A stretch of DNA of 64,000 bases from Bacteroidales bacterium (GTDB lineage: Bacteria > Bacteroidota > Bacteroidia > Bacteroidales > UBA1715), in the NCBI GenBank assembly GCA_045615765.1, contig JAZLFM010000028.1, positions 7,728 to 71,727 of the forward strand, written 5' to 3'. The translations under genes and the position numbers were made by a program. Shown here piece by piece: positions 1 through 64,000 of the stretch. Position 1 is the first letter of the stretch. The number at the start of each line of letters is the position of its first letter. The notes under the pieces were generated by a model, which was given only the letters and a program-made list of their open reading frames with translations, made no database searches and was not told the origin of the DNA.

Positions 1-128
1 CCTTCCGGTTGAACAAAATATTCAGCTGTCGAAGATAATTTTTCATAACCATAAGTCGGTTTTACTTGAGCCGACTGTAAATCGCTTAAAATAGCATTTC
101 GATTTGCATCTGAATCAGGACTATACAT
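1..128 (-). CDS. Partial CDS running off the left edge, possibly LUD/LutC-like protein
   Basis: ATG at 128 overlaps the ftsH stop; frame [21 protein letters not shown]... is open to the window edge; R-x-x-IL N-terminus and position after ftsH resemble Bacteroidota LUD-domain genes. Confidence 0.45.
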   Translation of the reverse strand, partial: MYSPDSDANRNAILSDLQSAQVKPTYGYEKLSSTAEYFVQPE

Positions 129-2073
129 GTTCCTCTGTTTTATCTATTGTTGATTGTTCTCCAAATGGACGTTTTCCGAATATTTTTTCCAAATCATCAC
201 TAAAAATAACCTCTCGGTCCAAAAGCAATTCAGCTAAACGAACAAAGCCATCGTGATTTTTAGTTAAAATATCGTATGCTCGTTGATATGATTTACGAAT
301 AATTTCTTGAGCTTCAACATCTATTAGTTTCTCCATTTCGCTACCATACGGTTTTGCAAAAGAATACTCAGATTGTCCAGTTGAATCATAAAAACTAAGA
401 TTACCTATTTTGTCGCTCATACCATAGTATGACACCATTGCATAAGCTTGCTTAGTTACTTTCTCCAAATCATTCAACGCACCGGTAGAAATTTTTCCAA
501 ATGTAATTTGCTCAGCAACACGTCCTCCTAATGTTGCACAAAGTTCATCAAGAATTTGTTCTTTTGTTACAATCTGACGCTCTTCTGGCAAATACCAAGC
601 TGCTCCCAATGCACGTCCACGAGGAATTATCGTAACCTTAATTAAAGGATGTGCATATTCCAAGAACCAACTTAGCGTAGCATGACCAGCTTCATGGAAA
701 GCAATTGTTCTCTTTTCGTCTGTAGTCATTATTTTGTTGCGTTTTTCCAAACCGCCAACAATTCTATCAATTGCATCAAGGAAATCTTGCTTTTCTACTT
801 GTTTTTTATTCTTACGAGCTGCGATTAAAGCTGCTTCGTTACAAACATTTGCAATATCCGCACCAGAGAAACCTGGAGTTTGTTTTGCAAGAAATGGTGC
901 TTCAATTTCACTCGACAATTTCAATGGTTTCAAATGAACATTGAAGATAGCTTCACGCTCTGTTAAATCAGGTAATTCAACATTGATTTGTCTATCAAAA
1001 CGACCTGCACGTAACAAAGCTTTATCAAGAATTTCGGCACGGTTGGTTGCAGCAAGTACGATTACACCCGAATCAGTACCAAAACCATCCATTTCCGTCA
1101 ACAATTGATTCAACGTACTTTCACGCTCATCATTTGAATTAAATCCATTCTTTCCGCGAGCTCGACCGATAGCATCAATTTCATCAATAAAAATAATACA
1201 TGGAGCTTTCGCTTTAGCTTCCTTAAATAAATCGCGAACACGAGCGGCACCAACACCGACAAACATTTCCACAAAATCAGAACCTGCCAAAGAGAAAAAA
1301 GGCACGCCTGCTTCACCTGCGACAGCTTTTGCAAGTAATGTTTTACCTGTTCCCGGAGGGCCTACTAACAAGGCTCCTTTTGGAATTTTACCTCCTAAAT
1401 CAGTATATTTTTTAGGATTCTTAAGGAAGTCAACTATCTCACGAATTTCTACCTTAGCTTCTTCCAAACCTGCAACATCCTTAAAGGTAGTTTTTACTTT
1501 ATCCTCATTTTCAAACAATTTTGCGCGAGATTTCCCAATATTAAACAAACCACCGCCGGAACCACCACCAGAACCGCCACCCATACGGTTCATCATAAAC
1601 ATCCAAAATACCACAAGCAAGACTAACGGTAAAATCCAACTGATAATTTCACCAATATAATTGTGCTTTGTCTGGTACTCAATGTCAACATTTGAATGTT
1701 CTAATTTTTTTTCAAAAGATTCAATAGAACCAATGGTCATGGTGTAATCAGGAGACACTGTACTTCGTCCAGTGCTACTTGCATTTAAATAGATTTCAGC
1801 ATAGTCTTTGTTGATTACAACAATTTTCTTTATCTCGCCGTTTTGTAATTTTGTTGCAAATTCACTCGAAGTAATCTTCTTTCCCGAGCCACCAAAATCC
1901 ATAAAACTAAAAATGGCAAATGCTGCCAATAAAGCAACATACACCCACATAAAGTTCCCTCCATTTTTCTTCGGACTTTTAAAGTTCTTAAAATCCTTAA
2001 AGTCGTTGAAATTAGGACCTTTATTTTCTTTCTTTTCTTTTTCTTGTTCAGTGTTTTTCTTTTCTTCTGCCAT
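121..2073 (-). CDS. ftsH: ATP-dependent zinc metalloprotease FtsH
   Basis: Two TM helices, Walker A GPPGTGKT, Walker [17 protein letters not shown]...RAGRFDR, HEAGH zinc motif. Confidence 0.98.
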
Positions 2074-2077
2074 AAAT

Positions 2078-2443
2078 TTATTCTTCGTTAGGGTATTCTT
2101 TCTTTACACAATCCGCCCACAACTCCTCTAACTTGTAGAATTCTCGTATATGCGGTTGGAATACATGAACAATAACATCTCCATAATCTAAAAAGATCCA
2201 TTCTGCATTCTCATACCCCGCTGTTCCCCAAGGCTTCTCGCCTGCATTCTTCCGTACATAATCTTCAACAGAATCTGCAATTGCGTCTACATGCGTAGAG
2301 GAATCTCCTTCGCACACCACAAAGTAACGACAAATTGCATTATCTATTTTTTTAAAGTCTAAAGAAAGTATATTTTTTCCTTTTTTTTCTCTAATTCCTT
2401 CAACGATGACTTTCACCAACTGTGTGGCTGTTACTTTCGCCAT
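2078..2443 (-). CDS. rsfS: Ribosome silencing factor RsfS
   Basis: EKKG start, WIFLDYGDVIVHVF...REFYKLEELW motif; adjacent to ftsH as usual in Bacteroidota. Confidence 0.95.
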   Translation of the reverse strand: MAKVTATQLVKVIVEGIREKKGKNILSLDFKKIDNAICRYFVVCEGDSSTHVDAIADSVEDYVRKNAGEKPWGTAGYENAEWIFLDYGDVIVHVFQPHIREFYKLEELWADCVKKEYPNEE

Positions 2444-2446
2444 AAA

Positions 2447-3766
2447 TTACAAGCTAAAATATTTACAATTTTTAAATGTGTTTCTATAAACTCCTTTTAT
2501 GTCATAGAAAATGAATGGTTCATTCGACAACGATCTAAAGTAGTCTTCGGACAAGTTACAGTATTGTGTATGTTTTGTTGCCAAAACAATTACGTCGTAT
2601 TTTCCCTCGGCTTTTTCAGACAACGGGAATTGATATTGTCGATCAACATCTTCTTTTGACGCATACGGATCAAGAAGAGTTACATCTATGCTAAACGAGC
2701 GTAGAGCTGAAATTACCTCAAATATTTTTGAATTTCGAACATCACTCACATTTTCCTTGAATGTTGCACCAAGTACTAATACACGAGAATCTTTCAAGAC
2801 TTTACCAGCAGCATTTATGTCTTTAATGATAAGGTTTGCGATATAGTTTGGCATACCATCATTAATTTCACGTCCCGCTGTAATCAATTTCGTGAAATGC
2901 TTTAATGTACTTGCTTTGTAAGTAAGATAATAAGGATCGACTCCTATACAATGTCCACCGACAAGTCCAGGAGTTACTTTATAGAAATTCCATTTTGTCG
3001 ATGCAGCTTCTATCACTTCATTTGTGTCTATGCCCATTTTTTTGAACAACATTGACAATTCGTTCATCAAAGCAATATTCACATCACGTTGTGTGTTTTC
3101 GATAATTTTTGCTGCTTCGGCAACTCGTATTGAACTAGCCTTAAACAAACCTTTTTTCAAAATCGAGCCATACACACTAGCAATTGTCTCCAAAGCCTCG
3201 CTATCGCAACCAGAAACGATTTTTTGAATATTTGTCAATGTTTTTTCTTTATCACCAGGATTGATACGTTCAGGAGAATAACCCAATTTAAAATCCTTAC
3301 CAGCCTTCAAGCCCGACAATCGTTCCAAAATAGGAAGACAATCTTCTTCTGTCGCACCTGGATACACCGTTGATTCATAAACGACATAATCACCTTTCTT
3401 CAATGCTTTTCCGACAGTCTCTGTAGCCGAAAGCAAAGGCTTTAAATCTGGAACATTATGTGTATCGATTGGCGTAGGGACAGCAACAATAAAGAAATTC
3501 GCCTGCTTCAAATCTTCTGGATTTGACGAAAATACAATATCGCAACCATCAAAAGCTTCTTTGTCTAATTCTTCACTTGGATCTATATGAGAATTCATTA
3601 ACGCTACACGACTTGCATTCACATCAAAACCTATAGCAGAAAATTTTTTTGAAAATTCTAGTGCTAAAGGCAATCCAACATACCCAAGTCCAATGACTGC
3701 GATTTTTTTATTTTTGGCTAGTAAATCTTCAATCATACGCGAAATGATTTTATAAGTTTGTAACAT
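2447..3766 (-). CDS. Nucleotide-sugar dehydrogenase (UDP-GlcNAc/GalNAc dehydrogenase, WbpO/TviB-like)
   Basis: GLGYVG Rossmann motif, YESTVYPG, SPERINPG, GGHCIGVDP catalytic Cys; start may be Met at 3736. Confidence 0.9.
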   Translation of the reverse strand: MLQTYKIISRMIEDLLAKNKKIAVIGLGYVGLPLALEFSKKFSAIGFDVNASRVALMNSHIDPSEELDKEAFDGCDIVFSSNPEDLKQANFFIVAVPTPIDTHNVPDLKPLLSATETVGKALKKGDYVVYESTVYPGATEEDCLPILERLSGLKAGKDFKLGYSPERINPGDKEKTLTNIQKIVSGCDSEALETIASVYGSILKKGLFKASSIRVAEAAKIIENTQRDVNIALMNELSMLFKKMGIDTNEVIEAASTKWNFYKVTPGLVGGHCIGVDPYYLTYKASTLKHFTKLITAGREINDGMPNYIANLIIKDINAAGKVLKDSRVLVLGATFKENVSDVRNSKIFEVISALRSFSIDVTLLDPYASKEDVDRQYQFPLSEKAEGKYDVIVLATKHTQYCNLSEDYFRSLSNEPFIFYDIKGVYRNTFKNCKYFSL

Positions 3767-3789
3767 TTACAAAAATAAAACATTTTTCA

Positions 3790-4989
3790 TCAAAAATCCT
3801 TATACAAAAGGTATTTTTGACGCATTTCCGTAAATTTTTTCAAACCATCTTGCCAACCAGCACGTATTTTTTCTGCAGACTCATCAGATTCTATAGATTT
3901 CTGTAGATCTTTTGTGCCAGCCAATTTGGTAAAAAAGCTATTAAAAAATGGTTTTTGTCCACTATAATTCGCATAAATATCTTTCCAAATTTGAATATTC
4001 AAGCAGCCTTCTTTTTGGGCGTCAACGTCTCTATAATCACGACCGTAACATGTTTCATTCACAAATTTCGGTTTACTTGCACCTTCCTTACTTCGAGGCA
4101 CAAAAGAAAATGTTGTATCTGCAAAAGAAGGACTTCCTATAACTTGGAATGGGAAATCCGTTCCACGACCACAACTCATATCTGTACCTTCAAACAAACA
4201 AAGTGTTGGATACAAATAAATAGCTTGCATAGTTGACAAGTTTGGTGATGGAGCAACTGGTAATTCATATCGTTTCGAATGATCATACCCCTCACATTCA
4301 ACCACAAACAACTTACATTGAACGCCATTTTCCAACCATCGTTCACCATTTATCATACTTGCATATTCTCCAATTGTCATTCCATGTACAATTGGCACTG
4401 GATGCATACCAACAAACGATTTGTTTTCCATTTGCAAAATAGGTCCATCTACATAAAATCCATTTGGATTTGGACGATCAAGAACAATCATTGGAATATA
4501 CTGTTCTGCACAAGCTTCCATCACATAATGCATAGTTGAAATATATGTATAAAAACGCGCACCAACATCTTGAATATCAAACACAACAATGTCAATACCA
4601 CGTAAATCTTCCACTGTTGGTTTTTTGTTTGATCCATATAACGAAACCAATGGCAAGCCTGTCACATTATCAACACCATGGGCAATATGCGCACCTGCAT
4701 CTGCCGTACCACGAAATCCATGTTCTGGAGTTAAAATTTTTGTAACTGATATTCCCAGACGCAATAATGTATCAACTAAATGAGTGCCATTTACTTGCGA
4801 AGTCTGATTGCCAACAATAGCAACTTTTTTATCTTTCAACAACGGAACATACAAATTCATTCGTTCCGCACCAACGACTATATTTTCTTTTGATTCTTTA
4901 GCTGTTTCCGTTTTTCTTTTTGATTGCGAATAGCAAGAGTTTGCAAAAAAGAGTATAAACAGCAATAAATAGTGTAGTTTTCTCATCAT
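3790..4989 (-). CDS. Exo-beta-N-acetylmuramidase NamZ family (DUF1343)
   Basis: Signal peptide; PEHGFRG, FDIQDVGARFYTY, LDRPNP, HGMTIGE, GRGTDFPF motifs. Confidence 0.9.
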   Translation of the reverse strand: MMRKLHYLLLFILFFANSCYSQSKRKTETAKESKENIVVGAERMNLYVPLLKDKKVAIVGNQTSQVNGTHLVDTLLRLGISVTKILTPEHGFRGTADAGAHIAHGVDNVTGLPLVSLYGSNKKPTVEDLRGIDIVVFDIQDVGARFYTYISTMHYVMEACAEQYIPMIVLDRPNPNGFYVDGPILQMENKSFVGMHPVPIVHGMTIGEYASMINGERWLENGVQCKLFVVECEGYDHSKRYELPVAPSPNLSTMQAIYLYPTLCLFEGTDMSCGRGTDFPFQVIGSPSFADTTFSFVPRSKEGASKPKFVNETCYGRDYRDVDAQKEGCLNIQIWKDIYANYSGQKPFFNSFFTKLAGTKDLQKSIESDESAEKIRAGWQDGLKKFTEMRQKYLLYKDF

Positions 4990-5008
4990 TTAACTATCTT
5001 TGTCCGAT

Positions 5009-6262
5009 ATGAATACTGAATTATACATAGCGAGACATATTTTACCACGCGAAAATACGACAAATATTTCGAAGTCAATCGTAAATATTGCAATAATTGC
5101 CATAGCATTAGGCTTGGCTGTTATGATTATCGCTGTCTCTGTTATTGTAGGATTTAAGTCAACTATTTCGGAACAGATTTTTGGTTTTTCTTCACATATC
5201 GAAATTGTCAATTTTGACAACAATAGTTCATACGAAACCCTTCCCATACAAAAAGATCCAACTCTTATTTCTAATTTGAAAAAAGAAAAAAATGTAACTG
5301 CCGTACAAGTTTATGCTACAAAACCAGGATTAATAAAAGTAAACAATACCGCTCGTGGAATTATCGTCAAAGGTATAGACACGACATACAATTGGAGTTT
5401 TATACAAAATCATTTAATTGATGGCGAAACACTTACATTTCCTTCCGATACAACCACAGACAATGTTGTTATTTCAAAAACACTAGCAGATTTGCTCGGT
5501 TTATCTTTACACGATAAATTCACCACTTCGTTCGTTCCTAACGATGCCAACAAAAAGGTAAGGAAACGTAGTTTCATCGTTTCTGGCATATACGAAACCC
5601 ACCTCAACGAAATTGACGACAGATTTATACTCGTTGATATTCGTCATATACAAGACCTAAATAATTGGAATGCGGAACAAGTGTCTGGCTATGAAGTATT
5701 TTTAAAAGACTACAAACATCTTGACGAACAAAAAGAGATCATTAACGACATTGTTGGCTATGACATTTCGCCCGATAGTCAAAAACTACATGTTGAAACA
5801 CTGCAAGAAAAAACGCCTCAAATTTTTGATTGGCTGTCTCTACTCGACATGAATGCTTGGTTAATCATAGCTTTAATGATTTTGGTAGCAGGAATGAATA
5901 TGATTACCGGCTTACTGGTCATTATATTAGAAAAAACCTCTCTAATTGGAATACTCAAATCACTCGGAGCACAAAATGCAAGCGTACGGAAAATTTTCTT
6001 ATATGTTGGTAGTATGCTAATTACCAAAGGATTATTCTGGGGGAACATTGTTGGACTACTGCTCTGCATCGTACAACAACAATTTCACATAATCACTTTA
6101 GACCCAACAATTTACTTTATGTCATACGTACCAATTGCACTCCCAATTTTTTACATACTTGCATTAAATTTAGGAACTTTTATATTGACAACGGCAATGC
6201 TTATTATTCCGTCTATGCTTATTACAAACATAAGTCCATCGGAAGCTATTCGTTTTGAATAG
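5009..6262 (+). CDS. Lipoprotein-releasing ABC transporter permease (LolC/E family)
   Basis: N-terminal TM, periplasmic MacB-like domain, C-terminal FtsX TMs with IGILKSLGA, ends SEAIRFE; start placed at MNTEL. Confidence 0.88.
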   Translation: MNTELYIARHILPRENTTNISKSIVNIAIIAIALGLAVMIIAVSVIVGFKSTISEQIFGFSSHIEIVNFDNNSSYETLPIQKDPTLISNLKKEKNVTAVQVYATKPGLIKVNNTARGIIVKGIDTTYNWSFIQNHLIDGETLTFPSDTTTDNVVISKTLADLLGLSLHDKFTTSFVPNDANKKVRKRSFIVSGIYETHLNEIDDRFILVDIRHIQDLNNWNAEQVSGYEVFLKDYKHLDEQKEIINDIVGYDISPDSQKLHVETLQEKTPQIFDWLSLLDMNAWLIIALMILVAGMNMITGLLVIILEKTSLIGILKSLGAQNASVRKIFLYVGSMLITKGLFWGNIVGLLLCIVQQQFHIITLDPTIYFMSYVPIALPIFYILALNLGTFILTTAMLIIPSMLITNISPSEAIRFE

Positions 6263-6295
6263 AAAATATTACATTTGCCAACAATTTTAGAGCAC

Positions 6296-6931
6296 ATGGA
6301 AATATACAACAATGGTCTTTTAACACCGTCGGACGGTACTTATCAAAAGATAGAAACTTTTGACGACAAGACTACAGAAAGACTTGCGGAACTTTATAAA
6401 GAAGTCCTTGAACTACTTGGTGAAGATGTCAACCGTGAAGGTTTATTAAAAACCCCATTGCGTGTTGCCAAAGCTATGCAATTCTTAACGCAAGGTTACC
6501 ACACCGACCCACGCGAGATCCTTCGTTCTGCAATGTTCAAAGAAGAATACCAACAAATGGTATTAGTAAAAGACATTGAAATTTATTCTATGTGCGAGCA
6601 TCACATGTTGCCTTTTATCGGTAAGGCACATGTAGCATATATTCCAAATGGATACATAACAGGCTTGAGCAAAATTGCACGAATTGTAGAAGTTTATGCA
6701 CGCCGCTTACAAGTACAAGAACGACTTACCGTTCAAATTCGCGATTGCATTCAAGAAACATTGAATCCACTTGGAGTTGCAGTTATTATCGAAGCACAAC
6801 ATCTTTGTATGCAAATGCGCGGTGTACAAAAACAAAACTCTTCAACTACAACCTCGGCATTTACCGGAGCATTCAACAAGAAAGAGACAAGAGAGGAATT
6901 TGTGCATTTAGTAGGTGCAAATCTTAAATAA
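6296..6931 (+). CDS. folE: GTP cyclohydrolase I
   Basis: [32 protein letters not shown]; the track start at 6275 lies inside a TACATTTG -7 box, so ATG 6296 is preferred. Confidence 0.97.
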
Positions 6932-6937
6932 TCCAGT

Positions 6938-7390
6938 ATGAGAGCTGTTATTCAACGAGTTACGCACGCATCGGTTACAATCGAAGGCGTTGTGAAAGCA
7001 AAAATTGGGAAAGGACTATTGGTACTTTTAGGTGTTGAAGAAGCTGACACACAAGAAGATATTGATTGGTTGGCAGGAAAAATTGCAAGACTTCGTATTT
7101 TCAGCGACGAAAACGATCTAATGAATTTATCCATCGACGACATTTCCGGCGATATGATTGTCGTAAGCCAATTCACTCTTTTCGCTGCGACAAAAAAAGG
7201 AAACAGACCTTCGTATATTCGTGCTGCTCGTCCAGAAACGGCTATTCCACTGTATGAATCTTTTGTTGAAACTATTCGCAAAGAAATTAAAGGCAACGTA
7301 CAAACAGGAGAATTTGGGGCAGACATGAAAGTCGAACTACTAAACGATGGTCCGACAACCATACTAATCGACACAAAAAACAAAGAATAA
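6938..7390 (+). CDS. dtd: D-aminoacyl-tRNA deacylase
   Basis: MRAVIQRV, SQFTL, KGNRPS, FGADM, NDGP motifs. Confidence 0.97.
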   Translation: MRAVIQRVTHASVTIEGVVKAKIGKGLLVLLGVEEADTQEDIDWLAGKIARLRIFSDENDLMNLSIDDISGDMIVVSQFTLFAATKKGNRPSYIRAARPETAIPLYESFVETIRKEIKGNVQTGEFGADMKVELLNDGPTTILIDTKNKE

Positions 7391-7429
7391 CCGACAACAT
7401 TTCATATATTTGCCTAAAAAGATTTCGAA

Positions 7430-8359
7430 ATGAACAAAACGGTACACACACTTGACTTTGAGAAAATCCTACGCATCCTAAAGGATACCGAAGACAAATA
7501 TGTATTTGAGAAGGTAAATCTTATCCCTAAAGAAGACGACCTACTTGAAAAATTACAGAAGTACGTCAACTACGGACAAGTAAACCGTAAAGCTGTTTTA
7601 GGTATAGACATATACAAATATAGTTCATACGAAGAATTTGCACAGACACTAGTCCCTTGTATGTTTAAATTATTGTTTAGGGAAACTATTGATATGTGCT
7701 TTAAAAACCATGCGTTTTTATTCCAGAAATACACAAAAGTTGAGTTTGAAGAAAACTTCATCAGTACCGGTGACGGTGGTTATGTGATTTTTGACAACCC
7801 ATTACATGCACTTTTATTTGCTTGTAATTTTTCCATAGTTCTTCGTACCTATAACTCATTCCACTTATATCCAAAATTACGAAAAATTGTTGGTGGAGCC
7901 AGCGTTCGCTATGCCATCACCTACGATAAAATATACTATTTCGACAAGAGTCACTATGGTCGTGCAATCATTAACAATGCCCGTATTTTAAGCAAAGACT
8001 CTTTAAACCGATGCATTATCGACCAAAACGTATATGATTGGTTTACCTTGAACATCGATGGTATGGAAAATCTGCAATTGATTACCATAGATCAAATAGC
8101 AAACATATATGAATTCCAAGGTAGTTACGATCCACAAGTACTTGACGAACACGAAGATGCTATATTCGGCAGAACCATGTCGAGAGAATCCGGAATCATT
8201 AACTCCGATGTACTGAAAATTGGTGAAATTCACTCAAAAGAAGCCAATATTAGCGTGTACAACATTCACTTACAAATCGTAAGCAAATGGGAACGAAGCG
8301 ATACCGACCGAATGATAACAGTTAGTTTGGGCAATCTGAACACAACATCGCTAACATAA
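7430..8359 (+). CDS. Class III nucleotidyl-cyclase-like protein
   Basis: VLGIDIYKYS and STGDG resemble the two metal-binding Asp motifs of adenylate/guanylate cyclases; YGRAIINNARI resembles the G-x-x-IN-x-x-R helix. Confidence 0.6.
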   Translation: MNKTVHTLDFEKILRILKDTEDKYVFEKVNLIPKEDDLLEKLQKYVNYGQVNRKAVLGIDIYKYSSYEEFAQTLVPCMFKLLFRETIDMCFKNHAFLFQKYTKVEFEENFISTGDGGYVIFDNPLHALLFACNFSIVLRTYNSFHLYPKLRKIVGGASVRYAITYDKIYYFDKSHYGRAIINNARILSKDSLNRCIIDQNVYDWFTLNIDGMENLQLITIDQIANIYEFQGSYDPQVLDEHEDAIFGRTMSRESGIINSDVLKIGEIHSKEANISVYNIHLQIVSKWERSDTDRMITVSLGNLNTTSLT

Positions 8360-8384
8360 TTCGGTAAATTCCTTTTTCTATAAA

Positions 8385-8412
8385 AAAGCGTGAACCTTAC
8401 GGAACACGCTTT
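8385..8412. terminator. Bidirectional intrinsic terminator between convergent genes
   Basis: AAAGCGTG-aacc-ttac-ggaa-CACGCTTT inverted repeat. Confidence 0.7.
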
Positions 8413-8434
8413 ATTCGTTTAATATATATCCTTG

Positions 8435-8683
8435 TTAATATATCTTTTCGTATTCACATTTCAATTTTAGTTCATAGCAAAATTTCAAAAAATCATCAAT
8501 TTTTGTATCATCATAAAAACAATCTATTCCTGAAGTCTGAGCTGTTCTTGCCAAATTTCCATATTGTTCATTGTCTAAAACATTAAACACAGCCTGCCCC
8601 AAACGATAGTATTTTCTATTGGGATCATCTTCGACTAAAGCAAGCACTTGTTCCTTAAATTCTTCAAAACCTTCTTTATCCAT
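8435..8683 (-). CDS. Small hypothetical protein, phage-like
   Basis: 82 aa ORF at the end of the operon; RLGQAVFN...DCFYDD motif recalls small proteins of Bacteroidota phages (from memory, unverified). Confidence 0.7.
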   Translation of the reverse strand: MDKEGFEEFKEQVLALVEDDPNRKYYRLGQAVFNVLDNEQYGNLARTAQTSGIDCFYDDTKIDDFLKFCYELKLKCEYEKIY

Positions 8684-8692
8684 AATCTAATA

Positions 8693-9637
8693 TTATAACC
8701 AACCTTCCCAATTTAAAACAGTTTGATTTTCGTCCATAAAAGGACGAGCTCCATGTTTTTTAAGCAATGAAATAACTTCATCCTTTCTTCCCTGCCAGTC
8801 TGTATTATCATTCAGTTCCACGACATGTAACACGGTTGAATGTATTTGTGAATATATTTCTCCTTCGGCGGAATCGCACAAACCACAATTGTAAGCCGGA
8901 TTTGCTCCACGTTCCAACATTAAAATAACCAAGTCAGGATTGCAAGATATACATGCACTTTCCAACGGAGTTTGTCCATCAAATCCAAACAAATCAATAT
9001 CGGCTCCAAGAGACAAAAGATAATCTACGGTTTCTTCAACCAATCGTAGATTCTTATCCATTTCTTCTTTCGACATGTCACAATTGTAATAGGCGCGATC
9101 TACGCATTTTGCCAAAGCCGTATTTCCGTCTTCACCTATGGCATTTACATCTATGTTTCCACTTTCCATAAGATTTTTTACTTGTGAAAATGTCCAATCA
9201 ACACGATCTAACAAATCAATCAACGGAGTATTTCCACCCAAGTGCAAATACCTGCCATGTATCAAAGCCTGAATTTTTGTTGAAACTGCGACAAAATTAT
9301 CTCGTATGTCTTCCCAAGAATATACATGTTCTTCCTCGGTGACCTTTTGTAACAAACGCCACATTTCTTCAGTAATCTGATCATAATCATTGTGATATCG
9401 AAGCTGTCGAAATTGTGGTTCGTTTATCCAATAATGAGAGAATTTATCGCGTCCCATCAAGACATATACCTTTTTCAGAATACTCTTAGCATACGAACTA
9501 TTATCCTTTGATAGATTATTGTTTTTACACAAAATGATCGGTGCATAGGAATAGTTTGCATCTACCATAATTCTACGATGATATAAAGCGAATTCTTCTC
9601 TCGTATAAAGTTCTTCTATGTTTTTTATGTGTTTCAT
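8693..9637 (-). CDS. Ankyrin-repeat protein
   Basis: GGNTPL, DGNTAL...LLSLGADID, DGQTPL...LERGANP, LLKKHGA repeats; 4-bp overlap with the upstream gene. Confidence 0.85.
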   Translation of the reverse strand: MKHIKNIEELYTREEFALYHRRIMVDANYSYAPIILCKNNNLSKDNSSYAKSILKKVYVLMGRDKFSHYWINEPQFRQLRYHNDYDQITEEMWRLLQKVTEEEHVYSWEDIRDNFVAVSTKIQALIHGRYLHLGGNTPLIDLLDRVDWTFSQVKNLMESGNIDVNAIGEDGNTALAKCVDRAYYNCDMSKEEMDKNLRLVEETVDYLLSLGADIDLFGFDGQTPLESACISCNPDLVILMLERGANPAYNCGLCDSAEGEIYSQIHSTVLHVVELNDNTDWQGRKDEVISLLKKHGARPFMDENQTVLNWEGWL

Positions 9638-10164
9638 AGTTTATTTATAAATCGTTTCTTAAACAATGGTTCACTTTCTATTTCCTCAATTCCATTATTG
9701 AAACGCCAACGATGAGGAAATAAACATATTGCATCTATATCTAATGTCAATGCAGCTTTCAACCCACTTTCGTCTGCGCCAGATTGACCACCACTTCGGA
9801 TTTCGGTAATTTCGACCTTGAAATCGTTTATTAGTTTACGTAATACATACAAAATGACCTCATCGCAATATTGTTGGGTTAGTTTATGTTCGTGCAAACG
9901 GGCCAAGCCATTTCCAGCAATATTAAACGAATTATATTGTCGCATTTCCGGACCATATTTTTCAAGAAAATCATTCACTTTATCTATTTCCTTTATGTTG
10001 ATTGCATAATACCCTTTTTTATGCTTACGGGCGCTTTCTTCTGTCAGTCGTTCCCCTGAAGTTGTAAAATCTACTGCAAACGCAAGTGTTACGTCTGCTA
10101 ATTTTGCATTCTCCTTCGTTCTATGCGCATACGATGCATGATCGTCTTCTATAAACTGTATCAT
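9634..10164 (-). CDS. SLOG-superfamily protein (putative molybdenum-carrier/DprA-like)
   Basis: RT-x-x-NA...ADVTLAFA, FNIAGNG and IRSGGQSGADESGL motifs. Confidence 0.8.
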   Translation of the reverse strand: MIQFIEDDHASYAHRTKENAKLADVTLAFAVDFTTSGERLTEESARKHKKGYYAINIKEIDKVNDFLEKYGPEMRQYNSFNIAGNGLARLHEHKLTQQYCDEVILYVLRKLINDFKVEITEIRSGGQSGADESGLKAALTLDIDAICLFPHRWRFNNGIEEIESEPLFKKRFINKL

Positions 10165-10182
10165 TTCCTTATTCTTGTTTCA

Positions 10183-10217
10183 CAAAAATAATTTACAACT
10201 ATGCGAAATCACCGCAC
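10183..10217 (-). promoter_or_regulatory. Promoter of the SLOG operon: 20-bp palindrome-cored motif, 7-bp spacer, -7 box
   Basis: Minus strand GTGCGGTGATTTCGCATAGT-N7-TATTTTTG; identical 20-mer with identical spacing at 14612-14646. Confidence 0.75.
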
Positions 10218-10239
10218 TTTTAATTTTTTTAGAAAATAG

Positions 10240-11043
10240 CTATAAATTTATTTCCGATTGAATGTTAAACCGTTCGGGTTGCAATAGCAATCCGTATCGT
10301 AACGGTAAACATGCGTGATCAAAAATTATATGCATTACATAACAAATATTTTGTCCTTTCAATGCAGCATGTCTAAACGATTTAATATTCCAATTCTGTT
10401 CGTCTAAATCTTCGGGGAAAAAATCAGTACACAAAATTTTCAATTGTTCATTCATGTTATTACAATATTCACCACCAATTGTTTTTTCCTCATCAATACT
10501 GTAATTATAGTAGATATAGGTATTAACAGTACATTCTTTATAATACTTTCTGCCACTTGCAAGCAATTTATTGACGTCGCACTTTATTGCCTCTTGTTGT
10601 TTGCGTGCTTTTGCCATTAGTTTTGTTAACACTTCATTGAGTTTTAACAATTTTGAAATATTTTCTTCTTTCCTGTCAAATTCATTAGCCTCCCTTATTT
10701 TTTTACATTTTTCCTCGATTTGTTTTTGAAAGTCAGACTTATAAGACGGTGTTCTTTGTAAATCTTCTACTGTTAATTTTGCATAGTCTATACAGGTTTG
10801 TATTTGCATATCAGCTATGTCTATAGTGTTCTGATATTGTTTCAATTCAAACATTGCATCTGTGAGATATTTAACCATATTGTCTGTAAGACTATCTAAC
10901 ATACCGTCTTCTTCTGCACCTGCTATAGTATTAACAATGGACAAATCATTCTCAATATACGTTGGTAGATTTCTATCATCAGGTATTTCAATATCAATAC
11001 AGCCACATATCCTTAACGAGGATAAATTCTTCTTTAAGCTCAT
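10240..11043 (-). CDS. Hypothetical protein with shared MxLKK leader (array gene 5)
   Basis: MSLKKNLSSLRICGCIDIE aligns with MNLKKIFDSKRICDGLDID of 13635..14489; central coiled coil. Confidence 0.8.
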   Translation of the reverse strand: MSLKKNLSSLRICGCIDIEIPDDRNLPTYIENDLSIVNTIAGAEEDGMLDSLTDNMVKYLTDAMFELKQYQNTIDIADMQIQTCIDYAKLTVEDLQRTPSYKSDFQKQIEEKCKKIREANEFDRKEENISKLLKLNEVLTKLMAKARKQQEAIKCDVNKLLASGRKYYKECTVNTYIYYNYSIDEEKTIGGEYCNNMNEQLKILCTDFFPEDLDEQNWNIKSFRHAALKGQNICYVMHIIFDHACLPLRYGLLLQPERFNIQSEINL

Positions 11044-11402
11044 AATCGTGTTTTTTTATATTTACAAATACAATGAGAATATTTATCTATTGATTTTAAA
11101 AAATTAACCATAGCCTCAACTTTTTCTATCCTTCTATTATAGCCTATGGGATAACTATTTAGAGATTCCTTATACTCATTTATACATTCATCTACTGCCT
11201 TACTTATAATTACCATATCATTTCAATAAAATTTCTCTAAACTCATCTATTGTATAATACCCTAAACCAATAGTCAAACCAATCTTGCTTTGTCCAATTC
11301 TTTGATATTTCTACCAATTCGTCATCAGACAATGTGTGATACGATTGTAATAATAGTTTTCTTTCTTCATTAGTTTGAAACTTAATGCCAACTTTCTCAC
11401 AT
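11040..11402 (-). pseudogene. Decayed small gene pair (antitoxin-like remnant plus 58-aa truncated ParE/RelE-like ORF at 11040..11216)
   Basis: Hand translation: KFQTNEERKLLLQSYHTLSDDELVEISKNWTKQDWFDYW, then a frameshift to GLGYYTIDEFREILLK-stop; 1 nt later MVIISKAVDECINEYKESL...CICKYKKTRL-stop. The TA assignment is inference. Confidence 0.45.
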
Positions 11403-11461
11403 TTATATATTACTTAATCGCCTTTATTCTATTTATTTAGTAATTATTGTGGAATAAAGAA

Positions 11462-12736
11462 TTACACTGCATATAAATATTCTATGTGTGGTTCTATGTT
11501 GTAATTTTCAATTATTTCTCTTGAAAAATCGTCTATCCAATCAAACATATCACTCTCATTTTTTGTTTTATAAAAAACTTTTTCGTTTTGAAACATAAAT
11601 CCATCTTTTCTTTCTTCAACAAAAGACTCTTTGTTCATTTTGTCAATATAAGTCTCATTACCCCTCCATATATATATGCTTGCATCAACTATTTCATCTC
11701 TGTTATTCCATAATAATTCTATTTCCGAAAATAAAAAATCATCCTTTAGACTATCTGTAATAAACCCTCCCTCATCTTTTGAACATACAATCGAAAACAA
11801 TGTACGCTCTTCCGTGCCAATTTCACCATATTTAACAGATAAAATATCATCAAGGTCTATAAGATTGCAATTACCTAACAAAATATCTTCTCTTATTTTT
11901 GTTAGTAAATTTTTATTTAAAGAATCATTTATTTCATTTAATGAGCATTTACTTTCTTTTTTATACATGTTTCTTATGCGTAAAGCCCTATCTATTTCCT
12001 CCCTTGAAGTTTTTTGACTTTTTTTAGTCCATCCATTAAAAAATACAACAATGTTTACTTTGTCAAACATAAATGCTATCCTATAGATATTAGAACTTTG
12101 CTTTGCTCTTAATTCATAAACATCCTCTATAAGTTTATCTACTTTCTGCTCATTTAATATTTTTTCTGTTTTAAGGTATTCTATTTTTTTGTCAATAGCT
12201 TTTTGTGCCTTTGGATACAACGAGTTATAATAATCAAAGAAATATTCTTTATAAGCAAAGACTTTTCTATAATACGTAACAGATTTTTTATCCATGTTGT
12301 CTGTGTTACTGTTCTGCAACTCTTCCAAACAATCATTCAATTCTTCTTCTGTTGGTGGAAAATCAATAATCTTTATATGTTCCAAAAAGCACCCTATATT
12401 GATTCTGCTTTCATTGAATATTAAATCAACGTCACTACAATTAGACATTGAAAATAAATATTTGTAATCTTCTAATAATTCTCCATCATTAGACAAATAA
12501 ATATTTATGCAACCTGACAATATCTCTCTCTTTACAAAATCATCAATATCATCTTCTATGTTAAAGCACAACAAGTTTTTTAATGTATTACAAATCTTTT
12601 TTTTATTCAAATCAAAGTGTTCTTTGTGTACACATAAATCAACTATATGCTTCATAATTTGTTCCAATGAAACATAACATTGCTGCTCAAAAATATTTTT
12701 GTCATCATAATCATCAACAATCTTCTTTAAATTCAC
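11462..12736 (-). CDS. Mosaic protein with shared leader containing a HigB/Gp49 (RelE-fold) toxin domain and a HigA-N-like peptide (array gene 4)
   Basis: GTG start MNLKKIVDD; aa ~156-261 contain YELRAK-x-x-SNIYRI...FFNGWTKKSQKT-x-REEI-x-RA; aa ~292-314 read LDDILSVKYGEIGTEER. Confidence 0.8.
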   Translation of the reverse strand: MNLKKIVDDYDDKNIFEQQCYVSLEQIMKHIVDLCVHKEHFDLNKKKICNTLKNLLCFNIEDDIDDFVKREILSGCINIYLSNDGELLEDYKYLFSMSNCSDVDLIFNESRINIGCFLEHIKIIDFPPTEEELNDCLEELQNSNTDNMDKKSVTYYRKVFAYKEYFFDYYNSLYPKAQKAIDKKIEYLKTEKILNEQKVDKLIEDVYELRAKQSSNIYRIAFMFDKVNIVVFFNGWTKKSQKTSREEIDRALRIRNMYKKESKCSLNEINDSLNKNLLTKIREDILLGNCNLIDLDDILSVKYGEIGTEERTLFSIVCSKDEGGFITDSLKDDFLFSEIELLWNNRDEIVDASIYIWRGNETYIDKMNKESFVEERKDGFMFQNEKVFYKTKNESDMFDWIDDFSREIIENYNIEPHIEYLYAV

Positions 12737-12785
12737 ATCTTATCTTTTTGTTTTTTAATCCTATAATATTCTACACCTCAAAAAA

Positions 12786-13154
12786 CTAATCATGAATCTG
12801 ATTCCAAACGTTCAGAGCATTCTTTTTGTTTGTTATCGAATCTTCAATGAAACATTTTGAATCAAGCCATTTGTTTACATTGTTGCACATATAGTCAAAA
12901 ATGTTTTTCTCTGCTCCTTTAGTTTTAACTTCAAGTATTGAACCATCCTCTATGAGAAAAGAAACATTCCATCCATCCCTTATTATATGGAAATGAGGAG
13001 GATTATGGTCATTGCTCCACATCTTAACTTCCCAAGTGCTGTAAGGAAATACACCTTTGCTGTTTTCTTCCTTGTTGATTCTTGCCATATCAACTATCGG
13101 AATAAAACCATTCAAAGTAGTAGTAGTACCTTCAAAAATCTTCTTTAGGCTCAT
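12786..13154 (-). CDS. DUF4160-family protein with shared leader (array gene 3)
   Basis: Start moved to MSLKKIFEG; WSNDHNPPHFHI motif and W-x-x-IH end typical of DUF4160. Confidence 0.8.
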   Translation of the reverse strand: MSLKKIFEGTTTTLNGFIPIVDMARINKEENSKGVFPYSTWEVKMWSNDHNPPHFHIIRDGWNVSFLIEDGSILEVKTKGAEKNIFDYMCNNVNKWLDSKCFIEDSITNKKNALNVWNQIHD

Positions 13155-13237
13155 AATCGTATTTTTTATTTTCAACTTTCTATATATAGAAATACTATAG
13201 TTCTAAATAATTAGGCATGGGCAAATCAATTATATGT

Positions 13238-13612
13238 TTAATCTATTCGTTTTATGTTATTGAACAATTCTTCCTCATATATTTCATCATTGTAGTACTT
13301 AATCAGCACATCGTAGTTCTTGATTATCCATTGTTTTATTCTGTTAATTTCTTTTGCTCCAAGTATAGTCGTGTCATAATCTACCAATACTTGTGGATTT
13401 TTTTTGTCAATAGATATAGGTATTAAAAATTCCTTTTGGAACCTATCTGATGTATTGTTCTGAAACTTTATGCGAGGTTGATTATGTTTACCAGTATTAT
13501 TGCCGAAGTTCGGCGAAACCAATATCAAACATGTTAATCCACTACACCCCTTTGTGATACGAGCCATATCACATATTGGCTCCACACTATCAAAAATCTT
13601 CTTTAGGTTCAT
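13238..13612 (-). CDS. DUF4160-like protein with shared leader (array gene 2)
   Basis: MNLKKIFDSVEPICDMARI; H-x-x-PRIK motif and IKQWIIKNYDVLIKYY helix, similar to the DUF4160 architecture. Confidence 0.65.
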   Translation of the reverse strand: MNLKKIFDSVEPICDMARITKGCSGLTCLILVSPNFGNNTGKHNQPRIKFQNNTSDRFQKEFLIPISIDKKNPQVLVDYDTTILGAKEINRIKQWIIKNYDVLIKYYNDEIYEEELFNNIKRID

Positions 13613-13634
13613 AATCGTATTTCTTATTTGAGAA

Positions 13635-14489
13635 TCAATGTAATTCTGTAAAAAGTGTGAAAAATATTATCTCTTTCGGTGTAAATGTTTCAAGAAGTGC
13701 TATTGATGAATCAGACAGTGTTTTTTGTGTTGTTATAGTGTCATCTACAATCAAGATTCTTTTATTATTTATTTTTCCTGTTATTTCATTGCTTATTGCG
13801 ACATCATTAGGCACCTCCATAGATACTGGCATATATTTACATATTCTTGAATCTTCAAAAAACTTATATGAAAACTTATCATTATTATTTTTTCTCATAT
13901 CATGAAATGCTATCCTTATTTTTTCTTTGATTTCATTTCGTTCTCTTTCAGAGAAATTTTCAAGTAAACTATCTTCATCTAACAAATAATCTTGTACATA
14001 AGATGCTTTATGTTTCATAAAAAATCCCTTTATTAAATCCCCCCCTTTAATTCTTTTTATACACGTTGCAAGATATTTGTTTAATTTACTTGAAGATGGT
14101 ATATAAATTATAGTGTCAAAAGGTTCATTAAATTCTTTTGTTACAGCAACAAATCTTCTCAATAATGCCAAAATATCATACTCAGGATTTGCAAATCTCC
14201 ATTTAGAAGTTGAACTTTTTGTTTTTTTTAACTCTTCTTCTGTTTTGTCATAATTTTTTAGAGCATAAATCAATGGATTACCATCACTCCCATCTGATGA
14301 CATTTTTCTTTCAAAAACAGAAACAACCTTGCATCCATTCATTGTGCTATAAAAAGGTTTAGGATTATATAAATCATTTGTATTAACATTATTCTGATGA
14401 TTGGGATTAAATGAAACTACAAAATTAATATCATCAATATCAAGACCATCACATATCCGCTTACTATCAAAAATCTTCTTTAAGTTCAT
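13635..14489 (-). CDS. Type I phosphoribosyltransferase-family protein with shared leader (array gene 1)
   Basis: MNLKKIFDS leader; DGNPLIYALK, IYIPSSS and PRPP-binding RILIVDDTITT motif. Confidence 0.8.
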   Translation of the reverse strand: MNLKKIFDSKRICDGLDIDDINFVVSFNPNHQNNVNTNDLYNPKPFYSTMNGCKVVSVFERKMSSDGSDGNPLIYALKNYDKTEEELKKTKSSTSKWRFANPEYDILALLRRFVAVTKEFNEPFDTIIYIPSSSKLNKYLATCIKRIKGGDLIKGFFMKHKASYVQDYLLDEDSLLENFSERERNEIKEKIRIAFHDMRKNNNDKFSYKFFEDSRICKYMPVSMEVPNDVAISNEITGKINNKRILIVDDTITTQKTLSDSSIALLETFTPKEIIFFTLFTELH

Positions 14490-14611
14490 AATTTTAGTTA
14501 AATATTATTTTTTATTAAACTTTCTTATATATACAAATTAGAATTGATGTTTTTAACAACAGTAAATTCCATCCCGAATTGAAAGTTGAGCATAATCAGT
14601 AAGCTTTGCTA

Positions 14612-14646
14612 CAAAGGTATCTCTTGACTATGCGAAATCACCGCAC
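14612..14646 (-). promoter_or_regulatory. Promoter of the leader array: same 20-bp motif, 7-bp spacer, -7 box
   Basis: Minus strand GTGCGGTGATTTCGCATAGT-N7-TACCTTTG. Confidence 0.75.
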
Positions 14647-14678
14647 ACATAAAAAAATTAAGTTTGTAATTCTATTTT

Positions 14679-14705
14679 TATGGACGGAGCAAAGCCCCGT
14701 CCACA
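14679..14705. repeat. GC-rich hairpin (REP-like or transcript-end element) after the RtcB operon
   Basis: TGGACGGAGC-AAA-GCCCCGTCCA inverted repeat; no U-tract on the minus strand. Confidence 0.55.
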
Positions 14706-14710
14706 GTAGT

Positions 14711-14887
14711 TTAACAATATCGCTTTTTGTGTTTGCCACCACGGGCATGTTTCTTTTTGTCACCAACCCAATAATAAAGGGAAATCTGCTTCCCATATTT
14801 TGCAAGCTCTTCTTCACGCGATTTTTTGCGTGCAGCTTTTACCGCTGCAATTGTCGGGTCTATTATTTTTTTCTTCTTATTTTTCAT
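14711..14887 (-). CDS. Small highly basic protein (58 aa), candidate ArfA-like ribosome-rescue factor
   Basis: MKNKKKK...KAARKKSREEELAKYGKQIS...KKKHARGGKHKK; starts 1 nt after the RtcB stop. Confidence 0.65.
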   Translation of the reverse strand: MKNKKKKIIDPTIAAVKAARKKSREEELAKYGKQISLYYWVGDKKKHARGGKHKKRYC

Positions 14888-14888
14888 A

Positions 14889-15953
14889 TTATTTCCTCCA
14901 AAATCGTACATCTTCAGCCGCCTTATAATTATACACTGGTCGTATGATTTTAACAACCTCAACAGTGGCTTGTATTCTTTCAACAATTGCATCCATGGGT
15001 TTATAGGCAAAAGGAGACTCATCGAGCGTGCGTTCATTTACAGTCGTGGAATAAATCCCCTGCATTGCCTGTTCGTATTCCTCTACCGTAATAATTTTTC
15101 GTGCCTCGCCTCTCGACAATAATCGCCCTGCACCATGAGGAGCGGAACAATTCCAGTCTTCGTTTCCTTTACCCACACACAAAAGACTTCCATCTCGCAT
15201 ATTCATTGGAATTATAAGTTGCTCACCTATTTGAGCAGAAATCGCTCCCTTACGAACAATTCTACGACGAGTATCTATATAATTATGCAATGTTTCAAAA
15301 TGCTCAAAATCTTTTAGGTGTTTCCCCTTCCAATATTTCGAAATAATAATTTCTGCAATAGTTTCACGGTTTAAACGGGCAAATTCACCACAGATTTTCA
15401 CATCGTTTATGTAGTTCAACATATCGCGACCTTCAATATAACCTTCGTCAGTCAGGCTTGCATAAAAAGCACAAACTTGCTTACCTAAGTTTCGAGAACC
15501 TGTATGAATCACGAGATAACAATTTTGCTCATCATCTTGATCAATCTCAATAAAATGATTTCCGCCGCCTAACGTTCCGATGCTTCGCAAAATATACTTG
15601 CTATTATCAATTGCAGAGAAACATTTCAGTTTTTTTAGATTGAAATCTGCAATTTTTTCGTCTCTAATTTTTAGACCTGACGGAATTTTCAATTGCACAA
15701 TCTTATCTAACTTCGGAAATTCAATCTCTACTTGGCCGAGTTTCACCACTTCCATTCCACAGCAGATATCGTTTCCAACTGCCTGAGGATCAATAATATC
15801 GGTATATGTAGCCGTAAAACCAACCACACCGCCAACTCCGGCATGGCAATCTGGCATTATGCGAATTTTCTCCTCATTATAAGCCAGAGAATTTGCAATC
15901 ATATCTATTTGTGCACGACAATCTATATTGTCTGCAAATATTTGTATATCCAT
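14889..15953 (-). CDS. rtcB: RtcB-family RNA ligase (copy 2 in transcription order)
   Basis: MPDCHAG, DICCG, GGGNHF, IHTGSR, HNY, RKGA, PHGAGR, DESP-x-AYK; start placed at MDIQIF. Confidence 0.93.
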   Translation of the reverse strand: MDIQIFADNIDCRAQIDMIANSLAYNEEKIRIMPDCHAGVGGVVGFTATYTDIIDPQAVGNDICCGMEVVKLGQVEIEFPKLDKIVQLKIPSGLKIRDEKIADFNLKKLKCFSAIDNSKYILRSIGTLGGGNHFIEIDQDDEQNCYLVIHTGSRNLGKQVCAFYASLTDEGYIEGRDMLNYINDVKICGEFARLNRETIAEIIISKYWKGKHLKDFEHFETLHNYIDTRRRIVRKGAISAQIGEQLIIPMNMRDGSLLCVGKGNEDWNCSAPHGAGRLLSRGEARKIITVEEYEQAMQGIYSTTVNERTLDESPFAYKPMDAIVERIQATVEVVKIIRPVYNYKAAEDVRFWRK

Positions 15954-16172
15954 ATCTTTGTTTTTCGTAATAACAATGTGTACATCATCATTACAATTCG
16001 TAAAAATTTGATTATTTAAGACGGACTTACCGCCTTCTTGTGGATAAAATAATACCACTACCACGCATTCTACATACGTAGTTCACAGAAAAAATAGAAT
16101 GATTGCTTATAAAGTTTTTCTCATTGCGAGACAAAAATAATAAAATTTTTGAAATACAAAAACGGTAAAATA

Positions 16173-16203
16173 TTGTAGAGACAGAATTATCACATCTCTA
16201 CAA
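16173..16203. repeat. REP-like palindrome between the two rtcB genes
   Basis: TTGTAGAGA-N13-TCTCTACAA with GTAG/CTAC ends. Confidence 0.5.
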
Positions 16204-16220
16204 CACTCACACACAAATAT

Positions 16221-17396
16221 TTACAATCCTTTTACTACTGCCATAGGTGAAAGTTCTGTAATAATCTTCACCAAGTCGGTCTGATTTGCCATAACCTCTT
16301 CTATGTTTTTGTAGGCGCCGGCAGCTTCCTCCAGATCTTTCCTATTGCGTATGGCATGAACTATTCCCTGCTCTTCCAAACGTTTTATCTCATCGTCCAA
16401 CGACAACGTATTGACAGCAGCAGTACGGCTTAATAATCTTCCTGCACCATGTGATGAACTTTCAAAACTATCGGGATGCCCCAATCCTTCCACTATATAT
16501 GATTTTGTACCCTGTGAACCTGGTATAATACCTATTGTACCTAACGATGCACGAACTGCCCCTTTACGATGAACGATTACATCTTCATCGAAATGATGTT
16601 CCCATGCTGCATAATTGTGTGCAATATTTATCATAGGTTCAAAAATCACATGCGGAAAATTATTCTGAAAAATTTCCTGAATCCGTTCCATCATCAATTG
16701 TCTATTCGCCAAAGCGAACTCAACACAATAGTTCATCTCATTCCAATAATCGTGGAACTCCCGCGAATATTTCGGAAGAAAAGCCAATTTACTATCTAAA
16801 TTTATAGCAGAGTGCCACATTTTATTGAGATTTTGCGCTTTTTCATCGTAATAATCACACACTTTCTTTCCTAAATTCCGACTACCACTATGCAACATTA
16901 TCCACACAAAGCCATCGTTATCTTTTTGTATTTCAATAAAATGGTTACCCCCACCAAGTGTTCCCAATTGTTTTAATGCTGACGTATATTGACGTTTTAC
17001 AACCGTCATAGAATCAATATCAAAATCTTTAGGCATACGATTTTCATCTTGTGCAGTTTTATGGTGTTCCATACCAAGTGGAATACGCTTACGTATATCT
17101 CTTAAAATCCCTTTTCTTAAAATATCACCCGTCATTTCTTCCACACGGATATTTGTCTTTACGGCACACATTCCACAACCGATATCGACCCCAACAGCAT
17201 TGGGAACAACAACATCTTTTGTTGCCAATACGCCGCCAATCGGCATTCCTTTACCACCATGAGCATCTGGCATAAGAGCAAAATGATGAAACATAAATGG
17301 TAATGAACAAATATTTACAACCTCTTGCCATGCATGGCCATCAAGTGTTTTCGCCCACATTTTTACCGGCACATCGTTAATTAAAAGATTTTCCAT
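16221..17396 (-). CDS. rtcB: RtcB-family RNA ligase (copy 1 in transcription order)
   Basis: MPDAHGG, GVDIGCG, GGGNHF, LHSGSR, HNY, HRKGA, SHGAGR, AYK; true start MENLL at 17396 because the track extension reads through a tRNA. Confidence 0.95.
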   Translation of the reverse strand: MENLLINDVPVKMWAKTLDGHAWQEVVNICSLPFMFHHFALMPDAHGGKGMPIGGVLATKDVVVPNAVGVDIGCGMCAVKTNIRVEEMTGDILRKGILRDIRKRIPLGMEHHKTAQDENRMPKDFDIDSMTVVKRQYTSALKQLGTLGGGNHFIEIQKDNDGFVWIMLHSGSRNLGKKVCDYYDEKAQNLNKMWHSAINLDSKLAFLPKYSREFHDYWNEMNYCVEFALANRQLMMERIQEIFQNNFPHVIFEPMINIAHNYAAWEHHFDEDVIVHRKGAVRASLGTIGIIPGSQGTKSYIVEGLGHPDSFESSSHGAGRLLSRTAAVNTLSLDDEIKRLEEQGIVHAIRNRKDLEEAAGAYKNIEEVMANQTDLVKIITELSPMAVVKGL

Positions 17397-17413
17397 AACA
17401 AACACTATTTTTG

Positions 17414-17487
17414 TACAGCGTGCGGGAGTCGAACCCGCGATATCCAGGATGAAAACCTGACGTCCTTGACCACTAGACGAACGCTGC
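17414..17487 (-). tRNA. tRNA-Glu(TTC)
   Basis: GCAGCGT acceptor/ACGCTGT, D-arm GTCTAGTGGTCAAGGAC, anticodon loop TT-TTC-AT, T-arm GCGGG-TTCGACT-CCCGC; CCA not encoded. Confidence 0.9.
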
Positions 17488-17492
17488 ATTTG

Positions 17493-17564
17493 TAGTCGGT
17501 AGAGGAATCGAACCTCTATCCTAAAATCCGTAGTTTTATGTTCTATCCATTGAACTAACCGACC
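17493..17564 (-). tRNA. tRNA-Arg(ACG)
   Basis: GGTCGGT/ACCGACT acceptor, GTTC-AATGGATA-GAAC D-arm, TAAAA-CTACGGA-TTTTA anticodon arm, AGAGG-TTCGATT-CCTCT T-arm; CCA not encoded. Confidence 0.88.
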
Positions 17565-17581
17565 TTTGAACTTTCGTTGAG

Positions 17582-17620
17582 CAAAGATTCAAAACAAAGT
17601 ACGCACTCTTTGTGCGCAGT
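17582..17620 (-). promoter_or_regulatory. Promoter of the tRNA-rtcB operon with putative WYL operator
   Basis: Minus strand TGCGCA-N7-TGCGTA, then 10 nt, then a degenerate -7 box AATCTTTG; lies between the operon and the divergent WYL gene. Confidence 0.6.
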
Positions 17621-17710
17621 ATTAAAAATTTTTCATATTTTTGAAAAATTAAATTACAACTCACTGAATATCAATAAGAAAAATATCATTAATCACTAAT
17701 CACTGCCTCC

Positions 17711-18727
17711 ATGCCTATAAACAGAAACGCTCTCATTCGATATAAAACAATAGACAATTGCCTACAAAATCGTTTTAGAAAATGGACTTTAGAAGATTTG
17801 ATTGAAGCCTGTTCTGACGCACTCTATGAATACGAAGGAATAGACAAGGGTATCAGCAAACGCCAAGTTCAGAAAGACATACAAATAATGCGTAGCGAAA
17901 AATTAGGATACAATGCACCTATTATAGTTGTAGAAAATAAATACTATACTTATGAAGATCCAAATTTCAGCATAACAAATACACCGTTGAACGAACAGGA
18001 CATACAACAAATGAATAATGCCGTTTCCGTACTAAAGCAACTAAGTGGATTTTCTCAATTTGGTGATATTGAAGAAATTGTAAACCGACTGGACGACCAT
18101 ATTACAGCAATGCAACACAAGAAAAAAGCAGTCATATTTTTTGAAAAAAACGACAAGCTAAAAGGACTGAATTATATTGACACTGCCTACAGAGCAATAA
18201 CCGAAAAGCATCCATTGCGAATAGAATATCAATCTTTTAAGGCGACACATGCTTCTACATTCCTGTTCTCGCCGTATGTACTTAAAGAATACCGAAACCG
18301 GTGGTTTATTTTTGGTGAGCGCGAAGGAAAACGAGAAATCCTGAATCTTGCTCTTGACCGAATCAAAACCATGGAAATTGCACCCGATGCAGTTTATTGT
18401 GAAAACATACATTTCGACGGCGAAACATATTTTAGCAACATGATAGGTGTTACCAAACTACCGCGACAGAAATCAGAAGCAATTCGTTTTTATGCCACAC
18501 CCGAACAAACACCATACATAAAAACGAAACCGATACATAAGTCCCAACAAACAGTACAAGACAACGAAGACGGTTCTGCTATTTTCGAAATAACGGTTAT
18601 AATCAACTTAGAATTAAAACGAGAATTTCTGGGCTTTGGCGAAGGTATAACTATTCTTTCACCGCAATATTTTGTTGAAGATATTAGGAAAAATCTTACG
18701 AAAGCGTTGGAGAAGTATAACAGGTAA
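17711..18727 (+). CDS. HTH-WYL-WCX transcriptional regulator
   Basis: MPINRNALIRYKTIDNCL N-terminal wHTH, SPYVLKEYRNRWFIFG, LALDRI, TKPIHKSQ motifs. Confidence 0.92.
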   Translation: MPINRNALIRYKTIDNCLQNRFRKWTLEDLIEACSDALYEYEGIDKGISKRQVQKDIQIMRSEKLGYNAPIIVVENKYYTYEDPNFSITNTPLNEQDIQQMNNAVSVLKQLSGFSQFGDIEEIVNRLDDHITAMQHKKKAVIFFEKNDKLKGLNYIDTAYRAITEKHPLRIEYQSFKATHASTFLFSPYVLKEYRNRWFIFGEREGKREILNLALDRIKTMEIAPDAVYCENIHFDGETYFSNMIGVTKLPRQKSEAIRFYATPEQTPYIKTKPIHKSQQTVQDNEDGSAIFEITVIINLELKREFLGFGEGITILSPQYFVEDIRKNLTKALEKYNR

Positions 18728-18735
18728 AACATGCT

Positions 18736-18784
18736 TATAAATTTCCGCAAACGACATAAAACTATCGTTTGCGGAAAAATATAA
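18736..18784. repeat. 49-bp internally palindromic direct repeat, copy 1
   Basis: TATAAATTTCCGCAAAC...GTTTGCGGAAAAATATAA; 46/49 identical to 20345-20393. Confidence 0.85.
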
Positions 18785-18811
18785 CAATACTTATTCACAC
18801 ATAACTCATTA

Positions 18812-20212
18812 CTAATCAAATAAATCGTTAAGCGTAACTACTGAATCAAAAGCACCTGAATATTCGTTGTATTGAAGGCCAAAAGTTGTAACTAACACCG
18901 ATTGAATAGCGCAACGTTTTGGAATTTTCGGTCCTAATAAATTCTTTCGTTGCTGAATTTTTGCGTGATACGATTTTGTACAGACATATTCTTCGCTATA
19001 GAATTTCATCTCACATAGATTCACTATGTTATCCTTTCGCTGAATCAACAAATCTATTTGAGAACCTTCATGGTCATCATCGCCACGCAACGACCAAGCT
19101 GATTGATTCGACGATACTGCTAAAATATTAAGTGCTTTTTTTATCTGCGAAATATGACGCAAACAAACTTCTTCAAAAGCATATCCACGCCAACTAATTA
19201 TTGATTGATTTTCGATATTATGCAACCAAAAATTTTGCTCCAAATCCTTTTTCCCTTGTACATATTTCATGTAAAACAAACAAAAAGGGTCTACCAACTT
19301 ATAGTGAATCTGATGTTTTCCTTTACCAAATGGTATATACTGTTGAATAAAATCGCTTGCAATCAATGCATTCAACATTTTTGAAAAATTTCCGCTTCCT
19401 TCAAGTTGAAGGTTATTCAAGATTTCTTGCCGTGTATAACCCGCTCGTCTCGTTCCCAAAAATTCAACAATACGTTTCATTTCTTCTGGATTCACGAAAA
19501 TCGAAGAAAACAAGCGATTGTATTCATCATGCAATTGAGCTTTTTCAGAAAAGAACAGTTGATTTATATTTTGGGCCAAACTCAAACCTGGCTTCATATA
19601 TCCAAGATAATATGGAATTCCACCTAAAATCATATTGCTTTGAACAATGTCGTAACGTGATATTTTCACATTCCGACTTTTGTAGAATTTTTCACATTCG
19701 GCAAGAGTAAACGGTTTCAGCTTCACTTCATAGGTAGTCCTTCCATATAAACCTCCATGATTGTTCACCAAATTATCTAACATCCATGAATTAGCACTTC
19801 CACAAACAACCAAGAGCATATCTTTACGATGGCAAGCCCATGTTTTCCAAAACCCTTCAAAAGCAGTCATAAATCCAGAACGAGGAGTATCAAGCCACGG
19901 CAATTCATCTAAAAAAACCACTTGTTTTTTATGTCCACTTCGACTTTCGAGCAATTGCTCTAACATAAAAAAAGCTTCGAGCCACGATGTTGGGCAATGG
20001 CTTTTTTTCATACCATGCAATTGCAACGAATAATAGAAATGTTTCAGTTGTTGTTTGAGATTATTTTTATTGTTTTCTTTATCGATAGGAGACAAACCAG
20101 CATGACGAAATGTTATTTTATCACGAAACACTTCATCAATCAAATATGTTTTTCCAACACGACGACGCCCATACACAGCAACGAATTCTGCTTTCTTGCT
20201 GTTATACAACAT
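18812..20212 (-). CDS. AAA/archaeal-type ATPase with wHTH and C-terminal PD-(D/E)XK-like domain (DUF234-type)
   Basis: YGRRRVGKT, VFLDELPW, CGSA, QIDLLI...CEMKF; an upstream in-frame start at 20257 is interrupted by TGA. Confidence 0.88.
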   Translation of the reverse strand: MLYNSKKAEFVAVYGRRRVGKTYLIDEVFRDKITFRHAGLSPIDKENNKNNLKQQLKHFYYSLQLHGMKKSHCPTSWLEAFFMLEQLLESRSGHKKQVVFLDELPWLDTPRSGFMTAFEGFWKTWACHRKDMLLVVCGSANSWMLDNLVNNHGGLYGRTTYEVKLKPFTLAECEKFYKSRNVKISRYDIVQSNMILGGIPYYLGYMKPGLSLAQNINQLFFSEKAQLHDEYNRLFSSIFVNPEEMKRIVEFLGTRRAGYTRQEILNNLQLEGSGNFSKMLNALIASDFIQQYIPFGKGKHQIHYKLVDPFCLFYMKYVQGKKDLEQNFWLHNIENQSIISWRGYAFEEVCLRHISQIKKALNILAVSSNQSAWSLRGDDDHEGSQIDLLIQRKDNIVNLCEMKFYSEEYVCTKSYHAKIQQRKNLLGPKIPKRCAIQSVLVTTFGLQYNEYSGAFDSVVTLNDLFD

Positions 20213-20344
20213 TTTAAGTTCTTCTTTCTCCTTGTCTCAACCAACAATTTCGCACATAAAAACCTTCTTATAATTTTCCACAAATATATAAAAATATCAA
20301 TTTACGGAAAAATATAACACTATTTTATCATACAAAAACCATCG

Positions 20345-20393
20345 TATAAATTTCCGCAAACAATATAAAACCATCGTTTGCGGAAAAATATAA
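20345..20393. repeat. 49-bp internally palindromic direct repeat, copy 2 (a degenerate third copy lies at ~20272-20317)
   Basis: TATAAATTTCCGCAAACAATATAAAACCATCGTTTGCGGAAAAATATAA. Confidence 0.85.
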
Positions 20394-20446
20394 TGGTATT
20401 TTATTGAATTATAAAAATAAGGAAATATAGCATAACGACAATCCCA

Positions 20447-20676
20447 TACTTTTCTTTCTGCAGCGAAAGAAAAGTATGCAAAAGAACGCCGTCGACCCAC
20501 GCCTTCGCTAAAAAACGACTGCATTCCGCTAAAGGATTTGGAATGCCGCATGGTTAGATTTCCCAATGACATTGCCGGAGGCATCAAATCCTTTTTAACG
20601 CTTCATTCCGTCGTTTTTCTTAACACTCATTCGTGAAGTCGAGATCTTTCTTGACCTGCAGCAAGAAAGAACAAGA
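20447..20676. repeat. Structured non-coding element (MITE-like or ncRNA)
   Basis: Terminal hairpins TACTTTTCTTTC..GAAAGAAAAGTA and TCTTTCTTG..CAAGAAAGA enclose nested arms AAAAACGAC/GTCGTTTTT and AAAGGATTTG/CAAATCCTTT. Confidence 0.55.
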
Positions 20677-20780
20677 ACACACATCATAATTATAACGAAC
20701 AAATGTGTAATAAGGTATACAGCCAAGATGTATATCATTTCAAAAAATAAAAATTTGCGGTTTATTATCCGCTTGAATGA

Positions 20781-20812
20781 AAAAAAGGGAAAAGTCTCAA
20801 TGACTTTCCCCT
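20781..20812. terminator. Intrinsic terminator-like hairpin
   Basis: AAAAAAGGGAAAAGTC-TCAAT-GACTTTCCC. Confidence 0.55.
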
Positions 20813-21066
20813 AAAATGTGAACTATGATTTTTCTAAAGGTAAGACTATCATGAGCTTCTTCTTGACATCTTGCTCTTCGTTATATTTACTATATAGAAT
20901 CATATTTTTTATTTATTCTACAAATACAAACGAGATACTGGATTCTTTATTGTTCGTTTATTCTTATATGATTCATATTGGGAACAATAAACCCACAGAC
21001 AATCGGCATTTCTGCTGAAAATCAGTGGGTCTATTTGTTTAATTGTCAATCTTGATAAGAAGAAAA

Positions 21067-22257
21067 CTATTTGATTCCCATAAAATCACTAAGCAGTTTT
21101 ATTTTTGCTATGTAAGTATTAACAGACTCTTTGAGATTCGGTAGCTGCTTGAAAGGTATAGGTTTTGTATTATCAAAATGCAATACAATATAATAAGGTG
21201 CATGTGATGGTTCAAAACCATATTTTTCCAGAGTCTCTTTTGTCCAGATATTAAAATGTCCCTTAGATTTCAATTTGTATAATTGACAATCTTCTCCATT
21301 GGTATGAAGAAGAACGTATGACAATCTTTCGAAACCGGGTGTGATACAGAGTGAGCCTTTGGAATCACCTGCTCTCAAATAGCAGATACCGGTTTCTATC
21401 ATTTTTTCTTTTAACCCTTTGCGACAATGGTTAATCATGACAGTTAATTCTTCATGATTTTCAGACATTTTCTTCAGGATCTTTTCTGCTGTAAGAGGAT
21501 CTTCTATCTCTTGCTTGCGACGAATACCATACGCTAAATAGTCAATACTTTGATCAATACCAATAAATTTACGGTTCAAAAGTGATGCTGCTATTCCTGT
21601 AGTACAACTTCCTGCAAAAGGATCAAGAATGGTATCTCCTTCTTTTGTTGATGATAGAATTATTCTATAAAGCAACCTTAGTGGTTTTTGCGTAGGGTGT
21701 TTTCCACATTTCAATTCCCATGATGAAAGGAATGGAATTCGCCAAACATCCGACATTCGGTTTCCTCCATTTAGTTGCTGCATCAAATCACAGTTGAAGA
21801 AATGTTTTCCCTTCTCATTCTTACGAGCCCAAACTATATATTCAGTTGTAAAATTAAAATAGTTTCTTGAAAGAGTAGGTTTTGCATCAGACTTTTGCCA
21901 TACGATTATATTTAGAATCTTGTAGCCAAGTTCTACCATACAAGTTGCAACGGAGAAAATGTTATGATATGTTCCCGTAACAAATATGGTTCCGTCTTCT
22001 TTAAGTACATTTCGACATGCAGATAACCATTTCTTGTTAAAGGTATTTATATTTTCTTGGGAAGTAACTCTGTCCCATTTTCCTTTTTCAAACGATTTCC
22101 AAGTGCCGTTTATACAGGCTGATATATTTTTAGACAGGAAATAAGGAGGGTCTGCAAATATCATATCAACTTTTTTGTTGATAGAACTAACAAGTTCCAT
22201 CGTATCTCCGTGATACAATGTAAACTCTTCATTTCCTGTCTGATATAAAGGCGCCAT
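21067..22257 (-). CDS. Beta-class N6/N4 DNA methyltransferase (DpnA-like) with C-terminal extension
   Basis: FADPPY before HPTQKP and LDPFAGSCTTG. Confidence 0.9.
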   Translation of the reverse strand: MAPLYQTGNEEFTLYHGDTMELVSSINKKVDMIFADPPYFLSKNISACINGTWKSFEKGKWDRVTSQENINTFNKKWLSACRNVLKEDGTIFVTGTYHNIFSVATCMVELGYKILNIIVWQKSDAKPTLSRNYFNFTTEYIVWARKNEKGKHFFNCDLMQQLNGGNRMSDVWRIPFLSSWELKCGKHPTQKPLRLLYRIILSSTKEGDTILDPFAGSCTTGIAASLLNRKFIGIDQSIDYLAYGIRRKQEIEDPLTAEKILKKMSENHEELTVMINHCRKGLKEKMIETGICYLRAGDSKGSLCITPGFERLSYVLLHTNGEDCQLYKLKSKGHFNIWTKETLEKYGFEPSHAPYYIVLHFDNTKPIPFKQLPNLKESVNTYIAKIKLLSDFMGIK

Positions 22258-22258
22258 A

Positions 22259-23188
22259 TTATGCAAATTCAAGTGCTAGTTCAAGTTGTTGCTCGACATG
22301 TACTTCTTCTTGCTGAACTGCAGGTTCATGTAAATCAAAGTTGAAAACAAGGGCTTCTATCATTGCATGACGATTTTCTATATGACCACCACCATGATAG
22401 AAGTGCTCCTGCGTTTCAACATTAAAGTGATTCCAGAACTTATCCATCATTTCATTAGCTCTAAACTCATTATGATGCCAAGTAGAAAGAATGAAATGAG
22501 CAGGAGTTTGCTCTAATGCATGGAAAAGAGCTTCTTCATCTTCTTCTGTCCATCCGTTATAATAATCTACATATCGACCAAAATAAGGAGGATCACAATA
22601 TATCAAGTCTCCTGCTTGTGCATGGTTAATAGTTTCAATGAAATTTTGATTATGAAACTCCCAATGATTCTGATGAATTACTCTTTGTGCAGAAGCTATT
22701 TGATTACATATCTTTGTTACATAAGCTGGGGCAAAACGTTCTGGTTTTTTACAGAATGGTATATTCCACTGTCCTCGTCTGTTAAAACGCATCATGCCGT
22801 TAAAACCTGCACGAGATAGGAATATGAAGTCAAATGAACTATGCTCTGCATTAAACCTGTCTTTGACAGCTCGGTAATGAGCATAGCCTTCTTCATCTGC
22901 TACAGCTAACAATGCACCCTCATGCTCGAGATATTCGCGCATATTCTGAGGCGTTATTTCTCCATTAAGAACACCATTGTAAAAATTTATAATATGTGGA
23001 TTACTATCTGCAATGTATCTGTTACCGCCAACAGGTGCATTAAGACCAACAACACCTGTACCAAAGAAAGGCTCAATCCAGTTTGTGTTTTCAAGATCTA
23101 ACCCTGAACGGCGAATAACGTCATTTATCCAAGGTACAAGTTTGGTTTTAATACCTTGTGATTTAATTGGAGGTACTATTACGGGCAT
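22259..23188 (-). CDS. Dam/D12-family N6-adenine methyltransferase, M.EcoRV-like
   Basis: VPPIKSQGIKTKLVP N-terminus as in M.EcoRV, EPFFGTG, FNGMMRFN, YCDPPY. Confidence 0.92.
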   Translation of the reverse strand: MPVIVPPIKSQGIKTKLVPWINDVIRRSGLDLENTNWIEPFFGTGVVGLNAPVGGNRYIADSNPHIINFYNGVLNGEITPQNMREYLEHEGALLAVADEEGYAHYRAVKDRFNAEHSSFDFIFLSRAGFNGMMRFNRRGQWNIPFCKKPERFAPAYVTKICNQIASAQRVIHQNHWEFHNQNFIETINHAQAGDLIYCDPPYFGRYVDYYNGWTEEDEEALFHALEQTPAHFILSTWHHNEFRANEMMDKFWNHFNVETQEHFYHGGGHIENRHAMIEALVFNFDLHEPAVQQEEVHVEQQLELALEFA

Positions 23189-23206
23189 ATCAAATAGTTT
23201 TGTTAT

Positions 23207-24157
23207 CTAATCATTATAATACTTAGGTTTTCTTCTAGCCCCTTCGCCAACCTTTGAGAAATCTTCTTTACGATTTCTATAAGCGAGGTAGTCCCAAATA
23301 TTGGTTATATTTTTCTCGTTTCCATCAGGATCCTTGAAGGATATGGAATCATAATTTTTCCAATAATCATCAAATATGTCCTCACCTAACTGATAAAATA
23401 CTCCATTTTCTTTAACAAGATTATCTTCTGTTTTAGTCGAGCCTATGTTTGCTGTATTACCACTGCCTTGACCATCACTAGCAATTTTCCACTTCTCTAC
23501 GAAATAGAATTTCATATCTTTGATTACGGAATTTATATCAGTAAGAGTATCTTTAAACACAATAGTTCTTGCTGTGTTATCTTTTAATTTCGACTCTCCT
23601 AATTCTTTCACCTTAAATGTCTTCATCTCATCGAAATCATTTGCATCTTCTTCGGTTTCGATAGCTTGGGTGTAAACTATTGCAAGACAGAAATGCCCCT
23701 TGTATTGATTATAAGGGTATTGAATATTTTTAGAAAGGTCTCTATCCTTGAAATAACTGCCATGGCTTCCTAATGTAAATCCAACTTGGGAAGTCTTACC
23801 TGATTTAGTCTCTTTATATCTGCGAAAGGTCGTCTTGATATCTACTGCGAATTTTATTGAATTATCATCAAGTTTCGTATAAGTAAGATCTGGATAGTAG
23901 TTCTGACTATCAGGAATTTCAATTTTGTACCCCATCTTCGTCGCAAATTCATTTAGGATTGGAAAAAGATGAATTTCGAGTATTTTAGATACTACTTTTG
24001 TGTCAGATGATATAGTGTATAGATTTCTGTAAACATCTAGAAAACCTTTAATTGTCCATTGCATATCATCAGTTGCTACTGACTTACACAATGAATCAAG
24101 AGTTTTACGAAACCCTACTACGAAATCATTCTTTATTTTTTGAATGTCTATTGCCAT
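23207..24157 (-). CDS. EcoRV-family type II restriction endonuclease (subunit B)
   Basis: DTKVVSKILE, QNYYPDLT, AVDIKTT, FTLG, KWKIA, GSGNTANIGS recognition loop. Confidence 0.88.
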   Translation of the reverse strand: MAIDIQKIKNDFVVGFRKTLDSLCKSVATDDMQWTIKGFLDVYRNLYTISSDTKVVSKILEIHLFPILNEFATKMGYKIEIPDSQNYYPDLTYTKLDDNSIKFAVDIKTTFRRYKETKSGKTSQVGFTLGSHGSYFKDRDLSKNIQYPYNQYKGHFCLAIVYTQAIETEEDANDFDEMKTFKVKELGESKLKDNTARTIVFKDTLTDINSVIKDMKFYFVEKWKIASDGQGSGNTANIGSTKTEDNLVKENGVFYQLGEDIFDDYWKNYDSISFKDPDGNEKNITNIWDYLAYRNRKEDFSKVGEGARRKPKYYND

Positions 24158-24160
24158 AGT

Positions 24161-24958
24161 TTATAAAAGTTTAAGCAGGCCTTGCTGTTGTTGTAGATGT
24201 TGCTTATAAGTCTTCAAATTATTATATCTCGGAGTACCAATTCCTGCGGTACGGGCATCTGCTTTGTTGAAATAACCTTTCCAATAATCATCAAAGACTT
24301 CTTCGCCCAATTCTGCAAAAGGGCCCTGACCATTAAGTAATTTTTGGATATTGGTAATTCCTCCTATATTTCTAGTGTTACCACTACCTGGAATATCGTT
24401 TGCTATCTTCCATTTAGGCTGCACAAAGAAAATAAACTTTTCAATAACCGAATGAATTGCAGACAGTTCATCTATAGAATAAACATCTTTCTCATTTGCA
24501 TCTATGATACTTTGCTTATAAAGCATACCCAATACTGTATGTGAACTATAAGAATTGTAGGTATGATCCATGCTTTTGATAGTATCTCTTTCTCTGAAAT
24601 ATCCCCAATAAGAGCCAAGGGTGAGTCCATTTACAGAATCGCCATCATAATAACTTGACTTGAAATCTACAGCAAACAAATGACCTTCTTTATCCTTGAA
24701 AGTCAAGTCCGGATAAAAGTTTTGTTTTGAAGGCAACTCTAATTCAAGTTCATGGTCTCGTGCAAACTTATCCAACTTGGGAATTAGAAGGATTTCAATA
24801 ATCTTTGATACAACCTTTGTGTCATTAGTAATGGTATAGACGTTTTTATCAATATCTATAAATCCTTTGACAATCCAGTCTTGACTATCAGTTTCCAAGA
24901 AGGATTTATATGTTTTAACTTCTTCTGTAAGCAAGTTGAAGAATTCTTCCTTTGTCAT
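24161..24958 (-). CDS. EcoRV-family type II restriction endonuclease (subunit A)
   Basis: DTKVVSKIIE, QNFYPDLT, AVDFKSS, LTLG, KWKIA, GSGNTRNIGG. Confidence 0.88.
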   Translation of the reverse strand: MTKEEFFNLLTEEVKTYKSFLETDSQDWIVKGFIDIDKNVYTITNDTKVVSKIIEILLIPKLDKFARDHELELELPSKQNFYPDLTFKDKEGHLFAVDFKSSYYDGDSVNGLTLGSYWGYFRERDTIKSMDHTYNSYSSHTVLGMLYKQSIIDANEKDVYSIDELSAIHSVIEKFIFFVQPKWKIANDIPGSGNTRNIGGITNIQKLLNGQGPFAELGEEVFDDYWKGYFNKADARTAGIGTPRYNNLKTYKQHLQQQQGLLKLL

Positions 24959-24970
24959 AAATTGATATTA

Positions 24971-25177
24971 TTATTTTAGTTCAGAAGGAGTAAGTAAATC
25001 GCGTTTATCTACTTCCAACAACTGAGCTATTTTTTCTAGCGTTTGAAGATCAGGCTGGGCGGCATTTGAGCACCAACGACTTGTAGTGGTAACACTCACT
25101 CCAAGTTGCTCTGCCAACCATTTTCCAGTTTTTCGCTGTTCAACGAGAACAACCTTTATTCTATTAAGTTCACTCAT
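24971..25177 (-). CDS. XRE-family HTH regulator (controller-like)
   Basis: LNRIKVVLVEQRKTGKWLAEQLG...SRWCSN-x-x-QP, first gene of the R-M operon. Confidence 0.9.
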   Translation of the reverse strand: MSELNRIKVVLVEQRKTGKWLAEQLGVSVTTTSRWCSNAAQPDLQTLEKIAQLLEVDKRDLLTPSELK

Positions 25178-25652
25178 TGTAAAATTATTTAAGTTCAATG
25201 CAAAGGTATTGACAATAATTGAAAAAACAAAGAATATTTGTATTATTTATCATTTTATCGTGTATTTTATGCTCTTTTGTACCTTAAATGTACCATTTTG
25301 TTATAAAATACTGAAATAAAGCCACAAATCCAATTCGCAAGGAACTTTAGTGTTTCAATCTCCCTCATATTGGCAGTACCATTGATGCTTTGAAGTGCAT
25401 TCTTCTATCTTAAAATATGTTTATATGTTTTATCTCAACAATCTCCCAAATGACAGAAAATGAAAATTTCGCATATTTTCCGTGTTAACAGATGTTAAGC
25501 AGATGTTTTCATTTTGGGGTTTTTGAAATTTTTGTTTCCAGTTTGTTTCTTTTAGTGTTTTTTGTTTTTTGGAAACACTGATATTCAATACATTACAATT
25601 TGAAAGCAGATTCTCAAGAAGAAGATCATAATATCATCCTCCACCCTTCCCC

Positions 25653-27740
25653 CTACTTACATTCCTCATTAAAATACTCCCAAATAAAAACCATGCTCAT
25701 AGTATCTAACTCGCAATAGCGAAGTAAGGCTTTGCATAGGGCTTCTTTTTGTTCGTCTTCGGCAAATTGGATTTTGCTATATGCAACTAATGCAGCGCCG
25801 CCATTTGCAATCGCTTCTGTATCAACCGCAACACTATTTGCTATTTGTTCCAAACATTGGTCTGTTGTTCCCAAATATGTAGCAACAGGAGGCAACAATT
25901 TGTACGGATTTTTCACGTGTCCACTCTCGTCTTTCTGTATCCAAGCAACCGGACCCAAATCGGCATTGCAACTTGGTATTACCGTGCCATAGATAGGCTT
26001 GCTATATTTTTCCTGCAAATAGGTGCTTGAATTGAGCACTGCCGGAAGCACTTGCTTTATAGAATTACTCCCTTTCATTTCGTCGTAATTCATATAATAT
26101 TTCTTTACTATGTCCCACAAATCAACCATATCGCGTTCACCAACACGTTTCCCATCGTGAGTTATAGTAAAAATAAAATCTATTAACTCCTGTTTATCTG
26201 ATTCATGACTAAATGCAAGTTGTTCTGCTATACTATTGAGAATAGTATTCTCGTGGTTCGAATATCGGAAGATAGTTCCGTTGTCGTTTTCTAATTGGCG
26301 TTTTAGCTCTCGCACAAATTCAAAGTTGGGGAAGAACCCTTTTTGAGTGTTCAAATATTGTCCTGCATGTTCTATCTTGCCATCTGCATAAATAATATGA
26401 TGCGAGAATTGAAATGCCACCTGTTCGTACGGCCTCATACCTTTGTAGAACGGCAATGCTACCGCAGTAGTTTCGAAATCTATCATGTGCAACGGATACG
26501 TCCATGTTTCCATTTCTTTACGAATACCCTCTTTGTCCAAATAGATATTTCCATGAATATTATCGCCATATAAATTGCGAATTTCATCTAACACAGACTG
26601 ATTTTTAGTAGCAAATCCTATTTGTAACCACTTACGAGCCGTATGGTGAAGACCACCTTTTTCCGTTGGTTTTAAGTCAATCTCATCCTTGGTTATTTGA
26701 TCAAGAAAATAAACTTGTTTTTTGGTAATAAGACCATTTTTGGATCCCTCTTCACTGGTCATATATGCTCCCCACAACTCTTTCAACAAGGGTTTCTCAA
26801 AATCCACATCTCTAAAATTAGCACGTCGTTTCCAACATTCTTTGTAGCCATCTTTATATCCGTCGTCACCAGGTTGCGTATAGAATTCACACTTATAGCA
26901 TTTTGAGCCCAACTCAAACCATTCTGGTTTAGCATCTCTTGCCTGTAAATCAGATGTAAGTGCAACAAAATCTTGAAATTTACAGCCCATATCTTTTATT
27001 TGCTCATCGGTATCACCAGCAATTATCTTGTCGCAATAGTCATCTACAGGAAAAGCCGTAAGAATTCGCACTTTGCTGTTCTTTATTTTTGAAACTTCAG
27101 ACAACCGTTCGACATAGGATTTATTTTCGTCTCGACAAATTTTAAACATTTGGTTGAGTCCGTCAATGTCGGCAGTTTTTGTTTTATCTGCCATCATTAA
27201 ATATGCCTTCACCGTATATTTGATGTTAGGATAATCCTTCTTCAAAGCATGTTCTACAACATATTTTTGGAAGGTCACGTCATACAGATAGTCCTTAATA
27301 TTCGAGTTGACCGTATTCTGTGTTTTTTTGTTCTTTCCAAAGAACGAATCCTTATTTTCATCCCACGATTTCGCCTTTACTTCTTTAAGGTTAATATGTA
27401 CGCCCCGTTTTTCAAGAATATCAACTCGAACATACATATTTTTATATTGAAAAGCAGCTTCGGCAATATTTACATTTTCCTGCTGCATCAGTTGTTTTGT
27501 ACGCCTAATTGCTTCTTCTCCTTTAATATCTTCGAGGTCATTATCCTCGGGAACATCACAATAGATCTTTGCCAATTCTCCAACCTGGAATCCACCTTCT
27601 GTTAAAGAACGTATAAAATCATCTTCTTCCATTTGATCTTTGTAACCGCCTTCTTCCTTACAATGATTGGAATAATACAGTTTCATGATGCACGAATGTG
27701 CACGTTTAAATTTGGACTTTGTTAATGGTTGCTTAGTCAT
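25653..27740 (-). CDS. DUF2779-domain protein (N-terminal RecB/Cas4-like nuclease, C-terminal RNase H-like domain)
   Basis: LTKSKF...C, RVDIL...EVKA, C-x-x-CEF, IDFET, YEQVAFQFS, SIKQVLP, LLRYCELDT. Confidence 0.82.
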   Translation of the reverse strand: MTKQPLTKSKFKRAHSCIMKLYYSNHCKEEGGYKDQMEEDDFIRSLTEGGFQVGELAKIYCDVPEDNDLEDIKGEEAIRRTKQLMQQENVNIAEAAFQYKNMYVRVDILEKRGVHINLKEVKAKSWDENKDSFFGKNKKTQNTVNSNIKDYLYDVTFQKYVVEHALKKDYPNIKYTVKAYLMMADKTKTADIDGLNQMFKICRDENKSYVERLSEVSKIKNSKVRILTAFPVDDYCDKIIAGDTDEQIKDMGCKFQDFVALTSDLQARDAKPEWFELGSKCYKCEFYTQPGDDGYKDGYKECWKRRANFRDVDFEKPLLKELWGAYMTSEEGSKNGLITKKQVYFLDQITKDEIDLKPTEKGGLHHTARKWLQIGFATKNQSVLDEIRNLYGDNIHGNIYLDKEGIRKEMETWTYPLHMIDFETTAVALPFYKGMRPYEQVAFQFSHHIIYADGKIEHAGQYLNTQKGFFPNFEFVRELKRQLENDNGTIFRYSNHENTILNSIAEQLAFSHESDKQELIDFIFTITHDGKRVGERDMVDLWDIVKKYYMNYDEMKGSNSIKQVLPAVLNSSTYLQEKYSKPIYGTVIPSCNADLGPVAWIQKDESGHVKNPYKLLPPVATYLGTTDQCLEQIANSVAVDTEAIANGGAALVAYSKIQFAEDEQKEALCKALLRYCELDTMSMVFIWEYFNEECK

Positions 27741-27937
27741 ATTTATTTTTATAGCATTTCGTCAAATATATTACAAGATTCTGAAAAAACACATATTTCG
27801 AATATGTAGATTGCAACTCTACAAGACTCTGAAATAATCTTTCCTTCTTTCCCATATATATCAAACACAAATTCAATTAGTGATGAATGGTTATTTAAAT
27901 TTAATTCTATCTTTGCAGTCAAACAAAAATACATGTA

Positions 27938-28933
27938 ATGGAAACAGTTTTAAGTGGCATTCGCCCTACAGGAAACCTACATTTAGGAAACTATTTCGGA
28001 GCATTGAAGAATTTCATCACAATGCAAAATGAATATAATTGCTATTTCTTCATTGCCGACCTTCATTCTCTTACAACCCACCCTACTCCTGAAAATTTAC
28101 AAGGAAATGTTCGTCAAATCCTTGCTGAATATTTAGCTGCAGGTCTTGACCCAGAAAAAGCGACGATTTACATTCAAAGCGATGTTAAAGAAGTCATTGA
28201 ATTGTACTTGTATTTAAATATGAATGCATACCTAGGTGAACTAGAACGATGCACTTCTTTTAAAGATAAAATTCGTTTACAACCACAAAACGTAAATGCT
28301 GGTTTGTTAACATATCCAACATTGATGGCGTCGGATATTCTTATTCACAGAGCTACAAAAGTTCCTGTAGGAAAAGACCAAGAGCAACACTTGGAAATGA
28401 CTCGTACATTCGCTGCTCGTTTCAATAGAATGTACAATGTTGACTATTTCCCAGAACCTGAAGCATTCAACTTTGGAAAGCAATTAGTAAAAATTCCTGG
28501 TTTGAATGGTAGCGGAAAAATGGGAAAATCGGAAGGTGAAGGTAACGCTATTTATTTAGCTGATTCTCCAGAAGCTATCCGCAAAAAAGTTATGAAGGCA
28601 AAAACTGATTCGGGACCAACAGAACCAAATCAACAAAAGCCAGAAGAAATTGAAAATCTATTCCTTTTAATGAAAGCCGTTTCTAAACCTGAAACAGTTC
28701 AATATTTTGATGACTTATATAATTCTTGCCAAATCCGCTATGGTGATATGAAAAAACAATTGGCAGAAGATATGATTCAATTTGTTGCTCCATTTAGCGA
28801 AAAGATTCAATCTTATTTGAGCGACAAAGATTACCTTGACAAGGTTGCAAAAATGGGCGCAGAAAAAGCTCGTGAAAGTGCTGTAAAAACAATCCGTGAC
28901 GTACGCGAAATCATTGGTTTTAAAGCTTATTAA
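27938..28933 (+). CDS. trpS: Tryptophanyl-tRNA synthetase
   Basis: SGIRPTG-x-LHLGNY (HIGH), VPVGKDQ, KMGKS (KMSKS). Confidence 0.97.
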   Translation: METVLSGIRPTGNLHLGNYFGALKNFITMQNEYNCYFFIADLHSLTTHPTPENLQGNVRQILAEYLAAGLDPEKATIYIQSDVKEVIELYLYLNMNAYLGELERCTSFKDKIRLQPQNVNAGLLTYPTLMASDILIHRATKVPVGKDQEQHLEMTRTFAARFNRMYNVDYFPEPEAFNFGKQLVKIPGLNGSGKMGKSEGEGNAIYLADSPEAIRKKVMKAKTDSGPTEPNQQKPEEIENLFLLMKAVSKPETVQYFDDLYNSCQIRYGDMKKQLAEDMIQFVAPFSEKIQSYLSDKDYLDKVAKMGAEKARESAVKTIRDVREIIGFKAY

Positions 28934-28951
28934 TATCTAAGACAGATATAT

Positions 28952-28983
28952 AAAAAAAGGACTACAATTGTAGTCCTTTTTTT
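28952..28983. terminator. Bidirectional terminator trpS/rsgA
   Basis: Perfect palindrome AAAAAAAGGACTACAATTGTAGTCCTTTTTTT. Confidence 0.9.
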
Positions 28984-29915
28984 TATTGTGCTTCACGATG
29001 TTTCGCATTCTTGTCATCCATAAATGTGAGATAATTTTGATATCGACTTATCGCTATATGCCCTTCTTCTACCGCTTTTACCACATTACAGTTTGGCTCG
29101 TGTGAATGGGTACAATTATAGAACTGACAGTCCGAGGAATAACGGAATATTTCTGGAAAATAGTGACCCATTTCTTCTTCCTCCAAATTCAATAATCCAA
29201 AAGCTTTGACACCCGGAGTATCGATAATCATTCCTTTGTTATCGGTTTCATACATTTCCGCAAAAGTGGTGGTATGTTGTCCTTTATGGAAAGATTTAGA
29301 AATCTCGCTTGTTTTCAATTCCGACAAATTGGTCAGCCATTTTATTATTGATGTCTTCCCTACTCCCGAATTTCCAGAAAAAACCGAAACTTTACCCGCA
29401 AGTCTATTCTTTAGTTCTTGCATATTGTAGCCAGTTGTGGTCGATACGCACAGAAAATCATATCCGGCCAATCTATATATTTCTTTCCACTCGGACACTA
29501 TCGCCTGGTCTTCTTCCGATTGATATAAATCATATTTGTTTAGAAGTATTGTACAAGGAATATCGTATGCTTCTGCTGAGACCAAAAATCTATCAATAAA
29601 CTGCAATAATGTTTGTGGAGAATGAATCGTAACCACAATATAAGCCATATCTACATTAGCAGCAATAATTTGCGACTCCTTAGAAAGATTCGAAGCCTTA
29701 CGAATAATGTAGTTTTTACGATCAACTATATTGTCAATTATTCCATTTTCTTCGTTTTCGTATTCAAAAGTGACATAATCTCCTACCGCAATAGGATTTG
29801 TACTGCGAATACCATTCAAACGCAACTTTCCTTTTACACGACAATCTATAACTTTATTGTCGTCAACACGAACCTTATAGTTATTGCCAGTAGATTTTAT
29901 AACAAGTCCTTTCAT
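28983..29915 (-). CDS. rsgA: Ribosome small-subunit-dependent GTPase A
   Basis: NKYD, GNSGVGKT, GQHTTT, DTPG and C-terminal C-x-F-x-x-C-x-H-x-x-EP-x-C zinc finger. Confidence 0.96.
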   Translation of the reverse strand: MKGLVIKSTGNNYKVRVDDNKVIDCRVKGKLRLNGIRSTNPIAVGDYVTFEYENEENGIIDNIVDRKNYIIRKASNLSKESQIIAANVDMAYIVVTIHSPQTLLQFIDRFLVSAEAYDIPCTILLNKYDLYQSEEDQAIVSEWKEIYRLAGYDFLCVSTTTGYNMQELKNRLAGKVSVFSGNSGVGKTSIIKWLTNLSELKTSEISKSFHKGQHTTTFAEMYETDNKGMIIDTPGVKAFGLLNLEEEEMGHYFPEIFRYSSDCQFYNCTHSHEPNCNVVKAVEEGHIAISRYQNYLTFMDDKNAKHREAQ

Positions 29916-30337
29916 TATTTCTTCAAGGTCAAGTTATTAATGCCATTTACGGCAAATTCTTTCTCGTATTTTTTTATGAGTTCATTTTGCTTTTTCTCGT
30001 ATTCACGAGGAGAAAGTTGACTTGCACCCATTGCTTCCAAATCGCGATTTGCCATACGAATAATCAACTCTTCCCAGAAAGTATGCTCATCATATTTTTC
30101 TATGATTGCATCGCAATCTTCCTCAAATTCTTCGCAAGGAACATAACCACCTAATTTTTTATCAAATTCAATGTCATCATTTCCTTGACGATAGGCACTT
30201 TCGTATAAATTTTGTTCCAATGCATCAACATCATTTGCATTTGGAGCAGGTTCGTATGCCTGAAGTACCCATTCTCCCATATACAACAATTGAAGAAGAT
30301 CTTGGAATTGCTTATCTGTAAGTTCTATTTTTGCCAT
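29915..30337 (-). CDS. Hypothetical acidic protein
   Basis: 140-aa ORF translationally coupled between nspC and rsgA. Confidence 0.75.
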   Translation of the reverse strand: MAKIELTDKQFQDLLQLLYMGEWVLQAYEPAPNANDVDALEQNLYESAYRQGNDDIEFDKKLGGYVPCEEFEEDCDAIIEKYDEHTFWEELIIRMANRDLEAMGASQLSPREYEKKQNELIKKYEKEFAVNGINNLTLKK

Positions 30338-30339
30338 AA

Positions 30340-31476
30340 TTAACTTAATCTATCTCTAAAATCTGCGTATGTAAATTTACGTATACATTCATCTGTCCCA
30401 TCTTCATGTTCTATCCAAATAGAAGGGTGACGAACACCATTGAATGTTGTTGTTTTTACCATTGTATAATGCATCATATCTTCAAGAATAATACAATCTC
30501 CAACTTGTAATGGTTTCTCAAAGTAATACGGCATCATAAAATCTCCTGCCAAACAAGAATTTCCTCCTATTCTATAAGCAAACCAGCCATCAACTTTTTC
30601 AGAAGACGCCTCACGAATGGCAGGTCGATATGGCATTTCCAAGGTATCTGGCATGTGGGCAGCAAAAGATACATCTAAAATTGCCGTTGGATTTTCTCCA
30701 TAATTAACTATATCCAAAACTTTTGCCTTCAAAACACCTGTTTGCCATCCAATAGCTCCACCAGGCTCAAGGATGACCTTCACACTGTATTTTTGTTTAA
30801 ATGTCTTCAGTAATTCGATTACATGTTCTGGCTTATAATCCTTATGAGTAATTAAATGTCCACCACCCATATTTACCCATTTCGCCGAATGCAACAAATG
30901 TCCAAAACGTTCTTCCAACGAAGCAAGAACTCGTTCCAACGAATAGGAATCATTTTCGCATAAAGCATGGAAGTGAATTCCATCGACACCTTCAGGCAAA
31001 CCATTTTTCAATTCATCCACGGGTATTCCAAGACGAGAATTCGGAGAGCAAGGATTATACAATTCAGTAGTTACATCGCTATAACCTGGATTAACACGAA
31101 GTCCCATAGAAACCCCATATTTCTTACAAATGTCCTTGTAACTATTGAATTGTGTCAACGAATTAAATGTAATATGAGAACTGCATTTGGCAATTTCTTC
31201 TATTTCGTCTGGAGCATATACAGGAGCAAACGTATGTGCTTTTGAACCCATATAATCAACACACAATTGTGCTTCCCAAAGCGAACTTGCCGTTGCACCT
31301 GCAAGATATTGTTTTACCATTGGAAACGACTTCCACAAGGCATATCCTTTCAATGCAAGAATAATAGATACTCCAGCTTGTTTCGACACATTCGATATTT
31401 TCTCCAAATTTCTTCGCAACAAAGATTCTTCCAATATAAATGCCGGCGAAGGAATGTTTGAATAGTAGTTTTTCAT
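30340..31476 (-). CDS. nspC: Carboxynorspermidine decarboxylase
   Basis: LALKG, YNPCSPNSRLG, HFHALCE, NMGGGH, LEPG, SCLAGD, HYTMVKTTTFNG. Confidence 0.95.
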   Translation of the reverse strand: MKNYYSNIPSPAFILEESLLRRNLEKISNVSKQAGVSIILALKGYALWKSFPMVKQYLAGATASSLWEAQLCVDYMGSKAHTFAPVYAPDEIEEIAKCSSHITFNSLTQFNSYKDICKKYGVSMGLRVNPGYSDVTTELYNPCSPNSRLGIPVDELKNGLPEGVDGIHFHALCENDSYSLERVLASLEERFGHLLHSAKWVNMGGGHLITHKDYKPEHVIELLKTFKQKYSVKVILEPGGAIGWQTGVLKAKVLDIVNYGENPTAILDVSFAAHMPDTLEMPYRPAIREASSEKVDGWFAYRIGGNSCLAGDFMMPYYFEKPLQVGDCIILEDMMHYTMVKTTTFNGVRHPSIWIEHEDGTDECIRKFTYADFRDRLS

Positions 31477-31569
31477 TAGAACTATTTGTTTTCTACAAAA
31501 GTAACATTAATTACCAATAGAGAATTGACAATTGAAAATTTTGTTTGAATTGACATTGATATGTTACAA

Positions 31570-31603
31570 AAATGGGATAAACCAATTTTGATTTATCCCA
31601 TTT
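31570..31603. terminator. Hairpin after the saccharopine dehydrogenase gene
   Basis: AAATGGGATAAA...TTTATCCCATTT. Confidence 0.6.
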
Positions 31604-31652
31604 ATAATCTGTTTTTCACATAAGGGCGTATGCGATACGGCCCCACTGTTCA

Positions 31653-32861
31653 TTAATATGTCAATTCCAAATCGATGTCTTCTTTTACTTCGAAAGGAAG
31701 TCCATGTTTACCAATAACTTCCATGAATGGATCTGGATCAAATTCTTCTACGTTGAATACACCTGCACCGCTCCATTTACCTGTTAAGAACATCATTGCA
31801 CCTGTCATAGCAGGAACACCTGTTGTGTAGGAAACACCTTGCGCACCTGTTTCCTTGTATGCAGCTTGGTGGCTACAGTTATTCCAGATATAGACAGTTT
31901 TTTCCTTGCCATCCTTTATACCTTTGGCACGACAACCGATAGATGTTTCGCCTGTATAATTGTCACCCAATGTTTCAGGAGCAGGCAATGTTTCTTTCAA
32001 GAATTGAAGAGGTACGATTTCAACACCTTTATACATAATAGGCTTAATACTTGCCATACCAATATTTTGAATTACACGAAGGTGAGTCAAATATTCATCA
32101 CCAAAAGTCATGAAGAAACGAGCTTGTTTTATTGAAGGAAAATTCTTCACAAGCGATTCCAATTCTTCGTGATACATCAAATACGAATTACGAACGCCAA
32201 TGTTTGGATATGTCAATGGGAACATAATTTCTTGTGGTTCTGTTTCTACCCATTCACCATTTTTCCAATAGCGACCTTTTTGAGTGATTTCACGAATATT
32301 GATTTCAGGGTTGAAATTTGTAGCGAAAGCCTTTCCGTGATCACCGCCATTACAGTCAACAATATCCAAGTAATGAATTTCGTCGAAATAATGTTTTGCA
32401 AGATAAGCTGTATAAACTTGGCTTTGTCCTGGGTCGAAACCACAACCAAGAATTGCAGTCAATCCTTTTTCTTTGAACTTATCTTGGTACGCCCATTGCC
32501 AGCTATATTCGAATTTTGCAACGTCTTTAGGCTCATAGTTTGCCGTATCCATATAGTTTACTCCTGCTTCAAGACAAGCATCCATAATGCAAAGATCTTG
32601 ATATGGAAGAGCAACGTTAATAACTAATTTAGGTTGAAATGATTTAATCAACTGAACCAAAGCAGGAACATCCTCCGCATCGATTTGAGCTGTTTGAATT
32701 TTTCTACCAAGTTTTTCCTCTATAATACCAGCAATTTTATCGCACTTAGATTTTGTACGACTTGCCAACATAATGTCAGAAAAGACTTCTGGATATTGTG
32801 CACACTTAAATGTCACAACCTGGCTTACACCGCCAGCACCAATGATTAAAACTTTTGCCAT
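31653..32861 (-). CDS. Saccharopine dehydrogenase family (carboxynorspermidine dehydrogenase)
   Basis: IIGAGGV, NVALPYQD, DTANYEP, GCGFDPG, FATNFNPEINIRE; paired with nspC; start at MAKVL. Confidence 0.93.
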   Translation of the reverse strand: MAKVLIIGAGGVSQVVTFKCAQYPEVFSDIMLASRTKSKCDKIAGIIEEKLGRKIQTAQIDAEDVPALVQLIKSFQPKLVINVALPYQDLCIMDACLEAGVNYMDTANYEPKDVAKFEYSWQWAYQDKFKEKGLTAILGCGFDPGQSQVYTAYLAKHYFDEIHYLDIVDCNGGDHGKAFATNFNPEINIREITQKGRYWKNGEWVETEPQEIMFPLTYPNIGVRNSYLMYHEELESLVKNFPSIKQARFFMTFGDEYLTHLRVIQNIGMASIKPIMYKGVEIVPLQFLKETLPAPETLGDNYTGETSIGCRAKGIKDGKEKTVYIWNNCSHQAAYKETGAQGVSYTTGVPAMTGAMMFLTGKWSGAGVFNVEEFDPDPFMEVIGKHGLPFEVKEDIDLELTY

Positions 32862-33034
32862 TTTAGTTCGTATTAATTTTGCATAAAAGTAGGAAAAAAA
32901 TTTATTCAACAGCAATATTTCACTAAAATGACATTCTTGGGGGAAAACAAACTATAAGATATATTTATACAAAAAATAGCCGAAAGGAACAATGTTCTTG
33001 TCACTCCTATCGGCTATTTTATAAATAGTTTCAA

Positions 33035-33379
33035 TTACATTTTAGTTTTATACACCGAATAAATAACTATTACAAAAAGCAAAAACAACACTCCATTTAT
33101 AATAATATATGGAGCAACTGTGAAATTGAAAAAGGCAATTATTAAATTCGACAAAAAGAAAACAACACTAAAAATTCCAGCAACAATCTTAGCATTCACA
33201 GCAGTTCCTTGTTTGTCAAACGAAATTCCTAACAATGCAATATTAGAACATGCCAACAGTATAAAACTACCAACACTTAGCAATATATAATATTCACTTT
33301 TGGTTAGAGTTCCGAAAGCATACGCAATCAGAGCACTCAACGCAATTGCTACAATGGTTAAAATTGGATTACATTTCAT
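33035..33379 (-). CDS. Four-TM membrane protein
   Basis: Four hydrophobic segments; last gene of the SPFH operon, followed by a hairpin at ~32972-33020. Confidence 0.8.
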   Translation of the reverse strand: MKCNPILTIVAIALSALIAYAFGTLTKSEYYILLSVGSFILLACSNIALLGISFDKQGTAVNAKIVAGIFSVVFFLSNLIIAFFNFTVAPYIIINGVLFLLFVIVIYSVYKTKM

Positions 33380-33382
33380 AAA

Positions 33383-33724
33383 TTACATATTAAATGGTGG
33401 AGGCATTAAAGCCACTAACTTTAACACTTCTGGAATTTGTTCCGCAGGTTGCCAACTTGTTAAACCTGGTTTCCATACATACGAATCCTTTGTGACTTTT
33501 TTGTTAGCAATAAGGTTTGACAATTCTTTCTCCGAAATAGGTCCTACCTGTTGCCCATCTATCATCACATAATAAAACTGCTGTGGTTGAATCGGATTCA
33601 TTGCACCTGGCACTTGCATGTTTTGCATCGCATAATTCATGGTTTGTACCATTTGCTGCGCCATAGCCATTCCCATTCCAAATTCCACTAAACGATCTAT
33701 GGAAAAAAAACTATTTTCGTTCAT
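33383..33724 (-). CDS. GYF_2 (DUF4339) domain protein
   Basis: YYV-x-IDGQQVGP...YVWKPGL-x-x-W; start placed at MNENSFFSIDRLVEFG. Confidence 0.85.
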   Translation of the reverse strand: MNENSFFSIDRLVEFGMGMAMAQQMVQTMNYAMQNMQVPGAMNPIQPQQFYYVMIDGQQVGPISEKELSNLIANKKVTKDSYVWKPGLTSWQPAEQIPEVLKLVALMPPPFNM

Positions 33725-33785
33725 ATACTGTACTTTTATAGACCTATTATTGACTTCAAGTATGCTTTTGTTGTAATTATTCACT

Positions 33786-35141
33786 TTACATTCCTGGAAC
33801 TGGAGGAGGTGGCGGAACTGCACCAAACAAATGCGACAATTCTTGCACATTGCCTGCAAGTTCCCAATTAGCCATTCCTTGTTTCCATACGTACGTATTA
33901 GTTGTTAATTGACCACCTTGCACCATTTGAGCAAGCTGTTGCATATTGAACGGACCTGCATTTTGTCCATTAACATTAACCGTATATTGTACTTGTGGAG
34001 GCGGTGGAGGGGTGTTCATACTCTGTTGCATTGTTTGGTTAACATTTTGCCCCATCGTATTCATCATTCCAGCCATTTGTTGACCCATCGCACCTCCCAT
34101 CATCATACCTGTCATCATACCAGCAGGGTTCATTCCTCCGCCGTTTCCCATGTTCATGGTTCCCATCTGACCTAAATTACTAGCAGCAGTTTGCAACACA
34201 CTTGTTTGTTGGTCAAGAGCATGAGCGCCCATAAAGTTTGTTTCTGTTTGTAAACGCTGAGCTCGTTGTGCCTCTTCGCGTTGGATACGCATGGTTTCTT
34301 CCATGTTGTGAGCATTTATATTTTGCATATCCTGCATATTTTTAATGTTCACATTTGTTTGTGCCTCAATAGTTTTTGTTTGTTGGTCAGCTGTTACGCG
34401 ACGTAATTCTCTATAACCATCGCTTTCCTTATCTGCATCTATCACAGAAATATCTAAAGCCTTTACATTTACGCCAAAATCGTTTTCCAATCGAGGCTTA
34501 ACATACGCTTGAACTACATCGCTTATTTCCAATATTTTGCGTTCCATTTGAAGAACTGGAATACCTTTATCCGAAGGGATGTTGGTTACAACACCTTTCA
34601 CATATTTTTTAACGGCATCCATGATTTGCTTCTTGAAATCCTCCAAATCAAAATTTATTAAACGGTTTAGTTTAATAAATCCTTTGTAGTCTGTAATATT
34701 GAAAGTTATTGCACCACCTACAGCAACAGGAACTGCATAATCCAAGAAACGAGGATCGAACACATCGAAATATGGCACACGGAATTTTATTTGTACATTG
34801 CCGGCAAGATTAATAAAATACACCTCTGCCTGAAATGGTGTAGCGCCACCAAATGCCAAACCTACAATGCCAGAAAGTATTGGGAAATTAGCCGTTTTTA
34901 TAGTATCATCGTGAGGACCCATAATAAAATCTTGGGAATCTCCACCTTCTTGTTTATACACAAAAACAGCAACTTCGCCATCCTTTACACGCAAACTACT
35001 GCCATAGCGAATGGCATTCTCTTTTTTTGTGGAATTAGCATCTCCAGAAGGACGCCATTTCCAAATTAGGTACTCAGGTTCATCGCAACGGATGACATCC
35101 ATTAAACTACCTTCTGATTTATCTCTGCTAAATAGACCCAT
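33786..35141 (-). CDS. SPFH/Band-7 (YdjI-like) protein with C-terminal GYF_2 domain
   Basis: DVIRCDEPEYLIWKW, GGATPFQAEVYFIN, coiled coil, Met/Gly-rich linker, NGQNAGPF...YVWKQGMANW. Confidence 0.88.
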   Translation of the reverse strand: MGLFSRDKSEGSLMDVIRCDEPEYLIWKWRPSGDANSTKKENAIRYGSSLRVKDGEVAVFVYKQEGGDSQDFIMGPHDDTIKTANFPILSGIVGLAFGGATPFQAEVYFINLAGNVQIKFRVPYFDVFDPRFLDYAVPVAVGGAITFNITDYKGFIKLNRLINFDLEDFKKQIMDAVKKYVKGVVTNIPSDKGIPVLQMERKILEISDVVQAYVKPRLENDFGVNVKALDISVIDADKESDGYRELRRVTADQQTKTIEAQTNVNIKNMQDMQNINAHNMEETMRIQREEAQRAQRLQTETNFMGAHALDQQTSVLQTAASNLGQMGTMNMGNGGGMNPAGMMTGMMMGGAMGQQMAGMMNTMGQNVNQTMQQSMNTPPPPPQVQYTVNVNGQNAGPFNMQQLAQMVQGGQLTTNTYVWKQGMANWELAGNVQELSHLFGAVPPPPPVPGM

Positions 35142-35169
35142 GGTTAGTTATTACATACTATTGAAATAT

Positions 35170-35820
35170 TTACTTAACAAACTTATTCACAAAACGACTT
35201 AATACAAGACCTATAATCGCTGCTGGCATACCAAAATTAAATAGAAATCTTGCAATACGCCGAAATTCTAAAGCAAGCCCAAGATTAGCATAACGTAGAG
35301 CCCCATGTAAAATCAAAAATAAAAAATACCCAACAACACTAACAATCAAACACATTATAGAATACCTTACGAAATACTTCCGAGCTTTTTCACGACGGGC
35401 ATTTAACTCATCATCCTCCACAAGCAAAGTTTTAAACAAACTATCCTCAGGATATAACATACGAATTCTTGCCATACACTCATCATATTTTGCAGAGAAT
35501 GCTGACCCCAAAGAAAACAAACCAAAAGGATCAACAGGATTAAAATTATCATTTTTTAATCCTTTTAAAGATGTAACAAATGTGAATAAGTCTTCTTTTG
35601 CTGTTGGTATCTGAAACGCCTTTATAAAATCTTTCTTTTTTTCAATATCATTGAGTTTCATGAATCCGTTTGTAAATTCTTTTGCAGAAGATATCACCCC
35701 AACATTCCTAAATTCATATCCACACTCTTTACATTTACCAGCTAAGGTTTCTACTACTGCACCACAATTAGGACATTTTTGAATGTCTCCCATTTTTGTT
35801 GAACGATATTCGTTTTCCAT
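35170..35820 (-). CDS. Zinc-ribbon protein with C-terminal TM helices
   Basis: KCPNCGA...CKECGYEF; two hydrophobic segments at the C-terminus. Confidence 0.8.
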   Translation of the reverse strand: MENEYRSTKMGDIQKCPNCGAVVETLAGKCKECGYEFRNVGVISSAKEFTNGFMKLNDIEKKKDFIKAFQIPTAKEDLFTFVTSLKGLKNDNFNPVDPFGLFSLGSAFSAKYDECMARIRMLYPEDSLFKTLLVEDDELNARREKARKYFVRYSIMCLIVSVVGYFLFLILHGALRYANLGLALEFRRIARFLFNFGMPAAIIGLVLSRFVNKFVK

Positions 35821-35828
35821 ATTTTAAA

Positions 35829-36314
35829 TTATTTTTTTATTTCTGTTAAAATATCCTTTTTAAAAGCATACCAAATTCCTCCTAAATAAAATTCAATAAA
35901 CCAATTAGCAGGCCATGGAACATTCTGAACTAAAACTTCAATTAGACACGAAACAGACGAATCTATAATAAAATTACATAAATCCCTATGCAACAATTGT
36001 TCACATTCTGCCAGTCCTATTTTTTTTTGTTGCCATTTGTATCGATAATCACAGAACAACTGCGCAAAAGATACAGAAACGGTTTTTGTCTTCTTATCAA
36101 AAATAAGTTTTGCACGATATGGTAGCTTTAAATGACGCAGTTCATGATTATTAAAGACTTTTTGAAATGCTCTCTCATCTAATTTGAAAGAAATCTTGAA
36201 ACGTTGCAGTAAGATAAAGTCATTACCAAACCTACCAACTAATGAATCTATAACATTAAACCAATTTTGTTGCTTGTTTTCTGTTGTCATGTTGTTAATT
36301 TCAATATCAAACAA
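35829..36314 (-). CDS. Hypothetical protein
   Basis: ORF heading the SPFH operon; the real start is probably the internal Met (MTTENK). Confidence 0.6.
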   Translation of the reverse strand: MFDIEINNMTTENKQQNWFNVIDSLVGRFGNDFILLQRFKISFKLDERAFQKVFNNHELRHLKLPYRAKLIFDKKTKTVSVSFAQLFCDYRYKWQQKKIGLAECEQLLHRDLCNFIIDSSVSCLIEVLVQNVPWPANWFIEFYLGGIWYAFKKDILTEIKK

Positions 36315-36532
36315 AAATAATAACTAAACAACTCAAAATCAACGCTTTAGTATATACAATAATTATACAATACTGTATATGTTTACTATACAATATTATT
36401 TTATAAATCACATATAAATTGGCAGTTATGCGACGGCGGATATAGTTTCTCAGTAGTCGGTCTGGAGTTATTTAAAATAGGAAATAATACTCAAGTTGGC
36501 ATAAGTTTCAATGCTAATGAATACTAAGGGGA

Positions 36533-37438
36533 TTATTGCCAAAGCGGTTCTGATTTCCAATCGATAGGGAATCCCATTGCCGCGATGTCAACCTCTGGAA
36601 AATCAAAAAGGAGACAATGGAGCTTTGCCAGCATGTCATTGTTGGGATTCACTACATTCAAAAGATACTTGATAATACAAATGTCATGATAAACCTTCAG
36701 TGTATCTGTTGGTAACGTTATCCATGGTCTTGTCATACGATTGGGGATGGTTGGATTCATAGTATTTCGCTTATTCCATATACGCGCATGATGAGCACAA
36801 TCATTACGAGTGAGATACAACTTCGTCATCCAACTTTCAAAAGGTGGTACTTGCAAGCCAAATTGTTGTGAGACTTTCTTCTTTAGTTTATTGTCTTTAA
36901 GATTACTAAAAATATTCGTTATACAACCAAATGGTAAAATTTCGGCCAGCATCCATACCGGAGGAAACGGATCAGTGTAGTTCGTCCTAAATTTTGTTAT
37001 AAATTCCTCATGAGAATGTCTTATTTCTTTGATTATTAAAGATATGGTATTGGAAAACTTGACTTTATCGGCAAAATGAATAGGATTTGTAATCCAGAAT
37101 TTATCTCCTGTCATTTCGCAAATTGTATTTACAATGGTAGCACGTATTGCGACTTCTACTTTTTCTATCTCATTAAAAATGAGCATTCTTAACTTTTTGT
37201 CAAAGCGATACAACATCATAGCTTGATTGAAAGAAGCTCCTATCTTAAAATGTTTTTCTGATTTAGGCATTTGCAGCAAAGGTATCAAATAAGCCGAAAG
37301 CCTATAATAGCCAATAGTAGAAAGGTAGCGTTCCGCCTGTTGTTGATTCGAAATACAAAGTCCTCTTATTCTTAAGAGTTGTACCAAATCATGCACATTC
37401 TTGTATGATTCGGTAAAAGGGGTAGCTTTTATGGTCAT
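36533..37438 (-). CDS. Abi-family (AbiD/AbiF, Abi_2) HEPN protein
   Basis: IGYYRLSAY, YRFDKKLR...IEKVEVAIR, PPVWM, RNDCAHH (RxxxxH HEPN motif); start at MTIKA. Confidence 0.9.
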   Translation of the reverse strand: MTIKATPFTESYKNVHDLVQLLRIRGLCISNQQQAERYLSTIGYYRLSAYLIPLLQMPKSEKHFKIGASFNQAMMLYRFDKKLRMLIFNEIEKVEVAIRATIVNTICEMTGDKFWITNPIHFADKVKFSNTISLIIKEIRHSHEEFITKFRTNYTDPFPPVWMLAEILPFGCITNIFSNLKDNKLKKKVSQQFGLQVPPFESWMTKLYLTRNDCAHHARIWNKRNTMNPTIPNRMTRPWITLPTDTLKVYHDICIIKYLLNVVNPNNDMLAKLHCLLFDFPEVDIAAMGFPIDWKSEPLWQ

Positions 37439-37448
37439 AAGTTGCGGT

Positions 37449-37503
37449 AAAAAAAACGACCCGCACATTTGAGCATCGTTGAGAGGCTTGGCGGGTTCTG
37501 GTA
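37449..37503 (-). ncRNA. abiF-motif-like structured RNA (candidate RNA antitoxin or leader)
   Basis: Minus strand: -7 box TATCTTTG, then AACCCGC-caagcctctcaacgatgctcaaatgt-GCGGGTC and a U8 tract, directly before the Abi ORF. Confidence 0.7.
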
Positions 37504-37566
37504 TTGCAAAGATAATTATTTTAGTGAATTCTATATATTTTGGCAACAAATTTTATTATACGACAA

Positions 37567-37800
37567 CTATTTCAAATGCAGATTGTTGCATACATATTCG
37601 GAATAATACTTGAAAAAATCTACCCCCAACACCAAAGATAACTTCGTAAGCAAATGTGTATCTATCCATTCTTTTTCAAAAATCTTATACATATTGTCGC
37701 GAGTATAGTTTAGCTGTTTTGCACACCACGTTACGGAACGACCTTGCTTCTTCAAAGTCTGTTGAATAATTTTTCCAATATGTGGCGGCATTTCGTTCAT
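37567..37800 (-). CDS. Bacteroidales XRE-like HTH protein
   Basis: HIG-x-x-I...QGRSVTW-x-AKQL...YKIF...IDT-x-LL...DFF; the track N-terminal extension reads through a hairpin element. Confidence 0.85.
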   Translation of the reverse strand: MNEMPPHIGKIIQQTLKKQGRSVTWCAKQLNYTRDNMYKIFEKEWIDTHLLTKLSLVLGVDFFKYYSEYVCNNLHLK

Positions 37801-37853
37801 GGTCCAGATTAAATCCGCATAAAAAAAGGCGGAATTTTCGCTTTTCAACCTAT

Positions 37854-37966
37854 TTTGATGCAAAGCTCTGGACTGCTTTATGGTAAATAGGAACGAAAAT
37901 CCACGCCATAGCGTGAACCATCGCAACTTATTCTTACCATTAGAATTGTCCAGATTCTGCATCAAA
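37854..37966. other. Long nested inverted repeat upstream of the HTH gene
   Basis: TTTGATGCA/TGCATCAAA, TCTGGAC/GTCCAGA, ATGGTAA/TTACCAT, CACGC-CATA-GCGTG. Confidence 0.6.
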
Positions 37967-38078
37967 GAATAAGAGCAAAGCTCAATATTATTTTATCTAT
38001 TTATTCTTTTATTTTTCTCGTTTTTTGCAAATATAGTTTTTTCAAATGTTATATAACAGAAACTCTAAAATCAATGAT

Positions 38079-38870
38079 CTATTTTATCTTCCCTGGATTT
38101 GGCAAATGCATACCATACATAGTCAAATTATTTTCGCGCGCATATTGTAAAATACGTACACGTGTCTCTGCTGCCATAGCAGGATCCATATCGAAGAAAG
38201 GACTATATTCCGGATGCACCATTTGCAATGCTGCACCATGTATTAAATCGGCAATGACAAGTATGCTATCTTTTTGAAAAATCGTATGTCCTGGAGTATG
38301 ACCGTATGCTGCAATTGTTTGAACTCCACCAGCAAGTGTATCTCCGGCATTGAAGCAATGCAAACGATCTTTATATGCTACTAACACTTTTTTTGCCAAA
38401 GCACTCTGTTCGCCTTCCATTGCCATCCAAGCTTCAACTTCAACTCGATTAATATAGATTTCTGCTTTTGGAAAAGCAACTACTCCATCTTTTAGTAAAC
38501 CACCTATATGATCAGGATGTAGGTGAGTGATATATATCAAACCAAGTTCTTCAGGTTTTACATTCATTTCTTGCAATTTTGGAAGCAATTGACTAAATGG
38601 TGCACCAAGTCCAGCATCAAGAAGTATAGTTTTTCCTTCAGCTTGAAGCAAGAAGCAACTAATACTTGAAGGAACACCGTCTTGCAATCCTAACGCATTC
38701 CAAAGAGAATCTGAAACTGTCGGGAAGATTTTATGTTCCTGTACTGTTGGACCTGGTTTGTCTTCTATCCAAGTAATAGTTGTCGATTCTTCTTGATCTG
38801 TATGCTTTGTGTTCTGTGAACAGCTTGCAGCAAAGAAAATTGCTGAAACAATTATTAATAGTTTTTTCAT
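38079..38870 (-). CDS. Metallo-beta-lactamase-fold hydrolase, lipoprotein
   Basis: Lipobox FAASC, THLHPDHIGG, GHTPGH, ADLIH. Confidence 0.9.
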   Translation of the reverse strand: MKKLLIIVSAIFFAASCSQNTKHTDQEESTTITWIEDKPGPTVQEHKIFPTVSDSLWNALGLQDGVPSSISCFLLQAEGKTILLDAGLGAPFSQLLPKLQEMNVKPEELGLIYITHLHPDHIGGLLKDGVVAFPKAEIYINRVEVEAWMAMEGEQSALAKKVLVAYKDRLHCFNAGDTLAGGVQTIAAYGHTPGHTIFQKDSILVIADLIHGAALQMVHPEYSPFFDMDPAMAAETRVRILQYARENNLTMYGMHLPNPGKIK

Positions 38871-38874
38871 AAAA

Positions 38875-39729
38875 TTATTTTTTTAGTAATACAACATTTT
38901 CCATTCCTGATTCTATTTCTATAGATGGATTTTGCACATAGGCAACCATGCTTTTTACTCGCGCCTGTATGCGTGTTTGTAATTGCTTACAGGTTAATAC
39001 AGAAAGATTATTCTTTTCTTGGCATAATGCATAAGTCAAAGAACCTTTCCCTTGATACTCATAATTACATTGATATGATTTACAAGCACTTATATAAGTC
39101 CATTCTATGGAATTCGCTAAATTGGGATTATATGCTTTTTTCCCAGAAGGAATAATAAACTTATCGAAGGTGCCTCGAACCACCACCGACTCATCTGCTG
39201 GTTCACGAGTAGCACCGCCACTATGACATGCGTCTGCAACAACAACTATAGTTCCCTCTTTACCAACCTTTTGTCGAATTTGATGCAACCAACCATTTAA
39301 TTGATCATCAACTATATGATTTTGTCCTTCATATTTCCCTTTTTCGTATGCAAATTTTGCATCAAAAGGTATCCAAGCCTCATCCATTCCGCTCTCTTCA
39401 TCACCATGAACATCTGTTATTTGTTGACCATGTCCAGAAAAATGGATATAGACAACATCACCCTTCTGCGACTTCGAAATTAACGACTCAAACTCACGTT
39501 TAATTGCAGAAAAAGTTGCCTGTTCGTTTTGTAATTTCACAATATTCTGTGCAATAAAACCATTTGTTGTTAGCATATCTACAACCAACGGAATATCCTT
39601 ATCTCCATTGATCTTTTGCCAACCACTATTGGCCGGATAATTACCGATTCCTATTACCAATGCACGTTTTGTTGCAAATGTTGAAAGCGAAAAAAATACA
39701 ATGCTAACTATCAACAAAAATTTCTTCAT
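38875..39729 (-). CDS. Secreted caspase-family (C14) peptidase
   Basis: Signal peptide, KRALVIGI, HFSGHG and DACHSG catalytic dyad. Confidence 0.92.
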   Translation of the reverse strand: MKKFLLIVSIVFFSLSTFATKRALVIGIGNYPANSGWQKINGDKDIPLVVDMLTTNGFIAQNIVKLQNEQATFSAIKREFESLISKSQKGDVVYIHFSGHGQQITDVHGDEESGMDEAWIPFDAKFAYEKGKYEGQNHIVDDQLNGWLHQIRQKVGKEGTIVVVADACHSGGATREPADESVVVRGTFDKFIIPSGKKAYNPNLANSIEWTYISACKSYQCNYEYQGKGSLTYALCQEKNNLSVLTCKQLQTRIQARVKSMVAYVQNPSIEIESGMENVVLLKK

Positions 39730-39799
39730 TAGACTATTTATTTGATTTGTCCAAAGATATTCAAAATATAAAATTAGCTATGCAGATTTATAGTAAAAC

Positions 39800-42562
39800 C
39801 TAATCTAACATTATAAAACCAGACCAATAAAAAGGATCTTCAAATGTTTTTCTAACTTTTGACTGTGCTATGGAAAAAGCTTCTTTCTTTGATTTTCCAT
39901 TAGTTAATTGAGAATAAAATTCCGACATCATCATTTGCGTGGCAAAATCATCAACCGACCATAAACTCATTATTATAGTTTTTACACCTGCCATTTTAAA
40001 CCCTCGTTGCAATCCATAAACTCCTTCATCACTCACTATTCCTAAAGCTGTTTGACAAGCAGACAAAACGACAAATTCTGTTTTTCGTAAATCTATATGG
40101 CTTATTTCTTTTGCTGTTAAAATTCCATCGTTATCTGATTCACAAGATCCGGGATTCGTCCATTCTCGATTCGAACCTGCCATCATTAGTCCCGATTGTT
40201 CCATTCCATTTTCTACCGAGTTCGTTTCAGTGTCCATAAAAAAACCATGTGTGGCAATATGCAAAATCGAAGGTCCTTTCTTTGACAATAATTGTAATGA
40301 CGTTTCTGTTGCTTCGCGTCCTTCAAACAATGAAGTTTTTATTGCTGAGTTTCGTCCTAAAATTGCTTGTATTTCTGAAACTTCAACCTTAGTTCCTGGT
40401 AAGAAAGATACAGGCTTACGAATTCCTTGAATTTCCTCATTGTTTGTTGTATATTCAACTCCGCCATATAATACACATGTCGTATATTTTTTCTTCATAT
40501 TGTCCAATGCCAATAATTTTGTAGATGACACACGATGCATTTCATACAAATCCGTCATTATTCTGGTCTCGTCAACAGGCGCATATTCTATTCCAATTTT
40601 ATGGAAGACACCAGATGGAGAAAAATATATTCTAGAAACTCCTTCCAAATATTTAGCAAGTGGTTCCCATATCATTTCGTACATAATCGTAGATTCATAC
40701 GCTTCTCGTTGTTCCTTATAGGTATCGGCAAAACCACGAACTGAATCTAAGCCTAAATCAAACAAGAACTGACTGGATTTTAATTTATTTTCAAATGCTT
40801 GTTTCTCAAATAACGGAATATACATTGGCGCTTCCATATTTCTTTTTAACACCAATGCTGAGAAAAAGACACTATCGTTATCTAATTTGGTAGAGATAAA
40901 TTCTATTGCTACATCCTTTTCTGTTAACGCACTCTGTACGTCATTCCAAGACACCGCCAACGCACGAGTCATATCACCATACTCTTGTATGTTTTTTATT
41001 AAGAACTTCTCTTTTTTCTCTAAAATTTGCTCTAAAGAATCACAATTTATTGTTCGTTTGTCAAGTTGTTTTGCGTATTGTTTTTCCAAAACAATGCGAA
41101 TCATATTTATTTGATCATATTCTGCCAACAAAGTGCTATCATCACTTTCCTGAATACTATTTCGGAATTCAACTTCCGACATTAGCAACAGCCCTTTTTC
41201 TATAAGAGCGGCATCATATAAGGCTTTATACGCTTTACTATTTTTTGAAGATTCAACAACTATAGTATTCAATTTCTGACAACGGGCTTTATTTCTTTCC
41301 CAAAATTGCATTCGTTCTTTTTCCGTCAAAAATGAAAAAGATTGAACCAAACGATTTTTTTCAAAATCCATAAGTTCGGTGAAACAATCTACCGCTTTGT
41401 CATATTCTTTTTGAGCGACATAAACATTTCCAATATTGTTCAAGATATTAAGATACTCTTGATTGTATTCACCAAAAATCTGTTTACGTATGGACAAAGC
41501 TTGTTCATAGTAATCCAAAGCCTTAAAATATTCACCTTGGTTATAATAGGCTAACCCTAATCTATTTAGCGTTGAAGCATACTCAGGATGCTCCTTTCCC
41601 AATAACTTTTCTCGTAATTTTAATGCCTTCTTTAAGTAATCAAATGCTATATCTTGGTCGCCTTTCTTTGTATATAATAAACCTAATCGATCATAACAAA
41701 GAGCTTCCAAAGGATGTTGTTTTTGCAACTCTAACAAAATATTCAACGACATCGTATAATAGTCTATTGCTTTATCGTAATCCAACAAACTATAATAAGC
41801 TGTTCCTATATTAAGCAAAGACATTACACGATATGTAATATTATCATCAAAGAAGTCTTTTGCCTTTTCATAATAAAACAATGCTTTTTCATAAAGTCCA
41901 AGACTATAATATGTTACCCCAAGATTTGTCAGCAACAACGCATAATGAGTATTATTTTCTCCTAAAACTTGTTTAGTTAATTCTGCAGACTGCTCGTAAC
42001 ATTCCAAAGAATGCTCAAAGTCACCCATATCATAATAAACAACACCTATATTGTTGATTATAGCTGCATATTCTAAGTTGTTACTACCTAAAATGTCACG
42101 AAGCATATCCCTGGATTTTTCATACCAGAAAAGCGCTTTTTTATACATTGCTAAGTGATAGCAAACAATTCCAAAATTTAAAAATGTCTTTGAAGCTTCT
42201 TGACTTTTTTCGAACTTTTCATAAATAGAAGCCGACTGTTCCAAATAATTATATGCCTTATCGTATCGACCAATTTTTTCATTTATCTTACCCAGATAAA
42301 ACAATGATCGTGCATATTCCGTACTTCCTAATCCACGATATTTTTTTGCTGTATTTTGATAGATTTCTGCATATTTAGATGCAACAATGAAACTTTGATT
42401 ATCAATTGCTTTATCTACAATAGAATCGAGTAACTGAATATTATCTTTATGTTTCGATTGTTCAAATAGCGAAACTAAACTATCTAACGATTGTGATTGA
42501 ACAGAACAACAAATGCAGCAAACAATTATAGTACATAAAAATCTATAAGCTCGTTTACGCAT
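39800..42562 (-). CDS. Secreted TPR-CHAT protease
   Basis: Signal peptide, many TPR repeats, LHIATHGF and VLSACQT dyad, SLW-x-VDD, PFYWSGF. Confidence 0.93.
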   Translation of the reverse strand: MRKRAYRFLCTIIVCCICCSVQSQSLDSLVSLFEQSKHKDNIQLLDSIVDKAIDNQSFIVASKYAEIYQNTAKKYRGLGSTEYARSLFYLGKINEKIGRYDKAYNYLEQSASIYEKFEKSQEASKTFLNFGIVCYHLAMYKKALFWYEKSRDMLRDILGSNNLEYAAIINNIGVVYYDMGDFEHSLECYEQSAELTKQVLGENNTHYALLLTNLGVTYYSLGLYEKALFYYEKAKDFFDDNITYRVMSLLNIGTAYYSLLDYDKAIDYYTMSLNILLELQKQHPLEALCYDRLGLLYTKKGDQDIAFDYLKKALKLREKLLGKEHPEYASTLNRLGLAYYNQGEYFKALDYYEQALSIRKQIFGEYNQEYLNILNNIGNVYVAQKEYDKAVDCFTELMDFEKNRLVQSFSFLTEKERMQFWERNKARCQKLNTIVVESSKNSKAYKALYDAALIEKGLLLMSEVEFRNSIQESDDSTLLAEYDQINMIRIVLEKQYAKQLDKRTINCDSLEQILEKKEKFLIKNIQEYGDMTRALAVSWNDVQSALTEKDVAIEFISTKLDNDSVFFSALVLKRNMEAPMYIPLFEKQAFENKLKSSQFLFDLGLDSVRGFADTYKEQREAYESTIMYEMIWEPLAKYLEGVSRIYFSPSGVFHKIGIEYAPVDETRIMTDLYEMHRVSSTKLLALDNMKKKYTTCVLYGGVEYTTNNEEIQGIRKPVSFLPGTKVEVSEIQAILGRNSAIKTSLFEGREATETSLQLLSKKGPSILHIATHGFFMDTETNSVENGMEQSGLMMAGSNREWTNPGSCESDNDGILTAKEISHIDLRKTEFVVLSACQTALGIVSDEGVYGLQRGFKMAGVKTIIMSLWSVDDFATQMMMSEFYSQLTNGKSKKEAFSIAQSKVRKTFEDPFYWSGFIMLD

Positions 42563-42580
42563 TGTCCAAACAAATTGTTG

Positions 42581-43066
42581 TTAAAACAACAAACATTCAT
42601 ACATAACACTTGCTTCATCGCTGTATTTACTGTCTGATTCACTAATTTTTCGTAACCACTTACGCGCTTTTGCAAGTTTTTGACTATCCATATATAGAAG
42701 AGTCTGATACCAATCTAACTTATCTTGTGCTGTTTTAACAATTTCTTTGTAATACTCTTGTTCCTCTGTACTTGCATAAAAACCTTCATCTGAATCTTTT
42801 TGAATAGAACTACGCAAAGAATCTATTCCTATTTGAGCGTCATCAAAAGATTTTTGTTTGATTTTTTCATGAATTTTAGCAAAATCTCCTTCATAGCCTA
42901 CTCCACGAGACGATGTTAAATCAATATCGTTCAATTTTTCTGTACCCATTTGTCGTAGAACCATACATTCACGAATATAGAGAGCACCAACAGATATGGC
43001 AACAATCAAAACTATTGCAATACAAACTTTTATGATAAGAGATTTTGATAAGGATTTACTATTCAT
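42581..43066 (-). CDS. Single-TM protein with TPR-like C-terminus (anti-sigma-like partner of the CHAT protease)
   Basis: N-terminal TM, SSRG motif, WYQTLLY...ARKWL-x-KI helix pair. Confidence 0.65.
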   Translation of the reverse strand: MNSKSLSKSLIIKVCIAIVLIVAISVGALYIRECMVLRQMGTEKLNDIDLTSSRGVGYEGDFAKIHEKIKQKSFDDAQIGIDSLRSSIQKDSDEGFYASTEEQEYYKEIVKTAQDKLDWYQTLLYMDSQKLAKARKWLRKISESDSKYSDEASVMYECLLF

Positions 43067-43121
43067 TGTAATTAATTTAAGTCTTCAAATGTACAAAAAC
43101 TTATGAAAACACCTACAAACA

Positions 43122-43150
43122 AAAACGCCCCACTTTTCAGTGAGGCGTTT
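43122..43150 (-). terminator. gdhA terminator
   Basis: AAAACGCCCCACT-TTTC-AGTGAGGCGTTT. Confidence 0.75.
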
Positions 43151-43171
43151 CCTTTATAAGATTTGTATTGA

Positions 43172-44527
43172 CTATACTAAACCTTGAGCCATCATTGCAT
43201 CAGCAACTTTGATGAAACCTGCGATGTTAGCACCTGATACATAGTCGATGTAACCATCAGCTTGTGTACCGTATTTAACGCAGTTTTCGTGGATTGATTT
43301 CATGATACCTTGTAATTTAGCATCAACTTCTTCTGATGTCCAAGAAAGACGAGCAGAGTTTTGACACATTTCCAAACCTGAAGTTGCAACACCACCAGCG
43401 TTAGAAGCTTTACCTGGAGCGTAAAGAATCTTAGCATCTTGGAATACATTTACTGCTTCAGCTGTAGAAGGCATGTTAGCACCTTCAGCAACACACATTG
43501 TACCGTTAGCAACTAATGCTTTAGCATCGCTTTCGTCCAATTCGTTTTGAGTTGCACATGGCATAGCTACATCACATTTAACGTTTTTCCATGGACGTTG
43601 ACCTTCGAAATATTTGCAACCGAATTTGTCAGCATATTCTTTAATACGACCACGTTTAACATTCTTCAATTCGAATACGAATGCTAATTTTTCTGGAGTG
43701 ATACCTGCTTCATCAACGATAGTACCGTTAGAATCAGACATTGAAACAACTTTTGCACCTAGTTGAGTACATTTTTCAACTGCATATTGAGCAACGTTAC
43801 CTGAACCAGAGATAGCAACTGTTTTACCTTGTAATGAAGTACCTTTTGTTGCTAACATTGATTGTGCGAAATAAGTTACACCGTAACCAGTTGCTTCAGG
43901 ACGGATCAATGAACCACCGAAAGAAAGACCTTTACCAGTTAATACACCTGTAAATTCATCACGGATACGTTTGTATTGACCGAACAAGAAACCAACTTCA
44001 CGACCACCTACACCGATATCACCAGCAGGAACATCAGTATCAGGACCGATATATTTTTGAAGTTCTGTCATGAAGCTTTGGCAGAAACGCATAACTTCGT
44101 TATCAGATTTTCCTTTTGGATCGAAGTCAGAACCACCTTTACCACCACCCATTGGAAGAGTAGTCAAAGAGTTTTTGAATGTTTGTTCGAAAGCCAAGAA
44201 TTTCAAAATACCCAAGTTTACAGTTGGGTGGAAACGAAGACCTCCTTTGTAAGGACCGATTGCACTGTTCATTTGAACACGGAAACCGCGGTTGATTTGC
44301 CATTCACCTTTATCGTCAACCCAAGGAACTCTGAAGATGAAAACTCTTTCTGGTTCTACCATTCTTTCCAAAACTTTTGCAGCTTTGTATTTTGGATTTT
44401 CATCCAAGAATGGAAGGATTGATTTTACTACTTCGTGAACTGCTTGGTGGAATTCTGATTCACCTGGATTCTTAGCGATTACTTTCGCCATGAAATCGTT
44501 CAATTCTTTGTCGAAATTCTTTGCCAT
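43172..44527 (-). CDS. gdhA: Glutamate dehydrogenase (NAD(P)-specific)
   Basis: GPYKGGLRFH, GGGKGG, DVPAGDIGVG, RPEATG, GSGNVA, EGANMP. Confidence 0.97.
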   Translation of the reverse strand: MAKNFDKELNDFMAKVIAKNPGESEFHQAVHEVVKSILPFLDENPKYKAAKVLERMVEPERVFIFRVPWVDDKGEWQINRGFRVQMNSAIGPYKGGLRFHPTVNLGILKFLAFEQTFKNSLTTLPMGGGKGGSDFDPKGKSDNEVMRFCQSFMTELQKYIGPDTDVPAGDIGVGGREVGFLFGQYKRIRDEFTGVLTGKGLSFGGSLIRPEATGYGVTYFAQSMLATKGTSLQGKTVAISGSGNVAQYAVEKCTQLGAKVVSMSDSNGTIVDEAGITPEKLAFVFELKNVKRGRIKEYADKFGCKYFEGQRPWKNVKCDVAMPCATQNELDESDAKALVANGTMCVAEGANMPSTAEAVNVFQDAKILYAPGKASNAGGVATSGLEMCQNSARLSWTSEEVDAKLQGIMKSIHENCVKYGTQADGYIDYVSGANIAGFIKVADAMMAQGLV

Positions 44528-44641
44528 TTTGTTATTAATTAAATGATTAATCTTTTTGTTTTTGCATTAGCAAATGTAGATATTATTTTTCAAATATCCT
44601 CACATAAGTTGTTGAATTTTAGAAAATTACGAATATCTCGC

Positions 44642-44675
44642 AAAAAGGGCATACGAGTTTTTCGTATGCCCTTTT
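44642..44675. terminator. Intrinsic terminator
   Basis: AAAAGGGCATACGA-GTTTT-TCGTATGCCCTTTT. Confidence 0.85.
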
Positions 44676-44703
44676 ATACTTGATTACAATAATTTTTATT
44701 GTT

Positions 44704-47700
44704 CTAACGAACAACTATTTGTTTTTGAATACGTTCGCCGTCTATAGAAACAATCACGAAATAAACACCAGCTTGTAAAGATGCTACATCTATAACATAT
44801 TGTTGATTGTTTTCTATAGTATTGTACACAACTGTTCCCTTTGCAGAAACAATTTTTACTGACGATATTTCACGATCAGATACAATATTTAGAACTGAAG
44901 AAACTGGATTTGGATACACCTCGCAGTTTAATTCTATGTCGTCAACAGCAGTTGTTTCTTTTTCAATAAACTTAAATTCTGCCTCTATTGTACAATCATC
45001 TACAACTGTAACATACAATGTTGTCAAGTTTGAAAGTAAGTTACCATTCTTTGTCCAGCCAACAAATTCATATCCTATCGCTGGAGTTGCAAATAATTGA
45101 ATTTCATCGCCTTCTTTATAAGTACCAGCACCTAACACTGTACCAAACGAATCATCATTTACCGTAACCGTTACTTCCACAGGTTTTGGAACAGGAACAA
45201 ATACGGCATTTATATTCATATCATCTGAAACTTCAAATGTTAACAATGTTGCAGTTTCAATTATTTCACCATTCGACATCCAACCTTTGAAGATGTATCC
45301 TTCACTTGGATTTGCAACTAATGTTATAACTTCACCTGCTTCATATTGTCCATTACGTAAACCAGACACAGAACCACCCGTTTGTACAGAAACCGTACAT
45401 GGCTTGCCTTTCTCTACAATATTTGCAATCAATTGTCTATCTTCTGTTGCAACAAAAGATAACACCGTTGAAGTTGTTACAACACTACTATCGGCAGCAT
45501 TTAACCAAGAAATGAAACGATGATTTTCATCTACTGTTACCGCTAAAGTTACAGTAGTATTTTCATCAAACACACCTGTGCCATATCCTTTTATTTCAGC
45601 ACCAGTATATTCTGCAATTGAGACTACATATACTTTTTTAAATTCAGCAACAAGAGTTCTTTCTACCGAACAAACAAAACTATATTCAGCCGAAGTGCTT
45701 ACAACTTCATCATTTTCTTTCCATTGAAGGAATCGATATCCTTCATTAGGCACAGCTTTTACTGTAACTTCGCTTTCTTCTTTATATGATGCAGCTCCTT
45801 CAACACTACCCATTGTTTCATCTGCAGAGCTTATTTCTATCTGATATGTATTATAGATACGTTCAAATGTTGCATATAACTCAACATTTTCTGTTAAATC
45901 AAATGAGTAACTTTGAGATGTAGAAACAACTGCACCGGTAGCATCATTCCACGAAACAAATGAGTATTTTTCTTCAGGAACAGCTTCTACAGTTACTGTA
46001 GTATTTTCTTCATACAAACCAGCACCAGTTACTTGTCCACCCTCATTTGCAACTAAATTCACCGTATAACCAACAAAATTTGCATTGAAATGAGCTACTA
46101 AAGAACGAGCAGCAGAAACAAATGTCAAAGTTGCTTCATCTGAAATCACTTCATCATTTTCTGTCCAATTCACAAAATCATAGCCTGCATTTGGTGTTGC
46201 AACCAAAGTTACTTCTGTGTTTTCATAATATTCACCAGCTCCAGCAATTGTACCACCAGTAACAGGATCTAATTCTACTACAACTTCAAATTTCTTCAAA
46301 GCAGTATATGAAGCAGTATAAGTATAATCACCTGCTGCCGAAAAAGAATATGTATTTTGTGTTGAAGCATTTACCCACGCACCATTACGTCTCCAGTTAT
46401 TAAATTTATATCCTTCATAATCAGGAGCAATCAAATTTACTGTAGCGCCTGCATCGTAAACTCCAGAACCTTCTACAGTTAAGCCATCAACATTAGAGAC
46501 AGCATTTATTGTATATTGACGAATAAAACGAGCTTCAAATGTCATATCAGAATCAGCAACAAGAGATATCAATTCTGTATTAGAGTATAACGTATCTTCC
46601 GCATACCAACCATCGAAACGGTATTTATCGTTCGCTGAAGCAAATAATGAAACGGTAGAACCTTTTTCTACAATACCATTACCTGTAACTGTTCCACCAG
46701 CAGAAGCGTTTGCTTCTATTGTTACAAGAGCAACAAAATTCGCTTGAAGAGTTACATTCGTAGCTGTTTTAAAATTATACGTGGCTTGTTCACAAACAAC
46801 GGAATCACCTAAAGTCCAATTTACAAAACGATATGTTTCATTATCCGGAACTGCTACAAGTTTTACTTCAACAGAATCTTCTGCAACTACATATTCTCCA
46901 GCACCCGATACTGCACCAGCACCAGGTAGGTTAATTGAAGCAGCTACAGTAACAACCTTAACAAAATTAGCAACGATGTTTGCTTCATCTTTCACCATAA
47001 ATGAATACGAAGGACTTGTAGAAACTTCTTTTCCATTTTCAGTCCAATTTACGAACTTATAACCTTCATTAGGTGTTGCAACAATATTAAGACCAACGCC
47101 AGTGTTATACACACCACCTTCCGACGAAACTGAACCACCTTCAGAAGCAGAAACTGTTACCGTCACTTGACGCATAAGAACCGCCGACAACTCACAAGAA
47201 TGATCTACAGTAAATGTGTATGATGATTCTGTTGATACAACAGTTTCATTTTCTGACCAAAAACCAAAACTGTAATCTTGTGTCAATAGATTTGCCGATA
47301 CTGTTACCGTATGGTCATCACCAATAACATAAAATTTACCTGCACCTGTCAAAGTAATCAATTCAGAATCATAATCAGCAAAAGATACTTGGTAATATCG
47401 TTTTACACTAATTTCAGAACTACTAGGCTCAGCAGTCATAGGATAGTTTGTAGAAACCACACGAACTTTATAATTACCATCAACAACAGAAGCAGGAATT
47501 TTACCTTCCACAACACCACTAGTGTTTGTTGTCAAACGACCAAGTTCTATTGGATTATCAAAACTTCCACTTGCATCAGACAATTGAGCAATTACTTGAT
47601 TTGCTTCTTTATTTAAGTTACTTACACTCATAGAACCTGTCAATGTAAATGGCACTTGAATATCTATAGTTCCATTCGCATCGCCTTCATATTCTGTTTG

Positions 47701-48495
47701 AGCTAAAGTACCTGTTGTTAAAGTTGGATTATAAATAAGTACAATATCATCAACATACAATTTATCACTTGCATTACCTTTTGCTGGCGTTTTGTTTGTT
47801 GACATTGTTACCAAAACATACTTTTTTTCATCGGTACATGTTCCTACTTGTTCAAAAGGAACGGTAACTCTTTGCCATCCTAATGAATCACTCTTCGATG
47901 TTGTTCTGGTAAATTCATAATTAGCATCAGCAAATTGCTGCTCTGCTTTACTAGCTTTACCGTTACCATACAATATAAAATCTGAATCTCCATGAATAGC
48001 AGAATGAAATGCCGCATAATTTCCAGAACCACTCGAATAAAAACTGAACCAAGCTGTTACCGAATCTGGTATGACATCAATTGGAGTATAAAATTCGGCA
48101 GTATTACGATCAGTATAAATATTATTGTCATCACTAGCAGCAGTCATACTTCCTGCATTCATACGACCATTAGTAAGAGATCCATTTGCAATGATTTTCG
48201 TAAAAAGTAGGTTTATTTCCTTTGGGAAAATTCTGACACTATATTTTCCTTTAGAACCAGGTCTTACATTTTCATCTTGTGCAATATGATCATTTTCCGC
48301 TAAATTTGCCTGGCTACCCTTTGCAGAATGGAAAGAATGCCAACAATAAGGTTCCTTACCACTCGTTTTATTACCTGAGTATGTTTTCCATTCGGCTTCA
48401 AAATCAGAATTCGGAATCTGAGTACCAAAATCTTGAGAAAAAGCAGTTATTATACCGCATAGGAATAAAGAGACTACAAGTATTAGTTTTTTCAT
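44704..48495 (-). CDS. T9SS-secreted surface protein: PCMD-like N-terminal domain, ~11 InlB-B/Flg_new-type repeats, type A CTD
   Basis: Signal peptide, QIPNSDFE-x-x-W, repeated G-x-V-x-GAG-x-Y...A-x-P-x-x-GY-x-F-x-x-W units, VYPNPV...AGVYFV CTD. Confidence 0.85.
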   Translation of the reverse strand: MKKLILVVSLFLCGIITAFSQDFGTQIPNSDFEAEWKTYSGNKTSGKEPYCWHSFHSAKGSQANLAENDHIAQDENVRPGSKGKYSVRIFPKEINLLFTKIIANGSLTNGRMNAGSMTAASDDNNIYTDRNTAEFYTPIDVIPDSVTAWFSFYSSGSGNYAAFHSAIHGDSDFILYGNGKASKAEQQFADANYEFTRTTSKSDSLGWQRVTVPFEQVGTCTDEKKYVLVTMSTNKTPAKGNASDKLYVDDIVLIYNPTLTTGTLAQTEYEGDANGTIDIQVPFTLTGSMSVSNLNKEANQVIAQLSDASGSFDNPIELGRLTTNTSGVVEGKIPASVVDGNYKVRVVSTNYPMTAEPSSSEISVKRYYQVSFADYDSELITLTGAGKFYVIGDDHTVTVSANLLTQDYSFGFWSENETVVSTESSYTFTVDHSCELSAVLMRQVTVTVSASEGGSVSSEGGVYNTGVGLNIVATPNEGYKFVNWTENGKEVSTSPSYSFMVKDEANIVANFVKVVTVAASINLPGAGAVSGAGEYVVAEDSVEVKLVAVPDNETYRFVNWTLGDSVVCEQATYNFKTATNVTLQANFVALVTIEANASAGGTVTGNGIVEKGSTVSLFASANDKYRFDGWYAEDTLYSNTELISLVADSDMTFEARFIRQYTINAVSNVDGLTVEGSGVYDAGATVNLIAPDYEGYKFNNWRRNGAWVNASTQNTYSFSAAGDYTYTASYTALKKFEVVVELDPVTGGTIAGAGEYYENTEVTLVATPNAGYDFVNWTENDEVISDEATLTFVSAARSLVAHFNANFVGYTVNLVANEGGQVTGAGLYEENTTVTVEAVPEEKYSFVSWNDATGAVVSTSQSYSFDLTENVELYATFERIYNTYQIEISSADETMGSVEGAASYKEESEVTVKAVPNEGYRFLQWKENDEVVSTSAEYSFVCSVERTLVAEFKKVYVVSIAEYTGAEIKGYGTGVFDENTTVTLAVTVDENHRFISWLNAADSSVVTTSTVLSFVATEDRQLIANIVEKGKPCTVSVQTGGSVSGLRNGQYEAGEVITLVANPSEGYIFKGWMSNGEIIETATLLTFEVSDDMNINAVFVPVPKPVEVTVTVNDDSFGTVLGAGTYKEGDEIQLFATPAIGYEFVGWTKNGNLLSNLTTLYVTVVDDCTIEAEFKFIEKETTAVDDIELNCEVYPNPVSSVLNIVSDREISSVKIVSAKGTVVYNTIENNQQYVIDVASLQAGVYFVIVSIDGERIQKQIVVR

Positions 48496-48601
48496 ATATT
48501 CAATTTTAAATTTCGCAATACTACTAATAACACATGTTTTATGTCATAAATATAGACGAACACGCAAAAGTTATCTTTTATCATTGCAAAAAAACATTCT
48601 T

Positions 48602-50539
48602 TTACAATGATTCAACTTCGTGCAACCACAAATCAGCGCAAGCATCACTTGGCATTCTCCAATCGCCTCGTGGAGACAATGAAATAGAACCAACTTTGAC
48701 GCCATCAGGCATACAACTACGCTTAAATTGTTGTGCGAAAAATCTACGATAAAACATTTTCATCGTATCCTTTACTACCGCATCTTCAAAATAAGGCATT
48801 TGTTTTTGGGCAATAGCCAGTCGAACCAAATAATAGATCTTTTTAGGAGAGAATCCATTTCTCATCGTATGGAACAAAAAGAAATCATGTAAAGTATAAG
48901 AACCTATAGTACTTTCGGTTTTCTGAGCAATTTTTCCATCTTTATCTGGCGGCAACAATTCCGGACTTACTGGTGTGTCAATCACATCCAACAATACAGA
49001 AACCAAAGATTTGTTCTCGGCAAATGTATAGTCGGCATAATATTGAACCAAATAACGTACAAGGGTTTTAGGAATCGACACATTCACAGCATAGTTACTC
49101 ATTTGATCACCATTATATGTACACCATCCTAAAGCAAGCTCACTTAAATCACCAGTTCCAAGAACTAAGGCATTATGCATATTGGCATAATCAAACAAGA
49201 TCTGCGTACGCTCTCTTGCTTGAGCATTTTCGTATGTTATATCGTGAACATCAAGAGAATGTTTTAAATCTTGCAAATGAAGCGTTGCCGATTCTTTTAT
49301 TGATATTTCACATAACGTTGCCCCACAGTATTCGACAAGATGTTTTGCATTTTCGTATGTGCGCCCTGTTGTTCCGAAGCCAGGCATAGTTATACCATGA
49401 ATATTTTTTCTGTCCTTACCAAGAATATCAAAAGCCTGACAAGCTACAAGCAAAGCTAAAGTTGAATCTAAGCCTCCTGAAATACCAACAACAATATTCT
49501 CTATATGAGTATGTGCGATACGTTTTGCCAATCCCCATGCCTGCATACGAGTAATTTCTTCGGCACGTTTACTTCTTGCCGAATCTCCACTTGGGACAAA
49601 AGGAAAACCTGAAATAATTCTATTTATATCTTTAGTATTTGCAGCAACAGTTATTTCATCAAAACGGAGAGATTGTTTCAATTCACTTGGTTGTGAAAAT
49701 GTTTCACAATGCATACGCTCATGAGTAAGTTTTTCTATATCAACATCAGCAATTACCCATTTCGTAGAATTATCGAATGGAATTTTTTCAGACAAAATCG
49801 TTCCATTTTCCACAATCATCGAATGACCAGAAAAAACCATATCTTGAGTAGATTCGCCCATGCCTGCATTTGCATAAACATACGCACATATATTTTTTGC
49901 GCTGTTCATAGCAATCAATTGCTTACGATATTCCGCTTTTCCTATCACTTCATTGCCAGCAGAAAGGTTTACAATTACATTAGCACCATTCAATGCGTAT
50001 TTAGTAGATGGAGAATTGGGAACCCATACATCTTCACAAATTTCACAACCGATAATTGTCTTTGCCGAAGATTTACAGCCTTCAATAGAAAGATACAGCA
50101 AATTACCTATTTCGTAATCCGCGAACAAACAAGATTCATCGTAATAAGGCGTAAACCAACGTTTTTCATAAAATTCAGAATAATTAGGAACAAATTTCTT
50201 TGGGAAGACTAATTTTGTTTCACCATTAATAAGAACTGCACAGTTATACAACGCACCATTTATACCTCGTAATGGCGTTCCCACAAACACAGCTATACCT
50301 TCGCAATGAGTAGAAATAATATCTAACGCTTCTTCTGCCTTATCCAACAACAAAGATTGCTGAAACAAATCGCCACAGGTATAACCAGTTATGCACAATT
50401 CCGGAAAAACGGCAACTTGCACACCTTCTTGTTTCAGTGCATCTATTGCATCACATATTTCTTGAGTGTTCTTTTCTACATTACCTACATACACTTGCGG
50501 AGAAACACTTGCTACACGCAAAAAGCCATATTCATTCAT
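48602..50539 (-). CDS. nadE: Glutamine-dependent NAD(+) synthetase
   Basis: Nitrilase domain FPEL, FYEKRWF, EICED; synthetase GISGGLDST, ENAQARER, SPELLP. Confidence 0.96.
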   Translation of the reverse strand: MNEYGFLRVASVSPQVYVGNVEKNTQEICDAIDALKQEGVQVAVFPELCITGYTCGDLFQQSLLLDKAEEALDIISTHCEGIAVFVGTPLRGINGALYNCAVLINGETKLVFPKKFVPNYSEFYEKRWFTPYYDESCLFADYEIGNLLYLSIEGCKSSAKTIIGCEICEDVWVPNSPSTKYALNGANVIVNLSAGNEVIGKAEYRKQLIAMNSAKNICAYVYANAGMGESTQDMVFSGHSMIVENGTILSEKIPFDNSTKWVIADVDIEKLTHERMHCETFSQPSELKQSLRFDEITVAANTKDINRIISGFPFVPSGDSARSKRAEEITRMQAWGLAKRIAHTHIENIVVGISGGLDSTLALLVACQAFDILGKDRKNIHGITMPGFGTTGRTYENAKHLVEYCGATLCEISIKESATLHLQDLKHSLDVHDITYENAQARERTQILFDYANMHNALVLGTGDLSELALGWCTYNGDQMSNYAVNVSIPKTLVRYLVQYYADYTFAENKSLVSVLLDVIDTPVSPELLPPDKDGKIAQKTESTIGSYTLHDFFLFHTMRNGFSPKKIYYLVRLAIAQKQMPYFEDAVVKDTMKMFYRRFFAQQFKRSCMPDGVKVGSISLSPRGDWRMPSDACADLWLHEVESL

Positions 50540-50581
50540 ATACAGGATATCCAGATAGTTTCTAATGGGAACAAAATAAAT

Positions 50582-50609
50582 AAAAAAAGGGTTCTTACGA
50601 ACCCTTTTT
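50582..50609. terminator. HU terminator
   Basis: AAAAAAGGGTTC-TTAC-GAACCCTTTTT. Confidence 0.85.
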
Positions 50610-50629
50610 CACATAAAAATAACGGATAA

Positions 50630-50908
50630 TTATTTTTTGTTAACGATTTCAGAAAGAGCTTTACCAGCTTTGAATTGAGCAACTTTCTTTGCAGCAATCT
50701 TGATAGGTTTTTTAGTTGAAGGGTTGATACCTGTTCTTGCAGCTCTTTCAGATACTTTGAAAGTACCGAAACCGATTAATTGAACTGAATCACCACCTTT
50801 TAATGCACCTGAGATTGCATTTACTAAAGCATTAAGTGCTTTTTCTGAATCTGCTTTTGTCAATCCAGCTTCTGCTGCCATTGCAGCTACTAATTCTTGT
50901 TTGTTCAT
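50630..50908 (-). CDS. hup: DNA-binding protein HU
   Basis: MNKQELV...GFGTFKV-x-ERAARTGINP...FKAGKAL. Confidence 0.96.
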   Translation of the reverse strand: MNKQELVAAMAAEAGLTKADSEKALNALVNAISGALKGGDSVQLIGFGTFKVSERAARTGINPSTKKPIKIAAKKVAQFKAGKALSEIVNKK

Positions 50909-51044
50909 GTTTTATTTATTTTTTTAGTTATACATTCACATTCACAAATATATAGCATTTTAGAGATATTCAAAGGCTTTTGAGCATTTTTTTCCGTCAA
51001 AACACGTTTAAAACCTAAAAACGACACAAAATTCCATTCAAAAT

Positions 51045-51239
51045 TTAATCTCTTTCCAAATAATCTATACGCGTATGCAAATCAAAAATATGTTTCTTTA
51101 ACACCTGTATATGCTTATCTATGTACTTTTCAGCCAAGTTCCCAACATCCGAACAAGTTTTTAATTTTTCCAAAGATTCAACTTCGTGTTCGTATTTTTC
51201 AATATCCGCTTTGATTTTATTAATATCTGTCTCTTTCAT
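51045..51239 (-). CDS. Small coiled-coil hypothetical protein
   Basis: 64-aa ORF with heptad pattern in an otherwise non-coding gap. Confidence 0.55.
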   Translation of the reverse strand: MKETDINKIKADIEKYEHEVESLEKLKTCSDVGNLAEKYIDKHIQVLKKHIFDLHTRIDYLERD

Positions 51240-51441
51240 AATTATATCTTTTTTAGCAAATAAAGCATATTTCTATAGCAAAAGCAAATTTTCACTTTTA
51301 TTTTGTTATAAAATACAAAATTTTACGTAAATCCTATAAGCTATATTACGAATAACACTTACGATTTATCAGTCATTCAGGTCTCATTTCACAAGAAATA
51401 ATAACATGAAGGAATAGAAATAACATATTTAAAGAAAATAA

Positions 51442-51477
51442 AAGAGCGCTTGTGATTATACAATCGCAAGCGCTCTT
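51442..51477 (-). terminator. recQ terminator
   Basis: AAGAGCGCTTGTGATT...AATCGCAAGCGCTCTT. Confidence 0.75.
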
Positions 51478-51496
51478 CTATAACGGCATACAATTT

Positions 51497-53680
51497 TTAG
51501 TTCGCTTTTTCCGACAAAAATTTGATTCTTACCATACGAACTTCGTCTTCAGTATAAGTACCATCTTCACACCATTCGTCCAAGGCAGATTGAATTGATT
51601 CAGATTCTTCTGTACAGAAATAATCATACAATTCTTCTACAGCATCTTCTTCAAGCACTTCATTTATATAGTAATCGATATTAATCTTTGTACCTGAATT
51701 AACTATGCTTTCAATCTCTATCAATAACTCGGTCAATGTAATGTTTAACGCATTGGCAACGATATCAAGAGACAAACGTTTATCGGTATTTGTTATAATT
51801 TGCACTTTCGCACTCGATTCTTTCACAATGGATTTCACAACCATATCTTGCGGACGATCGATTTCATTCTCCTCGACATAGCGTGCAATCAATTCTACGA
51901 AAGTAGCACCATATTTCATTGCCTTTCCTTCACCAACTCCAGAAATATTCTTCAACTCCTGTAATGTAATTGGATATTGAGTGGCCATCTCATTTATAGA
52001 TATTTCTTGAAATACGACATACGGAGGTACATTATTCTTTTTGGCAATACGTTTACGCTCTTCCATCAACATAGCTACAAGTTCTGCATCCAAAGCACCA
52101 CCGGCAGACGGAGCGTCACTATCAGATTCCGTTTGCTCATAATCATGATCTTCTGTAATCATGAACGAATGAGGACGTTTCATAAAATCACGACCTTCAT
52201 CTGTCAATTTCAACAGACCATAATTTTCTATTTCTTTATCTAGATAACGGAACATCAACAACTGACGAATTATTGCACTCCAATATTTTTCATCATGATC
52301 ATCTCCCCAACCAAATTCATCAAGATCATTGTGTCTATATGTTTTTATTTCCGAAGATTCTTTTCCAACCAAAATCTCAACAATATGCCCTTGTTTAAAT
52401 CGTTCCTTAACAGCAAGTATTGTCTTCAATACCTTCAAGGCATCATTCATTACTTCAATCTGTGGCTTCGGATGCAAACAGTTGTCGCAATTGCAACAAT
52501 TTTCTGTCATTTCTTCACCGAAATAATTCAACAGAACACGAACACGACACAAACTAGATTCAGCATACGAAGATGTTTCAAGCAGCAATTGTTTGCCAAT
52601 CTCCTGTTCTGCAACTGGTTTCCCTTCCATAAATTTTTCAAGACGAAGAATATCTTTGTAACTATAGAAAGCTATACACTTACCTTCTCCACCGTCACGA
52701 CCAGCACGTCCCGTTTCCTGATAGTAACCTTCCAAAGACTTTGGTATATTATAATGTATAACGAAACGAACATCTGGTTTGTCAATACCCATACCAAAGG
52801 CTATCGTTGCAACAATCACATCCACATCTTCTTTCAAGAACATATCTTGATTTTTCGATCGAGTTGCTGCATCTAATCCTGCATGATAAGGAAGCGCCTT
52901 TATACCATTAACAATTAATGTATCGGCCAATTCTTCCACTTTCTTTCTGCTTAAACAATATATAATACCAGACTTTCCTGGATTTTCGCGAATAAAACGA
53001 ATAATTTGCTTCGTAGCATTTACTTGTGGACGAATCTCATAATACAGGTTTTTTCTACGGAACGAAGACTTGAACACCTTAGCGTCAAGCATACCTAAGT
53101 TCTTTTGAATATCATGTTGAACTTTTGGCGTTGCCGTAGCCGTCAAAGCAATAATAGGCGCACGACCTATAGATTCAACAATCGGACGAATCCTACGGTA
53201 TTCCGGACGAAAATCATGTCCCCATTCTGAAATACAGTGAGCTTCATCTATAGCGAAAAAAGATATTTTTATGCTTCGAAAAAATTCTACACTATCTTCC
53301 TTCGTCAATGATTCCGGTGCAACATATAGCATTTTTGTGATACCATTGCGGACATCTTCCTTCACTTTGGTAATTTCAGAGCGACTTAACGAAGAATTCA
53401 AAAAATGTGCAATACGATCATCTGTGCTGAATCCACGCATAGAATCAACTTGATTTTTCATCAAAGCGATAAGTGGAGAAATTATTATGGCTGTTCCATC
53501 CAACAACATTGCAGGAAGCTGATAACATAACGATTTTCCGCCACCTGTAGGCATTAATACAAAAGTATCATTGCCTGAAATAAGACTTTCGATAACTTCT
53601 TTTTGATTTCCTTTAAACGAATCAAAACCAAATTTTTCCTTTAAACAAATCTCTAATTCTTTCTCGTCTATCTTAGCCAT
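51497..53680 (-). CDS. recQ: DNA helicase RecQ
   Basis: MPTGGGKSLCYQ, DEAHC, ALTATA, QETGRAGRDG, Zn-binding Cys cluster, RQC and HRDC domains; start at MAKID. Confidence 0.97.
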   Translation of the reverse strand: MAKIDEKELEICLKEKFGFDSFKGNQKEVIESLISGNDTFVLMPTGGGKSLCYQLPAMLLDGTAIIISPLIALMKNQVDSMRGFSTDDRIAHFLNSSLSRSEITKVKEDVRNGITKMLYVAPESLTKEDSVEFFRSIKISFFAIDEAHCISEWGHDFRPEYRRIRPIVESIGRAPIIALTATATPKVQHDIQKNLGMLDAKVFKSSFRRKNLYYEIRPQVNATKQIIRFIRENPGKSGIIYCLSRKKVEELADTLIVNGIKALPYHAGLDAATRSKNQDMFLKEDVDVIVATIAFGMGIDKPDVRFVIHYNIPKSLEGYYQETGRAGRDGGEGKCIAFYSYKDILRLEKFMEGKPVAEQEIGKQLLLETSSYAESSLCRVRVLLNYFGEEMTENCCNCDNCLHPKPQIEVMNDALKVLKTILAVKERFKQGHIVEILVGKESSEIKTYRHNDLDEFGWGDDHDEKYWSAIIRQLLMFRYLDKEIENYGLLKLTDEGRDFMKRPHSFMITEDHDYEQTESDSDAPSAGGALDAELVAMLMEERKRIAKKNNVPPYVVFQEISINEMATQYPITLQELKNISGVGEGKAMKYGATFVELIARYVEENEIDRPQDMVVKSIVKESSAKVQIITNTDKRLSLDIVANALNITLTELLIEIESIVNSGTKINIDYYINEVLEEDAVEELYDYFCTEESESIQSALDEWCEDGTYTEDEVRMVRIKFLSEKAN

Positions 53681-53795
53681 AAATGCCGTAATTTTCAATT
53701 TATCTTCTTTTTGCTACCAACTAACAGATTATTGGATACATTTGCATAGTGAAAGTAATATATTTATTTATAACTACCAAAAAAAATATACTATT

Positions 53796-54764
53796 GTGAA
53801 TAACAATTCCACTATTATTGACAATGCGAAACGCATTATTCTTGAGGAATCACAGTCCATTAGTAATCTCTCAAATTACCTTGACGATACATTCGCCACA
53901 ATCGTAAAAGAGATTCTAATGACAGAAGGACGACTTGTAGTGACAGGTATCGGGAAAAGTGCAATAATTGCAACAAAAATTGTTGCGACAATGAACTCTA
54001 CCGGAACACCAGCTTTATTTATGCACGCTGCAGAAGCGATACATGGCGACTTGGGAATGATTCAAAAAAACGACATTATATTATGTATATCTAAGAGTGG
54101 AAATACTCCTGAAATAAAAGTACTTATTCCTTTACTTAAGCGTGGAGGCAATAAACTTATTGCAATGGTGTCGGACAAGAATTCTTATCTTGCCGAACAT
54201 TCCGACTATATCTTATACGCGCATGTTGATAGAGAAGCGGACATTAATAATCTTGCTCCTACTAATAGTACAACAGCACAACTAGTTATGGGCGACACCT
54301 TAGCTATGTGCCTACTAGAACAACGAAAATTCTCACCTCAAGATTTCGCAAAATACCATCCTGGAGGAGCTTTAGGCAAAAGAATGTATATGCATGTGGA
54401 CGATATTTTTGTTGCAGACAATGCCCCTAAAGTTTATCCAAACCAACCTATTTCCGAAGTAATTATAGAAATATCTTCGAAACGACTTGGGGCAACAGCC
54501 GTTATAAATAAAGAGAATCAACTTTTAGGCATCATCACCGATGGAGATCTTCGCAGAATGCTTGAAAAAAGTACCAATATCAACGATAAGACAGCAGAAG
54601 ATATCATGTCGGTAAACCCCAAAACAATTAGCCGTAACGAGTTAGCTATTAAAGCATTTGAGCAAATGGAAAAGAACAGCATAACTCAATTGGTTGTAAC
54701 CGACGGCAATAAATATTTAGGACTGATTCACTTACATGACCTATTAAAAGAAGGCATCGTTTAA
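53796..54764 (+). CDS. kdsD: KpsF/GutQ arabinose-5-phosphate isomerase (SIS plus 2 CBS)
   Basis: TGIGKS, HGDLG, SKSG, APTNST, YHPGGALG, CBS pair; GTG start preferred. Confidence 0.93.
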   Translation: MNNNSTIIDNAKRIILEESQSISNLSNYLDDTFATIVKEILMTEGRLVVTGIGKSAIIATKIVATMNSTGTPALFMHAAEAIHGDLGMIQKNDIILCISKSGNTPEIKVLIPLLKRGGNKLIAMVSDKNSYLAEHSDYILYAHVDREADINNLAPTNSTTAQLVMGDTLAMCLLEQRKFSPQDFAKYHPGGALGKRMYMHVDDIFVADNAPKVYPNQPISEVIIEISSKRLGATAVINKENQLLGIITDGDLRRMLEKSTNINDKTAEDIMSVNPKTISRNELAIKAFEQMEKNSITQLVVTDGNKYLGLIHLHDLLKEGIV

Positions 54765-54774
54765 CACTACAGAA

Positions 54775-56034
54775 ATGAACATTCAACGCAGTGATATAGA
54801 AATAATGGCTCCCGTCGGTTCGTATGAATCGCTAATGGCCGCAATACAAGCAGGTGCGAACTCTGTATATTTTGGTATAGAAATGCTAAATATGCGCGCC
54901 CGCTCATCGAATAACTTTACCACACAAGATTTAGCAAACATTGTTTCAATTTGTAATGAGCACAATATCAAATCATATTTAACTGTAAATACTATTATTT
55001 ATGATAAGGATATGGAAACCTTACATAAGGTAATGCAAGCTGCTAAAGATTATGGTGTTTCGGCAATTATTGCATGTGACATTGCTGCTATTCAATGTGC
55101 TAAAGAATATGGTGTAGAAGTACACATTTCCACTCAATTGAATATATCGAATACGCAAGCTGTACGATTTTTTTCTCAATATGCTGATGTGGTAGTTCTT
55201 GCACGTGAACTGAATTTAATGCAAGTTCGAGAAATATACGACGCGATTCAAAAAGAACATATTTGTGGTCCATCTGGTAATCCTATAAAACTAGAGATGT
55301 TTTGTCATGGTGCTCTTTGCCAAGCTATTTCAGGGAAATGCTACCTTAGCCTTCACGAACGAAATTACTCTGCAAACAAAGGAGCATGCTTGCAAACTTG
55401 CAGAAAAGCCTATGTTGTAACAGAAAAAGAGACAGGTAACGAGTTGGAGATTGACAATGAATATATCATGTCGCCCAAAGATCTCTGTACAATTGGATTC
55501 CTTGACGAACTTATAGAAGCGGGAGTCCGTGTCATGAAAATAGAAGGTCGAGCTCGTAGCGCAGAATACGTTAAAACTGTAGTCCAATGCTACAACGAAG
55601 CTGTAAGCGAAGTTGTAAACGGAACATATAACGAGAACAAGGAAGAAAAAGTTACCCGATGGAAAGAAACTCTTTCACGTGTATTCAATCGAGGTTTTTG
55701 GAATGGTTATTACCTAGGACAACGATTAGGAGAATGGAGTTCTCACTATGGAAGTAGCGCGACAAAAACAAAAGTTGCAATAGGAAAATGTACAAACTAT
55801 TTTTCTAACCTTAATGTAGCCGAATTTCTTATGCAATCAGGCGAATTAAACCAAGGAGATGAAATTCTTATTACTGGACCAACAACCGGAGTGATTGAAA
55901 TGAAAGCTGACGATATTCGCGTAGATCTAAAAACGGTTCCACAAACTGTCAAAGGAGAAAGTTTCTCTATCCGCATCGAAGAACGAATCCGTCGTGGCGA
56001 CAAGCTGTTCAAAGTGATTGACTCCAACAAATAA
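54775..56034 (+). CDS. Peptidase U32 family protein (RNA hydroxylation TrhP/PrtC-like)
   Basis: MAPVG, HISTQ, VVLARE, HGALC-x-AISGKC, GACLQTCR, KIEGR. Confidence 0.9.
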   Translation: MNIQRSDIEIMAPVGSYESLMAAIQAGANSVYFGIEMLNMRARSSNNFTTQDLANIVSICNEHNIKSYLTVNTIIYDKDMETLHKVMQAAKDYGVSAIIACDIAAIQCAKEYGVEVHISTQLNISNTQAVRFFSQYADVVVLARELNLMQVREIYDAIQKEHICGPSGNPIKLEMFCHGALCQAISGKCYLSLHERNYSANKGACLQTCRKAYVVTEKETGNELEIDNEYIMSPKDLCTIGFLDELIEAGVRVMKIEGRARSAEYVKTVVQCYNEAVSEVVNGTYNENKEEKVTRWKETLSRVFNRGFWNGYYLGQRLGEWSSHYGSSATKTKVAIGKCTNYFSNLNVAEFLMQSGELNQGDEILITGPTTGVIEMKADDIRVDLKTVPQTVKGESFSIRIEERIRRGDKLFKVIDSNK

Positions 56035-56040
56035 CGTACA

Positions 56041-57333
56041 ATGTGGCAGAAGGTAAAAAAGAAAATACTGTCTGATGTTGCTGTTAATTCTGCAAAATTA
56101 CTTTCTGCCAATGTTATAACACAAATAATCGGGTTATTGGTTTATCCTATCATAACCCGATTATATACCCCTGAAGATTTTGGATTAATAAATCTTTTTC
56201 TCAGTATTGCCGGCATTCTTACCATAATATCAACGGCAGAATTCCAATACTCTATCGTTCTTCCCAAAGACGACAATAAAGCAATAGCCTGTTTGCAAAT
56301 CGGCATATGTACTACCCTGTTCACAACATTTTTTGTTTGTTGCACAATTCCATTCTCTGAATATATTTCAGAGATATTTAATACTCCAGATCTCGCCCAA
56401 TGGTATTGGGCCATACCAATTCTTGTTTTTTTATCAGCAATATGGAATCTTTTAAACTACTGGTGTACTCGTAAGAAATACTACAACGAAATATGCCAAT
56501 ATCAATGTACACAAAGCATCACAAATGCTGGCGCGAAATGTGGCTTTGGCTATATAGGATTACACAATGGCGGTTTAATACTTTCTGCAATTATTTCCCC
56601 TTTTATAGCTTTAACAACGCTATCGCATCAAGTATTCCGTAAGACAAAGCAGAATCTATTTGCCATACAAAAAGAAAACATTGCAATTGTTGCCAAAGAA
56701 TACGTTAATTTTCCAAAATATTCATTACCAAGAGCTTTAATAAATTACCTGAGCGGAAATTTACCCATACTATTATTAACTCCATTTTTCGGAATTGCAG
56801 AAACTGGATTTTTAGGACTAGCTTTAACATTAGGATTTCGTCCAATAAATATTATTTCGAATTCACTATATCAGGTGTTCTTTCAAAAAACAACCGAAAT
56901 GGTTCAGAAAAAAGAATCAATCTTACCTTTTTTTATAAAGTTTTGTAAAACTGTAGCTATATTTACAATTCCATGCTTTATTGCAACTTATATACTCCTC
57001 CCCGATATAATTTCTTTTTTATTAGGAAGCTGTTGGGAAGAAACAGCCACTCTCATTCAAATTATGTTAATCTGGTTTTGTCTTAATTCTTTTATATCTC
57101 CTATTTGCTACATTCAAGATATTTTTCAAAGACAAAAAGAATATTTATTTTTTGAGATACTTTTATTACTTGCAAGATTATTAGCAATACTTATTGGTAT
57201 TCTCTGCAATAGTTTTCATACTGCTATTATTGCTTATAGCATTAACAGTGCCTGTATTTTATCTTTACAATTATTGTGGTATTTTCGAATTATTTATCAA
57301 TATGAGCAACAATGTAAGATAAAACATTTGTAA
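56041..57333 (+). CDS. Polysaccharide flippase (Wzx family)
   Basis: PIITRLYTPEDFG motif, ~12 TM segments. Confidence 0.85.
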   Translation: MWQKVKKKILSDVAVNSAKLLSANVITQIIGLLVYPIITRLYTPEDFGLINLFLSIAGILTIISTAEFQYSIVLPKDDNKAIACLQIGICTTLFTTFFVCCTIPFSEYISEIFNTPDLAQWYWAIPILVFLSAIWNLLNYWCTRKKYYNEICQYQCTQSITNAGAKCGFGYIGLHNGGLILSAIISPFIALTTLSHQVFRKTKQNLFAIQKENIAIVAKEYVNFPKYSLPRALINYLSGNLPILLLTPFFGIAETGFLGLALTLGFRPINIISNSLYQVFFQKTTEMVQKKESILPFFIKFCKTVAIFTIPCFIATYILLPDIISFLLGSCWEETATLIQIMLIWFCLNSFISPICYIQDIFQRQKEYLFFEILLLLARLLAILIGILCNSFHTAIIAYSINSACILSLQLLWYFRIIYQYEQQCKIKHL

Positions 57334-57455
57334 TATCTTACGAGCTACGCATTTCATTTTTCAAGACTGTTTTTTGCAATATTACTAATTCTATATTTAA
57401 CTCCATTTTGTTTTACAAAGAAAATACGTATTTTTGCGTAGTTAAAACAAAGAAT

Positions 57456-59153
57456 ATGTTTGAAAAACAACGCACGATTGCACAACCGATTTCCTTCTCG
57501 GGAAAAGGTTTACATACCGGCAAAATAACAACAACGACAGTTTTACCTTCAGAAGCAAATACTGGTATTCGCTTCAAACGTATAGATTTAGAGAATACTC
57601 CTATCATCCCGGCTAATCCTGAATATGTAGTTGACACATCTCGAGGAACTGTTATTGGTATATCAAAAGAAATTTTTGTAAGCACCATAGAACATTTAAT
57701 GGCCTCTCTTCACGCATTACATGTAAACAATGCTCTTATAGAGGTTGATGGACCAGAGGTGCCTATTCTAAATGGTAGCGCAAAACCATTTTATGATGCT
57801 ATTGCACAAGTTGGTACAACAGAACAAGAGGCCAAACTTGAATATCTAGAAATCACAGAAAAAACTGTTTATACCGAACCTGAACGCGGTGTTGAAATCA
57901 TAGCCTACCCTTGCGACACTTTCCGTGTTGATGTAAAGATTAGTTATGATTCTTTTATGCTTCGCAACCAGTTTGCCAGCTTAAGCAACTTGAATGATTT
58001 CGGTAAAGAAATTGCTTGTTGCAAAACATTTTGCTTCTTCCGAGAAATAGAAATGATGCTTGCTGCAAATCTTATTAAAGGTGGTGATTTAGACAATGCT
58101 ATCGTATTCGTTGATAGAAAAGTTACTCCTGAAGAAGTAGCAAGAATGTCAAAACTTTTCCCTGGGAAAGAAATCAATATTGAAAAAGAAGGCGTTCTAA
58201 ACAACACCGAATTATCATTTGAAAACGAACCTGCACGCCATAAATTACTCGACCTTATTGGTGACTTATGGTTAGTAGGAAAACCTATAAAAGGACATAT
58301 TATAGCAACTATTCCTGGACATAAAGCAAACACGGAATTTGCTAAAATTCTTCGAAAACAAACAAAGCAAACAAACATGAATCAACCTATGGCATTCATC
58401 CATCCTAATGCAAAATTGGGAAAAGATGTTGTTGTAAGTCCATTTTCATACATATACGACGATGTTGAAATTGGAGACGGAACTATTATTGAGCCAAATG
58501 TAACAATTATGCCAGGTGCACGCATCGGTAAAAATTGTCATATTTTCCCTGGATCTGTTATCTCGGCAATTCCTCAAGATTTGAAATTTGCAGGTGAACA
58601 TACAACGACTGAGATTGGAGACAATACAATTATACGCGAATGTGTTACTATTCACCGAGGTACTGTGGATAAGATGACCACTAAAGTTGGTAAAAATTGT
58701 CTAATAATGGGCTATGTACATATCGCACACGATTGTATTGTTGGTGACAATTGTATTTTTGCAAACTACGCTGCACTTTCAGGACATTGTATAATTGGAA
58801 ACCATGTAATTATTGAAGGTAAAGCTGGTGCTCAACAATTTATGGTTGTTGGCGACCATGCATTCATTGGTGGCGGTACTTTCATCAGAAAAAATGTACC
58901 TCCTTTTGTTAAAGCTGCCGAAGAACCTATACAATATATTGGTATAAACTCTGTAGGACTTGCTCGTCGTGGTTTTTCTGAAGAAAAAATCCGCGAAATA
59001 CAAGATATCTATCGTACTATTTTCTTACAAAAAGGTATTTTAATGAAAGATGCGTTAGACGCCGTACGTCAAAATTTCCCACAATCAGAGGAACGTGACG
59101 CAATTCTTACCTTTATTGAAAATTCTCCTAACGGAATCATAAAGAAACCATAA
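57456..59153 (+). CDS. lpxC-lpxA: LpxC-LpxA fusion (UDP-3-O-acyl-GlcNAc deacetylase plus UDP-GlcNAc acyltransferase)
   Basis: GKGLHTG, TIEHLMA, HKLLDLIGD, GH motifs, then in-frame MNQPMAFIHP (58377) with hexapeptide repeats, PQDLKF, HIAHDC. Confidence 0.9.
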   Translation: MFEKQRTIAQPISFSGKGLHTGKITTTTVLPSEANTGIRFKRIDLENTPIIPANPEYVVDTSRGTVIGISKEIFVSTIEHLMASLHALHVNNALIEVDGPEVPILNGSAKPFYDAIAQVGTTEQEAKLEYLEITEKTVYTEPERGVEIIAYPCDTFRVDVKISYDSFMLRNQFASLSNLNDFGKEIACCKTFCFFREIEMMLAANLIKGGDLDNAIVFVDRKVTPEEVARMSKLFPGKEINIEKEGVLNNTELSFENEPARHKLLDLIGDLWLVGKPIKGHIIATIPGHKANTEFAKILRKQTKQTNMNQPMAFIHPNAKLGKDVVVSPFSYIYDDVEIGDGTIIEPNVTIMPGARIGKNCHIFPGSVISAIPQDLKFAGEHTTTEIGDNTIIRECVTIHRGTVDKMTTKVGKNCLIMGYVHIAHDCIVGDNCIFANYAALSGHCIIGNHVIIEGKAGAQQFMVVGDHAFIGGGTFIRKNVPPFVKAAEEPIQYIGINSVGLARRGFSEEKIREIQDIYRTIFLQKGILMKDALDAVRQNFPQSEERDAILTFIENSPNGIIKKP

Positions 59154-59155
59154 GA

Positions 59156-60178
59156 ATGACAAAGAATTTAAATATATACTTACAGCGATGTCTCCTTGGA
59201 GTTATCGCTGTTTTGTTTTTCGGAGCTTGTTCTGAATCACAAAAGACAAAAAAATATTTCGAAGTTACTGGGTTAGCCCAAGGAACCTATTATAGAGTTG
59301 TATATGAAGATACAACTTTCCGGAAAGCAGAATTCGATTCTATTTTGAAAAAATTCGACACAACTTTTAGTGTCTATATTAAAGAGTCAATGATATCTAA
59401 AATTAACAACAATGACTCTACTGTTGTTCTATCTGACCAATTTAATTACTTCATTGCTAAATCACAATTCATTGCTTCAATAACAGACAGCGTTTTCGAC
59501 ATCACCGTTGCTCCTTTGGTAAATGCATGGAAATTTGGCCCAGACTCATCCCAACATCCTGTTCCAACTCAAAAACAAATCGACAGCATTCGCACTTTTG
59601 TAGGAATGGACAAATTTTGTGTCATAAACAATCATTTTGTAAAGCAAGATCCTCGTGTTCAAATTATTGGGAATGCTATAGCTCAAGGCTATTCAACAGA
59701 CTTAATAGCCCAATATCTTGACAACTTAGGCGTAACAAACTATCTTGTGGATGTAGGTTGTGAAATGCGTTCTAAAGGCGTAAATGCCAAAGGAAAAATT
59801 TGGAACATTGGAATCACACGACCAGAGGAAGGAATAGACAACAAACCTGTAGAAGAAACATACGATGTTGTCTTACAGCTACAAGACAAATCGTTGGCAA
59901 CATCAGGGAATTATCGAAAATTCTATTACGAAGATGGTACAAAGTATTCACATACGATAAATCCCAAAACAGGACAAACTGTTCCTTCGGACTTGCTAAG
60001 TGCAACTGTTATTGCCGATGAATGTATTGAAGCTGATGCCATAGCGACTGCTTGTATGGCTATGGGAGTTGAAAAATCAAAGGCCTTTTTTCAAAAACAC
60101 CCAGAATACGAGGCTTTACTAATTTATGCTCAAGGCGACTCTTTAACTACCTACAAGACAAAAGGTATTACAAAATAA
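59156..60178 (+). CDS. apbE: FAD:protein FMN transferase ApbE, lipoprotein
   Basis: Lipobox FGAC, AQGT, FDITV-x-PL, AIAQG, ATSGNY, SHTINPKTG, ADAIAT. Confidence 0.93.
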   Translation: MTKNLNIYLQRCLLGVIAVLFFGACSESQKTKKYFEVTGLAQGTYYRVVYEDTTFRKAEFDSILKKFDTTFSVYIKESMISKINNNDSTVVLSDQFNYFIAKSQFIASITDSVFDITVAPLVNAWKFGPDSSQHPVPTQKQIDSIRTFVGMDKFCVINNHFVKQDPRVQIIGNAIAQGYSTDLIAQYLDNLGVTNYLVDVGCEMRSKGVNAKGKIWNIGITRPEEGIDNKPVEETYDVVLQLQDKSLATSGNYRKFYYEDGTKYSHTINPKTGQTVPSDLLSATVIADECIEADAIATACMAMGVEKSKAFFQKHPEYEALLIYAQGDSLTTYKTKGITK

Positions 60179-60198
60179 TACATCGTATGCATACAAAT

Positions 60199-60233
60199 AA
60201 AAAGGCTGACAACATAAATTTGTCAGCCTTTTT
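60199..60233. terminator. Bidirectional terminator apbE/htpG
   Basis: AAAAAGGCTGACAA...TTGTCAGCCTTTTT. Confidence 0.85.
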
Positions 60234-60256
60234 ATTTGGTATGTAATAGTTGTTAA

Positions 60257-62296
60257 CTATAACATGCTGATGCTTCGTTTTACAAATGATTCCAAAGCTT
60301 CACCTTTTAGCATATTATTTGAAATCAAAGCTAAGTCTATCAATTGTTTAACCTTTTGATTATCCTTTCCATAAGCAGTCAACGCATCCTGTTTTTTACG
60401 TTCTAACTCTAAAATCTGTTTAGATACAGTATCAAGTTTTTCTTTATCTGCTGCAGGAATTTCTTCTTCTTTTTTATCCTTTTTAGCTTCTTCCAATTGT
60501 GATTTTTCTGCTTTTAATGGAGCTATTTCAGAATCAACTTTATTTAAAGAATCGCCGATGCTATTTTTCTTTTCATCATTGATTTTTACAATCAAAGGAT
60601 GATTTGAATTTATAATCAAATTATAACTATCTGGAATTTGATTGTAGAAACTCATGCCAGGATTCATTTGAGCCATATCTTTCATTCTACGCATATATTC
60701 CGACTGAGTAACAATTATCGGTGCTTCTTCGGCAGAAAGATTTTCGAATTGAATCATAAATTCTGTTGCTACTTGAGATTTAAAGATTTCTTTCAAATCA
60801 TCTTTTTCCGACTGATTCAAAGCTGATTCTTGCAAGTCTTCTTTTTTAACAAGGTTCTCAATGATATCTGCATCAACACGGCTGAATGATACTTTTTCGA
60901 ATTTTTGTTCTAATTGACTTATTAAATGCGAATCCAAATGACCATCCATTAACAAGACATCATATCCTTTGTTTTTAGCTTTTTGAATATAGCTATATTG
61001 AGTTTCAGGATCATTAGCATACAAATAAATTAATGTACCATTCTTATCTGTTTGATTGTCCTTTATCAACGTCTTGTATTCTTCAAACGTGAAATATTTC
61101 CCATCCACATTTTTGAACAAAGAAAAGTCTTTTGCTCTTTCATAGAATTTTTCCTCACTTAACATTCCATAGGTGATGAACAACTTCAAATCATCCCATT
61201 TCTTTTCAAATTCTGCACGATCTGCTTTAAAGATTTCTTGTAAACGATCTGATACTTTCTTTGTAATATGACTTGATATCTTCTTTACATTTTGATCGCT
61301 TTGCAAATAACTACGAGACACATTCAATGGAATGTCTGGAGAATCCAAAACACCATGCAATAAAGTCAAAAAATCAGGAACTATTCCTTCTACTGAATCA
61401 GTTACAAATACCTGATTACAATACAACTGGATTTTATTTTTTTGAACTTCAAAGTTATTTCTGATTTTTGGGAAATATAGAATACCTGTCAAATTAAATG
61501 GATAATCTACATTTAAATGAATGTTAAACAATGGATCTTCAGCCATTGGATACAATTCCTTATAGAAATTTTGATAGTCCTCATCTTTCAAATCAGTAGG
61601 TTTTAACGTCCATGCTGGTTTTGTATTATTGATGATATTGTCTTCGTCGGTATCTACATATTTACCGTCTTTCCACTCTTGTTTTTTACCAAAAACAATT
61701 GATACCGGTAAGAACTTGCAGTATTTCTTCAAAAGTTCTTCTATTTTTTCTTTTTTAAGATACTCTTCTGAATCTGCATCGACATGAAGCACGATATCCG
61801 TTCCAACTTCTGCTTTTTCGATTTCCTCAAGAGAATAATTTGGACTACCATCGCAAGACCATTTTACAGCCTTTGCTCCTTCTTGGTACGATTTCGTAAT
61901 GATATCAACTGTACTTGCTACCATAAAAGCAGAATAGAAACCGAGACCAAAATGTCCGATAATAGCTTCTGCTTTATCTTTATATTTATCAAGAAACTCT
62001 TCCGCACCAGAGAAAGCAATCTGATTAATATATTTATCAATCTCATCTGCTGTCATACCAATACCATTATCAGAAATGGTAATTGTTTTAGCCTGTTCAT
62101 CTATAGCAACTGTAACTTTTGCAGATGTTACATCTTGCTCATATTTTCCAAGTTTTGCAAGAGTTTTTAGTTTTTGCGTAGCATCTACAGCATTTGATAC
62201 TAATTCACGCAAGAAAATTTCTTGGTCTGAATAAAGGAATTTCTTTATGACCGGGAAAATGTTTTCGGTCGTTACACCAATTTTACCTGATTGCAT
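60257..62296 (-). CDS. htpG: Chaperone HtpG (Hsp90)
   Basis: FLRELVSNAVDA, DNGIGM, IGHFGLGFYS, PLNVSRS. Confidence 0.97.
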   Translation of the reverse strand: MQSGKIGVTTENIFPVIKKFLYSDQEIFLRELVSNAVDATQKLKTLAKLGKYEQDVTSAKVTVAIDEQAKTITISDNGIGMTADEIDKYINQIAFSGAEEFLDKYKDKAEAIIGHFGLGFYSAFMVASTVDIITKSYQEGAKAVKWSCDGSPNYSLEEIEKAEVGTDIVLHVDADSEEYLKKEKIEELLKKYCKFLPVSIVFGKKQEWKDGKYVDTDEDNIINNTKPAWTLKPTDLKDEDYQNFYKELYPMAEDPLFNIHLNVDYPFNLTGILYFPKIRNNFEVQKNKIQLYCNQVFVTDSVEGIVPDFLTLLHGVLDSPDIPLNVSRSYLQSDQNVKKISSHITKKVSDRLQEIFKADRAEFEKKWDDLKLFITYGMLSEEKFYERAKDFSLFKNVDGKYFTFEEYKTLIKDNQTDKNGTLIYLYANDPETQYSYIQKAKNKGYDVLLMDGHLDSHLISQLEQKFEKVSFSRVDADIIENLVKKEDLQESALNQSEKDDLKEIFKSQVATEFMIQFENLSAEEAPIIVTQSEYMRRMKDMAQMNPGMSFYNQIPDSYNLIINSNHPLIVKINDEKKNSIGDSLNKVDSEIAPLKAEKSQLEEAKKDKKEEEIPAADKEKLDTVSKQILELERKKQDALTAYGKDNQKVKQLIDLALISNNMLKGEALESFVKRSISML

Positions 62297-62341
62297 CTTT
62301 ATATAAATTAAAAAGGTTACACAAATTTGTGTAACCTTTTG

Positions 62342-62394
62342 TCAATTTATATGCCAATAAGAAAATTTGACATTCTGTCACGACATTACTGTCA
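62342..62394 (-). promoter_or_regulatory. Putative sigma54-type promoter and tandem TGACA-TGTCA palindromes upstream of htpG
   Basis: Minus strand TGGCAT-ATAAA-TTGA (62342-62356); TGACATTCTGTCA (62368-62380) and CGACATTACTGTCA (62381-62394). Confidence 0.55.
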
Positions 62395-62405
62395 GTTGGC
62401 AGAAT

Positions 62406-63116
62406 TTATTCGTGAGGAATAGGCACAATACCAAATATACCTGAAGGTAGTGGACTATCATCCATCAAACCTGTTATAAAATCTACAGAAAACAATAGAA
62501 CAAAGAATACAACAAAAATTATGATTGCCATCTTTATAAATTGTTTTGACTCCACTTGTTTACGGATACGATCTTGTTCACGAATTGCCCAAGTGATGTT
62601 TGTGATAATTTTACCAAACATCTCCTCGTTCTTCATTATAACAAAATCAAAACTTCCCGAAGAAACAGAAGAGTTCGAAGTTATGAGCATTGCATCCAAT
62701 GTAGGATCAGCTTCCTTAATTTTATTTACACATTCTATTTCTTGCATAACTTCTTCCTGAGGAGCACCATCTGGCACAACATAGAATAAAACAATAATAG
62801 AATTATTAGGGAACTTCGATTTACCAATATATTCCTTAACGGCATTTACAGAAGCAAATGCTTTCGTTTTTTTGAAATTTTTTGATTTCTTAAGTTGTTC
62901 TTGAAGCGACGTACAATCTGCTTCAGTTCCTACAACATAGATAAAAACTTCACTAGGAGTAGTTTTAATACCCTTATTTCCTGGCTCCACAGCAGCAGTT
63001 CCAGTCTTACGGATTTGTTGAGAAATCAAATATTTTTTATTCTCTTCTGCCACGCACTCCGCTTTAAGCTTTTTTAGCTCATAGCTACGATTTTTTGTTG
63101 AACTCTGCTTTGCCAT
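62406..63116 (-). CDS. Hypothetical protein, receiver-like alpha/beta domain with C-terminal TM
   Basis: Alternating strand/helix pattern (FIYVVG, IIVLFY, AMLITS, FDFVIMK); lacks the acidic phospho-acceptor residues; hydrophobic C-terminal helix. Confidence 0.6.
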   Translation of the reverse strand: MAKQSSTKNRSYELKKLKAECVAEENKKYLISQQIRKTGTAAVEPGNKGIKTTPSEVFIYVVGTEADCTSLQEQLKKSKNFKKTKAFASVNAVKEYIGKSKFPNNSIIVLFYVVPDGAPQEEVMQEIECVNKIKEADPTLDAMLITSNSSVSSGSFDFVIMKNEEMFGKIITNITWAIREQDRIRKQVESKQFIKMAIIIFVVFFVLLFSVDFITGLMDDSPLPSGIFGIVPIPHE

Positions 63117-63332
63117 ATCTACACACTAATTTTTTGCACAATAAAGATAATTATTTTTTTCATTTAACATTTGAGAGAAAAGAAAAAAACTCATTTTTTC
63201 GGTAAAAAAAAGATTTTTTTACCTTTTTTAGTTATTAAAACACATTTAGTTACGTTTTATTGAGCGTCAAAGATAGAATTACATTACCATAAACAATTCA
63301 GAAAGATTTTGAACATTGCTAATATATAAACA

Positions 63333-63362
63333 AAAAAGGCGATGATTTTTCATCGCCTTTTT
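63333..63362. terminator. Intrinsic terminator
   Basis: AAAAAAGGCGATGA-TTT-TTCATCGCCTTTTT. Confidence 0.85.
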
Positions 63363-63382
63363 GTTATAGAGATTACAATTTC

Positions 63383-64000
63383 TTATCGCATAATTGTAAC
63401 ATCACCTTTTACATTCAAGATTCTATGTTTTCCTGTTTCTGGATCAACATCTTCACAAGTTGCTTTACAATGGTAAACATAAACATCTTGTTTACTTACA
63501 GAGCCTTTATAGACGCCATCCCATTCTCCATACAAATCTTCTGTTGACCACAATAAAGTGCCCCATCTATTGTAAACACGCAATTCATAACCAGACTCAA
63601 GTACACCAGTCTTAAATACTGGATAGAATGTGTTATTTTCAGACAAATCTGGAGTGAAAGCATTCGGGAATGTCAAACCACAATTTGGATTAGCAACAAC
63701 CTTTAACGGTTTTGTTACTTCATTTTTACATCCCCATGTATTTTCTACAACAAGTAATGTTACTTCGAAATCGCCAACTTCATCATATTCATAAACAGCA
63801 TCACGAGAGTTTTCTGTAAACACACCGTCACCAATGAAATCCCAGAAATAATCATATCCTTGTTTATGAGGAGTCAAGTTAGTAAATGTAACATCTTTAT
63901 CTACAAAAATGCTATCTGTATGACGAACAACACCTTCTTCAACAAAGAACACATCTTCACTTGCAACATAAGTGAAATCTGCTTCAGGAGTTGGATGGAT
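63383..64000 (-). CDS. C-terminal part of a PKD-domain protein with gliding-motility/T9SS type B CTD (continues beyond the window)
   Basis: YFWDF-x-GDG PKD motif, FPNAFTP, VYNRWG, WDG, DVYVY, KGDVT. Confidence 0.88.
   Translation of the reverse strand: MHPTPEADFTYVASEDVFFVEEGVVRHTDSIFVDKDVTFTNLTPHKQGYDYFWDFIGDGVFTENSRDAVYEYDEVGDFEVTLLVVENTWGCKNEVTKPLKVVANPNCGLTFPNAFTPDLSENNTFYPVFKTGVLESGYELRVYNRWGTLLWSTEDLYGEWDGVYKGSVSKQDVYVYHCKATCEDVDPETGKHRILNVKGDVTIMR

Follow-up and report, generated by a model that had tools for sequence, protein, structure and literature searches.

A translated start-codon module as the cassette joint of a probable hypervariable gene array in a Bacteroidales defence island

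In the orphan toxin cassettes of rhs/cdiA and in the PeSL cassettes of T4-type phages, conserved border stretches allow homologous swapping of the variable parts. In rhs/cdi arrays, a toxin domain at the C-terminus follows the conserved stretch, and start codons are missing from the orphans; PeSLs are non-coding units of a promoter and a stem-loop. Cleavage in T4 follows the rule [LI]-x-E. According to published reports, the capsid-targeting sequence (CTS) is the only part that T4 internal proteins share (PMC3012670), propeptides at the N-terminus, 20 and 24 residues long, are cleaved after A-x-E in SPN3US (PMC10052503), and CBASS is activated by prohead proteases (PMC12991175). Besides a recombinase, the rAID of gut Bacteroidales is defined by short co-oriented genes, a GC content <41%, and conserved inter-cassette motifs (10.1101/471110, PMC12247911).

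We analyzed a 64,000-nt stretch of a Bacteroidales genome (the window), in which five co-oriented ORFs occupy the minus strand at 10240-14489, all at the coordinates claimed in a preliminary description. The array resembles T-even ip loci in its tandem co-oriented unrelated genes with a common N-terminal leader of about 10-20 residues, in its conflict-related and strain-variable gene content, and in that a relative of one cargo, a PRTase, lies beside a portal and a prohead protease in a huge phage. In contrast to ip loci, it is chromosomal, a host promoter precedes it, and phage genes are absent from its surroundings; its leader shows no sequence relation to that of T4, the CTS, and its last residue is Asp, whereas that of the CTS is Glu. 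With rAID-1, as far as these reports describe it, the array shares a low GC content, short genes in a single orientation that are separated by conserved motifs, horizontal acquisition, and strain variability in gut Bacteroidales (10.1101/471110, PMC12247911). It differs in having no adjacent XerD-like recombinase, in a repeat that takes in the start codon and first codons, and in genes that resemble toxins and not orphan immunity genes. Like integron arrays, it comprises promoterless cassettes of strain-variable content behind a resident promoter, but it has neither IntI nor attC hairpins, and its repeat is 5'-terminal and translated. Short conserved module borders are shared with the rhs/cdiA and PeSL cassettes, although every cassette of the array holds a whole ORF and brings a conserved start of its own. 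Finally, the first gene (g1) encodes a PRTase with weak likeness to ShosT of ShosTA (PADLOC 5e-6, Foldseek E 0.04), and g4 contains a Gp49/HigB domain as in HigBA; unlike in these systems, no ShosA (DprA-like) or HigA-like HTH partner adjoined g1 or g4 among the proteins scanned, and the HigB domain of g4 sits inside a larger protein of 424 aa.

The coding features of the array are as follows.
13635-14489, minus strand: g1, divergent type-I PRTase, 284 aa, starting MNLKKIFDSKRICDG
13238-13612, minus strand: g2, DUF4160-like protein, 124 aa, starting MNLKKIFDSVEPICDMARI, leader at residues 1-15
12786-13154, minus strand: g3, DUF4160 protein, 122 aa from the ATG, MSLKKIFEG...IPIVDMARI...
11462-12736, minus strand: g4, fusion protein, 424 aa, with a GTG start, VNLKKIVDD...
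11040..11216, minus strand: 58-aa ORF in the 418-nt spacer between g4 and g5
10240-11043, minus strand: g5, orphan protein, 267 aa, starting MSLKKNLSSLRICGC

The preliminary description had read these as five unrelated bodies behind one leader, apart from a possible shared fold in the two DUF4160-type proteins. The leader was present on all five, but there are four body types, not five (divergent PRTase, DUF4160-like in two copies, HigB/Gp49 fusion, and orphan), because a single DUF4160-like family takes in both g2 and g3, along with P0049, P0050, and a gene of G013. The BLASTP alignment of g2 with g3 was limited to the leaders, and their identity was 27% in alignment A3. The g3 product matched Pfam PF13711 (6e-8, 33.2 bits; cut-off 23), and its leader spans residues 1-22, an (ACT)4 run included; the motif DMARI, previously taken for an ancestral start codon, proved instead to be the conserved start of the DUF4160-like family core.

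For g1, the match to Pfam PF00156 (1.5e-5) lay below the Pfam cut-off, Foldseek matches to PRTases and ShosT were weak, and 46 homologues were found. Its leader comprises residues 1-14, and the conserved core begins G15-L-D-I-D; in the AF2 model (pLDDT 83), residues 1-14 scored <50 and the folded core began at residue 15-16. An additional N-terminal beta domain was also seen in g1. The g4 product consists of an orphan N-terminal part of ~150 aa, a HigB/Gp49 toxin-like domain at about 155-262 (Pfam Gp49, 3.7e-15; PHROG 'toxin', 1.8e-5), and a C-terminal domain that also occurs in P0059 and P0060; almost all of its 332 matches covered residues 155-262. The 58-aa ORF, whose stop overlaps the g5 start within the module described below, had only weak PHROG matches and lies near a joint 10541->11231 in X1; it may be a real gene or a cassette remnant. 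No match to g5 was obtained in Pfam, PADLOC, PHROG, or Atlas. Its one homologue, P0047, was 84% identical across 77% of g5 with a different N-terminus, and the first ~20 codons of g5 were similar to the 5' end of g1 (repeat D7).

All five genes have in common a module of ~40 nt across the start codon, giving a product N-terminus M[NS]LKK.... A repeat search of the window recovered it as family D1, with five copies of 40 nt that were 68-100% identical to the reference copy, the start module of g3.
14467..14506, minus strand: D1, start module of g1; contig breakpoints at 14462, 14467, and 14495
13590..13629, minus strand: D1, start module of g2, 95% identical to the g3 module; breakpoints at 13590 (X5, X7), 13562 (X5), and 13615 (X1)
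13132..13171, minus strand: D1 reference copy, start module of g3; breakpoints at 13132 and 13230
12714..12753, minus strand: D1, start module of g4, 68% identical to the reference copy
11021..11060, minus strand: D1, start module of g5, 78%

In each of the 10 gene pairs, 15-23 of the first 24 coding bases were identical; of the 18 bases 5' of the start, 12-16 agreed among g2, g3, and g5 and 7-10 in the remaining pairs; g2 and g3 agreed in 16/18 upstream and 22/24 coding bases. The pattern ATGARCYTAAAGAAGA with <=1 mismatch matched five times in the window against 0.03 expected, at four array genes and an unrelated site at 21995, and the GTG-start copy of g4 was recovered only with a looser pattern. 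In each of the five genes the module was in frame with the body. Folding gave z-scores of -0.5 to +1.0, with no RNA structure in the modules. In our reading, the module joins an unstructured, A-rich region for translation initiation to the start codon and codons 1-8, or to 14-22 codons in g1, g2, g3, and g5. As the preliminary description held, the leader forms a distinct extension at the N-terminus and is not hydrophobic.

Within its own genome the leader was confined to the five array genes, a sixth regex match being an ordinary signal peptide. Among 23 family genomes there was one other true leader copy, in a gene of a sister species; 400 other genomes of the order gave a single leader match, and in three collection scans 1 of 47 loci was a true extended leader copy. 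A module so distributed is not a general signal. The leader similarity may partly be a family trait, because the closest PRTase homologues from elsewhere start MNLK-x-L and P0049 starts M-x-x-IKKFDE.

Cassette exchange was assessed in metagenome Logan contigs of four gut runs from four studies. At 13590, in both X5 and X7, the leader ran in frame into a different body (judged by eye), and at 13562 X5 carried another body following ...ICDMA. X1 contained a promoter-proximal gene with a g2-like leader, X2 a g5 with the P0047-type N-terminus, and X7 rec27 a g3-like gene immediately upstream of g1, that is, a different order. Breakpoints were scattered over positions -3 to +51 relative to the start codon. 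These other bodies in frame, the altered order, and the breakpoints at module edges show that the module is the joint where cassettes are swapped, and thus a recombination joint of a hypervariable array. The contigs are short, with several joints having sides of only 30 letters, any one run contained at most 43% of the sampled words of the stretch, and the crossing at 13590 from the g2 body into g1 was found in no listed contig. The window's own gene order is possibly one variant or a strain chimera.

The array lies in an insert at 10218-14626 (4.4 kb) with a GC content of 28.2%; the two flanks have 35.8% and 36.7%, and the value for the genome is 36.0%. An exact 20-nt direct repeat (D9) stands at both edges.
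14683..14703, minus strand: terminator-like hairpin after the RtcB operon, just 5' of the array promoter
14627..14646, minus strand: copy 1 of the 20-nt repeat, GTGCGGTGATTTCGCATAGT, at the upper insert edge; upstream half of the array promoter
14612..14619, minus strand: TACCTTTG, predicted TAnnTTTG-type -7 box read 7 nt after the 20-mer and derived from the insert
10198..10217, minus strand: copy 2 of the 20-nt repeat, at the lower insert edge; upstream half of the cpYpsA-ankyrin promoter

Copy 2 is likewise followed after 7 nt by TATTTTTG (10183-10190), so that both copies precede a TAnnTTTG, which we take to be the consensus for the -7 box. The array would accordingly be preceded by a promoter of Bacteroidetes type, predicted from the letters and in line with the host promoter previously proposed. 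The surroundings form a chromosomal RtcB/WYL/SLOG/ankyrin defence island. In G013, the orthologous RtcB, small basic protein, hairpin (at the corresponding position), and promoter stand straight before the ankyrin gene, with the array absent. X7 rec25 matched 9900-10217 and departed exactly at 10217/10218, carrying the 20-mer and cpYpsA with no array; its neighboring hairpin is inverted, hence it is not a clean empty site. The possibility of mis-assembly raised earlier was refuted by contigs from two studies that bridged both island junctions (X1 rec1 and rec8, X2 rec9 and rec16), rec8 and rec16 spanning that of repeat copy 1. Pfam searches of the neighbors found no integrase or phage structural gene near the array, as had been stated, and the four PF00589 matches of the genome were all on other contigs (C23, C51, C53), none on the array's 113-kb contig. 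The g1-type PRTase and cpYpsA each occurred in 1 of 24 family genomes (five further PRTase matches were distant, E about 1e-11), which together with the GC content of 28% versus 36% suggests a foreign insert.

Taken together, we favor, with moderate confidence, a horizontally acquired hypervariable cassette array placed inside the cpYpsA-ankyrin promoter of an RtcB/WYL defence island in a gut Bacteroidales-like host. In the window, anciently diverged genes carry nearly identical modules. Because a dedicated recombinase is absent, we infer that exchange proceeds by recombination between modules; no recombinase was linked to the array. The module may have begun as the PRTase gene's own 5' end. 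The preliminary interpretation as a whole was partly supported; it had missed that the leader is copied at the DNA level, the cassette breakpoint between strains, and the 20-nt repeat within the promoter that bounds the insert.

An unlikely alternative is that the tail imitates a leader found in T4-type huge phages, of the capsid-targeting or propeptide kind, or descends from one. The products would then be candidate toxins, either loaded into the proheads of an infecting phage or unmasked when the prohead protease of that phage cleaves after I-x-D. The CTS, SPN3US propeptides, and CBASS activation described in the reports cited above (PMC3012670, PMC10052503, PMC12991175) offer precedents, and the disordered g1 leader stops exactly at the core. 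Phage homologues, as anticipated, were found for g1: all nine matching phage records were Prevotella phage Lak-B, with 3-4 copies each, and IMG/VR gave 12 loci on contigs of 26-448 kb, so the PRTase family appears by sequence matching to be common among huge gut phages, those of Lak type included. The expectation failed for g2, g3, and g5, which had no phage match, and for g4 one record matched through the HigB part only. An [IL]-x-[ED]-like leader end was borne out in the homologues: in 33-34 of the 36 sequences parsable among 46, the extension before the G-I-D-I-D core ended in [ILVM]-x-[ED], with E (27) or D (7) before the invariant Gly and I/L/V/M at P3 in 34. The Asp-type (MNLK...) subclade, however, gave 0 matches in IMG/VR with a specific pattern.

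Of the 185 ORFs in the first 80 kb of phage record G420, 4 carried a leader MK..I[RK]L[TS]E..L..[IV]V[KR]E.V on unrelated bodies. Three of them, the PRTase included, had a T4-type portal (7.5e-79) and an S77 (prohead) protease encoded no more than about 5 kb away. The three most similar copies of this leader differed synonymously (including Ser AGT/TCA), a sign that the peptide is under selection in the phage. S77 proteases occurred in all three phage records searched. Against this origin, the window leader is unlike the phage leader in sequence and ends in Asp, not Glu; in Lak-B1, the PRTase copies have genes for topoisomerase, FolD, and radical-SAM proteins as neighbors, and the S77 gene is about 55-60 kb away from them; and the near-identity of the modules at the DNA level fits copying better than peptide selection. 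No protease for the leader was found encoded in the genome.

Still less probable is a neutral relic: AT-rich DNA would have been captured, its 5' ends duplicated by chance, and neither the module nor the genes would have a function now. Such a relic would suit a leader limited to one genus in everything searched and the orphan status of g5 and the N-terminal part of g4, but the five ORFs are intact with no internal stops, a complete predicted promoter stands in front, all in-frame fusions are kept, including three further variants elsewhere (by eye), and runs of four studies contain contigs in which the array occurs and is diversifying. Least probable, and very doubtful, is a rAID- or integron-like array with the repeats as recombination sites and the recombinase lost or acting in trans: the three rAID features, cassette content that differs among samples, and the bordering 20-nt repeat agree with it, but the 113-kb contig has no PF00589 gene, module folding revealed no attC-like hairpin sites, the repeat is translated and covers the start codon, the genes are toxin-like (PRTase, HigB, DUF4160) and not of SUKH or Imm immunity type, and the breakpoint scatter fits homologous, not site-specific, exchange.

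For the favored cassette array, every product bears the same short disordered N-terminal tail because each cassette begins with the same module, and the insertion into a promoter would let the promoter of the island control every cassette. Selection on the peptide fits too, because all copies of the module are conserved in the coding part but only those of g2, g3, and g5 in the upstream part. That the tail additionally functions in its own right, as a removable tag, is a tentative proposal that falls somewhat short of an even chance, and such a role would be compatible with that of the module as a joint.

All five products of the array begin with M/V-[NS]-L-K-K. The five genes are co-oriented, with lengths of 122–424 codons and GC contents of 27–34%, and are arranged as follows:

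g1, 13635-14489, minus strand, probable divergent PRTase
g2, 13238-13612, minus strand, DUF4160-like protein
g3, 12786-13154, minus strand, DUF4160 protein
g4, 11462-12736, minus strand, GTG start, 424 aa, with a Gp49/HigB domain
g5, 10240-11043, minus strand, one relative (the protein homologue P0047)

The shared N-terminal tail (leader) is encoded by one DNA repeat family, the five 40-nt copies of which (modules) each cover approximately positions −15 to +25 relative to a start codon. Coding bases 1–24 of the module were identical at 15–23 of 24 positions in all ten gene pairs, and the 18 upstream bases agreed well only among g2, g3, and g5 (12–16/18). A 16-nt module pattern matched four array genes and one unrelated site in the window, compared with 0.03 matches expected; the GTG copy of g4 was detected by a looser pattern. 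The module was in frame with the body in 5/5 genes. This start-codon module has been copied at the DNA level between anciently diverged or unrelated genes, and it may derive from the 5′ end of the PRTase gene. An (ACT)4 run in the g3 leader (window 13110-13121) encodes TTTT, and three bases at 13116 were absent from one contig each of the metagenome runs X1 and X7, indicating that the length of the g3 leader differs between samples.

Other roles for the module and its product were examined. An Rfam search of 8000-18000 for RNA elements or riboswitches (E ≤ 0.1) returned two tRNAs only. The module regions folded no better than shuffled sequences (z of −0.5 to +1.0), and attC-like or operator hairpins were therefore rejected. 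A sigma-70 promoter scan performed at chance level (51 found vs 49 expected) and was not used. A Sec or lipoprotein signal was rejected because the leader carries charges and lacks a hydrophobic stretch, in line with the non-hydrophobic leader of the preliminary description; a double-glycine leader with a C39 exporter was rejected because PF03412 is absent from the genome.

The window is chromosomal and carries ftsH, rsfS, folE, dtd, trpS, and rsgA. The array sits in a conflict island with the minus-strand order tRNA-Arg, tRNA-Glu, two RtcB genes, a gene for a 58-aa basic protein, a hairpin, the array, a circularly permuted YpsA (SLOG) gene (cpYpsA), and an ankyrin gene. Its neighbors include a divergent WYL-WCX regulator, a PDC-S27 ATPase, two EcoRV-like nucleases, and two methylases. 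The genes upstream of the array are the RtcB genes, no phage structural gene was found in its surroundings, and the four PF00589 matches in the whole genome all lie on other contigs, none being on the array's own (C28); these results bear out the earlier statement that integrase and phage structural genes are missing nearby.

Several features of the island were recorded in passing. The long RtcB gene is directly preceded by tRNA-Glu(TTC) and tRNA-Arg(ACG) (window 17413-17564, minus strand). Because the mechanically called ORF at 16221-17489 overlaps tRNA-Glu, translation of RtcB probably begins at the internal MENLLIND...; this tRNA pair at the head of an RNA-ligase operon may merit attention. 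The very basic 58-aa protein (MKNKKKKIIDPTIAAVKAARKK...; window 14711-14887, minus strand), encoded after the short RtcB gene and kept in the sister species G013 (locus L029, ~13245-13515), had no family match and could be an RtcB-operon accessory. At window 18812-24958, the PDC-S27 candidate defence ATPase (2e-187) adjoins the two tandem EcoRV-family nucleases and DNA methylases of the N6_N4 and D12 classes.

The array lies within a block (10218-14626) with a GC content of 28.2% vs 35.8% and 36.7% in the flanks and 36.0% in the genome. The two edges of this low-GC block coincide exactly with two identical copies of a 20-mer (14627-14646 and 10198-10217), which has no other copy in the genome with up to three mismatches. 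On the minus strand, a 7-nt spacer separates each 20-mer from a downstream box of the TAnnTTTG promoter consensus, TACCTTTG at the array and TATTTTTG at cpYpsA. The array thus lies between two promoter halves, with a complete promoter preserved both for itself and for the operon downstream. This insert is foreign and promoter-embedded. G013 carries the orthologous RtcB, basic-protein gene, and hairpin, with a 16/20 version of the 20-mer directly before the ankyrin gene, and has no array. The cpYpsA gene and the g1-type PRTase were each found in 1/24 family genomes; because cpYpsA is unique to this genome within the family, no clean empty site was obtainable in relatives. Separately, GTGCGGTGATTTCGCAyAnT occurs ~7 nt before TAnnTTTG at several genes of the genus, including a sigma-factor-like gene in G013 (the two 20-mer copies of the window; L029 15304-15323; L031 7649-7668), and could serve as the operator of a regulator or as an extended −33 element. 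In G013, the long RtcB gene is reduced to its last ~24 codons, directly after a WYL-WCX gene (L029 ~15345-15420, minus strand), a remnant suggesting that the island was rearranged there.

To compare the array between samples, we used metagenomic contigs. Twelve runs of six studies carried part of the stretch, with a maximum of 43% of sampled words in any one; no RNA run was among those listed. The comparison covered four runs from four studies and relied on short contigs, with some joints having 30-letter sides. Mis-assembly of the segment, raised earlier as a possible artifact, was not borne out, since contigs of X1 and X2 bridged both the lower island edge (X1 rec1, 9903-10456; X2 rec9, 9900-10806) and the upper edge (X1 rec8, 14462-14900; X2 rec16, 14513-14900).

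Inside the array, contigs broke or rearranged at modules. Runs X5 and X7 shared a loose end at 13590, where reading by eye placed the leader in frame with another body, and X5 had a second at 13562, after ...ICDMA. In X1, a g2-like leader was found on the promoter-proximal gene, with the break at 14462, and X1 and X5 shared a loose end at 13230, just beyond the g2 stop codon. On contig rec27 of X7, g1 was preceded directly by a g3-like gene and followed by a new body, and the X2 sequence switched at 10806 to a g5 N-terminus of the P0047 type. The module marks the breakpoints of between-sample cassette exchange. These breakpoints were spread from −3 to +51 about the start codon, as expected of homologous exchange in a conserved stretch and not of a fixed crossover point; the exchange would proceed by homologous recombination. 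The match of X7 contig rec25 (9900-10217) stopped precisely at the 20-mer's outer edge; its upstream sequence was different and the array was missing, although matches to the nearby hairpin are inverted and the site is not a clean empty one. No listed contig spanned 13590 from the g2 body into g1, and, given the short contigs and 30-letter joints, the gene order of the window is perhaps one variant of many, or even a strain chimera.

For g1, the Pfam PF00156 score was 24.8 bits, under the cut-off of 26.3, and the PADLOC ShosT profile matched at 5e-6. The AF2 model of g1 (pLDDT 83) gave weak Foldseek matches to PRTases and ShosT (best E 3e-3, TM ~0.3), and the g1 family profile matched PDB HPRTs at 3e-5, confined to the PRPP loop. 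The g3 product passed Pfam DUF4160 (PF13711) with 33.2 bits vs a cut-off of 23, and a PDB sequence search with it found nothing. The g2 product had no direct Pfam match and aligned with g3, P0049, P0050, and the G013 gene; the array therefore has four body types, and the shared fold that the earlier description allowed for its two DUF4160-type proteins applies to g2 and g3. The Gp49/HigB domain of g4 (PF05973; 56.2 bits vs a cut-off of 23.9) covers approximately residues 155–262 of 424, no relative was found for the first 150 residues, and no antitoxin family was seen by Pfam or homologue search. The sole relative of g5, P0047, is 84% identical and has another N-terminus. Little further information on g2, g3, and g5 came from PHROGs, PADLOC, or the ESM Atlas. 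No recognizable antitoxin or immunity partner was found for any of the five, and no DprA domain, as in the ShosA partner, was present among the array proteins or neighbors scanned. We infer that the cassettes encode conflict effectors.

A six-frame scan of the genome itself found the leader in the five array genes only, plus one ordinary signal peptide. The 23 other family genomes held one true copy, in a 136-aa g2-like gene of G013 that starts MNLKKIFDSRKIADM and lies within the G013 version of the RtcB/Ank/WYL island, next to an AAA ATPase, a type-IIG-like methylase, and an Abi-like gene; the leader match in G001 contained an in-frame TAG. Among 400 other genomes sampled from the order, the protein-level pattern had one match. 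The exact pattern occurred at 8, 9, and 30 loci in genome, viral, and metagenome contig collections, respectively (47 in total), 46 of which, when translated, diverged straight after codon 8 or were not ORFs; the extended leader continued only in L021, titled a Bacteroidales MAG. This near-absence beyond the array indicates that the leader is not a general signal, and within the genomes and collections searched it is private to this genus.

The account best supported, and the one toward which we lean, is a hypervariable array whose cassettes are exchanged at the translated start module; it rests on the foreign, promoter-embedded insert, the copied module, and the breakpoints at modules. That the tail also has some function of its own is a possibility we rate at somewhat under even.

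The specific function proposed in the preliminary description was a phage-type leader, cut by a prohead protease or directing cargo into capsids. Argued by analogy, this seems unlikely to be the main function, although the phage relatives of g1 give it real circumstantial support. T4 leaders are cleaved after Glu (the [LI]-x-E rule). There were 46 g1 homologues, the nearest of which (54–69% identity) start with MNLK-x-L... and have Asp before an invariant Gly; most of the others have a helical extension of 20–45 residues that is Glu-terminated. In the 36 relatives that could be parsed, the other ten having no regex fit, P1 was E in 27 relatives and D in a further 7; P3 was I/L/V/M in 34. The matching phage records were nine, all Prevotella phage Lak-B with 3–4 copies each, and IMG/VR held 12 loci of the family on contigs of 26–448 kb. 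The earlier suggestion of jumbo-phage homologues with leaders ending in [IL]-x-[ED] is partly supported for g1. However, g2, g3, and g5 had no phage match, the Asp-type PRTase motif had no match in IMG/VR, and the PRTase copies of the Lak-B record Lak-B1 stand among replication and nucleotide-metabolism genes, all of which speak against a simple phage origin. An S77 protease was found in 3/3 phage records searched; the match in Lak-B1 (W01 497276-497593) contains two in-frame TAG codons, consistent with Lak TAG recoding. PF03420, a prohead protease family, was absent from the array's own genome, a weak negative because control genomes lacked matches as well.

The huge gut phage record G420 (160 kb; CheckV completeness estimate 44%) showed a leader of its own. 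In its first 80 kb, 4/185 ORFs carried MK..I[RK]L[TS]E..L..[IV]V[KR]E.V on unrelated bodies (L072 2865-10393; L087 8415-9161), and three of these four, the PRTase included, lay less than ~5 kb from a T4-type portal (7.5e-79) and an intein-carrying S77 prohead protease. The three most alike copies, under a stricter pattern, differed synonymously, including Ser AGT/TCA, indicating that the peptide is under selection in the phage. This shared leader, which in the form MK..IRLTE.DL..IVKE.V...L.E occurs on at least four unrelated proteins, is possibly an undescribed head-targeting signal.

The closest anatomical analogue of the array is the T-even internal-protein locus, where tandem unrelated genes likewise have only a short N-terminal leader in common; unlike that locus, the array is chromosomal, has no protease, and its leader ends in Asp rather than Glu. 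The T4 capsid-targeting sequence (CTS) is both the signal and the sole conserved part of diverse internal-protein genes (PMC3012670), so that the joint and tag readings of the array can both hold. The giant phage SPN3US has N-terminal propeptides of 20–24 residues cut after A-x-E (PMC10052503). The rAIDs are described as low-GC, co-oriented short genes with conserved intergenic motifs (10.1101/471110, PMC12247911). The array resembles rAID-1 in its co-oriented short genes under 41% GC and has a conserved inter-cassette module of its own, but has no adjacent XerD-family tyrosine recombinase at its head and, by Pfam and PADLOC, no immunity family, carrying PRTase, DUF4160, and Gp49/HigB instead. 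It differs from integrons in having no IntI integrase on the contig and no attC hairpins, and from ShosTA and HigBA in its missing partner genes. Neither such an array nor the phage leader was described in the literature searched, and Jug-phage and jumbo-phage papers searched by term made no mention of them, which does not establish absence from print.

A broader reading, which we consider improbable, would be a bacterial "Trojan cargo" defence. The array would rapidly shuffle putative toxins, each carrying a tag that evolved in the host to imitate the head-targeting or propeptide leader of T4-type huge gut phages (Lak- or Jug-like). Proheads of the invading phage would take up these toxins, or its S77 prohead protease would unmask them, and the DNA of the tag would double as a recombination joint for new bodies.

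If the hypervariable-array account is correct, gut Bacteroidales possess a cassette system that needs no linked integrase, in which a single translated start-codon module supplies the expression signal, the shared N-terminal tail, and the recombination joint. Such a system would have the architecture of a phage internal-protein locus, yet be resident and evolving in a bacterial defence island. In huge gut phages, unrelated proteins encoded next to the portal and prohead protease also seem to share an undescribed N-terminal leader, a concrete and testable head-targeting candidate in uncultivated megaphages. CBASS sensing of prohead proteases has been reported (PMC12991175), and should the tail prove to be directed at a protease or capsid, the array would broaden this newly reported bacterial sensing.
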